A stretch of 64,000 nt of DNA, taken from assembly GCA_027923505.1 (NCBI GenBank), contig BROI01000002.1:2356001-2420000 (forward strand), given 5' to 3'. Position numbers and translations under genes: made by a program. Below, piece after piece: positions 1 through 64,000 of the stretch (positions are counted from its first letter, which is position 1; every line of letters begins with the position of its first letter). Below the pieces are notes generated by a model. The model was not told the DNA's origin. It saw only the letters and a list, made by a program, of their open reading frames with translations, and searched no databases. This DNA is from Mayamaea pseudoterrestris. Taxonomy: Eukaryota.

Positions 1-1040
1 ATCATTTATCTGATTTAATTCCGTTCGAATCGCATCCGTCCACAGCGTGTTGCCGTTGATCTCGTCGAGAGCTTTCGCATCTTTATAATTGCGCGGCAAC
101 CTTACGCCGAATTTGTAGCGTACGCCGTTTGCTTTCGATTTTCGTTTCGCCGCTGTTACCATCTGTCGAAACTTCTTTCGCTTCCGAGTGTAATGCTCCA
201 GCTGCTTCCATCCTGGCTTGTCGAGTAAGCCGTGCTTGAGTCCATACTCTGCGATCGTTATCGGATCGTCCTTCTTCATGATCGCGAGAGGCTCCCACGT
301 CGTCGTTCCGTCAGTCCATTCGACGAGAACGTTACTTGAACTTCCTTTGTATGTCGGATCGTTCGGTTTCAAATTAAGCTCGTGTCCGATTACCTTCGTG
401 AATACCCACTGAGTCGCCGGATCGTTTCGTATATCTTCGTCCATCTGTCGTTCGATTAAATCCGACAGTTCGTTGTAACTTATTAAGTCTTTCGCTGGCT
501 CCTCTCCCATTTGGATTAGGAAACCTTTCGTCGTTTCGAGTAGCTCGTTATCGCGTACTTCGATATATTCGCATACAGTCGCTCGCATTTTCTGACCGTT
601 TTCGTGTTCCCTTACGAACGTGCGTCCGATGAGTTCGCTTGGAGAGAACAGAGGGCATTTATTCCCTGATTCTTGCTCAGCCCTTCTGAAGAACTTCGCT
701 GGTACGTTGGCGTGGTTCGCCATCGGAATTGTTTCGTCGTCGTTTCCTTCGTAGTTGTCGTGACTACTTTCTGTCGCATGCGTGCTATGGTAGCGTCCTG
801 TCGCGAGATCTGGAGTTTCAAAATTTCGCTCGCTTGCGCGTGTAGCTTCTTCAGAAATCTCCCCTCCAGACTCAGGGAAGGAAGGCAACTCTCGTGGTAA
901 CAAGTAGCTGCGCGAGACCACGTTGGAGCGCGGAATCGCCTGAAGCGTGTCGTCCGTCAGAACGAGAAAAGTCATGTGCGGACCGCTATTCTCTGCGATG
1001 CCCACGAATCGGCCGTTGCCAGATCGTACCGCCGAGGGAA
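1..1040 (-). CDS. Copia pol, part 2: integrase C-terminus, chromo-like module and RT N-terminus
   Basis: Manual translation gives a stop-free frame from ~1050 to base 1: FPSAVRSGNGRFVGIAENSGPHMTFLVLTDDT...ELIGRTF...WVFTKVIGH...YKGSSSNVLVEWTDGTTTWEPL...GWK...YKFGVRLPRNY. Absent from the ORF track, probably because it runs off the window. Confidence 0.88.
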
Positions 1041-4000
1041 ACTCCCCTGCGCCTCAAACGTGACCGGTTCCCACCACTTGAAATGTAACAAAGGCGAAAT
1101 ATCCGGCAGATTTCCGAACGCAACTTCCGTTGGCGTGCGCCATCCCAGCGATTTCGTCGCGAGGACGTTCAGTATCATGATTACGAATTTAATCAGCAAA
1201 ACCCAGCAATGGCCTGGCGAACCCGAATCTCGTTGGAGGTTCTCCATCATTGGCTTAATGTGCGACGTGTGACGTTCGCATGGATTTTGTTCTGGATGAC
1301 CCGGTTCTGTGGTCACTTGAGGAATATTGTACATCCGACAGAGATCACTCACAGCCTTGCCAGTCTCCGACTTGGCATTGTCGCTGAGCAGTCCGTTAGG
1401 AGCGCCCACTTCGCGGATAAAATCCTCTAACGCGTTTGACATTTCGCTCTCCGACTTCATCGGGTAGCCGCGCGTGTAAAAACTTTCTCGTCCAACAAAG
1501 AGCTGCATCTTAGTAGCTCCCCCATGCCCTAGAATTCCATCATCCAAAGCTGGCGTGTCAGAGTGTATCGTGTCCGTGGCGAATAGTTCGCGCAACCGCT
1601 GAACGTTCGCGGCCGGAAATCGTGATTTCGTGAGGTGTCGAAATGGTAATCGCGGGTGTGCGCTGAGATGATACCATGCTTCCGTGTGACGTAAAGTCTG
1701 TTGAACGCGCTCAGTCGGGACCCATCCGAGGTACGGCCGAAGAGCATTATAGTCCGGTTCCTTGCTTCTTAGCTTCCGCAAATTAACGCGTGAAAACTGA
1801 GCGTGTCGCACGCACCGATTGATCAGTACGTCAAGTTCGTCGCCAGTGCGTGTCGGCGTGTGACGATTGCGGTGCGTGATACCGTCATCGTCGAATCGTT
1901 CGTCGAAAGATCCATAATCGTGATCTCGTTCGTCGAAATCGTCGTGCGCGTGCTCGACATCGTAAACAGTCGGGTCCCACGGCACGTCCGACGTCATGAT
2001 GACAGTCGGATACTTATCCAAATCATCGAACGTGGGTTTCGTCACGTCCAAGTACACCAGGCCGTCGCGAATCGCCAATGGCAAAACGTAGCCTCCAATG
2101 TTCGTCGTAATTCGTTGCGTTCCGCCAAACATGGTCGGAATATCGTCGACGCGATGTCCCATTGCGCGCAATTGATTCGGGCAATGAATCGTCGGTCCGT
2201 CTCGCTTTAAAGCATACTGGTGACACAGAAGCAGAATGGTTTCGCCACTAAGGGTCTTTGCCAGTCCAGCTGCAGTGCCAATCTTGAGAGCTGGGACAAT
2301 ATGATCGTCAATACCAGTCACATCCACCTCGGCGTTCGTTTCCGAAACGACGAGCATGTCTCCTCCGCATAAGCCTCCGTTCGCGCCGCTGTCGATGAGC
2401 GCGCCTTCGTTGATCCGCTCGTAGTGTGCGCGATTGACGCGCATACGACGATGCATGTTGAAGCTGAATGTACCTCGTCCGGTGTTATCAGTCGTCAACG
2501 ATCCTGTCACTTGCTGAGTTGTAGTACTCGCATTGTTCGCTTGCAGAACCGATCGTGCAGCCGTTTGGACTGACATTCCACTATTGCCGGGCTGAATATT
2601 AATCGTGCCAGGAACGCTTGCGTGATCGTTCGCTACAGATTCCGTCGCGTGACGCTCTTGATGCGCCGCGTTGACTTGCGTCTGCGTCGTAGCCGTGCCT
2701 CGTTGGTTGCGCGGTCGCCATCCGTTTTCGGGTGTCTTGGGCGCCGTCGCACGCTTGTCCTTCAACTGCTTTCGCTGATCAAACTTCATCTCCAACCAGA
2801 CTTCATCCTTCACGCTCGCGTGAGGTTTCTTCATGATCGCTGCGAATCGTTCCGCCGATAAGCCGCTTGGAGTCGCGCCGCCATTGCCGCCGCCGCCTCC
2901 TTTCGTTCCACTAGACTGCGCTTGATTGATTGTGCGCTTAGTCTTCGTCGTCGATGGATGTTTCTTGTCATACTTGATGCAGCACTCTTCTAAGTGCGCG
3001 TACAACTGCGCGAAATTGTCTTCCGAGTCGTGTTGCCCCATGTGTTTCTTGATGGCAATCATTCCGTCAAAACCTGCTAGTGATGCGCTGAATCCAGTGT
3101 GCTCGGAGAAAGCGTCGCGTAGCATGTCGTATCGTTGTAAACCTGTCAGAGCTTCTGCGTCCATTTCGAGCAGCCAGATGACTTTCTTGTAGAACAGTGC
3201 GAGAAATTCGATCGTCGGCCGTGACCACTTCTCGGTCAGCCGCATTCCCTGCAGTTCCGTTCGCGCGCGTTCCTTCTCGATGTGAGCAGTAGCGCCTTCT
3301 TCGTATCGCGTTCGCAATCGTTGGTAGACTTCGCGTCCGTCCATCGTCTTCTTGAACTGCTGTACTGCGAGTGATGCAGACGGAGTTCGACAGTGCGTGA
3401 GAAAGATCCTGTATACAAACACATTCTTCTTTGCATACGCCTTCTGTTCTTTCGGTCCCTTTTCCTTCGGGTCATAATCGTCGTCAAAGACTTCGTGGAA
3501 GTCATGCAATGTAGCGATGACTTTCAACTCGGAAATCCACTGTTTCCACGAGGAATCCAGCTTCATTTCTTTACAATCCCTCGCCGAGAACTTGATAGAC
3601 TTCGTAAATTGGTCTGAATACTTCTCGTCGTCTTCGTCGTCGCCGAGGTCCAGTACGGATGTCGGTGACTGCTTCGTGTCCACGTCCACGCTCGTCGGTG
3701 GCACCTTGTCGGCCGAGTCGGGCTTCGACTCGTCGCCTTCGTTCGTTAGCGTGGAGTCCTTGGATTCGTCCTTCTTGGATTCCGTTTCGCTTTCCTTCGC
3801 TGGAGGTTTCGCTCCGCTTCCGCTGCCCACGCTCGCAATGTTGCGCGCTTGGACTCGTTCCTTCGCTCGTGCTGTGACGAACGTCGCCAGCGTTTCGGTG
3901 GTCAGTTGCGACCATGTCTTGATGTCCGGCGACTCTTGCGCCAAATACCATTCGATCGCGTTCGTGATCGTGCGTTGTTTCATCTTCGTTAGCGAGTGTT

Positions 4001-4229
4001 CGCTCGTTTCCTGCGTGACATTGTCGCCATCGTCAGTCGTCGTCGTTGTCGTCGTCGTGACGTTCCACTTCGTCGCGAAATCGTCGTACTCCATCTCGAT
4101 CAATTGCGTAAGCGATTCTACTCCGAGTTCGTCGAATAACTCCTTGAACTGAGGATCTTGGAAAACGCCTACGTTCTCTTCGTAAACATGCGCAAACGCC
4201 GCGTCTTTCTGCGCGCGAGTTTCCGCCAT
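972..4229 (-). CDS. Copia gag-protease-integrase polyprotein, part 1
   Basis: 1105-aa ORF in the track; first ATG at 4229 (MAETRAQK). Contains the DSG protease motif and the DDE integrase core. Homology switches frame at about 1035. Confidence 0.9.
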   Translation of the reverse strand: MAETRAQKDAAFAHVYEENVGVFQDPQFKELFDELGVESLTQLIEMEYDDFATKWNVTTTTTTTTDDGDNVTQETSEHSLTKMKQRTITNAIEWYLAQESPDIKTWSQLTTETLATFVTARAKERVQARNIASVGSGSGAKPPAKESETESKKDESKDSTLTNEGDESKPDSADKVPPTSVDVDTKQSPTSVLDLGDDEDDEKYSDQFTKSIKFSARDCKEMKLDSSWKQWISELKVIATLHDFHEVFDDDYDPKEKGPKEQKAYAKKNVFVYRIFLTHCRTPSASLAVQQFKKTMDGREVYQRLRTRYEEGATAHIEKERARTELQGMRLTEKWSRPTIEFLALFYKKVIWLLEMDAEALTGLQRYDMLRDAFSEHTGFSASLAGFDGMIAIKKHMGQHDSEDNFAQLYAHLEECCIKYDKKHPSTTKTKRTINQAQSSGTKGGGGGNGGATPSGLSAERFAAIMKKPHASVKDEVWLEMKFDQRKQLKDKRATAPKTPENGWRPRNQRGTATTQTQVNAAHQERHATESVANDHASVPGTINIQPGNSGMSVQTAARSVLQANNASTTTQQVTGSLTTDNTGRGTFSFNMHRRMRVNRAHYERINEGALIDSGANGGLCGGDMLVVSETNAEVDVTGIDDHIVPALKIGTAAGLAKTLSGETILLLCHQYALKRDGPTIHCPNQLRAMGHRVDDIPTMFGGTQRITTNIGGYVLPLAIRDGLVYLDVTKPTFDDLDKYPTVIMTSDVPWDPTVYDVEHAHDDFDERDHDYGSFDERFDDDGITHRNRHTPTRTGDELDVLINRCVRHAQFSRVNLRKLRSKEPDYNALRPYLGWVPTERVQQTLRHTEAWYHLSAHPRLPFRHLTKSRFPAANVQRLRELFATDTIHSDTPALDDGILGHGGATKMQLFVGRESFYTRGYPMKSESEMSNALEDFIREVGAPNGLLSDNAKSETGKAVSDLCRMYNIPQVTTEPGHPEQNPCERHTSHIKPMMENLQRDSGSPGHCWVLLIKFVIMILNVLATKSLGWRTPTEVAFGNLPDISPLLHFKWWEPVTFEAQGSFPRRYDLATADSWASQRIAVRT

Positions 4230-4271
4230 CGTTGTCGTCGTGACAATGTTCTTGCTATCACCTGCGGAACT

Positions 4272-4288
4272 TTCCGGGCCAAGAACCA
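4272..4288 (-). promoter_or_regulatory. Putative primer-binding site TGGTTCTTGGCCCGGAA
   Basis: Starts with TGG (complement of tRNA CCA), lies just after the putative LTR end and ~45 nt before the gag ATG. The cognate tRNA was not identified. Confidence 0.45.
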
Positions 4289-4291
4289 ACG

Positions 4292-4690
4292 TGCGTCCAC
4301 GTTACTTCGTAAATCAATAGTACTCTTCGTCGATAAAGTCTCTATGCCGAGGCAATGAGTCTCAAGACAGTGTTAATCTTGTAACTTGTAAATCAAATCG
4401 TTGCACCTTTCGCTTGTAGCTGTCCTTGGATGGCCAATCCAAGCTTGCAGTTGCTACAATACGAGAGACGAATAAATCGCTTTCTTAACTCTTCAAGCTT
4501 AGTAAGTCTGCTTGTTTCTACTCTATATCGCACTAGTTTCAGCAATATACTTGTTGAATCGCTTCGAAGCCGTCGCTGCCACGCATCACGCGATCGTGAG
4601 GCTGTGGTGAGCCGCGAGTGCCGCTGTGTCACCCTATCGGACATTCGGTGTGACTTGCCCGATTTTCGCTGTTTTCGTTCGCATCCTGCA
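4292..4690 (-). repeat. Putative 5' LTR (~400 bp) of the inner copia
   Basis: On the minus strand it begins TGCAGG exactly where outer-element RT homology (SVYAPVV) stops. It ends ...GGACGCA, 3 nt before a TGG-starting PBS-like tract. The second LTR is outside the window, so the inner boundary is inferred. Confidence 0.65.
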
Positions 4691-6035
4691 AGGACAACGG
4701 GAGCGTAAACGCTTGGCTCAGCGCCATCTTCATCTTTAAGATCTTGGCGGTCGCCTCTGACACAGAATCTCGCTTTGAACTTGCGAATACTCATGTCGAC
4801 GGCTCGCTTCACTTTGAAGACCCAGGTTGTTGGAATGACTTGCTTGCCTTTGGGAACTTTTGATTTGTGAATCCATTCAAACGTTCCTTTGCTAAAGAGC
4901 GCGTCCATTTCGCCCTGCATGGCAGTCATCCACTTGGCTTGGCTTTCCTCGTCTGCTCAGCAAATGTCCCGGTAAGTAGGAGAATCTGGTCGACTGCGCT
5001 CTTTAGAGGCATACAAATGCATGTGAATCTTCCATCATGCATGGAGTAGGAGTTCGTGGCTCACCAGAACCTCATCATTGTTCATCCGTATCAAATTCAG
5101 GAGGCATCACCCAATCTTGGCTGGGACCGTTTTGTGTCGGGCACATTGGATCCGAGTCGATGGCTATCCAAACAGAGCATGAAGGCATTACCATTACTGT
5201 CACTGACAGGAAACCCGAACATGGGTTTCAGCTCACCAGTCTGGGATGGGAACTCATCGTCAACCGCTTGGTTGCGCGACACGGTCTCCGAACGCCGCAA
5301 GAACGCCTTGCTGGCTCACTCGGATTGTTACAGCTAAGAAAGTCTCTTCGTCAGAGCCTGTGGATCTCTGAACCATTGAGGAGAAAGGAGCCTCTGCAGA
5401 CTCGTCCTCTTGCTCGGGTTCTTCGTCAACTTCCTTGTCAGAGACGGAGTCAACGGCAATAGGAGCTTGTACATTAGCTAAACCTTGAGTTGGCGCTTCA
5501 GTTGGTGCTTCGGTTGGCTGGCCGCCTTCTGGGGCTGGCTCTTGGCTTGGCACAACGTCAACGTCTGTAAACAACTCTTCAGTAGCTTCTGCACTGCTCT
5601 TGTCTCTGCGGTGAAACTCAGCTTCTTCCTCAGTCCAGTAGTCCTCTCTTAACTGCGCTGGATACAAGTCTGCCTCGAGCTCCTCCATGTCAAGGTAAAG
5701 CTCTCGGTTTGACCGAAACAGGCGGATCCATAGCGGGTCTGCGTCGTCAAAGCCAGGGTTTGCCACCGTCTGGAACAGCTCATCATACACCACATGAAAT
5801 TGTGGTGACACGTGCTGAGTAACCAGATTCCGGATGAGACCAACGGTTGATGAATGAGCTGTAGACATGCCCAGAAACTGGCCTCGCCTTGAGCGTGGGC
5901 GCCATTTCGGGATCTTCTTTTTGTCTTGCAGCTTTGGATCTAACACGAAGGTTGGACAACCCCAAACTCTTGCACGGCTAAGGTTTGCACCTCCACCGGA
6001 GACACCGGACATCACTTCCAAAGGCGTTAATTTCT
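4691..6035 (-). mobile_element. Decayed fragment of a second Ty1/copia element (integrase C-terminus to RT N-terminus), interrupted by the inner element
   Basis: RVWGCPTFVLDPKLQDKKKIPKWRPRSRRGQFLG...VSPQFHVVYDELFQTV is the SH3-like integrase end. AMQGEMDALFSKGTFE...IPTTWVFKVKR...KFKARFCVRGDRQ...YAPVV is the RT start. Stops and frameshifts lie between (e.g. PTYRDIC*ADEE). No gag or LTR is visible upstream of ~6035. Confidence 0.9.
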
Positions 6036-6443
6036 ATGCGGCCAGTCTTATATGCCGTCGTCGCAGAACGATGAGGTGGCCCGGCGCCTCGCCGCGCCGA
6101 AAAATAGCATTGCACCGGGAGTCTGACCTGACTGCGTGGTACACATCGACACCACTACTACGAGTACTGTACTGTACTGTACCACATGATGATGTTATGG
6201 TGGTTACGGTCGGTTGCATCAATAATGCTGTTCGACCTTTTCGTTTGATGCAAACTGGATACAATATACAAAGCAAAGCTTACTTAAGAATGAGTACAGG
6301 TATGAAACATCAGCAACACTCATCGTCAAAGCCTCCAGTGCACGAGCCTGCAGATCCGTCAACGTAAAAGAGCCGACGCGGGAACACTAACCATTTACAG
6401 TTTGTGCGCCTCGGAACACACACTCTCAGAAAGATCAGGTTTG

Positions 6444-9306
6444 TTAGTACTCAGATTGGTACGGAACAAATTCCTTCTTGGTCATGGCTTGCAGGATGCC
6501 ACTGAGCCGATGCGCGCTTAGCCGAGTTTCGTCGTCCGTTGCGTCCTTGGCTTCGTCTATGAATGTGTCGACAAACTCATCGAAATTGGCAGGCGATTGC
6601 AGTACATCTTCCTGAGCCACATTATCATAAACGTCGCTAATCAAGTCAACGGCCATGGCCAAGACACGATTGTCCTTGCCTGAGTGCGATGTCTGCAGGG
6701 ACTGGAGGAAGCAAGCGCAATGAGATACATACTCCGGAAAAAAGGAGAGCTTGCATTCCTTTTTGATTTTGGAAAAAATGTCTTTATAGGCTGAGAGAAC
6801 AGCGATTCGAAGGTCGTTCACAAGGTTGCCATTATTGACGCCGACTTGGGTCAAGCACTCCCGTGAAGCTACCGCAGAGTTGCCAGAAACTCCAGGCATC
6901 ATGCGGGTGAAATCACCAATGCAACCGATAAGCTTCGGCTCAATGTCCAGAGCGACAGGAAATAGCGAGAGCATACGCATGAGAGCGTCCACAATGTCTT
7001 CATATACTGGACTAGGAAAAGGACCACTGGCAGTGCCTATTTCGAACAAGAGTTCTACCGCGGCAGCGCAGACTCGTTTTTCGGCCAGGCTGCAAAGAAT
7101 AGTCGGGAGGATATCACGAATATGTCCCTAATCGATTAAGAAAGGTGAACCGTCAAGGTGAGAACAAGTTTACGAATCATTGTATAAAATCCGAATTTAA
7201 CGACTCACCATGAAGTCGTTTCCCAAGCCAGCAGCGACGGCAGATATGAGCTGATATGCATTCATAACGCAATCTTCCTCAAAATTGACACTTATAATGA
7301 TCATGCGCAACATATCAATAATCACTTTCGCTTCGGCACTTCCATCTGCTGCTGGCAAGCGCTTGAAGATAGCATTCACGAAAACACAATAATGCGGCAT
7401 CAATATTTTATAGCTTGACGGAGTCAATAAAATTTCGACGCGAATATGAATACATTGCAATAGCTCCTTCAAGATGACGATGGTATCCTTCGCGCCCGAC
7501 GTAATTAAATTGGCAATCGCCACCGCCGCTTCAGTACGAAGATTGTCGCTCCCCCCTTGCTCCGTCGCTAACATCAGCTGCGTAATCAAAGGATCCATGT
7601 CTACCGACAACAAACTGGTATCATCATCTGCATTGATGCGACAGTTGATAGCTATGCTGGCAATGGCTGATGCAGCAATGATAGCAGTGTTCCCACGCCG
7701 CACTTTAAGTTCATTGATCAGAAATCGAAGGATCGAATGGACTTGAGCCTCCTGGAGTGCGGCAATATGGTATCGGCAAACGTTCGATACAGCGCTCATG
7801 GTCGAGTGTATGAGAGTCGTGTGAGGATCTGCCAGGGTGGCGAGGAACGTTGGAAGAGTGCGCTGGATATGGAGGCTTATAACCTTCGTCGTTACGCTCT
7901 CCAAGATACAACTAAAGGCCGTGATAGCAGCCCCTCGCAGCCGCCAGTTTTCCATTTCTAATTTCTCTTCGAGAGCATGAACGACGAGAGGAACAATATC
8001 GTCTTGAAGGACCCGGCTAAGCACTTTCAATCCGTGTGCTGCACTAGCACTTAATTCATTCTCCTCTACGTCGTCAACATCGTCCGCGTGCGGCTGCAGC
8101 AGCTCCAAAATCACCAACGTATAGGCTTTCATCGCAAATTGGTCTGGTAGCAAATTGGTGTCCTTTCCATTCGTAACAGCGTTGTTCCAGACTTGAATGG
8201 CCCGGGTCTTGCACAAACTCGGCCAGGCGGAACTGCACAAAATTACGCACATCCAAGAAAGCATATCGCTTTCGTGCTTGCGAAGTAACTTGAAGTGATA
8301 CTTGGCTGCGTTGGCCAAACAATCTAACGCCTTTGAGACCAATTGTATGTCCGGTGAGGCGATGGCTAACTTAATTGCCTTAAGGATAGCACCGCGTGTC
8401 TCCTTGTCTTCCATACTCTTCTGGTAGAACTCCAGCGCACTGTAAAGAGCGTTGAAAGCAACATAGCGCATGCGATTCGAGTTAGGAGCGTGGCAGCCAT
8501 GCACCATGGTTGTGAACATGCTAATTTCAATCGAGGTTGGTAGCTGCCTTTGATAACCAAACTGGGCAATAAACTCCAAAGAAAATTGCAGGCATTTCAG
8601 CAGCATGATCCTGGAAGTTTTAAGAGTGGTCGTCGTCGATGAGATGGCTTTAAAAAGAGCAACCAGAGCAGGCCATTCGTCAAGCGTCAGCTCAAAGGCG
8701 GCGACTGCAGCAGTCACAACGCAGACAGCATGATATACCGCAGCATCATCATCGTCATTTTGAGCCATTTCCAGCGCTTGCATCAGCAACGTCTTGATAT
8801 TCTTGCGAGTCAACGGATCCACTTTCGCCCAGAGTTCATGTACAGCGGCAGCCAAATACGTTGCCGCCTTAGGACTGGTAGACGTTCGATTTGAAACGAC
8901 GAGGCGAGCGAGAGAGCTGCAATAGTCACCATAGTTGCTGGACTTCCAGCTTCCGAGAGCGGCGACCGTTGCGTTCGTTGCTACCCCATCTGCAGCGGGA
9001 AATGAAGAAAAGTGAGCGTGAGGAGAAATGGGAAGAATTAACACAGAACCTTGCCGAACCGTCAACGAATGTAATCTAAAAGCGTGCAGCATAATCAGGA
9101 TTCGATATGGCATCCTCTTGCCCGCCATCAGTTCCATTATTAAAATCACGGCGGAGTAGAGACCATTTCATAATTTAGGTGCGCGGTGGTGAATATCAGT
9201 CGCACCGATCAGCGAAAACGTCCGACACGGCATGAAGCATGAGTCACTTACCATCGTCCTGATACTGTTCAGTTGCCGCCAAGAGCAATGAGGTCATTTT
9301 AGTCAT
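6444..9306 (-). CDS. Divergent importin-beta (karyopherin beta-1-like) HEAT-repeat protein; exons ~9306(or 9507/9582)-9252, 8989-7209, 7127-6444
   Basis: HEAT-like helices with importin-beta-like motifs (ENWRLRGAAITAFSCILE, an acidic loop DDVDDVEENE, IEPKLIGCIGD). GT-AG introns at 8990-9251 and 7128-7208 keep the frame. The spliced N-terminus MTKMTSLLLAATEQYQDDDGVATNATVAALGSWKSSNYGDYCSSLARLV resembles importin-beta starts. Confidence 0.75.
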
Positions 9307-9651
9307 TGGTGATGATGTTTTGCATCCGTGACCTTCCAAGCACTCCAGCTCGCCGTCTTCCATGTCCGGAGCTTTGATCGAGCAAGCTGGATCTAGCGCG
9401 AAGGGGTGCGCGGGACGCCGGCACTTCTGGCATTTATATCGTTTCATGATACGCTTATCACGATGCTGGCATTCAGCGTTGCTGCACTCGCTACCGTCGA
9501 CGTCCATTACTTTGGCGAATATGGCAATGCGGCTTCTTCCGTTCGTTCCTGAAAAAAATACTTTGCAAGGGATCATCGCCATGGATCCCAACCGTCGCGC
9601 CGAAACCCGAGTACCGGTACGATTAATGCTATGGTCGAGAAGCTTTAACCA

Positions 9652-10988
9652 TCCTGCGGATCTGGAGGCAGGGAACAAGCAGGAGGCAAATGCACATAGT
9701 GAATGCACTATACACTATCCAGATGTGTCCTTGGATCATACCCAAAGCCAGTTTACAAAGAGGTTATGGGGATCTGATGTTTGCCACTGCTAGGTTAGGC
9801 AGTCACATAGTACCTGCCAACAAACGCTGCTGACCTGAAGGCAAAAGGCAAGCAGGAGGCTGATGCACAAACCAAATTCACCAAGGAGGTAGGTCTTGTG
9901 CCCTTGGAGCATGCACAGTGGCTGTACGCATAGAGTTTGTGGGCACTTCATGTTTGCCACTGCTAGGTTGGTGTTTGGCAGTTGGGTAGCACATACCAGC
10001 AACTCCTGCGGATCTGGAGGCAGGCAACAAGCAGGAGGCAAATGCACATAGTGAATGCACTATACACTATCCATTTGTGACCTGGGATCATGCCCCAAGC
10101 CAGTTTACAAAGAGGTTGTGGGGATCTGATGTTTGCCACTGCTAGCATAGGCAGTCACATAGTACCTACCAACAGAAGCTGCTCACCTGAAGGAAAAAGG
10201 CAAACAGGATGCTGATGCGCAAACCCAATTCACCAAGGAGGTATGTCTTGTGCCTTTGGATCATGCACAGTGGCTGTATGCATATAGTGTGTGGGCACTT
10301 CATGTTTGCCACTGCTAGGTTGGTGTTTGGCAGTTGGGTAGTAGAAACCAGCAACTCCTGCGGATCTGGAGGGAGGCAACAAGCAGGAGACAAATGCACA
10401 TAATGAATGCAATATACACTATCCATTTGTGACCTTGGATCATGCCCCAAGCCAGTTTAAAAAGAGGTTGTGGGGATCTGATGTTTGCCACTGCTAGGTT
10501 AGGCAGTCACATAGTACCTGCCAACAGAAGCTGCTGACCTGAAGCAAAAAGGCAAGCAGGAGGCTGATGCGCAAACAAAATTCACCAAGGAGGTATGTCT
10601 TGTGCCCTTAAATCATGCACAGTGGCTGTACACATAGAGTTTGTGGGCACTTTATGTTTGCCACTGCTAGGTTGGTGTTCGGCAGTTGGGTAGTACATAC
10701 CAGCATTCCTGCGGATCTGGAGGCAGGCGACAAGCAGGAGGCAAATGCACATAGTGATGCACTATACACTATCCATTTGTAACCTTGGATCATGCCTTAA
10801 GCCAGTTTACAAAGAGGTTGTGGGGATCTGATGTATGTTTGCCACTGCTAGGATAGGCAGTCACATAGTACCTACCAACAGACGCTGCTGATCTGAAGGC
10901 AAAAGGCAAGCAGGAGGCTGATGCGCCAACCAAATTCACCAAGGAGGTATGTCTTGATCCCTTGGATCATGCACAGTGACTGTACGCA
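9652..10988. repeat. Tandem array, ~352-bp unit, ~3.8 copies
   Basis: CCTGCGGATCTGGAGG recurs at ~9653, 10006, 10356 and 10708. Each unit has two copies of TGTTTGCCACTGCTAG. The array is CpG-poor and TG/CA-rich. Confidence 0.95.
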
Positions 10989-11462
10989 ATACAAGTGATG
11001 GTACGGCTCGCCCCAGTTGACCGTGCCAAGACTTTCAAGATGACGGGTACTTGGTACATAATGCCGTGAGATAGCAATCATCTTTTGGCTATATGATACA
11101 ATGTGATCCCAGATTAAATGTTTTCATTTATTATTGTGTAGGCTACAATTCGTATTGCAACTGCAAACACTACTCCAGCAGGAAAGTCTCAGTTCCATGA
11201 CGAGTTGGAGAATGGAGATGAGTTGAAAAAGTTTCAGGCGTGGTATTTGCAGAAGATATGACAAATATTCCTGGACTAAATGACTTTCTTGAACTAACAC
11301 TTCTCGATGGCATGGAGGGACAGCTTCTTAAGTGGAAACTGCAGGATCTTATGTACAATCGCCAAGAAAGGTCGGACTAAACGCTTTCTTGCCTTCACCT
11401 ACTGGTAGGACAGATAAACCTGATGAGTCCATTGGAATCAGAGAGTTTTAAAACTATTCCGG

Positions 11463-14400
11463 CTACTTTCCGCAGATGGAAGCCGTTGCAAATGAAAATA
11501 ACGCGTGCAGTGATTCCGAAAGGCTTGGGCACGCTATAGAGTCAACCTCAAGTTCCGACGAATGAAATAGCTCCTCAGTGCTCAACCCGCCTAACCTCTG
11601 TCGTTCTTTCTCTTGGAGCATCTTCTTTCCCGTCGTCTCTTGCAGTCGAGTGTGCTGCAACAATTTAATTTTGGTAGCAAATGACATGAATCCGTCATAA
11701 AGTTCTCGAGCACACGCCAACTCACCCTCACGAAATAAGTAGAAAATGCTCTCTTCAATTATATCTCTTGACTTCTCATCGACGCATGTAGAATGTAAAG
11801 TGTTCACCAGGCCTTTCAATTCTTGTTCACTGCCTGGCTGTACTCTCGCTGACCTGCCGCGCGTCTTCTTCTTCCCACGGTCTCTCTTTTTCCCACTCTG
11901 GTCATTGTATTTGCTTTTATGACGAGTAGCTTCCTCGCTTCCAGTTAAACTGAAAGAGGTTGTCGAATTGATAGATATAATGCTGGACAGAGACCCGATG
12001 CTTTCGCCACTAGCAACGCTTGTCATACTTAGATTGGATGCGTTGGAGGCAGTCGAAAAGAGAGAATTTGTGTCATCGGCATCAGCCTCGGCTGTGGCGT
12101 CTCCCTCGCCCAGTGCAGACTCTTTCCGCAGTTTCAGTACCTGTGTATATCGTACAAGAGTCTCGCCAAAAATTTCACCTTGATCCTCGAGATCGGCAAC
12201 TGTCGTTTTCGCAAAACTTACAGCCGCGTCAACGCACCGTCGAGTCAAATCAGCTCGGCCTCCAAGCGCGGCTAATCGCCCCGCCTCGCTCCACATCTCG
12301 CCTTGTATCAAAATATCGACGGCAAGCATTGTGTCCTGCCCGTACTGCAATGCGATTGTGGCCGCATCGGCCAACAATTCTCGCCTCCGCTCGTTACCAG
12401 CAGACGCAGATGCGAATTCATCCGCTATCTCATGGGCCATTATCTGCAAACGTGAAACATCGGTCTCCTTTAACATAGCATTTTGTCTCGAGATTATCTG
12501 AAAAAAGCTTTTCCAGTCCCTGCATAGCCTGGCCGTTGTTTTACAGCGATCATAATCACACGGATCTGTGTTCATGAAGATGGCGAGGGCAGCTGTAAAT
12601 TTCTTCTGTTGAACAAGGTAATCGCCAAGCGAAACCAAAATTTCTGATTTATATTTTTTATCTTTGAAAAGTTCCAACGCGACACCATACATGTGGTGCT
12701 CCTTTATAAGCGTCATACATTGCGGAAAATCGTTTCCGACGGAGGGCGAATCAGCCACGTCGTCGACATGAGCCCTATCAAGGCATTCTCCCTCTGCAGC
12801 AGAAATAGAGAGACTTTTTAAGGCCTGTTCATACCGTTGCAGGCGAAAGTCGACCTCAAATTTGGCATAGTGCTTTGGCAACTCGTTGTAGCGCTTGAGG
12901 AGCGGTAGATACTCTTTCGGGTCCATTTGTGAGTTTCGAGCAATAGCTCGAGCCATATCAAAGTTGTACATACCCAAAGCGGTCTTGAAGAGGATCTCAT
13001 AGTCTGCAAGAAACGCGAGATACTGGATCGCCGACTGTGCAGCCTCCCCGAACAATGGAGGCGTGTTCGACGATGGGTGGCTAATCGACGTAACGCGTTC
13101 ACAAATAAGATTAAGTGCGTCGCTGAGCTTTGGCGGATCTTCCTTTGCAAACGTCGAGAGTATTGGCAAGAGATAATAACCCTTGTGAATAGACTTTCCA
13201 CTCAGTGTTTGACCGCTCAGCTCCGCGTCGATCATAAGTGAACGCAAACGTCGACAGCAACTAGTAACTTTTCCACGGAAGTCAAATGAATCGGTGTATC
13301 CTTCGTCAGGACCACGAAGCCAGTCAGGAATCAGAAATTGACCGCGCGTTGAATCGTAATTGCCGAGAGTCGAGATAAAAAGGTTTAAGTGGTCAACATT
13401 CTCCACTTGTGATAATAACTCTACAGCGCCTTCGCCCTCAAGAAAACGGGAAGGGTCCAAGTCGACAATCAGATTCAAATCGACCTTATGTGTTCGCATC
13501 ATCATGAACGCATTAAATAACTCTTTTTGTTTGATGCAGAATATTACAAACCTCAAAATAAGTGCTCTCGGGTATAGCCCTTCCAGATTGCCTCTTGGCA
13601 TCTGCACGACAGCTAGCGGGCGGTCGGGCACAATTGCGACAATGCGTGCGTCACGCTCGACATTTCGGGGCTCAAACCCAATAAGGCAGGTGTTGTCGTA
13701 GGAACCGAGGAGCGGGTCAAAGTTGCTAAGCTCTTCAAAAGCAAGAAAGCGAAGTTGGCATTGTGATCCAGACGACGCATAGCAAAGAAATCTTTGGTGT
13801 GTCGAAAGGCAAAATGATGACACTGCCTCCGCAAGCAAGATGTCATTACAGTAAAGGCGAGACTTTGATGACATGCCCACGACGAGCGTCTTGCTTTCGC
13901 TATGACACCTGTCATCATATCTGGAGCTATCGCGAAGACAAGATATCCACAAACATGGCTCGAGCAGAGGGTCTGCCAACGAATGTTCCAAGCACCATGC
14001 ACTCTCATTTGGTAGTCGTGAATAATTAAGTAAAGATCCATTTTCGAGCTCGATAAGTGCACTGTCCATTGTATCTAACCACGGAGCAATTGCTATGATT
14101 CGTCCATCTGTTTTTGTCGTTGTCTTTACCACTGATTTGCCCGCATCGTCACCCGAAACAGTAATTATAACGTTGACTATATATTCGTCCGTTTCGACAG
14201 TACCATGTGGAACAATTGCAGCAACAAAGGTTATTGTTGCTGCATTTTCTTCCACAACGCAACAGTGTCTTGCAAACTGAAGCGCTTCGTTAGGTTGCGT
14301 CACTACTCGCAGCACTGGCGGAGCAAACACATTCCGTTGCTTTCCAACGCGGCCAGCCTCCAGCACAGCCAAACTTCCATTGTTAAGTAGTACAAGACCC

Positions 14401-15671
14401 AGATAACTAAATTTCTCGTCACGAGATGGAATAAATTGTGCAATGGACTGTTCAAAAAGGTGTGCTGACACAAACATAGGAGGCGGCACAAGAGCCTTAC
14501 CGAGCGGCGTTATATTCAGTGCCTGACCATCAATTACGTAGGCCGAACAATCCGATGATGAATAATGAATAGTAGCTGCATCCCATCTGACATCGTATTC
14601 GACGAACGAATGATCTGGCTTAAAACTTACTGCTATGGTATATGGTTGATAAGGGTGAAACGCGGCTCGAACGACCTTTCTATCAGAAAACATCAAGTCC
14701 TTTTTCAGGTACCAATGATAGTTTGACCTGTGCCAGAGCTGCACCTTGTCGCAGTGCGCGCACCGGAGTACCACGGCAAGTAGATCCGAGTGCGAGTTCC
14801 AGTTCAGCTGTAAAACGACTGCATTTGTTGGATTCTCTCGCAAAGAAAATTCCCGATGCCTTAGCCCATTGGGTTCGAAGAATGCGACTTGCTGCGTTTT
14901 TGTGCCTTTTCGCTGTATCGATGCAAGTAATAGTGAGCAGCCAATACCTGCCCATGCCAATGGCGATTGTAAATTGGGCGCAAGCTTTCCACTTCCGTCC
15001 TCGATCCGTCCAATGGCGTAATACTGTAGCGTGTCGCGCTGATACATTCGGACTTTGCGTTGCTTATCGCATGCGTCGACATAGCTGACGGCCACCAAGG
15101 TCGAATCAGGCCTCCAAGCAATGGAAACACCACAGTCCACTTGCCTTTGTTCCGCGTCATTGCTCTGATGACACTGATGCAAGTGATCTTCGACTGGCAT
15201 TTCTTCTAGCACTTCAAACTGAGCATTCATGCTGATCAAGACTGACTTGAGCGATTGGGTTGCTGTGGCATTCTGTGCTTCAGTCATAGTCAAAAGCAGC
15301 AAAATTTCCGCGTCAGGACTCCATGCACCCGCGTGTATTCCATTCTCAAACTCTCCAACCAGTTCCGCCTTTCCGGTGCTCGGGTCCAGCGTCACTACAG
15401 CGCCATTCATATGATTCAACACGACCAACATGCCGTTGGCGTCAATTGCCGTCAAGTCGAACCACGAGTTTTTCAAATCTGGCTCAGAGCAGACATTATT
15501 GGCGTTAGTCGACCATTCTAGGCTGTCATCAATTCGCATCTTAGCCACAATGCCGTCGCTGGTGAGGATGACGCGACTGTCGTCGTCTGAGAAACAGACA
15601 TCGACAATCGCTCCACTGGCGTCGATGGGAGCGTGTCTCCATCTTTCTCCCTGCAAACTAAGGTTTTTCAT
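11463..15671 (-). CDS. ELP1: Elongator complex protein 1 (IKI3/IKAP), intronless
   Basis: Starts MKNL. Conserved motifs include AWSPDAE, FFEPNGLRHREF, WHRSNYHWYLKK, LVPPPM, VQMPRGNLEGLYPR and SQMDPKEYLPLL, with a basic C-terminal region. ~1400 aa. Confidence 0.95.
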   Translation of the reverse strand: MKNLSLQGERWRHAPIDASGAIVDVCFSDDDSRVILTSDGIVAKMRIDDSLEWSTNANNVCSEPDLKNSWFDLTAIDANGMLVVLNHMNGAVVTLDPSTGKAELVGEFENGIHAGAWSPDAEILLLLTMTEAQNATATQSLKSVLISMNAQFEVLEEMPVEDHLHQCHQSNDAEQRQVDCGVSIAWRPDSTLVAVSYVDACDKQRKVRMYQRDTLQYYAIGRIEDGSGKLAPNLQSPLAWAGIGCSLLLASIQRKGTKTQQVAFFEPNGLRHREFSLRENPTNAVVLQLNWNSHSDLLAVVLRCAHCDKVQLWHRSNYHWYLKKDLMFSDRKVVRAAFHPYQPYTIAVSFKPDHSFVEYDVRWDAATIHYSSSDCSAYVIDGQALNITPLGKALVPPPMFVSAHLFEQSIAQFIPSRDEKFSYLGLVLLNNGSLAVLEAGRVGKQRNVFAPPVLRVVTQPNEALQFARHCCVVEENAATITFVAAIVPHGTVETDEYIVNVIITVSGDDAGKSVVKTTTKTDGRIIAIAPWLDTMDSALIELENGSLLNYSRLPNESAWCLEHSLADPLLEPCLWISCLRDSSRYDDRCHSESKTLVVGMSSKSRLYCNDILLAEAVSSFCLSTHQRFLCYASSGSQCQLRFLAFEELSNFDPLLGSYDNTCLIGFEPRNVERDARIVAIVPDRPLAVVQMPRGNLEGLYPRALILRFVIFCIKQKELFNAFMMMRTHKVDLNLIVDLDPSRFLEGEGAVELLSQVENVDHLNLFISTLGNYDSTRGQFLIPDWLRGPDEGYTDSFDFRGKVTSCCRRLRSLMIDAELSGQTLSGKSIHKGYYLLPILSTFAKEDPPKLSDALNLICERVTSISHPSSNTPPLFGEAAQSAIQYLAFLADYEILFKTALGMYNFDMARAIARNSQMDPKEYLPLLKRYNELPKHYAKFEVDFRLQRYEQALKSLSISAAEGECLDRAHVDDVADSPSVGNDFPQCMTLIKEHHMYGVALELFKDKKYKSEILVSLGDYLVQQKKFTAALAIFMNTDPCDYDRCKTTARLCRDWKSFFQIISRQNAMLKETDVSRLQIMAHEIADEFASASAGNERRRELLADAATIALQYGQDTMLAVDILIQGEMWSEAGRLAALGGRADLTRRCVDAAVSFAKTTVADLEDQGEIFGETLVRYTQVLKLRKESALGEGDATAEADADDTNSLFSTASNASNLSMTSVASGESIGSLSSIISINSTTSFSLTGSEEATRHKSKYNDQSGKKRDRGKKKTRGRSARVQPGSEQELKGLVNTLHSTCVDEKSRDIIEESIFYLFREGELACARELYDGFMSFATKIKLLQHTRLQETTGKKMLQEKERQRLGGLSTEELFHSSELEVDSIACPSLSESLHALFSFATASICGK

Positions 15672-15943
15672 GTCGTCCAATACAATGAGTTTTGTAAATC
15701 ACACCTCTAAATTGTGCTGAGCGGGATTAACGCAGGATCTTGGACGTCCAAATCCAAAGAAAAATGATGTCGGCCCCATGCAACGAATGGACCATGGCAT
15801 GTGTCTCACCAGGACCGGATCTTTCTGAAAGATCGCAGTCGATTTAATACCCGTACGACATCAGCCATTCACCTGCCATTCTGCGACCCTCGTCGATATT
15901 GAGCAGCACTCCTTCGTTGACATTCTCTCCTAAGATAGCTGCG

Positions 15944-16864
15944 ATGCTACCACGGCTTTCATTTATAGTTTCTCTCAGTCTCTTTTGCAATAAACAGTGC
16001 TCACGAGTATTTTCCTTCGCTTTCACCATCAACAACGCTAGCACTTGTTCTTCTCAGTCAACCACGACAAGCACCATGAGCATGTATCCAGAATTATGCG
16101 TCTTTGACCTTGATGCGTGCTTTTGGGATCAGGAGATGTACGAGATGAGCGAAATGCCATCGACAAAAGTCATGGGAGACTTGAATGGACGAGGCAAAGG
16201 AGTGCTTAGTGTCATGTCTGGTAGACATCAAATAAGCATGCACATGGGCAGCCTGCTCGCTCTGCAGAACCATGCCGATGGCATGTATGGAGGCATGAGA
16301 GTGGCGTTCGCGTCTTCGGCTGATACACCGTTTGCGGTAAAGGTCGGCCGCGCTTCGCTCAAAATGTTGGTAAGTGTCAGCTGGATCGCGACAATGAAAC
16401 GCTATTGACATAGGCCATCGGCATCATTGACCCATTTGAATGACAGGAAGTTCTCCCAGGACTGACCGTCTGGGATCTGGTATGTGGACGTGATTGGGAA
16501 GGCCGGGACGTGAATCAAATTGGTCGTCAACCGCCACTATCGTCCAACAAGGCCAAGACGCACTTTCCGTTTCTAAAAGAGGCGACTAGAATTCGCTATG
16601 ATCGCATGGTACGTCACAGTCATTTTGTGGCGATTGTCTGTTATGATTGATAACTTCTCAATTGTATTTCTTCAGCTCTTTTTTGATGATTGCAATTGGG
16701 GAGACCACTGTGGAATGGTGCAAGCCGCATGTCGAGAACCTGACACTGACACCGGGCCTGCTGTCGTTCGGACTCCGACTGGACTTTCAGTTGCCAAGTG
16801 GGGGGAAGGTTTGGCAACGTATGCAAAGCAGGCCAAGCAGTTAGCCATGATCAAACACATGTAG
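15944..16864 (+). CDS. Magnesium-dependent phosphatase-1-like HAD phosphatase; introns 16370-16446 and 16609-16675; start at 15944 or 16076
   Basis: HAD motif I CVFDLDACFW, ASS motif, KTHF and motif IV MLFFDD are joined in frame by two GT-AG introns. Confidence 0.8.
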
Positions 16865-17123
16865 CAGTTAAGTTTGGTTTCCTCGTGCAATACAAACATG
16901 CCAATACACTCTACGACCAGCTCGAGCAGCTTCCTCGCCCGAGAAGAAGGAGTAGTACTTGTACGATGACGTAACAACTAATATTGTCACAGAAGTAACG
17001 ATGCGACACGTATGGTAGATGCGTCTTTCGGACGAGCGAACAATCCGGCATCCTCATGTTCTTGAAACCGTGTGACGTAAAGTCTCCTCAAGCTTCGTAG
17101 ATTTCTATGAAATTCTTCTCAAC

Positions 17124-20100
17124 ATGGCAAAGAAGGCTCTGTTCGATGTCTTGGAGCGGACCATTGGAAAATACGTTGTAAATCTCGATGCAGAGTCGCT
17201 AAACGTTGCAGTGTGGAGCGGCAAGATTGAATTGCACTCGCTCGAGCTAAACATACAAGCCGTCAATGAGGAAATTAGTCGACGCGCTATTGAGGCTCCA
17301 AATTTAGCTTTACCTCTCCGTGTCACATCTGGACATTTTACTTCGTTTCAAGTTGACGTTCCATGGGCAAACTTGACAAGCAAACCTGTGGTTTTAAGGG
17401 CGCAAGGATTGAGTGTGTCGCTAGAACCGTTTAATCACCTTGCTACCACTGATATACTTGACCAACACGAAGACGAAACTACCAAGATGACTCAGATACA
17501 GTCCCAGCGAGACAAGTCATTACAAGTCGCCGAAATCTATCGACAGCAGGCAGTGGCCTTGCAGAAACTGGCAGAACAGGACCTGGAGGGCGATGGGAAC
17601 AAGAAATCCACCTTTGGAGCTCGGCTCGTTCGTCGCCTTTTGGAAAATGTCCAAATTGAAGTGAAGGATGTTCATCTGTCAATCAATGGGGCTGGATGCT
17701 CGGCTGGTGTCATACTTGACTTCTTCCAGTTGGTGACGACGGACATGCTTGGCCATCGCACATTCGTGGACCGCACGGCCGGACGAAACAAAAACACCTC
17801 GTTTCTGCACAAGGCTTTGGAAATTCGTGGACTGGGAATATACATGGACGAGGATGTCGTTAGTGGTTGCGCCATGCCGTCGATTATTGAGGAAGAGGGC
17901 GCTTCTCGGCACTCGTATATTCTTGCGCCGCTTTCGTTTGAAACGAAGCTACGACAGGCTGACGCGACGGTTTGTCGTGATTACCCAAAGTACTATTTGG
18001 AAAGTGAAGTGCATGGACTTTCAATCGTCTTATCAAAATTGCAATTAGAGCTTCTTCGGAAAACCAAAAACCTACTTCAACAGCCAGTTGGACAGCTGAG
18101 CCCGATGTTCCCAGAATACCGCCCACTCTTACGACCATTACAAGGTGTATCGGCGCGCGATTGGTGGCGTTATGCATATCGTTCTATTGGTCGTCTTAAT
18201 GGGAAGCGCGCTTGGATGCATTTTTACCAAGTGTTTAAGCTCCGCAAACGTTATATAGATTTGTATAAGCGCAAAATGTTTACAGTCACTTGTCCTTGGT
18301 TGACGCCGCTAACTCCGCAAGAAGTTGACGAGATGCAACAAATTGAACATGATCGAACAATTTCTGTGGATGGCATTATGACGTGGAGAACCATTGCCAC
18401 GGGTCAACTTGACAAAGAACGCACCAGATACCAATCAGTCACGGGCGCATCTACAACTTCCAGGGGTAGTGTGTTCAAGTCTCTGTTCGGTCCGCCGTCG
18501 GCGCCCGTTTCACTTGGAACTGAAAAATTAGATACACCGCCCATTACACTTTCTACTGATGAGTTACAGCAGTTGGAAACTATATCAATGGAAAGGGTGG
18601 CAGACAATGAACTGTCGTTGGACTCGCGTCTTTGCGACATCAAGTTCGTTCTTGGCTCGCTTGACCTTCAGTTAACTACATATGATAAACGTCCTTTGAC
18701 GGGCTTGATCATGGGAACGGTTACTGCATCCTTTTGTGCCAATGTTGATGGGTCCTACGTAATGGAATGCTCCATGACGAGGTTAGTGATAATAGACAGA
18801 GTGACTCCGCAAAGCATTTTTCCAAATATCCTTCAAAACCAGAGAACATCGGGCGGGATTGACGATGAAAAAAATTATGCCTTTCGTGCTCATGTATCGA
18901 GATTAAAGGCAGGTGATCAAGTCGTTAAGCTCTGGCTGGGCAAATTTGAAGCTGTGGCATCGCCCAAACTGATCGTCGAAGTTAAGCACTTCCTTGCCGA
19001 GGATGGCGCAGCCGCGAGACTTAGTGGCATTGCTCAGAATCCTGTGCTCGCACAGTCGATGTCAGGTTCCGTCGATATCTTTTATGATGCCAGCGAGGGT
19101 GAAGACATGCCATCGCCGCCAAGTGCGTTTGACAAACAAACTGGTTCGGTCGCATCGGCCATCTTTGACCCATCGCAAACATTAATAGCTGCCTGGAAGT
19201 CTAAAACAGATAGAAAAGCTGCGTGGATGGTCGACCTCGATATTCAAGCGCCAATTGTCGTTGTGCCCGAGAGTTGCACGGATTTGCAAGCGGGTATTCT
19301 GCTGTTTAACCTTGGTCGATTTCAGATTAGCTATGGAAAAGGTGGCAAAGAAATTGCTGGGACTAGAAAAGTTTATCAGTGGTTTCTTGACAATCCGCGC
19401 ATCCCTTTGGTGGCGGATGTCGTTTTGGAACACGGGGCGTTGTGTGTCGACAATCTGACTTTTGCAATTGGTCAAGCACACCAGCTGCAGTCTCTACTGG
19501 CAGCCGACGGCCCTAACGCTGACTCCATTTCTGCTTCGGCGATATATGAACCCATGAGTCTTGAGACTGCATTTGCGGTGGAATCCAGTGGGTGCGACTT
19601 GACTCCGCGCTTTTGTCTGTACGGCGTCATCCCAGCGATTGGTGTAAATATTTCTCCTGTCCTTTTGCATGCCGTAATATCAGTATTGAAGGCCTGGAAA
19701 AATATAGGAAGTTTTGGGGAAGGTACTGCTCTTATCGAACCCCCGCCTGTCTTGGATCGACTGATGGACGATTTGAGATACACTGTTCCAAAAAACTACG
19801 AAGATACAACAGAGATACGAGATGTGTTTACATCCTTTTACGTTGATGTGAACCTCCAGAGACTGTCCGTCAGTTTAAAAGCCGATAATGGGGGAGATGG
19901 TATCGAAGCCCACCTAATTTCAGTTTCAGCATCGCTAGCTAGTAAATCCGACACAAGTTCACTGTCCAGGCTGACTATGGGCTGGTTCTGGATTGTTGAT
20001 CGACTTGATTACGATTTTCAGCGGTGTCAGCGGCTCCTGGTCCACTCGCAGCTTCCACTGGATGCAGATGGCTTGGCTGGTCGACACCACCAGATTTTAA

Positions 20101-23100
20101 ACGACCTTGAGGAAATGGGTGTGTTTGACGATGACTTCGTAGGATCTACTGAACTGGCCGATATAAGTGTAAGGAGCGGAGGGGCTGGAAGGACGCCAGA
20201 ACCTTTTCGCGCTATGAACAATAGCCACCTGTGCAAGGCGACCGTCACAGCAATGGACGGCCACTTCGCTACATTGAATATTAACTGGAATCCCTTAGCG
20301 GTCAAACAAGTCGTCATGGCAATGGAAAGCATTCTTTTTGTCGCAGGAGAAATTGAGGGGGCTGTTATTTTGTCCAGGCCTTCTGAATTACAGCATAAGG
20401 AAAGAATAAAGACTCCAGTTAGTAGCTGCGAAAAGGACAACTGTTTCCTGCTTGTCAAGGTCTTAATTGAGCGCTTTGCCGTCACCTTGAGATCAGCGAA
20501 GGACGATCTTCCCATTTATATGGTTACGATGTCGACAACTGACTGCTCGTACACATACTGCGAGGGCAGTACAAATGTTTCCTTTAAGGTTGACAATTTT
20601 ACAGTGTCCACACCGGAGTTGGGCAGGACGCTTCCTAAGTACCGCACTATTTTGGGCCTTATGCCGGGCGAGATGGGAAGTCTGCTGTCACTGCAATACT
20701 TTGACGGACCCCGAGCGATGCAGTCGGCACCATTGGCATACCAAACGATATGTGAGGCCTATGCTTCTATCACTCTGTCCCCTGTGCGACTTGTCTACAT
20801 ACACGCACAAGTTATGTCGCTAGCGGAATATATGACAGAGGGGATTCTCGGAGTGGTGTCTGCTAGAGTTGCCATGTCGGCAGCGCAAGCTGCCACAGAA
20901 ATTTCTGCGTCGAAGCGTGCTAACAAAAGGTTTCTTGTCAACGCTACTGGATTAAATGTCTGGGTACCCCGATCGGCTCATTCTGGTGAGCACATCACAG
21001 TCAAGACCGGCAATGCACTGGTCGACTACGTTTCGTCGCCGACTCCCAGCGGAGGGCACACAACTGTCGCTTTAAAGGGTGTCCGCATGGCCGACTCTAC
21101 TCGTCACCAAATGCTAGAAAGTGACGTCAACATAAACATCGAGGCCGATATTCCGCCTGTTGGAGTTGGCTCGGTAGAAGATCAGGCGATGCGAGTGACA
21201 TTGTCGATGTCAGCAGCTGATTTCGTGCTGTCGAAGAATCAGTACCAACAAATAATGCAAACGTTGGTGTCGAATATTGGTGAAGTTGACCTCTTTCTCC
21301 GAGATGCTGATGATGAAGACTTAAATGCTGAAGTAAAGGCTAATAAGTCGGCTGTAAAACCAATGACCCATGCTGGCACTCCAATTATTGATATCCCACG
21401 ACGGATATACTTTAACCTAGAAATCAGCGCATTGACAGTTCTTTTCATCCGCGTCGACGAAGATGATCCGCTAGTCCGAATGTCGGCCGTGCAAGCTATC
21501 ATTACTCTTGCAATTCTCGGTGACCTTGAATTGGTGAAGGCTGAAGCGACTCTGAAGGATCTTGCATGCACGGACGAGCGGTTGGAAGCGATTGGACGAC
21601 AACAACGCTCTCTGATTTATCAAAGATCCTCGGCAGATACACATGACATATTTTTTGTGAGCTACGAATCAACTGCGAATCTTTGCAAAAACCTCAAGCT
21701 GGCGCTTGGCTCGCCTCGTCTAGTCTTTGTCCCCGATGCTGTGTCAGAAGTCCTTCTATTTTTTACTAATGAACAATCCCGATCGTCTGCCGAGACATTA
21801 CTGACATCATCCGACACGAGATATATTGACGAAACTGAAGACTCAGTCGTTATTGACGCGATAAATGAAACTGATGAATTTGAAACTTCCCTAACCCCCA
21901 CTGTTTTACAAATTTCGACGGTGTCTAATTTTGAGGTCAAGACGGAACGATGCAGCCTGTTGCTCGTTGACTTGGGCAGTACCGATCTTCTCCCAAATTC
22001 CAGGATGTCAATTTCAGTTACGTCGCTCGCTGAGACAATTGTATTTGAAGGAGCTTTTGACATAAATTTTTCATCAAAGAGCGCTAATCAATCGAAAAGA
22101 AACGAATCGGTCAATTGTCAATTTCATGCTAACGGCGTTGAAGCCTACGTTGCTTATGGAAGCGAACTTCTAAATCCAATTCAGATACTTGAGCCTGCAG
22201 AGGTATCACTGTACATAGACTCCGGTGCAAATAACGATGGCAAGTCAGCTATGAGCGTCAGAGTAGCGACCGCCGCATCTCTGGATGTCACCATATCCAT
22301 GCGTAATGTAGCCCTGTTTCATGCTATCCTCGCGAGTATCGATGAATGCTTCCAGGAAGGGATGCGCATTGGGGACTCGCAGCAAAAAAATGAAGGCATT
22401 GTAAATGCTGATCAGACAGCTCAAATCGAAAGCCTCGCTAAAGCTTTTTCGAGTGAGCCCGACAGCTCAGTAGTGCTTGATCCGCAGTCGCGATCGGATT
22501 TACAAGTCGCAAATATTGTGCCACGAAGCAATAAGGCAACATCTCGTCGAGCGATGTCTATGTCTGTAAAATTGACGATATCAGAGGCTTCATTAACCTG
22601 TATCAACGATTTACAAGGCATCGACGAAGCGATTATGAGGGTCACTGTACGAAACTTGACTGGAGCGGCGCAGGTGAAAGAAGAGCAGCTAATCCCCGGG
22701 ACGAAGCTGCCGTACACTGCTTTCCAGTTCACATTACAGACTTCAATTCTCGCTGATTACTTTGACAGCGGGGCAAATCAGTGGAGTGTCCTTCTCAGCA
22801 CGCCCTGTGAAGTTGCATGCAGAGCATCTCGCGGCATAAGCCATCGGTTCACCACCAAGCGCCCAAGCACAACCGTGGACCTCGAGAGTTTCCCATTGCA
22901 TCTGACATGCTCTGAACATTTTTTACTTGCTCTCGCATCTGCCAATTACATGTGGAAAGTTTACTCTCAAGCCATAGAGTATGCAGTGATGTCACAAGCC
23001 ACCGACGCGAGTGATCTAAAATTGCGGCGAAGCGTGGCAACCAGCGCCGCTCGTACGCTTATAAAGTCACTGCCCTATGCAATCGAGAATCACACCGGAG

Positions 23101-26100
23101 TCGACATCCAGTTTATGGTAGATGGTGTAAATGGAAGACGACGAAGCGTAGCCCATGGAATGGTCGAGTATTTTACGTTTGCACCACCGAGAAGTGGGTT
23201 AGGCCGTGGCGGAAGACGGCTTTACGGCCAGGATGTTGTTTTAAAAAAGTCTATCATGCTTCTTACTGGGGGAGCATCTTTCCAGCTGGATGATGTTGAT
23301 AAGCAAGTTGCCTTGCCGAAATTTGCATGCGAGTTAGGTGGGCACTTGATTATATGCTCGGTTGGCAGAGAGGGGAATACTGTGGTAAGCCGGTGATAAA
23401 TTTGTGTTCACAGCAGTGCTTCCTTTTACTCATAAGGCTGTCTTGTCAGGTCGTCCATCTCTCCAGCGGCGTTGAAATTAGCAACCGGACATACTTACCT
23501 TTTTCAGTTGGAGTTCGGATCGAAGGCGAAGATATAGATATCGGTGTTTGTCGAGCAAATGAAGGTTACACAGGGAACACCGCCGGATTGCAAGAGGCTT
23601 CAGTGTACGAAGACGGAAGAGTGGCTAAAGCTTCTTCGTATTTTGGCGTACCGTCCGACTGTTTAAAGGGTCACCGAGTGGAGTGGGAGAAGAATGGAGT
23701 CAGTCATCTGACTCTCGTCCTCCGTCCATTGGCGGAATTGACACAAGTGCTGCGAGGTATCGTGACGCTTTCTTGTGACAGCCAATTATTAGCTTCCGCC
23801 TTGAAGCCAATGACAAAACGATACACAGTGATGTGTACAAATCAAACCCAAGTAATTCCATCAGAACGCTATGACGAGCCACTGGAATTTCAAGTCGTTG
23901 TCCTCTATGAACTTATCAATGGGTATCCTTGCCTGGCGATTGTCTTTGAACCCAAAGCCAAGCTCATCAACAGGCTGCCAATCTCTGTCCTAGTTCGGAC
24001 ACCCATGCCTCGTACCTACACAAAGTCGTACAATGTCATCCAAGGCGAAAGAGAATCGATTCATGACGTTGGTCCAGACGAATGGATCGAGATATTTACA
24101 CCCGGGCCATCGATCGCCGTTTCCTTCAAATGCAAAGATTTACCTGTGGCAGGCACTCTTACCGATTGGATGGAAGGGTGGGTAGATCTCCCGCTAGTTC
24201 TAGAGTTTCGACTACTTGAGCCCTTACGTTGCCTATTCCCGCTTTCCCGGCATGTCGCGGATCCTCTAGCGATGAATGCAACACTTGGCGGCCAATTTTT
24301 AATAATCGATGAAGCAGGAGCTACTTTAAAGGCGGAACAACGGGTACAAGGTGAACGGCAGGGACAATTAAATCCGTCCCACTCATACGCTTACGATGAA
24401 CTCGCGTTTACCGTTACGGGGTATAACTATGCCGTCGATCACACGGGAGAAATCCTGTTTGAGCAGGTGTCTTCATCGTCCGCCACCCAGTTCCGACGCT
24501 CTTTCTCCTACGCTGCCTCATCAGAGCGACAAAGTCGATCTGGCCGCCAGTTAAATGCGCCTCTAGGGGCTTTTAACTTAGCTCAACGATATCGCATTTC
24601 TTTGTTGCCTGATTCCCATGTGTCAATAAGGATACTTCAACTAACTATGGAAGGTGACGATGGGATTCGAAAGGGAAGCCCGTTTTTTGTTGACGATGTT
24701 GCCATTTGCGAGGGTGGTGCTCTTTCCAGTCCTCTCTCGTGGGAAGATGGTCGCAAGTCTGGATATTTTGCGTACCGGAAGCTTTTAAGCTCGTACCAAT
24801 CCGAAGTGCACATCATTCCGGAGTATGTTGTGTTTAATGGCGGCGAACAACCAGTAATAATAAAGCAACCGGGATGTATGGAAATGCTCGTGGCCTCAGG
24901 AAAGATAATTGCTTTAAAAACAAACTATGACAAAACAGCCACTATATCAGTGAAGTACAGGTTTGGAGCTAGAACTTCGCCTCTTCGAGTTGATGCACTT
25001 GGGCTTCGTGTGGCCATAATCAAGTCGCCTCGTGGCGAGCCGATCGGAAGTCTCCCATTACAGACTGTTGTCGGCAGCGTAGATTCTCGGCTGGTTATCA
25101 AGCTTGGGGAAGCCAAGCTTGGACCGGCCGCAGCTACTGAGAAATCTCTAACGGGTTTAATCTCATCACTTTCAAGGGATTTCTTTAGACTACGTTTTCA
25201 ATGCTCGGAGCTTAGTGTTACTTTACAAAAGTCGAACCATTTGTTGGATCAAAAGAACGCTATTATGGAACCAACGATTGACCGTCTGCAAACAGGGAGG
25301 TTGCTTTTGACACCGAAGAAAACAAAGCTGCCCAAGGCAGTGGCTGGCCTTAATGCCCGGTCAGGTGGCGACGTCGAGACGTCTGACAGAGAAGCCGTCT
25401 GCACGATACGCTTGCACCGATGCACCGTGGACTGGCAGCGTGTCTTTAAGAATAAACGGGTCAGATCTACACCGATGGCTGCTGGAGATGTCTTAAACTC
25501 GGAGGAGCGGTCGCAGCTTTCTGTCATTATACACAATATCCAGTTAAGAGATGATACTCCAAATTCAGCCTTTCCTGTCGTCTTCGATTCGACATCGAAC
25601 GTAAGCTTTGTGGACTTGTGCGTCCGGTTTCGTGGACCAATCAGCTCTGAATTGGTCAAGGTTGATTTGGTTGATCTTAAACTCGCCCACACGAATGGTT
25701 TATCTCAGCCCATCGTTATTAATACAAGCGAAGAGTTTGTCTGGAAATTGCTTGATCTGGCGAACCGTATTATGAGGGCTGCTGCCGAGTTTTCTGGAGT
25801 TGTAATTGAGCTCAAATGGGACCCAGAGCATGGCGGATACTCGGTCGCAGTTTCCGATACAAAGAACATGCCTGCCGATGATGGCGTTCGCTATGCGCCC
25901 CCAAAGATTGATAAGTTGTTCGATATTAATCAAGTCCGCGTGTCACCGTTCGCGATGCAGCTGAGCTTCCAGCGGGTTCCCATTTCTTCCCGCTACAAGC
26001 TAATGACTGGTTTCCGCGGCGCGAATATTATGAATTACTTTACGACGCGCCTGAAGTTTAAAATTGATCAAGCAGAGCTGAAATTTTCTCGCTTTGAGTC

Positions 26101-26968
26101 GCTTAATGTTCGCGGTCCGCTAGATCACCTGGTTGAAATGTTGAGCACAGTTTATATGTCGCGAATGAAGCTAAAGTTCGTCTCAATCATGACTGCCGCG
26201 AGTTTTCAAGATTGGAAGAAACTGGCTTCTCGAGAAGGTGGCGACGATGAATTTGTTGAAGGGGATCTTCTCCGCGTCGCTGGAAACATCGCGGGCAACT
26301 CGGCAAATTACGTGCTCAAAAAAGCCGGGATGGGATTAGGCCAGGGCATCAGCACTGTCACTCACGCTCTTGGTGACGGAATAGAGAGTGCCACCAGTGC
26401 AGTCGGAGCTAGAACTGTTGGTGCCGGGGTCAACAGTTTGGTGAGCGGCGTCGGGGATGGCGTAGGCGATGCGCTCACAGGAGGTATGATCGAGGTCCAA
26501 CGGTACTCCAGTCACAAGATTTGGTCTTACCGAAGTATTTCATCATTTTCACAGTGGGCACAGGAGCTGGAAAGGTGGTAAAAGGAGTTGGGAAAGGTAC
26601 GAACTCGCGAATAAATCACGTGTTACTTGTAATGCTTCTAAAATCTAACAAATCTCCTTTTGATAGGCGTCGGCCAAGTTTTCGGAGGATTGAGCGGAGG
26701 CGCCGTAATAGTAGGCAAAGGCTTTGGCAAAGGCCTCATCGAAGGGGATGGTAGAGCCATTTCAACTAGCCTAAGTGATGGGGCTACGTCAGTCGGAACT
26801 GGAGTAGGCCAAGGGATCGAAACCTTGGTTCAAGGAACGGCAAGCGGCGTATATTCACTTGGAAATGGAATATTTTCAGGCGTTAAGACGATTGGGCAAG
26901 GGATTGGCGGTGCGTTTACTGGTAAGCATCAGCGTAAACCTTCAATCCACGGCGGCGAGAAACGCTAA
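17124..26968 (+). CDS. VPS13: VPS13-family bridge-like lipid transfer protein (~3200 aa); introns 23385-23449, 26484-26554, 26597-26666
   Basis: Chorein-N start (LERTIGKYVVNLDAESLNVAVWSGKIEL), WWRYAY, DLDIQAPIVVVP and PYAIENHTG motifs, and a Gly-rich ATG2_C-like tail. The splice sites join the three track ORFs in frame. Confidence 0.9.
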
Positions 26969-27263
26969 TTGTAAGTCCTACAAAAGTACGCTCATTAGCA
27001 ACGCTTTCATTTGAAAAGGTTTCTGTTCATTCTCATGTTGTTGCAGGAGCAGCGACGACGAGGGAGTTGGAGCGGACCCGAGTAATGCCATTGAGGCTCC
27101 GCTGTTGCCGAACTCCACGAACATTGTTTAAATCCCAGCAGCCGTGGCTGCTTTCAATTATCGTGTATAAGTGAATACTCTATATTATAACCTTTCCCTA
27201 GTTCATGACACTGACTCAATCACCTGTCGCGCGAGGAGAGATGGGAGGAGAAATCGTGTTACG

Positions 27264-30044
27264 CTAAGCTGCGCCACCAATGCGAATGGCAGCTATTCTC
27301 TCTTCAATTGCTACCAGTGCCAAAGCAATCTCGTCATCGCGGTCAAAGCTAGCAATTCGTTCGGCCAATACGCCGCTATCGATAATCGCAAGCTGACCCA
27401 CATGACCAAGCATTGGATGCGGATGACCTTGCACACCTAACGCAGAAAATACGTTTACCAAGTAATCCAAATCGGCTGCTAGATGCTCGCAACCCTTGGA
27501 ACTCAAGCTTGGAATCCGCGTTATGTTCTCTAGCAATTGACCAGTCACCGCGAGCCCGACCACATCAAGCCATGAGTTACAAAATGCTGTGCTAGCTTTG
27601 ATCGATTCATCCGATTCCACCTCATTGATATCCTCGTCATCAAGAGAGACACTCAACATAACGCGAGCAGATAATTCCTTGCCATCCATTAAAGTTCGAA
27701 GAATACAGCTATCGACATTGCAGCTACAAACTTTCATCAAATCATGCCACTGGGACAAAGCAATCTCACGGACGCCTGTCATTGCTTCGTGAGCAAGCGA
27801 GAGAGACTGGCGATCCGAGGCAAACGGCTCGAGCGTTTGCACCAAAGCGAGCATGTGCTCACCAACAAGTGTAATGTACTGCTGTGGTAGAATGCCAAAC
27901 GAGAAGTCATCACTTGATACACTTTCCCTCCACGACGGCATTGAAGGAACACTTTTTAAATGACGGCGAGGAACTGCCACAAGGACGCCAAACACAAATG
28001 CTTGGCAACTAGATGCCAATCGTTGTTTCGCTTTTCCGACCTGAGCAAAAATGAATTCACCATTGAGACCAAGACGGTGCGCTAATTCAATTGACGCATC
28101 ATTATCTGCGCCAATTGCCTGCCCGCAAATTGTCTTCGTTATGACACAATCAATTTCTACCGCGGACATGGAGTCTGGGAAGTCAAAGCCGAGAGACTTG
28201 GACTGACGCGCAATGCCTTCCACTTCGCTTTCGCGGCATGCGTTTATCGACTGTCGACCGGCAAGAACTAGCAATCTTTCGCGAGTCTCTTTCTCCAAGG
28301 ACTGCATGTTGCGAAAGAAGATCCCTGCAATCTTGAGGACCTCCAACGCACCGATAACGTGAGAGTCGTCGAAACTATCGGCGAAGGCATCATTTAACAA
28401 TGCGTCAGACAATGAATGCACAGCAAGAGCCAGTTCATCCGCATTCTCTGCAAGTATATTATCCATACTGGCAAGGAACTGCGTCGCAGAGTATCCACCG
28501 GTTAACAATTCGAACCGCGAGATAGCACTGACCACAATAGGAATAAAGGCTCCACTAAGACTTGTGAGCCTCTCTGTTGCAAGCTGCAGCGATTCAATCG
28601 ACGAATCCTTCAAAGCTGCGGCGTCTCGAATTTCTTGGGCGACATTGCGCAAAAGCTCACCCGAGTAGTTGGCCTCTAGCTGTGCCAAACGCTCCTGATA
28701 TGTCGCAAAGGGAGCTGCAACCACAAGAAAAGTATGTACAATGCTCTTGTATAGTTCCAAACCAGAATCGGTCGGCAAAGTTCCAGCTTCTACCAAGTCC
28801 AACCAACTTCCAGAAATGGCTTCGTATACGAGCGACAAGAACTGCAAGGTCGATTCAAAAATAGAGCAAATTTTTTCCAGTGATCCATGCGTTGGGGTAG
28901 AAGGATCGCTTGAACAGACTGTTTCTAGACGACTCTTGAAAGAAGTTGAAATTGGACGAAAACACTCGCTTAAAACCTAAATAAGTGAGATGCTAAGTTA
29001 GACGCAATAGCTCGACAGACCGCATGACAAACATAACAACCTCTTTTCGCAAACCTTTATAAGGATTTCCGGCACTAGTTCCGCTCCGAAGACGGCCATG
29101 CATTGTCGTCGTTCCTCGGTGAGAAGCGACAAGACAGCGTCAAACCAGCCAGGAAGCCAAGCTGCGAAATCATGCGACTTTATTGATACTTCCGACTGCC
29201 CTTCTTTGTAATTTGGTGGTGTGTACTCGAACCAAGCCTTGTGCAAAACCAAAGGACGATTCTTGACATATTCCTCCTTGAGAACGTCAATCTTGTGAAG
29301 CTTGGTGTAGAGAGCGACGCATTGTTGAAGGGGTGCAATGCGAGTGTTCATGTTCGCCAGCGCGTGCTTGAGCTGGGGAGCAAGCATGGCGGAGACCTGG
29401 TGGCGAATGTGGTCAATCTGCTGTTGTCGCTGTTCTGGTTGAGGCATTCCCTTCAAAGCGCGTTCTGCGCCCGCCAATTGCGCCAGGGCGGTGACAGCTT
29501 CGGAAAGGTTTTGCGCCGCCAACATTTCGTTTACCGAATGAACAATTGTATCCCATGTCGCAGTAGCCAAAAGAATTTCCTTAGTTCGCGACAAGTTAGC
29601 CTGTAACGCATGCAACATAGTCAATGTCTCAAGCGATGAACTAACATCCGTGTCTCCATCAACGCAAGCCGCACCTAAAAGCGTTTTAGCATCGAGGCGC
29701 AATCCATCAAGTCCCAAGCTGATGCGACTCATGTCTGCCGCGCAGCGAGGTAGTATGGCCTGTAGCTCGGCGCCAATGCGTCCAATATCTTCATGACAAG
29801 CTTGTGTTTGTAGCTGAAGCTGCAAGGCAAGCTCTGTCATTTGTTGTGAAAGGTGTTCGTTATTGGTGACAGTGACAATTGAATCATTCTCCCAGAGTGC
29901 AAGATTGAGATAACTAGATACGGAGAAATCGTCAGAAGAAAGAACTTTAGATAGCTTGTCGTCCATAGTTGATGGTAGGCTAGCCGGTGGAGTCCTGGTA
30001 TTTGTAGCCTGTAGTGAGGTTGCGCCCTCACGATGAGATGCCAT
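27264..30044 (-). CDS. COG7: Conserved oligomeric Golgi complex subunit 7; intron 28977-29054
   Basis: N-terminal FSVSSYLNLAL plus coiled coil with LPR; C-terminal PQQYITLVGEHMLALVQTLEPF and HLAADLDYLVNVFSALG are typical of COG7. Confidence 0.85.
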
Positions 30045-30325
30045 GGTGACTTTTGATGCGAAAAGGTGCTTGCTCGCGCGAAACGAACGTCATCATGACG
30101 TCATTCCACGCGGCACAAAACGCTGCGACATTGGATTTCGGATGGTGGCAATGATCGCCGCCGTGTCCTCGCCATGGGACGAGCGAACCAAATAAATAAC
30201 ACGAGCGAACCAAGACGCAGCGGCAATATACAGTAAGCGCCCTACGGTAGACTCTCCAACATTAAGGTATTTGCGAGTGCCGAGAGCAGAAATAGTCGTT
30301 ACGGACCTACGAAATTTGAGTTACC

Positions 30326-31868
30326 ATGTCTACCACAGCAGCAGTTAGTTGTGAACCTCTGGCGGACGAATGGCCGACATCCTCGGATCAATACAACCTA
30401 CTTGGAAAGATAGGAGTAGGTGCATTTGCTACGGTGTATCGCGCCACGACGAACGACGACCGCGACTGCGCCATTAAGGTCTTAAATTTGGATCACGTTG
30501 ACACGAATTTAGCGGAAATTCGCCTAGAAGTGCAGGCCATGCGATTGTCATCGCACCCCAATGTTTTGTGCTGCCATGCAGCATTTGTACACGAGATTCA
30601 GCTATGGCTTGTCACTCAACTGATGCGCAAGGGATCGAGTCTACACTGCTTACAGACGGCTCGACGTTTCATGCAAAGTCAGCAACGCACTTGTCTCATG
30701 GAGCCGCATATTTTTTACATTTTGCACGAGACTCTCCTTGGTCTCAAGTACATACACGACAACAATACGCTTCATCGGGACATCAAAGCTTGCAACAGTG
30801 AGTTCTTGTTTCGCTGCGTTGCACCAATGATGATGCGAACATATTAGTGCATCCATCATTTTACTCACACTGTACTACTCACCACTCACCACTTACCTCG
30901 CACAGTTTTACTCGATCATGATGGCAGTGTACGAATTGCAGATTTCGGCGTGTCAGGCTGGCTCGTGCAGGGAGGGTCTGCCATTGAAAAGGCCAAGACA
31001 TTTGTTGGCACTCCTTGTTGGATGGCTCGTAAGTTATACAAGGAATTGCACGCAAACTGTTGCTACACTGAAAGCTTATATACTTAGTCAATCGTCTATC
31101 TTTACAGCTGAAGTCATGGAGCAAGTACATGGCTACGATTACGTCGCAGATATTTGGAGCTTGGGAATAACAGCTTTAGAATTGGCCAAAGGTTTTGCTC
31201 CATATGCCAAGTTTCCACCGATGAAGGTCTTAATTTTAACCATTCAAGAGGATCCGCCCAATCTTGACTCGTATATGGACGATGACGCTGACGGCGACGA
31301 ACTTGTGGTGACGGAAGAATACACCCGACTTTTTCAGGGGTTTGTCGAGGCATGTCTGCAAAAAAATCCTGCCAAACGCCCGACCTGTCAAGACTTGCTG
31401 CACAGCAAATACATGATCGCTCTACAAGATGAAACAACTCGGCGAGAGCGACGAGGACAACTACGGCGACAGGTGTGTGATGTCGTCCCGGACGTCGGTG
31501 AAGCGAGCGACCAAACAAATGATCTGAAACAAGCGCGGCATGCCACTGTTAGCTTTGTGTTTTCTCAAGAGACCGATCGAGCACCAGGAACGACATGGGT
31601 CTTTGCCGATGGTTCGCAAGTGCTTTCGACGGCAGCGACGTCGCGCTTGACGACAATTGACGATGTCATGGCGGAGCTTGACGCATTTGGCGAGCTAACG
31701 GGTGGGGAACATTACGATCGAAATAGTGCCAAGCTAAAAGAGTCAAGCGAGGAGTTTCATGCGTTGGAACTAAAACCTAGCGAAGAGCAAGAACAAGAAG
31801 ATGATTTGGATGCTTTTATGGACGAGTTTGAGCAACAGACCGGAGGAGAGAATTTTCAGCGTTCGTAG
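30326..31868 (+). CDS. STE20-family Ser/Thr kinase (OSR1/SPAK/Fray-like); introns 30798-30905 and 31029-31107
   Basis: [46 protein letters not shown] and DIWSLGITALELAKGFAPYAKFPPMKVL motifs. Confidence 0.92.
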
Positions 31869-31904
31869 ATTGCTTGTTTACGAGTATACGTTCATATTTA
31901 TAGT

Positions 31905-34143
31905 TTATACGCGTGACGCCCAGTAGTGTGGGGCGAGCTCATTGAGCCACCTAGCCTCGATAGATGAAACACATCGCAGTTCAATGCCACCTCGTGATCC
32001 ATCGACCGTCTGTCCAAAAATAATGTACTCACTACCGCCCATGCAATGTGAAGAATAAATGCTATTGGGTGATGGAACGACGAGGATAGACTTACGGAGC
32101 GTATAGTATCGACCATCGTTGCCTAGCTTGGCAATGTTAAAGAAAAAACCAGCTGTGACACATCTTCGAATGGCTCGGCTGCGTACTTGCCCGTCGTCAC
32201 CAACAATCCCCATAGCGGAAATCTTGCCAAATCTCTTGAGGACACCGGCTAGCTGTTTTCGAATTTCCAGCGCTCGCTTCATAGCAAGATAGTTCATGAA
32301 TCGTTCTTTGCAGTCTTGTTCCGACCACTGCCCGTCTTCCATTTCAGCTAGGCAATTTACATAGGTGACATGATCCCCGGTAGGGTCGGCAACATCTGCC
32401 ACGGCGTTCTCATAGTCAATCATTGCCTGTGGATGTCGACGACCTCGAGGCGGTTGGAGAATATTCCTGACTTGCAAAGCGGCTGCCAGTCCAAGTACTT
32501 CCCACGCACACTTTTCCGCCAATGATTCCAGCAGCATTCGAGATATGCGAGGATCAGTCGGAAACGCCGACAACTCATTACCCAGCTTTGTCATGTGTGT
32601 TGCCTCGTCAATCGCTCCCAGGGCGTATAATGATTCAAGTCCATGAGAAATGGCATCGACGCTTGGAACATCCAGCAAATCAAATGCAAGTAAATTGTCG
32701 ACCCCTAGCGCCTTAAGCGTGAGAATGAAAGCCGTCAGGTTGGTGCGAAGTATCTCAGGCTGGGTGTCAGCCTTCATGTTAGTAAAGTAATAATTCTCTT
32801 TGAATAGACGATAACATTTGCCCGCTCGGAGTCTTCCTGCACGGCCTGCACGTTGCCGCGCACTCGCTTGACTGATGGGACCAACAATTAAGCGCTCAAG
32901 ACCGGCTATTGGATCAAAATAGGGTAGTTTCACCAAGCCTGAATCGATCACGTGCGAAATGTTTGGCACACTAAATTGGCGGAATCATCGCATTGACAGT
33001 GAGACGAGTTAACAAGTATAGAATAATGTTCAACTCACCCGTTAATACTTACGTGACGGAGCACTCGGCAATGTTGGTTGCAAAAATCATGCGTCGAATC
33101 TCTCGAGCATTTCCCTCGCGCTCTTGATAAACCCTCGCCTGCATGTAGTACGGTAGCGTCCCGTAAAGAGGTAGCAGCTCCACTGATTGGAGCTGATGCT
33201 CTAATTCTTCCTCAGTGATCTGTATAGCTTGATCTATATCTTCCGCAGACGCGAGAAAGCAGAGAATGTCTCCCATTGTGTTGTCACCTCGATGTATTGC
33301 AAGTAGTGTTTCGATCATTTTTAAAATATAGTTTTGAGCCGGCAGAGCGAGATAGAGTATATCTACTGGATACTGCCTTCCAGCTACGGAAATAATCGTA
33401 CCTTTTCCGGATGCTGACCATGTCTGGACCTTGGCCTTGTCAAGTTCAGTTTTCCTCAGTGGTTCACCCCATCGACTTTTCTTTGGCGAAATGTTCGTAT
33501 CGATGGATGCTTGCGGCCCAACAAAAAAGTCAAGAAATATTTGCGCGTCAATGGTGGCACTGCAAACAATGATCCGCAAATCCTTGCGCTTACGACAAAT
33601 CTTCTTTAACAATCCTAGAATCGCATCGCTATCGAGGCTTCGCTCATGTGCCTCGTCAACTATAACCACGGAGTATTTGGACAATAGCGGATCGGCCAGT
33701 GTAGCTTCTCGGAGCAGCATGCCATCCGTAACGTAGTTGATTTGCGATCCAATTTGCGAGTCAAAACGTACCGAGTATCCCACCCGCGCTCCTATTGGAC
33801 AGCCGACTTCCATCGCGACTCGGCGTGCCAGTGTGGTGGCAGCGATGCGTCGTGGCTGCGTGCACACGATGGAAAAGTCATTGCCGGTCCATCCATTCTC
33901 CATGCAATACTGCGGAAGTTGCGTTGACTTTCCTGATCCAGTATCTCCAACTATAACAATCACCTGATAGTGTTCTAGACTGTAAAGAATGAGTTTTCTG
34001 TACTTGTAAATTGGTAAAAGCAGTCGTTGCTGTGCGATCGGTGCTCGATGGCGCTCAAACGAAGCTTGAATGACAAAGTCTGAACTCTCTATCTCTTCAC
34101 AAGTATATCGCGCTACTGGAACAGGTTTCCAAAAGCCAGACAT
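31905..34143 (-). CDS. DHX35: DEAH-box RNA helicase, DHX35-like; intron 32971-33052
   Basis: N-terminal FWKP, then GDTGSGKST, TQPRR, DEAHER, SAT, ATNIAE and QRAGRAGR, followed by an HA2/OB-type tail. Confidence 0.88.
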
Positions 34144-34290
34144 TGCTGACTTGAAGGTGCAGCGGCGGGTTGCGGGTTATCAAGATTCCTCCATGGTCGA
34201 ATCCTTTTTGCCGCACCAGATTCCGAGTACCGGTAAGATGCAATTACGTTTTGGAAGACCCTATCTCGGCCATTGAATGAAAACTGATGC

Positions 34291-35729
34291 ATGAATGATA
34301 GCGTTCTCGAGGCATGCATTGGAAGTTCTAGACCGGTGGAAAGCAACATGTGGGACCAAGTTGCATCCAAAGGAATTACTTTCGACAAAAGTAATGAGAC
34401 CGTAGACGATACGATCATTAAAGCAAAGGCTTCGTCGGTTGATCCGAAAGTCACGGCGCGACCTCACATTCCCTCCGTTTCCGCGACGGCCGTACTTGGC
34501 GAGTCAGCCACTCTTCCTCCCAATATGAAACCATGCCGAGGCCACGATTTTAATGCGAGCAACGATATTGACAGCATCATGAAGTCATACTTATCGACAG
34601 GCTTTCAAGCCACCAATCTTGCTCTTGCTATTCAGCAAGTCCAGCAAATGCGAACGTGGCGATTGAGTGACATAGAATGGAAGGAGGGCGATGATCTGGC
34701 GCTACAATCGCAATCAATTCGCGAGCGAATAAGAGCAAAAGTATTCTTTGCTTACACGAGCAATCAAATTTCATGCGGACAACGAGAAGTCATCAAGTTT
34801 CTGGTTCAGCACAGCATGGTGGATGTCATTGTCACCACAGCTGGCGCCATTGAGGAAGACCTCATCAAGTGCTTTCAACCAACCTACATGGGGGATTTTC
34901 GTTTGTCGGGTCGTGAACTGAGAAAGAAGGGAATAAATCGAATTGGAAATTTGTTAATTCCCAACCAAAACTACTGTGAATTTGAAGACTGGGTGTCACC
35001 CATCATCAACAAGATGCACGATGAACAGGATGAGGATGCAATTCGTTGGGCGCAGGAGGTTGCTAAGCGCGATCCTTCCGATGCAGATTTTCCTGAACGA
35101 CTGGTATGGACACCTTCGAAAATTATTCGTCGATTGGGACTGGAAATTGACAATTCTGACTCGGTTTTATACTGGGCCGGTGAGCACATATTATGTGACT
35201 GGAAAGGCTTACCATCCGAGGCCTTACTTGATGCTCACCTTTACTTTTTTAAATTACTTCAGCCGTGAATAAGATACCCATATTTTGTCCCGCGTTGACT
35301 GATGGCAGCTTTGGCGACATGCTATATTTTCACTCCTACAAACGCGCAGGTTTCATTCTCGACATCAGTCACGACATTCGCGCCATTAATGATCAGGCTG
35401 TCCGGAGCCACTGCACGGGCCAGCTTATTCTTGGCGGAGGCGTTGTCAAACACCATACATGCAATGCAAATCTCATGAGAAACGGGGCCGATTACTCTGT
35501 TTACATCAACACGGCATCCGAGTTCGACGGAAGCGACTGTGGCGCATCTCCGGACGAAGCTGTGTCTTGGGGCAAAATTCGCATTACGGCGCAGCCGGTC
35601 AAGGTGACGGCAGACGCAACGCTGGCGTTTCCATTGCTTGTGAGTCAAACGTTTGCCAAGGACGTAGCGGCGTGGAAAGAGTCGGTGAAGTGCACCGTCT
35701 GCTGGATTGATGAATTGGAAAGTGAGTAG
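34291..35729 (+). CDS. DHPS: Deoxyhypusine synthase; intron 35180-35262; start at 34291 or 34348
   Basis: [52 protein letters not shown] and EAVSWGKI with the catalytic Lys intact. Confidence 0.96.
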
Positions 35730-35884
35730 TAATCATATCTAGGTGCATTTATGTACAAGGTTGCCTAGTTTTACTGTTTCATTACAAGATAGAATTACAA
35801 ACCAACAATTGGTAATAGTGCTCATAGACACGGTAGGAATCACTGACAAATACCATGTTCAAATCTACAACATGGAAAAAGGGC

Positions 35885-37212
35885 TCAAGGAAATCTTGAA
35901 GATATTTCGTCGGGAACATCATATAGCAGCGAATTGTAAGACACGTTAAAGGTAGTCAATGAAGGCATGGATGCTATGCAAGTTGGAAGGTCTCCGAGCA
36001 AACCGTTTCCAACGAGGGAGAGGGATGTCAAGCAAGGGAGGCAACAAATTTCCTTTGGGGCGGTCCCAACAAGATTATTCCAGTCTGACACGAAGCAAAC
36101 GAGGAGACACAAAGTGAGCAAGTTTTATATATTGCACTCGATTCATGAGTCCAGTACTGTCTTAGCCTACCAAGTGAGATCCTCTTTGCCGCGCAACCTC
36201 CGTCTAATCGCTCACTGCAGCTTTCGACGCCATACCAATTGCAAACGTCATCCGTGGACACCCATTGCGAATTGTTACGCCACTCATCGCCAGCCGTCAT
36301 TTCATAAAGCATCATGAGGCCGAAGCGTTCAGCTATCATGCCCATGTTGTACTTGTAGAATGTATCTACAGTGTCGTCCGTGTTAGTGGCAAGTCGACTC
36401 AGCATTTCGGCAAAGAGAACGGCAAAGATTTTGCCTTGAATGGTGGTGACGTTCAAAAGTTCTTCTTGTTCCGTACAAGATTCTAGCGCTTGTAGAATAA
36501 AATTGTGAATCAGAATAGTTCCATAGTCGTGCGGCAACTTTATTGGAGAGGATGTTGGTGCCTTGGAGTCTATCATCGCCGCTGGTAGCGTTGGGGGACT
36601 GGCTGTTGGCGACTCGCCGCGACCTAAAGGGATTAGTGCCTCCGTCTTTGAATGTCTCGTATCAGCAGGCGTCGATCCATCACCCAAGCCTTCCCTGACC
36701 GAGGACGTAGCATTGAATTTTTCGCTTTGTAGATGCTGCGTCGACTCTTCAGCATCATTCTGACATTGAGTTAGAGCGACACCCAAAGAGACGGCTAATA
36801 CAATCACGATAAGAACGCATGTAGCTGTCATTAATCGTGTTTTCTGGTTGGACTTCTTCGTCGCAAAATTGATCATGACAACGTCATGCTCATCGCCAGA
36901 GCTTCCTTCCTGGGTGGAAACGTTTGAAAGCTTCTCCGCTTCATCCACGCTGCTCCAAGGCATTTCCACAGTCACCGTCTGCTGCGGTTCCTTGTCCCAT
37001 AAATCAGAGCCAGCAATTGAAGGAGGGCGCGAATTAAATTCCGAAGCGGCCTCGCCCCGACTATTCTCCGGAATGGAATATAAAGACGCTTCATCAGCGT
37101 AGTAGCATGTGTCGGCTGAATACTTCCAAGAGGTGAACGGATAGAAGCCCGCCAACACATTATGCGGACGAGACGGACACTCTTCGTCGCCGTCATGTTC
37201 GTCTATTCCCAT
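35885..37212 (-). CDS. Single-pass membrane protein with a C-terminal LRR cap and about three leucine-rich repeats; intron 36085-36170
   Basis: Hydrophobic helix CVLIVIVLAVSLGVAL, a Pro/Thr linker, the LRR cap ERFGLMMLY...W...W...VCNWYGVESC, then LDWNNLVGTAPKEI and LSLVGNGLLGDLPTCI. Confidence 0.8.
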
Positions 37213-37570
37213 GGTGGAGCTTGTTTGCTTGACAATGAAAATAAAGGATGATGTGCAAAAGGTGCGCTTAGATGCAGCGACGCATGTGGCCCAGGTCTTT
37301 GGCATGCGTGAAAACTCGATCTTTGGCCGTCGTACCGTGTATGACTGGACTGGCGCGCACAAATTATTGATGACGCTCTCAAAATCTCAGTGGTACTAAA
37401 AGCGACATTGCCTCTCTCCATTCGCTTCGGCTTGCGACGCCTCAAACCCTTCAGCCCCCTTGACTTCCATCGGCGGCGAAACTATAGACGACACCGCTGC
37501 AACATCATAATTCCTCCAGAAAGCGTACGACGATTTTCGAATCAATTATTTTTTTAGGGAGAGGCTCAAC

Positions 37571-39194
37571 ATGAAAGCGTCAGGCGCACCAGCAGCCGGA
37601 AACCCCTTGCAACCAGCACTCCAACAACTAGCGAGCGACTCGACCGGACTCAACACGAGCACGAGCAACAGCGAATCAGAGCACACCATTGTTGAGGTTC
37701 CTTCGCAACAGCAACCTTCGCCCGCTCCGCTGAATCCCTTTGATATGCTTGCTGGAGATTTGTCTGTTTCATCCAATACCTCTCGGAACCAAGCAGCAGC
37801 TGTTTCTCTTCCGGATTCTCCTCTCCGCAAGATCCCTGTGTTTATCTCATCGTCGCCAGCGACGTCTCAAGCGATGGAAACACGTCATTCACCAGCTACT
37901 TTGACGACTCCGGCTAAGCAGGATCGACCAGGGCAAAAGCAGCAAATTAGTGGAGCGCCACCACCAGCCTTGGTTCAACCCCGAGTCCTGCCCTTTGATT
38001 TGCCATCGCAGCCGATTTACAACAGTGTGGCGGAACCATCTCGAATTCCCATGACCAATAATAATTCGACAGAATTGCAGCTGCAAGCCAATAACAACTT
38101 ACCAGTAGATGACGACGACGGGAACACGGAACCATCCTCGCAGCCTTCCTCGCACGAGCAATCCATTTCCAATAAGACGACCTTTGCACGCTTACTGCAA
38201 TCCAAACGACGCAAGCAGGATCAAGACGACGATGACGAGGAAGCCATGAACAATGGCGCGCTCATATATGGATATTTGCAAAAGCTAGGTCGGAACGGAA
38301 AGTGGCAGTCGAGGTGGTTTGAATCGGACGGCGAATGCTTGTCATACTACAAGTCGAGCAAGCGCACCAAGCTATTGGCAACGCTTGATCTGGAAAAGGT
38401 GAGTGATTTGAAAACAATAATTTACAGTTGCGATGTTCGGATGAGAAAATTCATTTTCGCTGACTTGCTTTAACTTTGCTGTTGCTTTACAGGTCGGAAC
38501 AATTGAAGTCAACATAGATGATACCCGAGGATGTTGCTTCCGAATTGAAGTACTCGGACGCGATTATCACTTACGAGCTGAGTCGAGAGCTTCCTGTCGA
38601 GATTGGGTCATCACTTTAAACCGCGTTAAAGAAGCCAGACTTCAACAAGGCAACGTCAAGCTTGTCACGCCTTCGCCAAGCCCACTTGACCTATTGGACC
38701 CCCACGCCAATCGTGACATGACCCCTCGTGTCGTGGTTGTATCTAATCGGGAACGCACGAGGGCTGTCGACGAAGATGATCAGTGGGATGAAATGATGAA
38801 CCTAAACGGTGGTGAACCGGCGACTGTAGGAAACTTGGACCCATCGAAACGTCGTTCGGCACTTCAGACCGCCGTTTTGGCGCGTTGGTCCAAGCGCAAC
38901 TCATCTATTTCTAGACTTGCAGCCAAACTTGCTCGTTGGGCGCGCAGTTTGCAAAAGTACAGTTGCCAGGGAAATGCTGCGGATGATGTGCAATTAGACC
39001 GTCACGTTCATCCGCCGGGTCATGACGACGAGATGCGGAGTCGCAAATTATCTAAGGATGATTTAAATATTTTTGCAAGGGAGAACCAGCAATCCTTTAA
39101 TTCTTCCATGCCGCGGGGTGGTATCGACAAGGCCAATCGCAACGTTCGCGCGTTTAGCCTCACATCGGAGGATGAATCTCGAATGCTCGCGTAA
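37571..39194 (+). CDS. PH-domain protein with a disordered N-terminus; intron 38399-38492
   Basis: YGYLQKLGRNGKWQSRWF...LSYYKS; after splicing, FRIEVLGRDYHLRAESRASCRDWVITLNRVKEA. Confidence 0.85.
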
Positions 39195-39537
39195 TGACTC
39201 TTCAATTACGAGTCAGCATCAAAACTATTCGTCTATCTAGTCGTGAATCTGACAGATCTGCTCGCTATCTGCTTCACATAAGTAGTGTACATGTTTCTGT
39301 ATATTAATATTTTATAAATAGTCTACTTGGCCACGTTCTTAGCTTCCTCCATAGGAGTGAATGCCGTGTCTTTGTCAACACAAGGACGATTGATGGTGGC
39401 AGGCGTTACTACCTTTATACAGAAAGTGATAAGCGGCAGCAAACTTTTTCTTCAATTTATTGTCTAAATTTGCATAACAGTGGGCTTTCTCGATCCACTG
39501 ACACGTACTGTGAGTGAGGATCCCGGTTTAAAGACAG

Positions 39538-40752
39538 TCAAACCAGCGCTGGATTACTGAACTTGCTGTTGGAGTTGCATGATCGCTGCTTCTTTGCAGG
39601 GTTGTTATTTGCATCAGCCCTCGACGCTTCAAAAGAGTCAATAACGCCGTTCAACATCCAGCGGTTTTTAACGTACAAATCGTTTGCCATGGTTCCACTT
39701 TGTCGCACACGCATGCCAGCAAAAGGGTTCACGCCAAAATAAGACGCCCCTGAAAAAGGCTTGTTTTCCTCCTCATCGGGAGCACTGTACATACCAAAAA
39801 TGTCAGCTAGTCCCGGAGGAATAGAGCGGATCATATCTTGCTCCAAAAGGTATTGGCAATCCGCAATGCCCTCCAGTTCTGTGTTGGTGGTGGAAAGAAA
39901 AGGGGTTCCCTTTGGAATGCTGGCCAATGTCTGTGTCCAGTCGTAATCCGGGACTGTGAAACCGGGATTAAAGAACACAACCAAATCAGCTCCCGGAACT
40001 TGGTGCTCTTCTAGCAGCTCCCTGTCATAGACGCCTATATGCGAACGAATTGCAAGCCTGCCCGTGACCTTGTCACCAAATTGCATCGACCTGGTCTCAT
40101 TCACATCCTCAACAGGACACTGTGGCCCCAATAAAAAGATCATGATGCTCTCTAAACCACGATATCCCGAAAGCTCTGCTAAGGCTTCTGCATAAGCCGA
40201 CGCGTAGTCTTGCTTCTGGTCCCAAAACTCGGAATCCATCGACGCTCCAATAACATGTACGATCAGACTCTTCTTCGATGCCGCCTTTTTCAATGTATCT
40301 TTAAAACTTGGACTCTCGGCAATCACATTTGCAAGCGTTGCAGGATATGATTCAAACTCGCTTTGGATGCGATCTTGCGCAGACTGACGGCGTTGATTAT
40401 CAAGCGACTCTACCTTGTTTTCTTCAATTGCTTCATCGTCGTTGCAAAGCTTGAGAAGCGCACAAAGTATCGCAGTATGTCCCAATGCGTTTTCTTGTTC
40501 ACTTTCTTCACCGTCAAATTTTACAGCAGACGGGGCGTTCGCGTCTAGCTGACGACACACCTCCGAGCAATACTTGACGCGACGGCACGCGGGGCACGTA
40601 ACGATTTGATGTCTCAGCTCCGCACCACAAGCGCAACAAGCATCAAACCCTAAACTCATGTTAAAGTCTTCTGCATAGCGAGCCATGAGATCCAGTGTCC
40701 GAGTCTGCTGCTCCGGTAGAGCGTCTAGATGGAAGGAAGCGAGGAGATCCAT
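39538..40752 (-). CDS. MYND zinc-finger protein with an MSS51-like C-terminal domain
   Basis: CCACG...CPACRRVKYCSEVCRQLD...H...C zinc finger, followed by IVHVIGAS, LLGP, DLVVFFNPGF and NPF motifs. Confidence 0.75.
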   Translation of the reverse strand: MDLLASFHLDALPEQQTRTLDLMARYAEDFNMSLGFDACCACGAELRHQIVTCPACRRVKYCSEVCRQLDANAPSAVKFDGEESEQENALGHTAILCALLKLCNDDEAIEENKVESLDNQRRQSAQDRIQSEFESYPATLANVIAESPSFKDTLKKAASKKSLIVHVIGASMDSEFWDQKQDYASAYAEALAELSGYRGLESIMIFLLGPQCPVEDVNETRSMQFGDKVTGRLAIRSHIGVYDRELLEEHQVPGADLVVFFNPGFTVPDYDWTQTLASIPKGTPFLSTTNTELEGIADCQYLLEQDMIRSIPPGLADIFGMYSAPDEEENKPFSGASYFGVNPFAGMRVRQSGTMANDLYVKNRWMLNGVIDSFEASRADANNNPAKKQRSCNSNSKFSNPALV

Positions 40753-41044
40753 GGTCAGATCGGATTTCGAATTTCTGTGGTTTGAATCGACGCTTCAAAA
40801 GGAGAACCGTTCGGACGCTACGCTACGTGTTGACAGTAGCTCGATGAGTTTTGTTAATGCGGAAACGAAGGCACCAACCTGGACAGGCAAGCTCTGGAAC
40901 GAAGCCCTTGCTAGATACATAGAATGTTTGATTCCAAGAGTAGAAAGGTGAACGCAAAGGGTACACCGTCCACTTAACTAGGTCACTTAAGTTACACAAG
41001 TGAGTACACAATTGGAGAGTACCAGCACATATATATAGTTATTG

Positions 41045-41125
41045 GACGTGTTCATCGGCGACGTGACATCCTCCTCGGGAAATTGACGTGCTCATCGGCG
41101 ACGTGAGCGTCCTCCTCGGGAAATT
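41045..41125. repeat. ~40-bp tandem duplication spanning the metacaspase stop codon
   Basis: GACGTG(T/C)TCATCGGCGACGTGA..TCCTCCTCGGGAAATT occurs twice in tandem. Confidence 0.9.
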
Positions 41126-43222
41126 CGCCGCTTCGTTGCTTCAAAATCATCTTCATCATCCGTCAACGACTCGAAAGACTCTTGCGCGGCCTCAGATTCT
41201 TCCTCCGTTCTCGTCTTGTACGTATCAGTCTCGTCATCGGAGAAAAACTCATCGTCTGGGCTGCTAACAAAGGTACAATTCATAACTTGTTCTAGCAGAG
41301 ATTGCTTTGGAGCTTCTTCCCTCTTCGCCATGACATCGTCATAAGCTATCGGACTTGCATGGCATACAACATTTCTGTTCGGACCTCGACATGCGTCGGC
41401 CAGTGCGTCGAGTATAGACTCTTGAGACATGACAATGTTTCGACGTTGCTTCTCCGACTCTTGAGCAATGTCGGTGTCGACTCCATCTGACAGCTCGCTT
41501 TCTGTCACTTGTAGTCCACGATCCAACGCCGTGCCGACAGTCTTGCCAAGCAAGGTAAATGTCGACGAATCGTAGAGCGTCTTGACAACCTTTAAAAATC
41601 GTACAAAGCTAAAATCATTATTCATAATCGGCTGACAGGTGATAAGAGAGGTGAGTTGTGTGATTAAAACGTTTGAAAAACCTGATACAATGTTGCAATG
41701 AAAGTTTAAACATACCTGAGAGGTCTCCATTGATGGTCGCCAAGTGTATGGCAAATCGACAATCATACCGGTATCGCAACTGTCAATTAGTATCGTCACT
41801 GTCACTCCATAACGCATCGGTGCTAAAAGTGTCTTGAAAATCAATGTGTCACGGATAATTCCAGCCTGCTTGTAGTCGCAAGGCACAATCGCTTCGTCGT
41901 AACTAGTATTGTCCGCATCAAGCGAGTCCAAGAATCGACCACCGTGCCCTGAAAACTGCACAAAAACTGCATCGCCAGGTTGACTTTCCTCCGAAAGCAT
42001 CTTGAGCGCGTCGACAATGTTTAAAAACGTTGGTGCCTCGTGCAAGTCATCATCCAACAAAGTCAACATTAGCTCCTTTGTCTCTGGAAAGCCATGTACA
42101 TTAACGATATAGTCCTTCATGGATCGTATATCATCGTGGCTCGCCTTGAGCTCAGCTCCTGGCACATTGGAATAGTTGCATCCGATAAAGAGCGAGCGCT
42201 TCTTACCCGTTGCAGGGACAAAGCTTTCCGGAACTAATGAAAATTTCTTTGACAAGTCAAGCCTTCGCGAAGTAGTAAGCTTCGGAACTTGAGGATACTC
42301 AATCTCTCGCATTTCGTCCTTCATCTTCCGAAGCAAGTCAGCCCATGCAATGGTATTGTGACTCGCAAATCCATTATCAAGCGAAAAACCAGACTTAAAC
42401 GACTTGCCCCAAGCAGACTCATCGTCATCATCATCATCGTCAAAGAGGGCGTCCATTTCTGGGTCGTCTGCGTCGCCGCTACGCGCGCTGTGGGCGGCAT
42501 CATATAGTACTTTTAGCATGGCATTCGTACAGGCTCCTCCGTATGATCTTCCAGGTTCCTGCGCACCGTCGCATGCATTGTATTCCTGGATAGAAAACAA
42601 TGTTTTAGGATTAATTAGTTGCTATAAAACATACCGACACATCATGACAAATCTCTGTACACACCGAACCAAGTTATTGCAAATTGCTTACCTCGGACGT
42701 GGGCAGGTCCCACATGGGCCCATACTTGGTGAAGACGCCGCCAATGATTCTTACATCTGCTGGGCAAAAGGCGGCGCTCTTGCGCGCATAATCTTCCGGA
42801 GATAAGACATTAATGCTCTGTTCCAAGTCGGGGTCGTCGCGCTTTGTCAGCGGCAGCTGTCCAGAATTGTTCGCCACCACTTGGAGATAGGCCATCAAGT
42901 CAGACATAGCAATGTTCACTAAAATCTGCTCTTCTCGTATATGAATCCCTTTCAAGTGATCATCGTCTCTGGTTTGGACAGCCAGACTCTTATTTCGTCG
43001 TCTCGGCGTGGGTGCTGTGGCAGCGTTGGTGGGAGTCTTTGTTTTGCCAGTTAGCTGCTGCTGGTTGCGAAGACGCCGCTTGCGAGCAGCAATTGCTTCA
43101 ATTTTATCAGCGTCAAATGAAGAGTTTTGCGATGATATAAGATTAGGCTCCGTTGTCATGTTCGTCACGACGGTGCTCTCGCTTTCTGCCGCGTGCTTGG
43201 CCTTGGCGTGTGAATTGCCCAT
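41092..43222 (-). CDS. Type III (p10-before-p20) metacaspase; introns 42586-42691 and 41632-41715
   Basis: p10 motifs (ADVRIIGG, GGACTNAMLKVLY, YPQVPKLTTSR) precede p20 motifs (KKRSLFIGCNY, QFSGHGG, DEAIVPCDY, IDSCDTG, DLPY). Confidence 0.88.
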
Positions 43223-43725
43223 GGTTCAAGAGCAATTTACAATCGGCTAGAAGCTCTCACACAATAAAGGACGAACAGGACCTATATAACAAAAACGGTC
43301 GGAAGGACAACTGGATCTGTAAAAGCAATGCCTCTCTCTGTATCGATCGTTGTCCGGTGGGCCGGTGGATAATCGTGTGCGACGGATGTCCCTCTCGAAA
43401 AATCGCCGACGGGCGAGTCGGGTCAGATCCACTGTGATTTAAAATGTAGGCATGCTTCAGCGAGCGGAGATGGTGTCTTTATTATCCGTTGAGCTGGCAG
43501 GCTTTTTGATAGTTCGGATGACACGTGGGGCTATTAGCGGAATTTTTGGTGCACATGATAGCTAACCAGAAATTGTTGCCAAGCCTTTCCTGCGGACAAG
43601 AAGCTACCCACAGGAAATTTATATAGTCTACTTTAACTATAATACTGACTTGCTGATCAGATGTACGGTATTCATAATCATAACGATTCGACCAACACAT
43701 CATGACCGCATGTTTTTCCATTATT

Positions 43726-44829
43726 TTACATGGAACCAGTTCCGGTGCACTTCCAGGTCCATTTGTCATCCTCGGTGTCAATCACCAGGTATACTTCCGA
43801 TACTCCAATGTTGCTGGGTCGGAACTTAACAATAAAGTCAGTCGCTTGTCGTCCACTTATAGATCCTTCTGCTGGTTCCACCGTCCACTGACCATCGTCT
43901 GGACAAAAGGCAGCGCGGAAGTCGGAGAATCCCATAAAGCTGTTCTGTGAACGGACAAGATATAGAGCAGAGAAGCAAATGTGTTATACAGTTATTCAAA
44001 TCACTTCCGTATTTCCTTCCTCCGACGAACCTTTAATGGAAATTCAAAGGCTTCATTCCTGTTTAGGCGCGACTGGAGGTCGATGGCGCCTTCCAATCGA
44101 TCCCCAGGTTGGACCGGCCCAAAGGCTGTATTAAAATCAAAATTCTGGTTGCGCTCTACTCCAAACTTGGACAAATCTCTCCAGCTTTCATCCGTCGATA
44201 CGGAATCAAATTCATCCGTCATGAAACGTGCAGCTCGTTTGGACTGCAATACTTCCTGTTGATTATGCCAATTCTCCAACTGCTGCGCCCGTGACGTTTC
44301 GACTCCTTCTTCACGTAGCTTGTCGGCGTAACCAGACGACGATCCCCACGCATTGCGGGCCGATCGAAGTTTACTCTTGCCAATCTCGGCGCTGTTCGAC
44401 CATTCCTTCTCGAGACCCTGCTTTCCGTCACCTGCCACGCCCATTTGTCCGTCACCTGTGATTGTGAGCACACCATTAAGGTTAGCGACTTGTTTTATCA
44501 ATATGGTTGTATGCAGTGTGCATATATAAATAGTTGTGTCATCTCTCACCTCCATCAAACTCCTGGAACTCCACGTAGGAACTCCAGTCACCGACGCCAA
44601 ACCGATCCTTCTTGTCCTGTGCCATGGCTGTCGCTTCTCTAGAGTCGTCTCCTTCGTCCTCCTCTTCGGCTGTTCCAATATATTTGTTCAAATCATCCAA
44701 ATAGCCAAACAAGCGCGAGGAAGAGGTACGAATGGATGGGGCCAAAAATGATTGCAGTGGCTGCGACACGAACGCTGTCGCACAATTTGCGGACAGAACA
44801 ACAAGGAGACCAGTAAGTGCTAGCTTCAT
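43726..44829 (-). CDS. Uncharacterised, probably plastid-targeted protein; introns 44456-44549 and 43945-44030
   Basis: Signal peptide MKLALTGLLVVLSANCATA-F followed by a Ser/Arg-rich transit-like peptide. Three track ORFs join in frame via GT-AG introns. The C-terminal domain is beta-rich. Confidence 0.8.
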
Positions 44830-45089
44830 GGTTGGTGCTTCAGAAACGGCAAGCAACGCAGTCTGTCTTATATGAATCTGAATTGCAAGCGAGTGAAGGC
44901 CGTCTGTCGGACTGGAGAATGCAAAAGATCCTCATGTCACCGCCGCGGACGTCACGTGGAGCCTTCTAGTCACGGAGCGACATCAGCAATCGATCTACAT
45001 CCTTCGCGATCCACCATCACCATGAACAACATTCGGTTCCTCGTTGTTGTTTAACAGCTATCAACCACAACTTCATTATCTATCAAGTC

Positions 45090-46487
45090 ATGGCAACGGA
45101 TAGAAAGAATAAAATGGATATTGATACGGAGGTTGAGAATGGACTTGCAAAGTATCCGGAAATGGCCCTCGCGCAACAAATGCATCGCATGGTGCACGAC
45201 GAGCAGTCTGACGCGAATTTGCAGGCCAAAGTTCTCGAGCGGATCCTAGTGGACCTGGAGAATCCGTCGTTGTATCGCCTTTTAAAGTCCAAGGTGACCA
45301 GTGCAGGAAACAGTAGCCTCATGTCTGTTGCCAAGCTCACTGAGGATGACTTGCTCAAGCTCGACAAGAAAAACTCCGAGCACTTGGCGGAACTCCATGA
45401 AAAGGTTGAAACTGCCAAGGAATCAGCAGGAGACATGGAAGTTATGGATGCGCGCGTTGAGATTGCCAAGTTTTCGGCCAAGTCGCTTTCACAGGAGGCT
45501 GCCTTGGCTGCTTGGAAGGATGTGGCTGACTTCAACAAAATTTCCTCAGGAAAAAAGCTCGATGCGATTATGGAGGGTGCTCGCGTCGCATCCTTTTACA
45601 ATGCGACGGCGATGACGGATGACCTAATTGTACAGGCGCAAAAGGTGGCGTCCTCTAGTGGAAGCGGGGGAGACTGGGACCGCTTGAATCGCTTGAAGGT
45701 GTACCAAGCTTTGCAAATGCTTTTGCATCGCGACTTTCGTGGAGCGGCCGCGCTTCTTTTGGGGTGCATGGCTACCTTTTCATGCACTGAAATGTGCTCA
45801 TACTCGGAATTCATTGGCTATGTTGTCTTGACTAATTTGCTGCACTTGCCGCGTGTCGAGCTCAAGGAGAAGATCATTGATGGACCGGAGGTTATTGGCG
45901 TTGCCAAGGATATTCCCGTCGTGGTAGGTTTTCAGATTGGAATGTTAAAGTTTCGTGGATGTATAGGATTCTCATTAGAACCATCTGTTTCTGTTTTGTC
46001 GCTTGCAGATCAAGTTGGCAAATTCGTACTACAACTGCGACTACAATTCCTACCTCAATGCCATGCTTGACCTCGAGTCGGTGTTAAAGCAGGACCGTTT
46101 CCTTGCTCCGCATACTGCTTTTTGGATGCGTGAGCTTCATATCTTGGCGCACAAGCAATTCCTGGATGCTTGTAAGTTGTAGGGTTTATTGCAACGTGAA
46201 CACGTTACACATCAATTATACCTCTCATCACTCTCGTTTCTTTCAAAGACCAAAGTGTGACATTACAAGCCATGGCTGCAGCGTTTGGTGTTTCGACCGG
46301 TTTCATTGATTATCATGTCAGTAGGTTCATTGCTGCCAATCGCTTAAGTGCCAAGATTGACAAGGTCGGAGGAACGATTGTCACCAATCGTCCCGACTTG
46401 AAGAATGCGCAGTATCGCGACATGATACAGAAAGGAGACTTGTTGCTCAACCGCATACAGAAGTTGTCACGTGCGCTCGACGTATAG
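45090..46487 (+). CDS. RPN7: 26S proteasome lid subunit Rpn7/PSMD6; introns 45924-46008 and 46172-46248
   Basis: [44 protein letters not shown] and [11 protein letters not shown]...[14 protein letters not shown] motifs. Confidence 0.95.
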
Positions 46488-46788
46488 TGTGTGCAGTGCT
46501 GGGTGGGATATGCACGCGACTGGCGGTTTAACGTAAACATAATACAGTAACAAACGAGAGATAATTTATTGGATCCTCCGCTAATTGTTAATCATAGCAG
46601 ATTTATAGAGGTATCGTCGTATTACACAGCTTCATAACATATACGGTAGTTACTATTTATGAATGGAAAGCTGATGCGCCAAACTCGTCGCAGTCTGTGA
46701 CCATACTGTTAGCGCCAATAGAAGATGAAACAAAAACAACCCAAATAAAACAAGGTCACTGCAAGCGTGAAGCTTCTAGAACGCTGAT

Positions 46789-47278
46789 CTACAAATGTTT
46801 CCGTTTCTCGGCCGTCAAGAGTCGACGGGATCGTCGGCCATGAGGTGTCAGTTCACTTCCAAGAATTTCCTTTGCCTTGCTTCGCATAGGCGTGCCCATG
46901 TCTTCTTCGTCGCTATCGGATGCATCAAAAAGAGCCTTCTTGGGTGTCACCATTTCCTCCTCCTCATCTTCTTCCTCTCCTTCGCTGACACTATCACTGG
47001 GTGCTCGAGCAGGTACCATCTCGGACATCTCCTTGACGGATAGAGTCGAAACGAAAAGAACAGCAATGAAAAACAGCATGCTTGTCTGAGGAATTAACAG
47101 TAAGCAACAGCATGTCAGAACATTACTCAAGTCATTACAAATGAACAATCCGAAGCTCCTCCACATAGCTTTCACACGCTAGTACGTTGTCACTCACACC
47201 GACGAGCAGTGGTATCTGCCATCTGGATGGCACTGAGAGAAGCAGACGCTCAGGAAAAGATGAGTTCATTGTCTCCAT
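46789..47278 (-). CDS. Small hypothetical single-pass membrane protein with an acidic and basic tail; intron 47087-47197
   Basis: Exon 1 METMNSSFPERLLLSVPSRWQIPLLVG splices (GTGAGT...CAG) in frame to TSMLFFIAVLFVSTL...EEEDEEEE...TPKK...RRSRRL. Confidence 0.6.
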
Positions 47279-47645
47279 AGTTGAAAAGCAGTTCGCTTTG
47301 TTGCCAAGGGTGCCGACGTGATGCGAGTGAGGTGCAAATTTCTGATAGTGGAGGGAGAATATGATGGATGATGCGAGGTGCGAGGCACCTTCGCCGAATG
47401 CCCATCGAAAAAATTCAGCGATACTGACGTCATGATTTGAGCATTCGGCACTGAAAACCTATCGTGGATACCGCTCCGTCATTTTCCTGATCGGCGACCC
47501 CACGTTTCTGACGAAACATGAATCGACCATGCGGATCACAGTGCCTTCGCTGTCAATTTGCAAATACAGTTAGGCAGGCGAGACACTATAACTTTATACA
47601 CCATCGTGCCAGTGTAACATATCACTGAAACGAAAGCTTCAAAAT

Positions 47646-48740
47646 ATGTCATATTACGGACAAGCGCACCAAATGCAGCCGCATCAAGCCGGAGCGACGT
47701 ACCTACCTCCGATTCTTCCAGCAGCTAACTCTAGTGATATGAAATTAAGAAGAGAACTATTTGTGGGAAATACGCCTCCCGGAACAAGCGAACTGTTGTT
47801 ATTGCACTTTTTGTCGGCAGCCATGCGTCGCGTCGGTCTCTGTCAGCCGCATGAGGCACCCATCAACGAAGCCCGCGTCAACAGCAAATTTGCTTTTATC
47901 GAATTAGCAACAGCTGAACTGGCCAACAAGGCTCTTCAGCTCAATGGCATTCCATTTCTGGGTTCTTATCTGAAGGTAAGCCGACCATCCAAATATTCTG
48001 GACCACCAGATATGCCAGGACTCAAGAGCACTTGGCAAGAACTCACTGGTCAAGAAATGCCGGGAGTCGCACTGGATGCTGAGCAAGAGAAGCTGTCGAG
48101 GGAGCTATTCATCGGAAACACGACACCAGAAATGACGGAGCATATGATCAAGGAGTTTTTAGGAAATGCAATGCTGCAAGTCGGCCTCAACGAACAACCA
48201 GGCAATCCCATTGTCACTTGCCGCGTTTCAGGGAAGTTTGCGTTTGTGGAAGTCCGCACGGCCCACGAAGCTAAGAATGCACTGAACTTGAACAATATCC
48301 CATTTCTAGGAAGTGTTTTGCGGGTTGGTCGACCGTCGAAATGGAATGGTCCTCCCGATCACCAAGGAAACTGGGAGGACATTCTAGCCAAATACATGGC
48401 GGGTGAAATCGTTGTGAGACCTGTCGGAGAGGCGGTGATTGCACCGAGTCGCGTTGTACAGATATTGAACATGCTCAGTTCTCAAGATTTGGTCAACGAA
48501 GAAGAGTTTCAGGACATATTGGAGGATACGCGAGAGGAGTGCTCACAGTTTGGCAAGCTTGTGTCTGTCATCATACCCAAAGCTGGCGAAGTCGGCGCCA
48601 CCAAGGTCTTTCTCGAGTATGAAACAACGGACGATGCTCAGCGAGCAATTGCAAGTCTTGCCGGAAGAACTTTTGATGGTAGAACTGTAGAAGCCACGCT
48701 TTTCGATGAGACCAAATTTGCGAACAAGGATTATGCTTAG
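47646..48740 (+). CDS. U2AF large-subunit (U2AF65)-like RRM protein, intronless
   Basis: Two RRM1-type domains (RELFVGN...KFAFIE...LNGIPFLG...RPSKY) and a C-terminal UHM (VVQILNM...ILEDTREECSQFGKLVSVIIPK...KVFLEY...LAGRTFDGR). Confidence 0.85.
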   Translation: MSYYGQAHQMQPHQAGATYLPPILPAANSSDMKLRRELFVGNTPPGTSELLLLHFLSAAMRRVGLCQPHEAPINEARVNSKFAFIELATAELANKALQLNGIPFLGSYLKVSRPSKYSGPPDMPGLKSTWQELTGQEMPGVALDAEQEKLSRELFIGNTTPEMTEHMIKEFLGNAMLQVGLNEQPGNPIVTCRVSGKFAFVEVRTAHEAKNALNLNNIPFLGSVLRVGRPSKWNGPPDHQGNWEDILAKYMAGEIVVRPVGEAVIAPSRVVQILNMLSSQDLVNEEEFQDILEDTREECSQFGKLVSVIIPKAGEVGATKVFLEYETTDDAQRAIASLAGRTFDGRTVEATLFDETKFANKDYA

Positions 48741-48791
48741 CTTCTGCGTAATATTCTTATATGAATTAGTGTATGCATGATGTGTTGTTTA

Positions 48792-50369
48792 CTATTGCAA
48801 TAATGCGAGTGTTTCGTCATCATTACCGATAGCACCAGTTGAATGTACGTCGTCGCCCGAAAATTGACTCTTGACTAAGTGCGACGGGACAGGTGTAACG
48901 CCATCTGACCCATCCCTGTCAAAAGTTGCTATTTCTGTAACAAGTTTCTGCAGCGGCTCCTCAATTCCACCTCCGTTTGGCCAAAAACAAGCGTATCCCA
49001 ACTGCGAAATTCCAGCAGGTCGAGACGATACTTCATTATCAATATCGCCGGGTGACAGATTTGTTGCGTCCTCTCTCCGTTTCCCTAAGTGCTCCTCCAA
49101 TACTGGCAGTGCCTGCCGGATACCTTCATTAATTTTGTGAAACAGCTTGAAGGGTTCCGTCTGCGCTAGTGTTCGAACGGCAGTCCTCATGGCCCATATT
49201 GGAACGTCAGCACCAGGACTGCCATGCGCCAACATGCAGATTCTTGTCTTCTCCGGGTCACTCGGATGTTGACTGATATAGTTAGCTCCCCGAAAGGCAT
49301 ATGCACGAGGTCGCTTCTTAGTCTTGCTCACGAATTCGTCGTCGTCAACGGCTTGATTGACGATGATTAAGCTTCCGTCGCTGGACCATCGGTGCGAGCA
49401 AAACGTGATAAACTCGCGTGGTTTGACGAACAAAATCTGCGGGGTTTCTCCAAGACATACTTTAGAGTGCGGAGTAATTTCTTCCAAATCCTTTGTTTCT
49501 TCAAGTAAACAATTATATTCGCTCATGCGATCAGGCTGTGCCAAGTAGCAGCAGACTGTTTCGAAAGGTGCGTCAATGACGGAATACATGCGCAGGCAGG
49601 GATATTCCACGTGGTCATCGAGATTGGCATGCTCTCCACGAGAATCTTTCATCCAAGAAAGGTATGCTTTAGTGCGATCGCCTTTTTGAAGCAAAGACCT
49701 GTGGCACTCGATGCGCTTCCATGCTTCGTCCTCGTCAGGCGTGTCAAAAAGAATGCGAGAGGACCACGTTTCAATTTCTTGACCCAGCCTGTCAAACTTG
49801 CGTTGGCGTTTGCGCAAATTGATGTTACGAGCCACTCGCTGTTCCTCAGTTTCCTCTTCATCTCTAGCTTCCGTCCCAAGGACTTGTTTTCGCATTTCGT
49901 ATAGTTCTTTTCTGAGTGCTTCCATTTCGTGTCGAATGGATCTTACTTCGTCGAGCGTTTCCGACATGGTATCCCGAATTCCTTTCAGTTTAGGACGACC
50001 TATGGTGAGCTTGTCGACTAATGCTTGTGGTAAACCGTAAAACGTGCCAGATGATGAGAGAAGTGGATGTAATGTTTGCTTCCATGGCTGATGTACCACG
50101 TAGTTTCGTATTTGCGCACTGATGCGGATTGTTTTGTTTAACATACTTGATGGTCGCTTGCTTGTCTCGTCTTTTGTAAACGTAGCTTGATCGGAACAAA
50201 GGATTCCTATGTTTCGCTTTTGACTTCGACTGCTCAAAGTCTCTCCTGAGCAGAAGGACGGAGATGTTGCTGACAAAAGCGTACGACTCCTTCGTCGAGC
50301 AGTTGCGCTTTGTATGATAAGACTTATCCAAAAAACGGCAAAAATTGTCGAGTGGCTTCTTCTAGTCAT
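48792..50369 (-). CDS. START-domain lipid-binding protein with an N-terminal signal peptide and coiled coil
   Basis: Hydrophobic N-terminus, coiled coil, then a START-like fold (RMSEYN, KPREFITF, IVNQA, RGANYI, HGSPGADVPIW). Confidence 0.7.
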   Translation of the reverse strand: MTRRSHSTIFAVFWISLIIQSATARRRSRTLLSATSPSFCSGETLSSRSQKRNIGILCSDQATFTKDETSKRPSSMLNKTIRISAQIRNYVVHQPWKQTLHPLLSSSGTFYGLPQALVDKLTIGRPKLKGIRDTMSETLDEVRSIRHEMEALRKELYEMRKQVLGTEARDEEETEEQRVARNINLRKRQRKFDRLGQEIETWSSRILFDTPDEDEAWKRIECHRSLLQKGDRTKAYLSWMKDSRGEHANLDDHVEYPCLRMYSVIDAPFETVCCYLAQPDRMSEYNCLLEETKDLEEITPHSKVCLGETPQILFVKPREFITFCSHRWSSDGSLIIVNQAVDDDEFVSKTKKRPRAYAFRGANYISQHPSDPEKTRICMLAHGSPGADVPIWAMRTAVRTLAQTEPFKLFHKINEGIRQALPVLEEHLGKRREDATNLSPGDIDNEVSSRPAGISQLGYACFWPNGGGIEEPLQKLVTEIATFDRDGSDGVTPVPSHLVKSQFSGDDVHSTGAIGNDDETLALLQ

Positions 50370-50497
50370 CCTTGAGTTACAGTATAGGCTACTGGAAAGA
50401 CACTTTTCTAAGCGACTGTCCGTTCTGAATCGACTTGTGATGGGATCTCGAGTTGCTCGTCTCGTGCGATCACGCGACCTTTTCGATGAGTGAGTGG

Positions 50498-50553
50498 CAC
50501 GTCGCAGCGGTTTCTACTATTCCACCACGTCGCAGCGGTTTCTACTATTCCAC
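50498..50553. repeat. Perfect 28-bp tandem duplication in a divergent promoter
   Basis: CACGTCGCAGCGGTTTCTACTATTCCAC occurs twice in tandem. Confidence 0.92.
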
Positions 50554-50854
50554 CAATCGAAACCCGGAAATACTTTCGGCGACGCTTTCCCATAAATCAT
50601 GGCCACCACACAGGCGCGAGATGACAGTGGTGACGTTGGAACTTGTGACAATCTTTAGGACCACGCCTTTGCTAGCATAAGTGTACAAGTTGATTGCATA
50701 TGAACCTGATTTATACATTTGAAGCTGAGAGAGAAAGCAGCAAATCAATTCTTAGCGAACAAGCGAAGCAACGAGCCAGCAGCCAACGCACCTCCTCGCA
50801 ACCAAAGATTTATTTTCACTCAAGCACTCTCTTAATTAATAAGACTTCAAGAAG

Positions 50855-53800
50855 ATGACTTCCCCGTCGCGCAAGTTTCGCTTGATGCCAGGGCAACATG
50901 AAGTCGAGCTAAACGTTAGTACGCACAAGTCGCCCCTTTCTCCCTCCAATGCCGACCGAGGAGCCGACCCTGACTGTGCTCCCAGTTCATCGCCAACACG
51001 TCAAACGACAACGCAAAAGTGTTTGATGAACACTCACTCACCGAATCTCGAGATGCATTTAAACTCACAGTCAAACACGGAAAATCAGATTCTTAGCTCG
51101 GTGGCTATTTTACTTGACAACCTCAAGGCCAATTTCTCACCCCAGCACTTCAAACACAGCTTCGACGAAGAAACCGACACGAGCAACATACTAGATCGCA
51201 AAGAGTCATCAGTAGGCGATGATGATGGCGACGACATTAGCTCCCTAGCGTCGCCCGCCGTGTCGCCTCGCAATCGTTCGCCGTCGCAGCATACCGTTTC
51301 ACGTATCCCTCAATTGAATGCGCAGACGCTCTTAGACGTGGCCAAATTTGTCACAGTTCTTCGATACAATGAAAAAACTGCACCGGTTGGGAGGGAATTG
51401 GATGAACTTGTCAAAAGCATGTCCGACGAGTCCATGGATCGTGCTCCACAAGTTAGATTAAGCGAGGAAACACTTGAAGCATTAAGCTTGTTCATTGACC
51501 ACCTTTCGAGAAACGAGGCAAGCAAACGAGAAAGTATGCCACCAACGCAAGTCTATATCCCGGCTGTAACTACCGGTAGACCAGGGAAAAGTTCTGAAGC
51601 AATTCAGCGAGTGAACGATAACGAGCTAGCGAATGATCACGCAAGTAAATCGCAATCCATCTATAAAGTTCCATCCGTCCAAACGCAAGACTTGGATCCT
51701 GACACCATATCAATTCTGGGTCATTATATTGACGCCGTCGCTGCTGCCACTCCAAGTTCGGCCGTCTCGCACTGGGGAATCGGTCCACCGAGCTTGCGGC
51801 TCGGTGAGTCGGAAATTATTTTTCAATCGCGGTCGGAAGACACGGAAGACGGCGCAAATGCAGAATATCTTTCTCCGTCTACCGCTTGGCAACCAATCAT
51901 TTTAGTGGAAAAGAAGGAATCTTTAAAAACTAACGATGACGACAAGGCTGGAAACGATGTACCGGTATTTTCGTTTAGCTCAATGGAGGAATCTGCACCA
52001 CCAGCACCGTCGCCACAGCCCGCTTTTGTTAATGTCAGTAAAACTCGTGTGTCGTCGACACGCGCACCACAAGAGCCGGGTGATGCTTCCGGCCACGTCG
52101 CTGGAATGTCGGAGCACCGACGAAATGAGCAAGACTCGCTTGATCCGGCTCTGTCCAATGTGCGTTTCACTTCGCCGATTGGCATTTCATATCATTCGCC
52201 GCCGCTTAACGCTCCGATGGCCCTAATGTCACAGACGATATCGCCTAAGGAAGACCCACCGTCGTTATCATTGGAAGCGGAGGAAATGGACGTCCAATCG
52301 GGCGAGCCGGAGATCAATCTCAACCGGATGTATCTACGAGACGACGAATTCGAGATTAATAAGTTGAAAAAGCAGCCAGAAAGTCCTAAAAAAAGGTCAA
52401 AAAGACGAGATGTTGCGACGAAAATTCTAACCTGCCCCGACCCTACTACGCCGAGCGTATGCGGTCTGAAAAACGACCATTGTGGCGAGCTTGATAACCA
52501 AGAAGTAAATGTGGGCTATGACGATGACCTGAGCTCAGCCTCGCCAAGTCTAGTTGTCAGTTCTGAGGAGAACATCTCTGAGAGGTATGGGGTCACAAGA
52601 TCGGTACAGAATGCTGACGCATTCGTGCAAGGGTCCAGCAGTGTTTATTTCGACTGCGGTAAGAGTCGCATTAAATGTGAGCACGAAAACTTAGCAGCCC
52701 TGTCAATCCGAAACGTTCCGGCAGACAATCCTGTTGAATCGTCCGATCAGCAAGTATCCGATTGCAACGCAGAAGATGATGCAATCATTGAGAGTTCTCC
52801 GCAATATAACCTGACGGAGTCGGTTCAAGTGTCGCCTCTGCACAATCACGTTTCTTGGGAAGACGAAAAGAAGGCAGAGGACACGTCAAAGGATATACTC
52901 GATAGCGTCAGAATGACAACTCTTCTCAGCAGCCTCTACAAAATGCTCACTGACAAAGCGCATCCGACTTCTATCGATATCAGTCGCTTTCGCACACTTA
53001 TTAATATTGCGTATCCTTACTACGAGAGCGACCGGCAACCGAACGCAATTGAGCGAGCACGCATACAAGTACATGCCCGCCGAAAAAACGTACCCATTGT
53101 ATTGACGAATGCGTTTATCGAGTCATTGCAAACCTTGGCAGATTCAGAAAATATATTGGGAATAAAGCCATTATTATATTCAGCAGTTCATTCCAAGTGC
53201 CCGCCAGAAGAGAAAATGGAACTCATTCTCGAACGTCTTTTGCTCGTCAAGAACACTGAAAGCCGCCGAGATGTTGCCGTATATAGTCTCTCTGGCGTGG
53301 GAAGCCATGAAGGAGAAGCTGTTGAAGTGGATCTGCATGGACATTTCGGCTTTGCCCGTAAAGATTACGGCGATGCCGATGAATGCGTCAGCGACACTGA
53401 GCCATGGTGGGAGGCATCGGCAAGGTTGATGCGTCAATCCAAAAAACATTATGCCTCAGACAAGTCCACCGCGTCACGTTCCCTAGACCCACCTACTCTC
53501 GAATCTTCGAGTGTTGAGTCGAACGACGCCCTAAAGACTACGAAGAAATACGCAAGCGTTGACGAGGATATTATAGGTTTCTGGCAAGAACGAGAACGAA
53601 GGCTCAAAAAATGTAGCCGAGCTACCGGCGCGAGTAAATGGCCCCAACAGCGACTATCTGCGTCGTATTCAGCCACGGATAACGAGATTTCGCTCCGGAC
53701 CAAGTCTTCGGGTTCCTCTAGTTTCAGTTTATTGTCTGCTGGTACATTGGAAAGCGTAGAAGATGAATGGATTCGCAAGCGAAGCTACGCAATGTGGCCT

Positions 53801-54535
53801 AATAAGTATGCCAACAAATTACAGGTGTGGATGGGCGGGAAAGCTCAGACAGACTTTGAAGTTGACGGGCCAGCACCAATTAACGCTGTGAATTCGGTTG
53901 GTATTCTTAATCGTCCCAGTCTCTTACGGTATGGGCGCCCAAAATTACCAGGGACCAAACAGTGGAAACGCACATATTATGTTCGCACGCATTCTCATCC
54001 GGGATATTTTGACGTAGATGTGAATTCCTTGTATGAATTATCGGCTGTTCGAGGCTGTCTTCACCGCTTCGACCATATGCCTTGGGAGCGCCGTGCCGTT
54101 TTGCAGCGTTTCCTCTACGAGCAAAGCATCTCCTACAACCGCAACTGGTTCGGCACAGCCCACAAAATTTACGGAAACGACTCCATTCTTGAGCCAGTGT
54201 GCTTTCCGCGATCCATGGAGATACCAACGAAGGCAGAAGAATGGACCGAGGAGTGGTATACTAAGCCTATTCCGACGCTCTTATCCCGGTCCACTGCCGA
54301 CACTAAGGTAGCCGAGGAAATGGCTGAAATCCGACGGAAATATCTGGTTGTTGATGAGTTTGAAGAAGATCCCGATTCCACTCAATGGGAAGAAAACCCC
54401 GAATGCGGCAGAATTCGAAACGTCAAGCAAAAGATTGGAGAACGAGTGAGCCGCGTAACAGCAGATTTAACGAGCTCGTTACGTCGTAGCAGGTGGAGGA
54501 AAAAGTACTTTCCAAAAGGCACATTTCCATATTAA
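50855..54535 (+). CDS. Large hypothetical protein, mostly low-complexity, with a Trp-rich C-terminal region
   Basis: Uninterrupted 1226-aa ORF. No family recognised. Confidence 0.7.
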   Translation: MTSPSRKFRLMPGQHEVELNVSTHKSPLSPSNADRGADPDCAPSSSPTRQTTTQKCLMNTHSPNLEMHLNSQSNTENQILSSVAILLDNLKANFSPQHFKHSFDEETDTSNILDRKESSVGDDDGDDISSLASPAVSPRNRSPSQHTVSRIPQLNAQTLLDVAKFVTVLRYNEKTAPVGRELDELVKSMSDESMDRAPQVRLSEETLEALSLFIDHLSRNEASKRESMPPTQVYIPAVTTGRPGKSSEAIQRVNDNELANDHASKSQSIYKVPSVQTQDLDPDTISILGHYIDAVAAATPSSAVSHWGIGPPSLRLGESEIIFQSRSEDTEDGANAEYLSPSTAWQPIILVEKKESLKTNDDDKAGNDVPVFSFSSMEESAPPAPSPQPAFVNVSKTRVSSTRAPQEPGDASGHVAGMSEHRRNEQDSLDPALSNVRFTSPIGISYHSPPLNAPMALMSQTISPKEDPPSLSLEAEEMDVQSGEPEINLNRMYLRDDEFEINKLKKQPESPKKRSKRRDVATKILTCPDPTTPSVCGLKNDHCGELDNQEVNVGYDDDLSSASPSLVVSSEENISERYGVTRSVQNADAFVQGSSSVYFDCGKSRIKCEHENLAALSIRNVPADNPVESSDQQVSDCNAEDDAIIESSPQYNLTESVQVSPLHNHVSWEDEKKAEDTSKDILDSVRMTTLLSSLYKMLTDKAHPTSIDISRFRTLINIAYPYYESDRQPNAIERARIQVHARRKNVPIVLTNAFIESLQTLADSENILGIKPLLYSAVHSKCPPEEKMELILERLLLVKNTESRRDVAVYSLSGVGSHEGEAVEVDLHGHFGFARKDYGDADECVSDTEPWWEASARLMRQSKKHYASDKSTASRSLDPPTLESSSVESNDALKTTKKYASVDEDIIGFWQERERRLKKCSRATGASKWPQQRLSASYSATDNEISLRTKSSGSSSFSLLSAGTLESVEDEWIRKRSYAMWPNKYANKLQVWMGGKAQTDFEVDGPAPINAVNSVGILNRPSLLRYGRPKLPGTKQWKRTYYVRTHSHPGYFDVDVNSLYELSAVRGCLHRFDHMPWERRAVLQRFLYEQSISYNRNWFGTAHKIYGNDSILEPVCFPRSMEIPTKAEEWTEEWYTKPIPTLLSRSTADTKVAEEMAEIRRKYLVVDEFEEDPDSTQWEENPECGRIRNVKQKIGERVSRVTADLTSSLRRSRWRKKYFPKGTFPY

Positions 54536-54959
54536 CTGTCAGACCCATATCCTTTGTCGCCTGTCTACCGTACGAAATTGAGTATGCGTGAATGTGCGCT
54601 TTGAAATAGATTATCTTTCACTTCAGTCCGCCATTGAGAGTTCGGTACTGTAATTCAGAATAGCTGCGCTGAAACGCCGGGTCTGATTTGACTGTATGAC
54701 GCTACTGAGAATCTGAAAGCTACCGGCCGCATGCTAATACGTACATAGTATATCTGGCGTCAATTTGCAGTTTCAAGGCATCGAAGTAGGTTTCATAAGT
54801 AGATGCTGGGATAAACAGTCGGTCTTCCAAGTGACTATCATTGTTAATGAAGATACTGCATGTATTATACCTTGGATATGCAGCCCTCGGTGTAAGCTTG
54901 CATAATATATACAGGTGTGTACTGCCAACAGTCGTATGTGTGCATCGCCAAACAACTTG

Positions 54960-55800
54960 ACACCATCATCTGTAGCTCCCAGTTTGTCTCTCAGCACCCA
55001 ACTTAGCAGCTTGCCATCAAGTGTGCCATCAAGTGATCCAAGCACCAAGCCCGGTGAATAATCTAGCGCAGGACCCAGTCTCCTTCCCGGTGCAGCATCA
55101 AGCTTGCCACCCTCTGTAGCTCCCAGTTTGTCTCTCAGCACCCAACCCAGCAGCTTGCCATCAAGTGTACCATCAAGTGATCCAAGCACCAAGCCCGGTG
55201 AATAATCTAGCGCAGGACCCAGTCTCCTTCCCGGTGCAGCATCAAGCTTGTCACCCTCTGTAGCTCCCAGTTTGTCTCTCAGCACCCAACCCAGCAGCTT
55301 GCCATCAAGTGTGCCATCAAGTGATCCAGGCACCAAGCCCACTGAATAATCTAGCGCATGACCCAGTCTCCTTCCCAGCGCAGCATCAAGCTTGTCACCC
55401 TCTGTGGCTCCCAGTTTGTCTCCAGGCACTCAACCCGGCAGCGTGCCATCAAGTGTGCCGTCAAGTGATCCAAGTGCCAAGCCCAGTGTGTGACTCACTT
55501 AGTGCAGGGCCCAGTGTCCATCCTGCAGCAGCAATGTTGTGCCCCTCTGTGAGTTCCAGTTTGTCTCTCAGCACCCAACCCAACAGCTTGCCATCAAGTG
55601 TGCCATTCAGTGACCCAAGCGCCAAGCCCAGTGTGTCATCTAGCACAGGACCTCAACTCCTTCCCAGTGCAGCAACAAGCTTGTCCCCCACTGTGGATCC
55701 CACTTTCTTACCCAGCAGTCACCCTAGCAGCTTGCTATCAAGTGTGCCATCAATTGATCTAAGCAGATTTTCCTCCGAACATTCACCCATGCAGCTTGCC
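54960..55800 (+). repeat. 144-bp (48-codon) tandem array, ~5.8 copies, encoding a decayed Ser/Pro-rich repeat
   Basis: Unit starts at ~54969, 55113, 55257, 55401, 55546 and 55690. The plus frame reads SVAPSLSLSTQPSSLPSSVPSSDPSTKPGE*SSAGPSLLPGAASSLSP. Confidence 0.92.
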
Positions 55801-55944
55801 ATCAAGTCAGGTCTGACCCCAGTCCCTCGGTGCAATGCATCGCTACGTACGGTAGACAATGAATGCCTCAATACCGCTCCGACGTGAAAGCTCAAGGCGC
55901 GCCGCTCCGCGCTCGATCCTATCGCGTAATTCTAGATTCTTGAC

Positions 55945-57718
55945 ATGGCATGGAGCTCAACCTTTTGTTTCAATAAGAGAAGAGCATACTGTTTCGTTTT
56001 TGGATAAAGGAGCTTTGGGTTGATTGAGTCTATGCTGAGCGAGCTTCATGTCGGACACCATGTTGATATTTAGAACGACTCCTGCAGGATCGGAACGAAC
56101 GCGAGACAGATCCATTCCTATCCATCAACCAAGCCAATGCCACGCTTCTTAATCAAGTTGACGCGCTGCAACAAAAGTGCGAAATAGCAGATCGAGAGCT
56201 GGTCGCCCTTCGTACACAACTATCTACTAATCCGTCTGCTGGGAAGATGGCCGCGGCTGCTGCGCTCAGGAACGAGACACGACTTCACGAAAAATTGGAA
56301 AAATTGCAGGAGGAATGCAATGCGACACTAAAAATAGAAGCACAGGAGAAGGCGCTTGCACTTGAAACAGCTCATTTATTGGCCCAGCAAAAAGATTTGG
56401 TTGCAGCCCAGGAAATTCAGCTGCAGCAACAGCAAGCTGAACTCGAGCAAACGCAAAGGGCAGTAATACACTTGCAGGATCAAGTAAAAGAGGCACAACG
56501 AGCGACTCTGCTAGCGGTGGAAACAGTACGATGGATTAAGGTAACCATTCGTCAGCTGCAAAAGAAAATGATTCGCTGCAAAAGGAAATTATACGCTAGG
56601 ATTTCGACTCGTCGACGACAAGAGGTTACTTGGCGACGAACTCAACACGCTGACGGAAACAATTGAGTCTTTAAAGCGAGAGGTTGACATGCTTAGGAGC
56701 TTAAAGGCGCAAGAAGAACAGCGAAGTAGAGGATCGTTTGGTGGCACAAATCCTGCACAGGCTGAGTCTAAGACCGCTCAGGACGACGGGCGTCAAATTG
56801 GGGATTTGGAGTTATTGTACCGAATGAAATTAAGCTGAATATTTTCGCCCATGCGATGGAAGGAACTTGTTTGCGGTACGATACTTCGAATTGGACTGTT
56901 GGCAACATCGGTAGTGATGCCACCGTCAAGGTTTTCGACGCCAACCTAGGACATGTCTGGCGACGTTACCGGGTCACCAGGTAGTTCCATCATTAGTTGT
57001 GACCTATCGAACAATCTCGTTGTTGGTGCTGGGTCAGACAAAACTTGCCGTGTTTGGAACTTGAGAACGCAAAGAATGATACATCATTTAGTCGGGCATG
57101 CGCAAAAGGTTACTTGCGTGCGCTTGTTTAATGGCGACAAATCAGTTTTGACAGCATCCTCGGATCGCTCCCTCAAGGTTTGGGATATATCACTGAAAAC
57201 ATACAAGCAAACGGTTACTTTACGATAGTTCAACTTCAAACTGCGTTGACGTGGCTTCTGATTCCATGTCGGCCGTCAGCGGTCATTTAGACGGTGGGCT
57301 AAGGATCTGGAACTTGCATTCGGGCGAGCGAACGGCGGATATGCCAGGAGTACACGAAGCGGCTGTAACATCGGTGCGATTTCATCCTCTGGGCAATGGG
57401 CATATTCTCACTAACGCAGCAGACTCTTGTCTGAAGGTAGTGGATGTGCGGACGGGCATGGCTATCCAAACATTCCGGCACCTGGGGTTTCAAACTGTGC
57501 ACAACTGGTCGAGCTCCGCATTTAGCCCAGACGGCAGATACGTCATTGCTGGTTCCAACTCTACAGGAAATATTTACGTGTGGGATACGACAGATGGATC
57601 GTTAAAGAAAACTCTGGAGGGTCATACAGTGGGAGTCTGTGCAATTGATTGGGGCCGGGGATCGCAGCAACAAGTCGCATCAGTTGATCGGATGGGAATG
57701 TTGATTTTGTGGGCCTGA
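55945..57718 (+). CDS. ATG16: ATG16L-like autophagy protein (coiled coil plus WD40), broken by several indels in this sequence; 5' end uncertain
   Basis: RLLQDRNERETDPF N-terminal helix, a long coiled coil, then WD40 repeats (HHLVGHAQKVTC, SSDRSLKVWD, SGHLDGGLRIW, NWSSSAFSPDGRYVIAGS). Frame jumps at ~56520-56600, ~56800-56950 and ~57225. Confidence 0.75.
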
Positions 57719-57929
57719 AATAGCAATAGATTTATGTATAGCAGATTGATATCCATACTACCTGGCTGCAATGCCTTGTCGTTTAGTCCAGCACTCGCGT
57801 CACTTCTTCAACTTCCAAAGAGATTTGGGTTGTACGCGGCATACACTGAGATCAAAGCCTCACAAAGCTGCGCATGAAAAAGTGGTTAAAGGCAGATCAT
57901 TTGGCGGACTTTGGAAGGGCCGCTCCAAC

Positions 57930-59222
57930 CTCAGCTGTCTCGTGGAGGCATTCGCACGTAAGAGTATTCATTAATGCTCCCAACCCCAAACTGGATGAGC
58001 GCAGCATATATTGTGTGAGACACGCAAGGAAGGCCAATATAGCGACAGAACTCTAAATGACAAATGCACATACCCTGGACACAAAAACCACTAAAAGTAA
58101 AGGGAGGACAAAGAGAATGACAATCGAAAAACAGGTTGCAATCTGTGTGGGTGGGGGGAGAATGGCACAAGCAATTAGCCGACATTGGTTATATCCTTTC
58201 ATTCCATCCGAGAGAAACTGGTAGATGCGCGTAAGGATGGGCGTGCCAACGTAACCTGTACTGCCCTTCAACGACTCCGCGTGATAAATTTGGTAGCCAT
58301 GGACATAGTCATTCGCGTACGGTCCTTGACACGATCAATGCTGCTATTTCATTGTCGCTCACTCCACCAAGGACGCCTAAAGGTCGAGCTGCATTGTAAA
58401 GCGTCCGCTTCTCCCTTTTCCCCGAAGTTCCCGTAATAAAATAAAATATAGACGACAGCGCATTTTGATCCCCGTATTCGCTTCGAATATCGCGGTTCAG
58501 AATTCGGATCGACTGGTCGTGAGCGAACCTGGATGTATTCAATGATGCGCATGTGGCCACGCCTTCCCATGTTGGCACGCAAAGACTCAAGTGCCACTGC
58601 TCCCAAAGGCTATATAAATGCGCCAGTTCCTGCATAAACAGGGAAGGATATGGAATATTCTGCGATGTCATGGGTTCGTGAGGTGTTTCAAGCGTTTCAA
58701 TGCGGTCAGTCGCGTGCAAATCGTCGAAGAAATCTTAGTGGAATAGGTATCCGAGCTTTCGAAGCATCGCAAATTGAGCTTATGCTTGTAAGTGACCCCT
58801 TAGATTGCTGGCTCGCGCTTTGGCTCCTTGTACGACTTCTTCTTCGTCATGCTGTTATATAACTTCAGTTTTGACATAGTTTTTCTTCCAGACCCGCTTC
58901 GAGTGATTCGGCTTTGGGCTAGCTTTGTCCCCTCCTCCAAAAGCTGCCACTTCTGTAGTCCTCCAACGATATCCCTGTCGTCGCAAATGCGGATGCTTGC
59001 CAAAAGCTTTTTGGCTGATTGACATAGTACGCTTGATTTTGGTATCCGAATGCGGCAAAAGGAGTCAAATCGAGCCATGTGAGAGCATCAAATGAATGCC
59101 AGTGGCTCCATCTCAATATCTACCGTACGCATAATTTAATCGTAAACGTGAGCAAAAACTGCCACAAAGAACGTCAATACCCCGATTACATAGGGGTGTT
59201 CGATGGCGTGCATCCCGATGCA
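57930..59222 (-). CDS. Possible hypothetical gene fragmented by indels
   Basis: A chain of protein-like minus-strand ORF pieces, starting with a hydrophobic stretch (MHAIEHPYVIGVLTFFVAVFAH). No family recognised. Confidence 0.3.
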
Positions 59223-59607
59223 CCCAGGTAAGCGAGCACCACGGAATGGACATCTTGATCGCCACAAAAAACGAAGTGCTTAATAGAGTTGGAGCAGAGA
59301 TTTGTACACGGCGCTACCATGCACTCTTAATAAGAGTCTCAAACCGAAAACGTCTCTCTCGTAGAGGATCGTGGTGGAAAAAGTGAAACGGATGTGTTGG
59401 AATTCTACTTTCGGGGTTGTCTCAGATTTTCAAATCGCAGTGGCACTAACTACTCAATCACACACAATAAATATGGTACGCCACTTCATTCATTCCTATA
59501 CTACCGCTCATCAAGCGCGCCATGACCATACGACACACGACGTTAACATCGTCACAGTCAGCACGCGAAGACACCAAATGTTTGCCAATCATAGAAAGAC
59601 ATGCATC

Positions 59608-61140
59608 ATGATTCGATATGAGGCGGGACCATTCGGTTTAAACGTTCTATGGCGCTTGCACGGATCAGCCGTATTCAAATCCATCGTTCCGCCCTCGGCT
59701 CATCGGTTATATATTTGCTCTTGTTTGAACGACCACAATGAAGAAAACGAGCTGCTCTTTCTCCATCCATTATCCAATTGGGGCCCTTAATTGCAGCACT
59801 TACCTTCCTGCTGTCTTATCGTCAACGGTTGCTTACAACGATATTGGGAAGCTTGCTCGGCAGTTTATTTGATGCATTCGAGATGGATGGATCTTGGCAC
59901 GTCGCTAGCAGCCTTTCATTTTGCAATCTTCCAAATACAAAGGGTCGAAAGCCTCCGTCATTTGGTCATTACCACCCACATTTACGGGTCGTCGAGCGAG
60001 AACGTGAGCGGACTTAACTGAGCAGACCTCGATGAACTAGGTGCAACTAATGGACGCGGGAAAGAAGCCATCGGAGACAATTCGCTCAAGAATCGGCAGG
60101 ACATTCCGAAAGGCTGGTTAGGGAGAGGAGCGATCGTGGGGCATTATATCCTTCTTGAAGGTTCCAATGGGATATGAATGACTCATCGGTCTTCGATTGA
60201 TTTCGACACGGGTGCACGGGTAGTAAGATTGAGACTCGAAATATTGAACCTAGCATTGATTTGAACACGGATGAGCCGCCCTATTCCGGTAAGTACAGCT
60301 TGCAGCTCATTGCATTTTCAAACAAAGTACTCATTCCTAATACTCTCATTACTCAATGATAATCAGTGGAGGAAGCAGCACATTTGTTGTTGCCAGCTCT
60401 TGCAGGTGAGCATTACTTGTCGACCCTCGAAACGACTTAGAGCATGCCGACTCGCCGCTTTGCACATTCTATCCAGGCCAGCCATTTCCCCATGTCGACT
60501 CCGACAACTTATAATGCGGACGTGTAAGGTTGGAAGAATGAGCGCCAGTCCGTTACGATCGTCTGTACCTTGCTTGATTCTCGCGAAGTAAGGCATCGCG
60601 CACGTGCATAATGCAAGCGCCCATTGCGGTCGTTGGAGGTGTGAGCGGATGCCGAGGTGGCTTCTTGTTGCAAGCTGCTGGAGGACCAATGGCCAAGGTT
60701 GCTCTTGTCGTATGTGGCTGCAGGAATTCATTACTCGAGAGCATTTGTCGGGCAGCACTGGCAAAGTGGGTGCGCCAATAGTGGGCGACTGTTTCAATAC
60801 ATAAGCGACGGCATGTTAGGTTACAATATGGCTCGAAAGGTTCGCCACATACCATTTCCCTTTGCACATGCCCAGATAAACCAGGCTCTTTGTGTTGGTT
60901 GTTATTGGAGTCTGCGCAATATTAATGCTTTCTTTTGTCACCAACGAAATATTTGGCGCATTGCTCAACTCTTTGTGACGGTTTGTTGCTTTTTGGCGGA
61001 TCTGGATCGCGTCGTAAAGAACAGAAGACCCTTTCTTTAATCCACCGAATGATATTCCAGTCAACAATCTGCATGCTCAATTCAACGAAGCTATGAGCGA
61101 TGTTCAGAGATGCATCGGTGATGCGACTGGAGGATAAACG
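59608..61140 (+). CDS. Bestrophin-like (UPF0187/YneE-type) anion channel, broken by indels in this sequence
   Basis: MIRYEAGPFGLNVLWRLHGSAVFKS, LTFLLSYR, QRYWEA, RLFQYISDGMLGYNMARKV.HIPFPFAHAQI, EDPF and NDIPVNNLHAQFNEA pieces occur in order across different frames. Confidence 0.72.
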
Positions 61141-61619
61141 CGAACCGGCAGAGGGCGCGAATGGGTTTGGACGTGGATGGTGATGGCTGCGACTGACTTT
61201 TTACATTGACGAAGAATTAATAGATAAGCTTTAACGACTTTGTGAACTGTTTCACAAGTGAAGCGACGGACGTGTGTTTAACTCGATGGGCGATATGAGC
61301 GGTTTGTAATATGTAATTTCTTCGTAGCCTTTTTTGTCTCTTTAGAGCAACAAATTGCGACTTGCGCTTTGGCGTGGACATCATTGTCATGACTTTAGCG
61401 TTCGTTGCGGAATAGTTCGACGAGTCGCGCCCGGCGGATGAGGCCAGGCTAACCTGATTAAGCTCGTTTCGGCTTGTATATATTCGTTACAAAGACTCAT
61501 TTGACTGCTTCTACAAGTCGAATTCTATGTTGTAAAACCTCTTTGTCGAAACGGGATGGCGGATGGAGATGGAGCATGGAACAGTTTCACCAGACCGTCC
61601 TACGGCGGCTTCATGAGAC

Positions 61620-64000
61620 ATTGGTCGATTCTGACCTGTCAAACGCCCCATGCCCTGGCCACCCAAATACCCAATAATGCAGGCCAAACATGTCCAGGGT
61701 ATGCCATTGACAGGTGCATAGTCTCAAATGGTGCAAAAGGACTGCCTGGAGGCTGACACCATGGTGCACGGCCTCCCACGGTGGGTTGGCCCCAACACCA
61801 CAAGTTGTCGATTCTGACCTGTCAAATTCCCCATGCCCTGGCCACCCAAATACCCAATGAGTCGAATGAAACATGTCCAGGGTATGTGCCATAATGACTC
61901 GTCCGCAGAGTCTCAAATGGTGCAAATGGACTGCCTGGAGGCTGACACCATGTGCAACGGCCTCCACGGTGGGTATGGCCACCACACACTAAGATTTTCG
62001 ATTCTGGACCTGTCAAACGCCCCATGCCTCCCATCCCGCCAAACATGTCCAGGGTATGCCATTGACGGGTGCATAGTTTCAATGGTGCAAAAAGGACTGC
62101 CTGGAGGCTGACACCATGGGTACGGCCTCACTGTGGGTATCCAACACCACAAGTTGTCGATTCTGTTTAAACGCCCCATGCCCTGGCCACCCAAATACCC
62201 AATGAGTCAGGCCAAACATGTCCAGGGTATGCCATTGATCAAGTGCTTAGTCTCAAATGGTGCAAAAAGGACTGCCTGGAGGCCTGACACCATCGGCAAA
62301 AGGGTTCCCACAATTTGTGATTCACCTACCCCCATCCCTGCCACCCAAACCCCAATGAGTCGGCCAAACATGTCCAGGGTGCCATTGACAGGTGAGGGCA
62401 GAGTCTCAAATGGTACAAAAACGACTGCCTGGAGGCTCACCATGGTTTGTGCCCTCCGCGGTGGGTATGGCCAACACCACAAATGCCCCATGCCCAACAA
62501 AACATTGAGTCCGGCAAAACATGTCCAGGGTGTGCCATTGACATGAGGATGGTTGAAATGGTGCAAAACGGATCTGGAGTGCCAACACCATCTGCAACAT
62601 GGGGTGTGGGCCAACACCCAAATTATGGAATCATACAACAATGCCCGGTCCCCTGATCACCAACAACCCAATGAGTCCAGCAAAACATGTCCAGGGTGTG
62701 CCATTGATAGGATGGTCTGACATGGTACAAAACGGACTGCTCGAGGTTCCAGAGAATGGTCTACAAGATGGGTGTGGCCAACACCCCCAATTATGGAATC
62801 ATACCACTACAATGCCACATGCCCTAGCCACACAACAACCCAATGAGTCAGGCAAAACATGTCCAGGGTGTGCCATTGACATGAGGATGGGCTGAAATGG
62901 TGCAAAACGGACTGCCTGGAGGCCTACACCATCTGCAAAATGGGTGTGGCCAACACCCCAAATTAAGAAATCATACCACTACAATGCGTCCCCGATCACC
63001 AACAACAATGAGTCATGCAAAAAGGTCTGAAGAGGATGGTCTAATGGACAAAAGATGCTGAGGCCTACAGATGGAATGGTCTACAAGATGGGTGTGGCCA
63101 ACACCCCAAATCAAGGAATCAACCACACAATGCCCCATGCCATGGCCACCCAACAACCCAATGAGTCAGGCAAAACATGTCGGGTGTGCCATTATGAGGA
63201 TGGGACAAAAGGATGTCCGAGGCTACACCACTGCAAAGTGGCCAAACCCCAAATAATGGAACATACCACACAGCCGAGCACCAACAACCAATGAGTCATG
63301 CAAAACATGTCCGGTGTGCATAAGAGGTTACTGGACAAAACGAGAGGCCACAGCTGAATGGTTACAATTGGCCAACACCCCAAATTATGGAATCATACCA
63401 CTACAATGCCATGCCCTGGCCACCCAACAACCCAATGAGTCAGGCAAAACATGTCCCGGTGTGCATTGACACGGATGGGCTGACCTGGTGCAAAACGGAG
63501 CTGAGGCCTCACCTCTGCAATGGGTGTGGCCAACACCCAAATTATGGAATCATACCACTACAATGCCCGCCCTGATCACCCAAAACCCAATGAGTATGCA
63601 AAACATGTCCAGGGTGTGCATTGACATGAGGATGGTCTGACATGGCACAAAACGGACTGCCTGGAGGTACAGATGAAGTAAGGGTGTGGCAACACCCCAA
63701 ATTATGGAATATACCACTAAATGCCTATGCCCTGGCCACCAACAACCAATGAACAGGCAAAACATGTCCAGGGTGTGCATTGACATGAGGATGGGCTGAA
63801 TGGTGCAAAACGGACTGCCGGGAGGCCTACACCATCTGCAAAATGGGTGTGGCCAACACGGCAAATTATGGAATCATACCACTACAATGCCCCGTCTCCT
63901 GATCACCCAACAACCCAATGAGTCATGCAAAACATGTCCAGGGTGCCACAATAAGGATGGTCTGACATGGACAAAACGAGGGGGGCACAGATGGAATGGT
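61620..64000. repeat. Tandem satellite-like array, ~150-180-bp unit, about 15 copies, continuing past the window end
   Basis: AAACATGTC(CAGGG) recurs at ~61686, 61869, 62041, 62214, 62367, 62517, 62684, 62855, 63174, 63303, 63447, 63601, 63760 and 63929. Confidence 0.95.

Follow-up and report, generated by a model that had tools for sequence, protein, structure and literature searches.

Near the beginning of the 64,000-nt stretch of Mayamaea pseudoterrestris DNA analysed here (the window), an eight-ligand zinc finger lies on the minus strand directly upstream of a divergent importin beta-1-like gene, to which it can be joined in a single open frame through a candidate intron. We regard it as quite possible, though not probable, that a chimeric finger-importin protein is made from this arrangement, and we propose tentatively that a karyopherin took over a transposon-type finger, whereby the Ran-binding end of an importin-beta would carry a nucleic-acid or chromatin module belonging to a new two-zinc family. 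The parts of the putative gene are the following.

9252..9507, minus strand: candidate first coding exon, from ATG 9507 to the donor (sequence, start of relatives)
9322..9486, minus strand: eight-ligand zinc-finger core, C33 to C87, in C4HC3 order (alignment and AlphaFold2)
8990..9251, minus strand: candidate intron 1, 262 nt, phase 1, GTAAGT...pyrimidine tract...CAG (signals, phase)
7209..8989, minus strand: exon 2, importin beta-1-like HEAT repeats with acidic loop region and best-conserved repeat (PDB phmmer)
7128..7208, minus strand: intron 2, 81 nt, GTGAGT...TAG, confirmed by a contig join in sequencing run X3 and by the public gene model P0001, which reads across it
6444..7127, minus strand: exon 3 with stop, C-terminal importin beta-1 TPR-like repeats (Pfam TPR_IMB1)

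On homology, the HEAT-repeat gene is a true yet divergent, orphan relative of importin beta-1, and its preliminary description as a divergent importin-beta is borne out. In a phmmer search of PDB, residues 44-586 of exon 2 (543 residues) were collinear with residues 71-637 of human KPNB1 at E 3.3e-26, and yeast Kap95 matched the same exon at E 1.6e-13; in exon 3, the Pfam family TPR_IMB1 was recognized at 8.5e-9, scoring 35 bits (cut-off, 29.1). Exon 2 yielded weak Pfam matches under the cut-off (TPR_IMB1, HEAT_EZ and MMS19), and IBN_N (PF03810) was absent among the families at E<=1 when this exon was scanned alone. The nearest Atlas clusters of the importin part were all importin-beta families (0.95-0.96). 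Its sole close match is the M. pseudoterrestris gene model P0001, which starts at ATG 8606 and is devoid of the finger, and two word-seeded searches revealed no relatives outside the species. According to PMC9724779, the strain is diploid, its heterogeneity amounts to 2.97%, and its gene models were obtained via funannotate from RNA-seq; importin is not mentioned in the accessible part.

Since exon 2 begins level with approximately residue 27 of importin beta-1, leaving about 26 N-terminal residues missing, an upstream coding exon is needed. The elements previously listed for such an exon, namely the C4HC3 pattern, ATGs 9507 and 9582, the donor at 9251 and the acceptor at 8990, are all present. 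The 3′ end of the exon reads ...GAT G/GTAAGT, with the GT at 9251-9250, and this is the sole GTAAGT among 11 GT sites in range, 5 nt ahead of the stop of the frame; the acceptor, ...TTTCTTCATTTCCCGCTGCAG/, whose last base is 8990, surpasses the other acceptors shown in the length of its pyrimidine tract (14 AG sites in range) and is situated where the importin homology is about to begin. The phases match, and when 9252 is joined to 8989, a single frame stays open for 931 codons from ATG 9582 (906 from ATG 9507) up to its stop, while splicing of 9251 to an acceptor at 9076 does not give an open frame, also as anticipated. The frame of exon 2 is itself open up to 9167, with the first in-frame ATG at 9137, and the interval from 9137 to 8990 shows no importin homology and resembles the 3′ end of an intron. 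That the tail of the candidate exon supplies the first helix of the importin, as had been thought, is doubtful: AlphaFold2 predicts no helix there (pLDDT ~50), and two finger relatives align weakly into it.

The minus-strand ORF at 9244-9714 encodes the pattern C-x4-C-x12-C-x2-C-x4-H-x7-C-x13-C-x5-C, with the ligands, numbered from ATG 9582, being C33, C38, C51, C54, H59, C67, C81 and C87 (window positions 9322-9486). The candidate exon, 85 codons plus one base, comprises the entire finger and a 23-residue tail. In-frame ATGs on this strand are found at 9582, 9576 and 9507, and further on at 9447, 9366 and 9306; ATG 9507 has a G at -3 and a G at +4, and ATG 9306 has a C at -3. Two features lie at the margins of the candidate exon.

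9508..9582, minus strand: in-frame upstream extension with ATGs 9582 and 9576 (X1 polymorphisms, start of relatives)
9244..9246, minus strand: TGA ending the finger ORF when intron 1 is retained

Retention of intron 1 would give a product of 87 aa, from ATG 9507 to this TGA. The DNA contig from run X1 is longer by one base in its T7 run (9552-9558) and has substitutions at 9531 and 9596. Because the extra T shifts the frame of products from 9582 or 9576, ATG 9582 is an unlikely start, and it was rejected on the grounds of this one-base length polymorphism behind 9551; the segment 9508..9582 is most likely a 5′ leader rather than coding. From the N-terminus of the relatives, we infer that translation starts at ATG 9507. 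No second copy of the finger was found within the 64-kb window.

We compared the finger by phmmer with 1.84 billion representative proteins at a cut-off of E<=1e-3. It is very probably a genuine domain and more than a chance pattern; judged by alignment, it is a conserved eight-ligand domain outside Pfam, from a dozen environmental protein clusters. The search yielded 14 proteins, 11 of which, all environmental and eukaryote-like, align across the finger (E 2.3e-9 to 2.1e-4). P0002, P0010 and P0015, which are internally repetitive and were matched in 5-9 stretches each, were dropped as spurious. Throughout the family set (n = 12: P0003-P0009, P0011-P0014 and P0023), C33, C51, C54, H59, C67, C81, C87, I45 and L63 are invariant, and C38 is kept in 11 of 12. 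The window finger is 38-47% identical to its relatives, and with 21 of 25 consensus positions (other members, 18-21 of 23-27) and all eight ligands retained, it has not decayed. In the reverse tblastn search, each of the 12 family proteins matched the window only at 9271-9540 (E 7.7e-13 to 5.3e-6). The homology stops at 9316-9322, a few bases before ATG 9306, in nine of these 12 matches, and two relatives align weakly into the exon tail past the finger. In the relatives, the finger is located at the extreme N-terminus, and their N-terminal Met is level with ATG 9507. An exact search of metagenome contigs with the 29-nt 3′ end of the exon returned 0 matches.

Behind the finger, one cluster (P0013, P0021 and P0022) carries the DNA-binding helix-turn-helix (HTH) of Tc5 transposases (HTH_Tnp_Tc5, Pfam PF03221), which is thereby recognized by Pfam in one of the 12 clusters; in a second, P0007, it was found by pairwise alignment (E 9e-5). 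As the finger family is tied to Tc5/pogo-type HTH proteins, gene-fragment capture appears to be its likely origin in the window. P0013 and P0007 beyond the finger matched nothing in the window better than E 0.18, and the remainder of the family proteins was not found elsewhere in the 64 kb (best other match, E 0.005), so that the window carries the start codon and the finger only; a Tc5/pogo-type (CENP-B-like) HTH was not encountered in it. The 1872-nt locus of P0013 (L001) contains just the P0013 ORF. Importin or HEAT domains are absent from the 11 relatives and from seven profile matches of 124-2000 aa, and the same fusion, for which a search in other proteins had been suggested, does not occur among the 11 relatives, nor does P0001 include the finger. 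Two predicted relatives are short and finger-only: P0014, with 122 aa, and P0012, with 159 aa, which ends right behind the finger. The contigs of the short relatives measure 665-3392 nt where length was recorded, and their proteins may be incomplete.

Searches for the fold and class of the finger gave few leads. The window exon matched no Pfam family at E<=1, and the 11 relatives, scanned at E<=0.1, gave no PHD match, the rows obtained being stray zinc-ribbon or FYVE ones (E 0.019-0.038). Two AlphaFold2 models had mean pLDDT values of 66 and 69, with 70-83 across the core. When both models were compared with PDB by Foldseek, nothing was found at E<=1e-3; the best row had E 0.33 (the ATXR5 PHD finger), and the non-significant rows were mostly PHD fingers at TM 0.33-0.38. 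VIA-align gave non-significant best Z values of 2.4 and 2.9, the latter for a FYVE-like finger. The best match in a PDB sequence-profile search was a C2H2 finger at E 0.19, with no PHD match, and RING-type rows were weak (TRAF5 at E 0.55 in the sequence profile search and the Slp4 ‘RING’ at Z 2.4). The best Atlas match, a zinc ribbon of InsA at 0.76, is below lead level. The designation ‘PHD-like’, used at the outset, is therefore at best tentative: it agrees with the ligand order but not with the x4/x7/x5 spacing or the empty Pfam scan, and the fold searches gave non-significant rows.

For transcripts, we relied on contigs from four unlabelled sequencing runs, X1-X4, of which X3 was taken as RNA-like solely on account of a contig that is joined across intron 2; X3 contigs have depths of 2-6, drop rare forms and do not carry the strand, and uncovered intervals of X3 and X4 (e.g. 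8084-8455 and 9062-9130) were not used. No contig in any of the four runs joined 9252 to 8989. One X3 contig (9131-9532) spans the finger, extends past ATG 9507 and crosses the donor 9251 unspliced, and another (8814-9061) crosses the acceptor 8990 unspliced, with exon-like depths of 3.7 and 2.3, respectively. Genomic DNA contamination as a source of these contigs was judged unlikely from the ratio of satellite to gene in summed contig depth, which is hundreds-fold in the DNA runs X1 and X2 and about 1.3-fold in X3, and which is only a hint, summed contig depth being a poor measure. The X3 RNA as seen would yield just the 87-aa peptide. RNA from the opposite strand is also present.

7158..7231, plus strand: intron of a spliced antisense RNA, AAG/GTGAGA...GCCAG/, 74 nt (joint in X3)

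Because spliced antisense RNA exists at the locus, the unspliced X3 contigs are ambiguous. As regards the chimeric karyopherin first proposed, the frame, the signals and the conserved domain speak for it, and the missing 9252/8989 junction and the two unspliced X3 contigs speak against it.

Taken at face value, contigs left unspliced at 9251 and 8990 in the very run in which intron 2 is spliced would suggest two separate products: an 87-residue finger peptide alone, and an importin starting at ATG 9137 or later, or hardly expressed, with the signals of intron 1 unused or rarely used. The intact, family-typical finger, the short finger-only relatives P0014 and P0012, and the exon-2 frame being open to 9167 would all be in line with such an arrangement, which we nonetheless consider rather unlikely. 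The segment from 9137 to 8990 is free of importin homology and looks like an intron 3′ end, and it would have to be a coincidence that a GTAAGT whose phase suits the best acceptor lies 5 nt ahead of the stop; moreover, the unspliced contigs may be antisense, and the short relatives incomplete.

Alternatively, intron 1 could be real and transcription could begin downstream of 9507, so that an ordinary importin would start at ATG 9306 or 9297 and the finger would be a leftover of the inserted fragment in the promoter or leader. Canonical importin-beta begins directly with HEAT 1, and the 18 residues from ATG 9306, together with exon 2, would reach to about 8 residues short of the importin beta-1 N-terminus according to the alignment offsets; the family homology also ends just ahead of this ATG. 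The RNA-like contig extending to 9532, however, would, if sense, place ATGs 9507, 9447, 9366 and 9306 before or at the start, and ATG 9306, as already mentioned, has a C at -3. Retention of 21 of 25 consensus positions and all eight ligands would also be surprising in an untranslated relic, barring a very recent insertion of the finger, yet there is but a single contig over the finger in the X1 DNA run at 90% likeness. On balance, we view an ordinary importin of this kind as unlikely.

Comparison of the alleles has a bearing on the chimeric reading as well, as one of them is interrupted in exon 2.

8733..8734, minus strand: site of 3 extra bases in the other allele (X1 contig), giving an in-frame TAA in exon 2 (contig table)

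The next ATG past this TAA is 8606, i.e. the start of P0001, which shares six X1 substitutions; the window protein and P0001 differ at 12 of 693 residues. In 6447-8606, the allelic differences include 8 non-synonymous vs 5 synonymous ones, and constraint on the importin part looks weak from this comparison of alleles; the gene may be decaying. Single-base deletions at 6473, 7551, 7958, 8185 and 8652, seen in X2 or X4 only, were set aside as likely contig errors, and P0001 stays in frame through three of these sites. For the candidate exon 9252-9507, no allelic differences are listed in runs X1, X2 and X3, as compared with 5 in the neighboring non-coding sequence (405 nt) and 27 in the remaining 3214 nt of the comparison, the corresponding chances of finding zero being ~0.04 and ~0.12 by a Poisson estimate, which is weak. 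Intron 1 differs between the alleles at 9169 and 9230.

The surroundings are repeat-rich and include two further features.

9651..10988, no strand: 352-nt satellite array directly upstream (Tandem Repeats Finder: 3.8 copies, 91% matches)
5260-6033: copia-type integrase fragment

The satellite has a very high summed contig depth in the DNA runs X1 and X2, and, because it starts at 9651, a possible promoter would be limited to about 145 nt. Such a neighborhood, with satellite and integrase fragment nearby, may be that of a locus in decay, in which importin paralogue and finger are both becoming pseudogenes, transcription is weak and two-stranded, and the open chimeric frame is functionless. The allelic TAA, the 8 to 5 ratio of non-synonymous to synonymous differences, the importin part without relatives outside the species and with IBN_N undetected, the low contig depths in X3 and X4 and the antisense RNA would all fit. 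We hold decay of the entire locus to be improbable, however, as the window allele is open for 931 codons over three exons, intron 2 is correctly spliced, the importin part still has its acidic loop and its most conserved repeat, and the finger exhibits no decay.

In the chimeric reading, which we put forward tentatively, a 5′ gene fragment comprising the start codon and the finger would have been captured from a small eukaryotic family with no previous description, in which the eight-ligand finger normally heads Tc5/pogo-type HTH proteins, and placed 5′ of an orphan, fast-evolving diatom importin beta-1 paralogue, in frame through the GT-AG intron from 9251 to 8990. A sense transcript initiated upstream of 9507, after removal of the intron, would encode a 906-residue protein from ATG 9507, with a two-zinc finger on the N-terminal end of the HEAT solenoid, which is predicted to bind RanGTP. 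Through the finger, the karyopherin may gain a further binding site, be it for nucleic acid, chromatin or another protein, by which it could be tethered or directed, or its N-terminal arch gated. Whereas the intact domain, the importin homology and the fit of frame and signals are shown here, the capture, the splicing of intron 1, the start at 9507 and any function remain putative.

Few eukaryotic proteins are as uniform in architecture as the importin-beta proteins, and we know of no importin-beta with an N-terminal zinc finger. Titles and abstract openings in the literature revealed nothing relevant on importin-zinc finger fusions in diatoms. If true, the fusion would represent a rare instance of a transport receptor gaining a domain, and a clean case of a new gene formed from the captured first coding piece of a transposon-type gene; the receptor might be anchored on DNA or chromatin or directed there, or might be self-contained and dispense with an adaptor for one class of cargo. 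These prospects are tempered by an importin part that is species-restricted and weakly constrained, by one broken allele, and by the only RNA-like data being without the fusion. Fusion or not, the finger slightly extends the repertoire of zinc-binding modules associated with Tc5/pogo-type DNA-binding proteins.

Comparison with known systems shows that the HEAT solenoid of importin beta-1 (KPNB1, 2p8q and 1qgk; Kap95, 2bku and 3nd2) is collinear with the window gene; where importin beta-1 has its acidic loop, the window gene has an acidic stretch, and a well-conserved repeat comes next. The window gene differs in being very divergent, in having one allele interrupted by a stop, and in the N-terminal zinc finger that it may carry. 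With PHD fingers (PF00628; ATXR5, 5vab, and UHRF1, 3asl), the window finger has in common the C4-H-C3 order over ~55 residues, whereas three of its four ligand pairs, C-x4-C, H-x7-C and C-x5-C, are non-PHD, the canonical PHD spacing being C-x2-C ... H-x2-C ... C-x2-C; the H-x7-C is x5 in most relatives. The FYVE-like fingers of Slp4 and melanophilin (5x6t, 2zet), the zf-HIT of Hit1 (2n95) and zf-AN1 (1wys, 1x4v) were aligned by VIA-align at Z 2.1-2.9, with rmsd 2.5-4.8 over 42-55 residues, and their ligand patterns differ from that of the window finger; for the modelled structures, such Z values are far under the level at which a shared fold can be distinguished from a widespread arrangement. 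As to the finger family itself, although its acidic linker, KRGPK motif and HTH are absent from the window, where the importin gene is found instead, the window copy shares with it the domain, the eight ligands, the N-terminal position and the start.

The elements from which the preliminary description had built a 5′ exon for the importin gene, namely the cysteine pattern, the start codons, the donor, the acceptor and their joining in frame, were all found where it had placed them; they are set out here together with intron 2:

9244–9714, minus strand: finger ORF, with in-frame ATGs at 9582, 9576 and 9507
9322–9486, minus strand: finger ligands, C-x4-C-x12-C-x2-C-x4-H-x7-C-x13-C-x5-C, followed by a 23-residue tail
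9251, minus strand: candidate donor G/GTAAGT; if read on, the frame meets its TGA at 9244–9246
8990, minus strand: candidate acceptor, a long pyrimidine tract and CAG
7128–7208, minus strand: intron 2, confirmed twice over: an X3 contig has it spliced out, and the annotated protein reads across it

At the sequence level the join of 9252 to 8989 is in phase, and with both introns removed the frame stays open for 931 codons from ATG 9582, or 906 from ATG 9507. The donor is the sole GTAAGT among 11 GT sites in range, the pyrimidine tract at 8990 exceeds in length those of the other acceptors shown (14 AG sites lie in range), and joining 9251 to 9076 leaves no open frame, as had been predicted for that splice.

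The HEAT-repeat gene is indeed a divergent importin-beta, as first proposed. Residues 44–586 of exon 2 (7209–8989) align collinearly to residues 71–637 of human importin beta-1 (E = 3.3e-26), including an acidic stretch where the acidic loop would lie and, after it, a well-conserved repeat; yeast Kap95 is matched at E = 1.6e-13, exon 3 (6444–7127) yields Pfam TPR_IMB1 at 35 bits against a cut-off of 29.1, and the closest Atlas clusters are all importin-beta families. The Pfam matches of exon 2 are of HEAT type, all sub-threshold, and do not include IBN_N. By the alignment offsets exon 2 starts at about residue 27 of importin beta-1, even with the frame extended upstream to ATG 9137, so that an upstream coding exon is expected. 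In searches of 5.8 billion proteins, which are word-seeded, score only word-sharing candidates and may miss distant relatives, the sole match of the importin queries was P0001, a 693-residue hypothetical protein from Mayamaea pseudoterrestris (99% and 96% identical to two queries); within such searches the gene is an orphan by sequence.

A phmmer search with the 110-residue finger exon returned 14 proteins at E ≤ 1e-3 among 1.84 billion representatives, three of which, being internally repetitive, were discarded. The 11 kept (122–498 aa) come without exception from environmental contigs, 665–3392 nt long where recorded, and align over query residues 20–98. Nine positions (C33, C51, C54, H59, C67, C81, C87, I45 and L63) never vary, and C38 is shared by 11 of the 12 aligned sequences; the window finger is 38–47% identical to its relatives and keeps 21 of 25 consensus positions, on par with other members. 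By these sequence comparisons it is a genuine domain, and its family is new to Pfam, which matched nothing within the finger in the window exon or the 11 relatives. In one cluster (P0013, P0021 and P0022) Pfam places a Tc5 transposase DNA-binding HTH downstream of the finger (E = 1.2e-8 to 3.1e-8), a region to which P0007 aligns at E = 9e-5. P0006, P0007, P0008 and P0009 have an acidic linker, then, in several, a basic motif, K-R/H-G-P-K/R, and a conserved W...C stretch some 10–13 residues after it; motif and stretch may provide a further DNA-binding element in front of the Tc5-type HTH.

In most relatives the finger begins 3 to 11 residues past the first Met, a position matching ATG 9507. Searched back, all 12 family proteins match the window only at 9271–9540, with no family sequence past the finger across the 64 kb, and for nine the match ends at 9316–9322, a few bases short of ATG 9306. 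Were the importin to begin at ATG 9306 or 9297, the finger would be untranslated, which we consider unlikely. A profile search for longer finger-bearing proteins added only P0023 and gave no importin fusion, so the same architecture, which the preliminary description had proposed to seek elsewhere, was not recovered there.

Allelic differences bear on the state of the locus. Run X1 supplies a DNA contig that follows 6190–9695 collinearly, with 16 substitutions and four indels, among them three bases added behind 8733 that read GTA TAA in frame, so that exon 2 ends prematurely in this allele. The extra bases are missing from contigs of X2 (same sample as X1) and X3, and the sample therefore looks heterozygous at 8733–8734. 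The first ATG after the TAA, at 8606, is the exact start of P0001, with which the X1 contig has six substitutions in common; the stop explains the N-terminus missing from this public model, whose truncation is uninformative about exon 1. One base more in the T7 run at 9552–9558 of the X1 contig would frameshift any product begun at 9582 or 9576. Across runs, 6447–8606 has eight non-synonymous versus five synonymous differences, and of the 693 residues of P0001 12 depart from those encoded in the window; from these small numbers the importin part looks weakly constrained. No allelic difference is listed for 9252–9507, versus five in the adjacent 405 nt of non-coding sequence, which is suggestive only. 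That the whole locus is a decaying relic appears distinctly improbable, the finger domain itself being without decay.

Transcript evidence was sought in contigs of four unlabelled runs, X1–X4, of one study; the contigs are strandless, with rare forms dropped. X1 and X2 are DNA-like, collinear through introns; X3, being spliced at intron 2, contains RNA-derived sequence. Two X3 contigs are unspliced over intron 1, one (9131–9532) spanning the donor, flanked by 121 and 281 letters, and the other (8814–9061) the acceptor, flanked by 72 and 176. Depths in the RNA-like data are 2–6. The 9252/8989 joint, which the preliminary description had proposed to look for in RNA reads, is absent from the contigs of all four runs. 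RNA-like sequence in X3 extends 25 nt past ATG 9507, so the start between 9310 and 9500 that was held to count against the fusion is not seen, but the intron is retained. The finger could instead be translated alone, from 9507 into the TGA behind the donor, as an 87-residue peptide; we view this as rather doubtful. The unspliced X3 contigs could also be antisense in origin. Another X3 joint, at the border of exon 2 and intron 2, has GT..AG on the plus strand only and so reveals a spliced antisense RNA over the importin gene:

7158–7231, plus strand: antisense RNA intron of 74 nt, AAG/GTGAGA...CAG/

In the chimeric reading, the finger exon would be spliced through 9251/8990 to the importin exons and yield a 906-residue protein. 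The design of the sequence argues for a real intron 1 and a translated finger, since the family's native start codon is present at 9507, the finger has not decayed, family homology stops just short of the importin-like tail, the sole consensus donor lies 5 nt ahead of the stop, and the best acceptor sits in matching phase at the onset of importin homology. The unspliced RNA-like contigs, the want of a second finger-importin fusion and a constraint that looks relaxed speak against the chimera, and we place its production somewhat short of an even chance.

The surroundings are as follows:

5260–6033, minus strand: copia-type integrase fragment, directly 3′ of the importin gene; 257-codon frame with a retroviral-polymerase SH3-like domain (PF25597, E = 7.2e-7)
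9651–10988, upstream of the importin gene: satellite, 352-nt period, 3.8 copies, each unit built of two halves of about 173 nt
11463–15698, minus strand: ELP1 (Elongator subunit 1), beyond the satellite; single 1411-codon frame
17076–26581, plus strand: VPS13-like gene; two long overlapping frames, implying a short intron near 23303–23396

Summed contig depth over the satellite bins is enormous in X1 and X2, about 12,000–39,000 as against some 32 and 7 for the flanking gene, and the satellite looks like a major one of this diatom genome. A 1109-codon open frame at 972–4301 on the minus strand has no Pfam family at E ≤ 1e-5. An origin of the locus by insertion or rearrangement would fit this repeat-rich setting.

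As to its type, the finger was described as PHD-like; the eight-ligand C4HC3 pattern is conserved, but the spacing is unlike PHD at three of four ligand pairs, and neither Pfam nor Foldseek gives a significant PHD match. The Foldseek rows are weak (best E 0.33) and for the most part PHD fingers, and VIA-align (best Z 2.9) ranks FYVE-like, zf-HIT and AN1 fingers on top. AlphaFold2 with the family alignment models the core at moderate confidence (pLDDT 70–83) as containing short strands, and leaves the exon's tail non-helical; a cross-brace fold would be plausible. Given these weak scores and the non-PHD spacing, we class it as an undescribed eight-ligand, probably two-zinc, finger. We know of no importin-beta with an N-terminal zinc finger, and the portion of the literature consulted held nothing relevant on such a combination; pending an RNA or protein junction, the fusion is a plausible but unproven new architecture among importin-betas.
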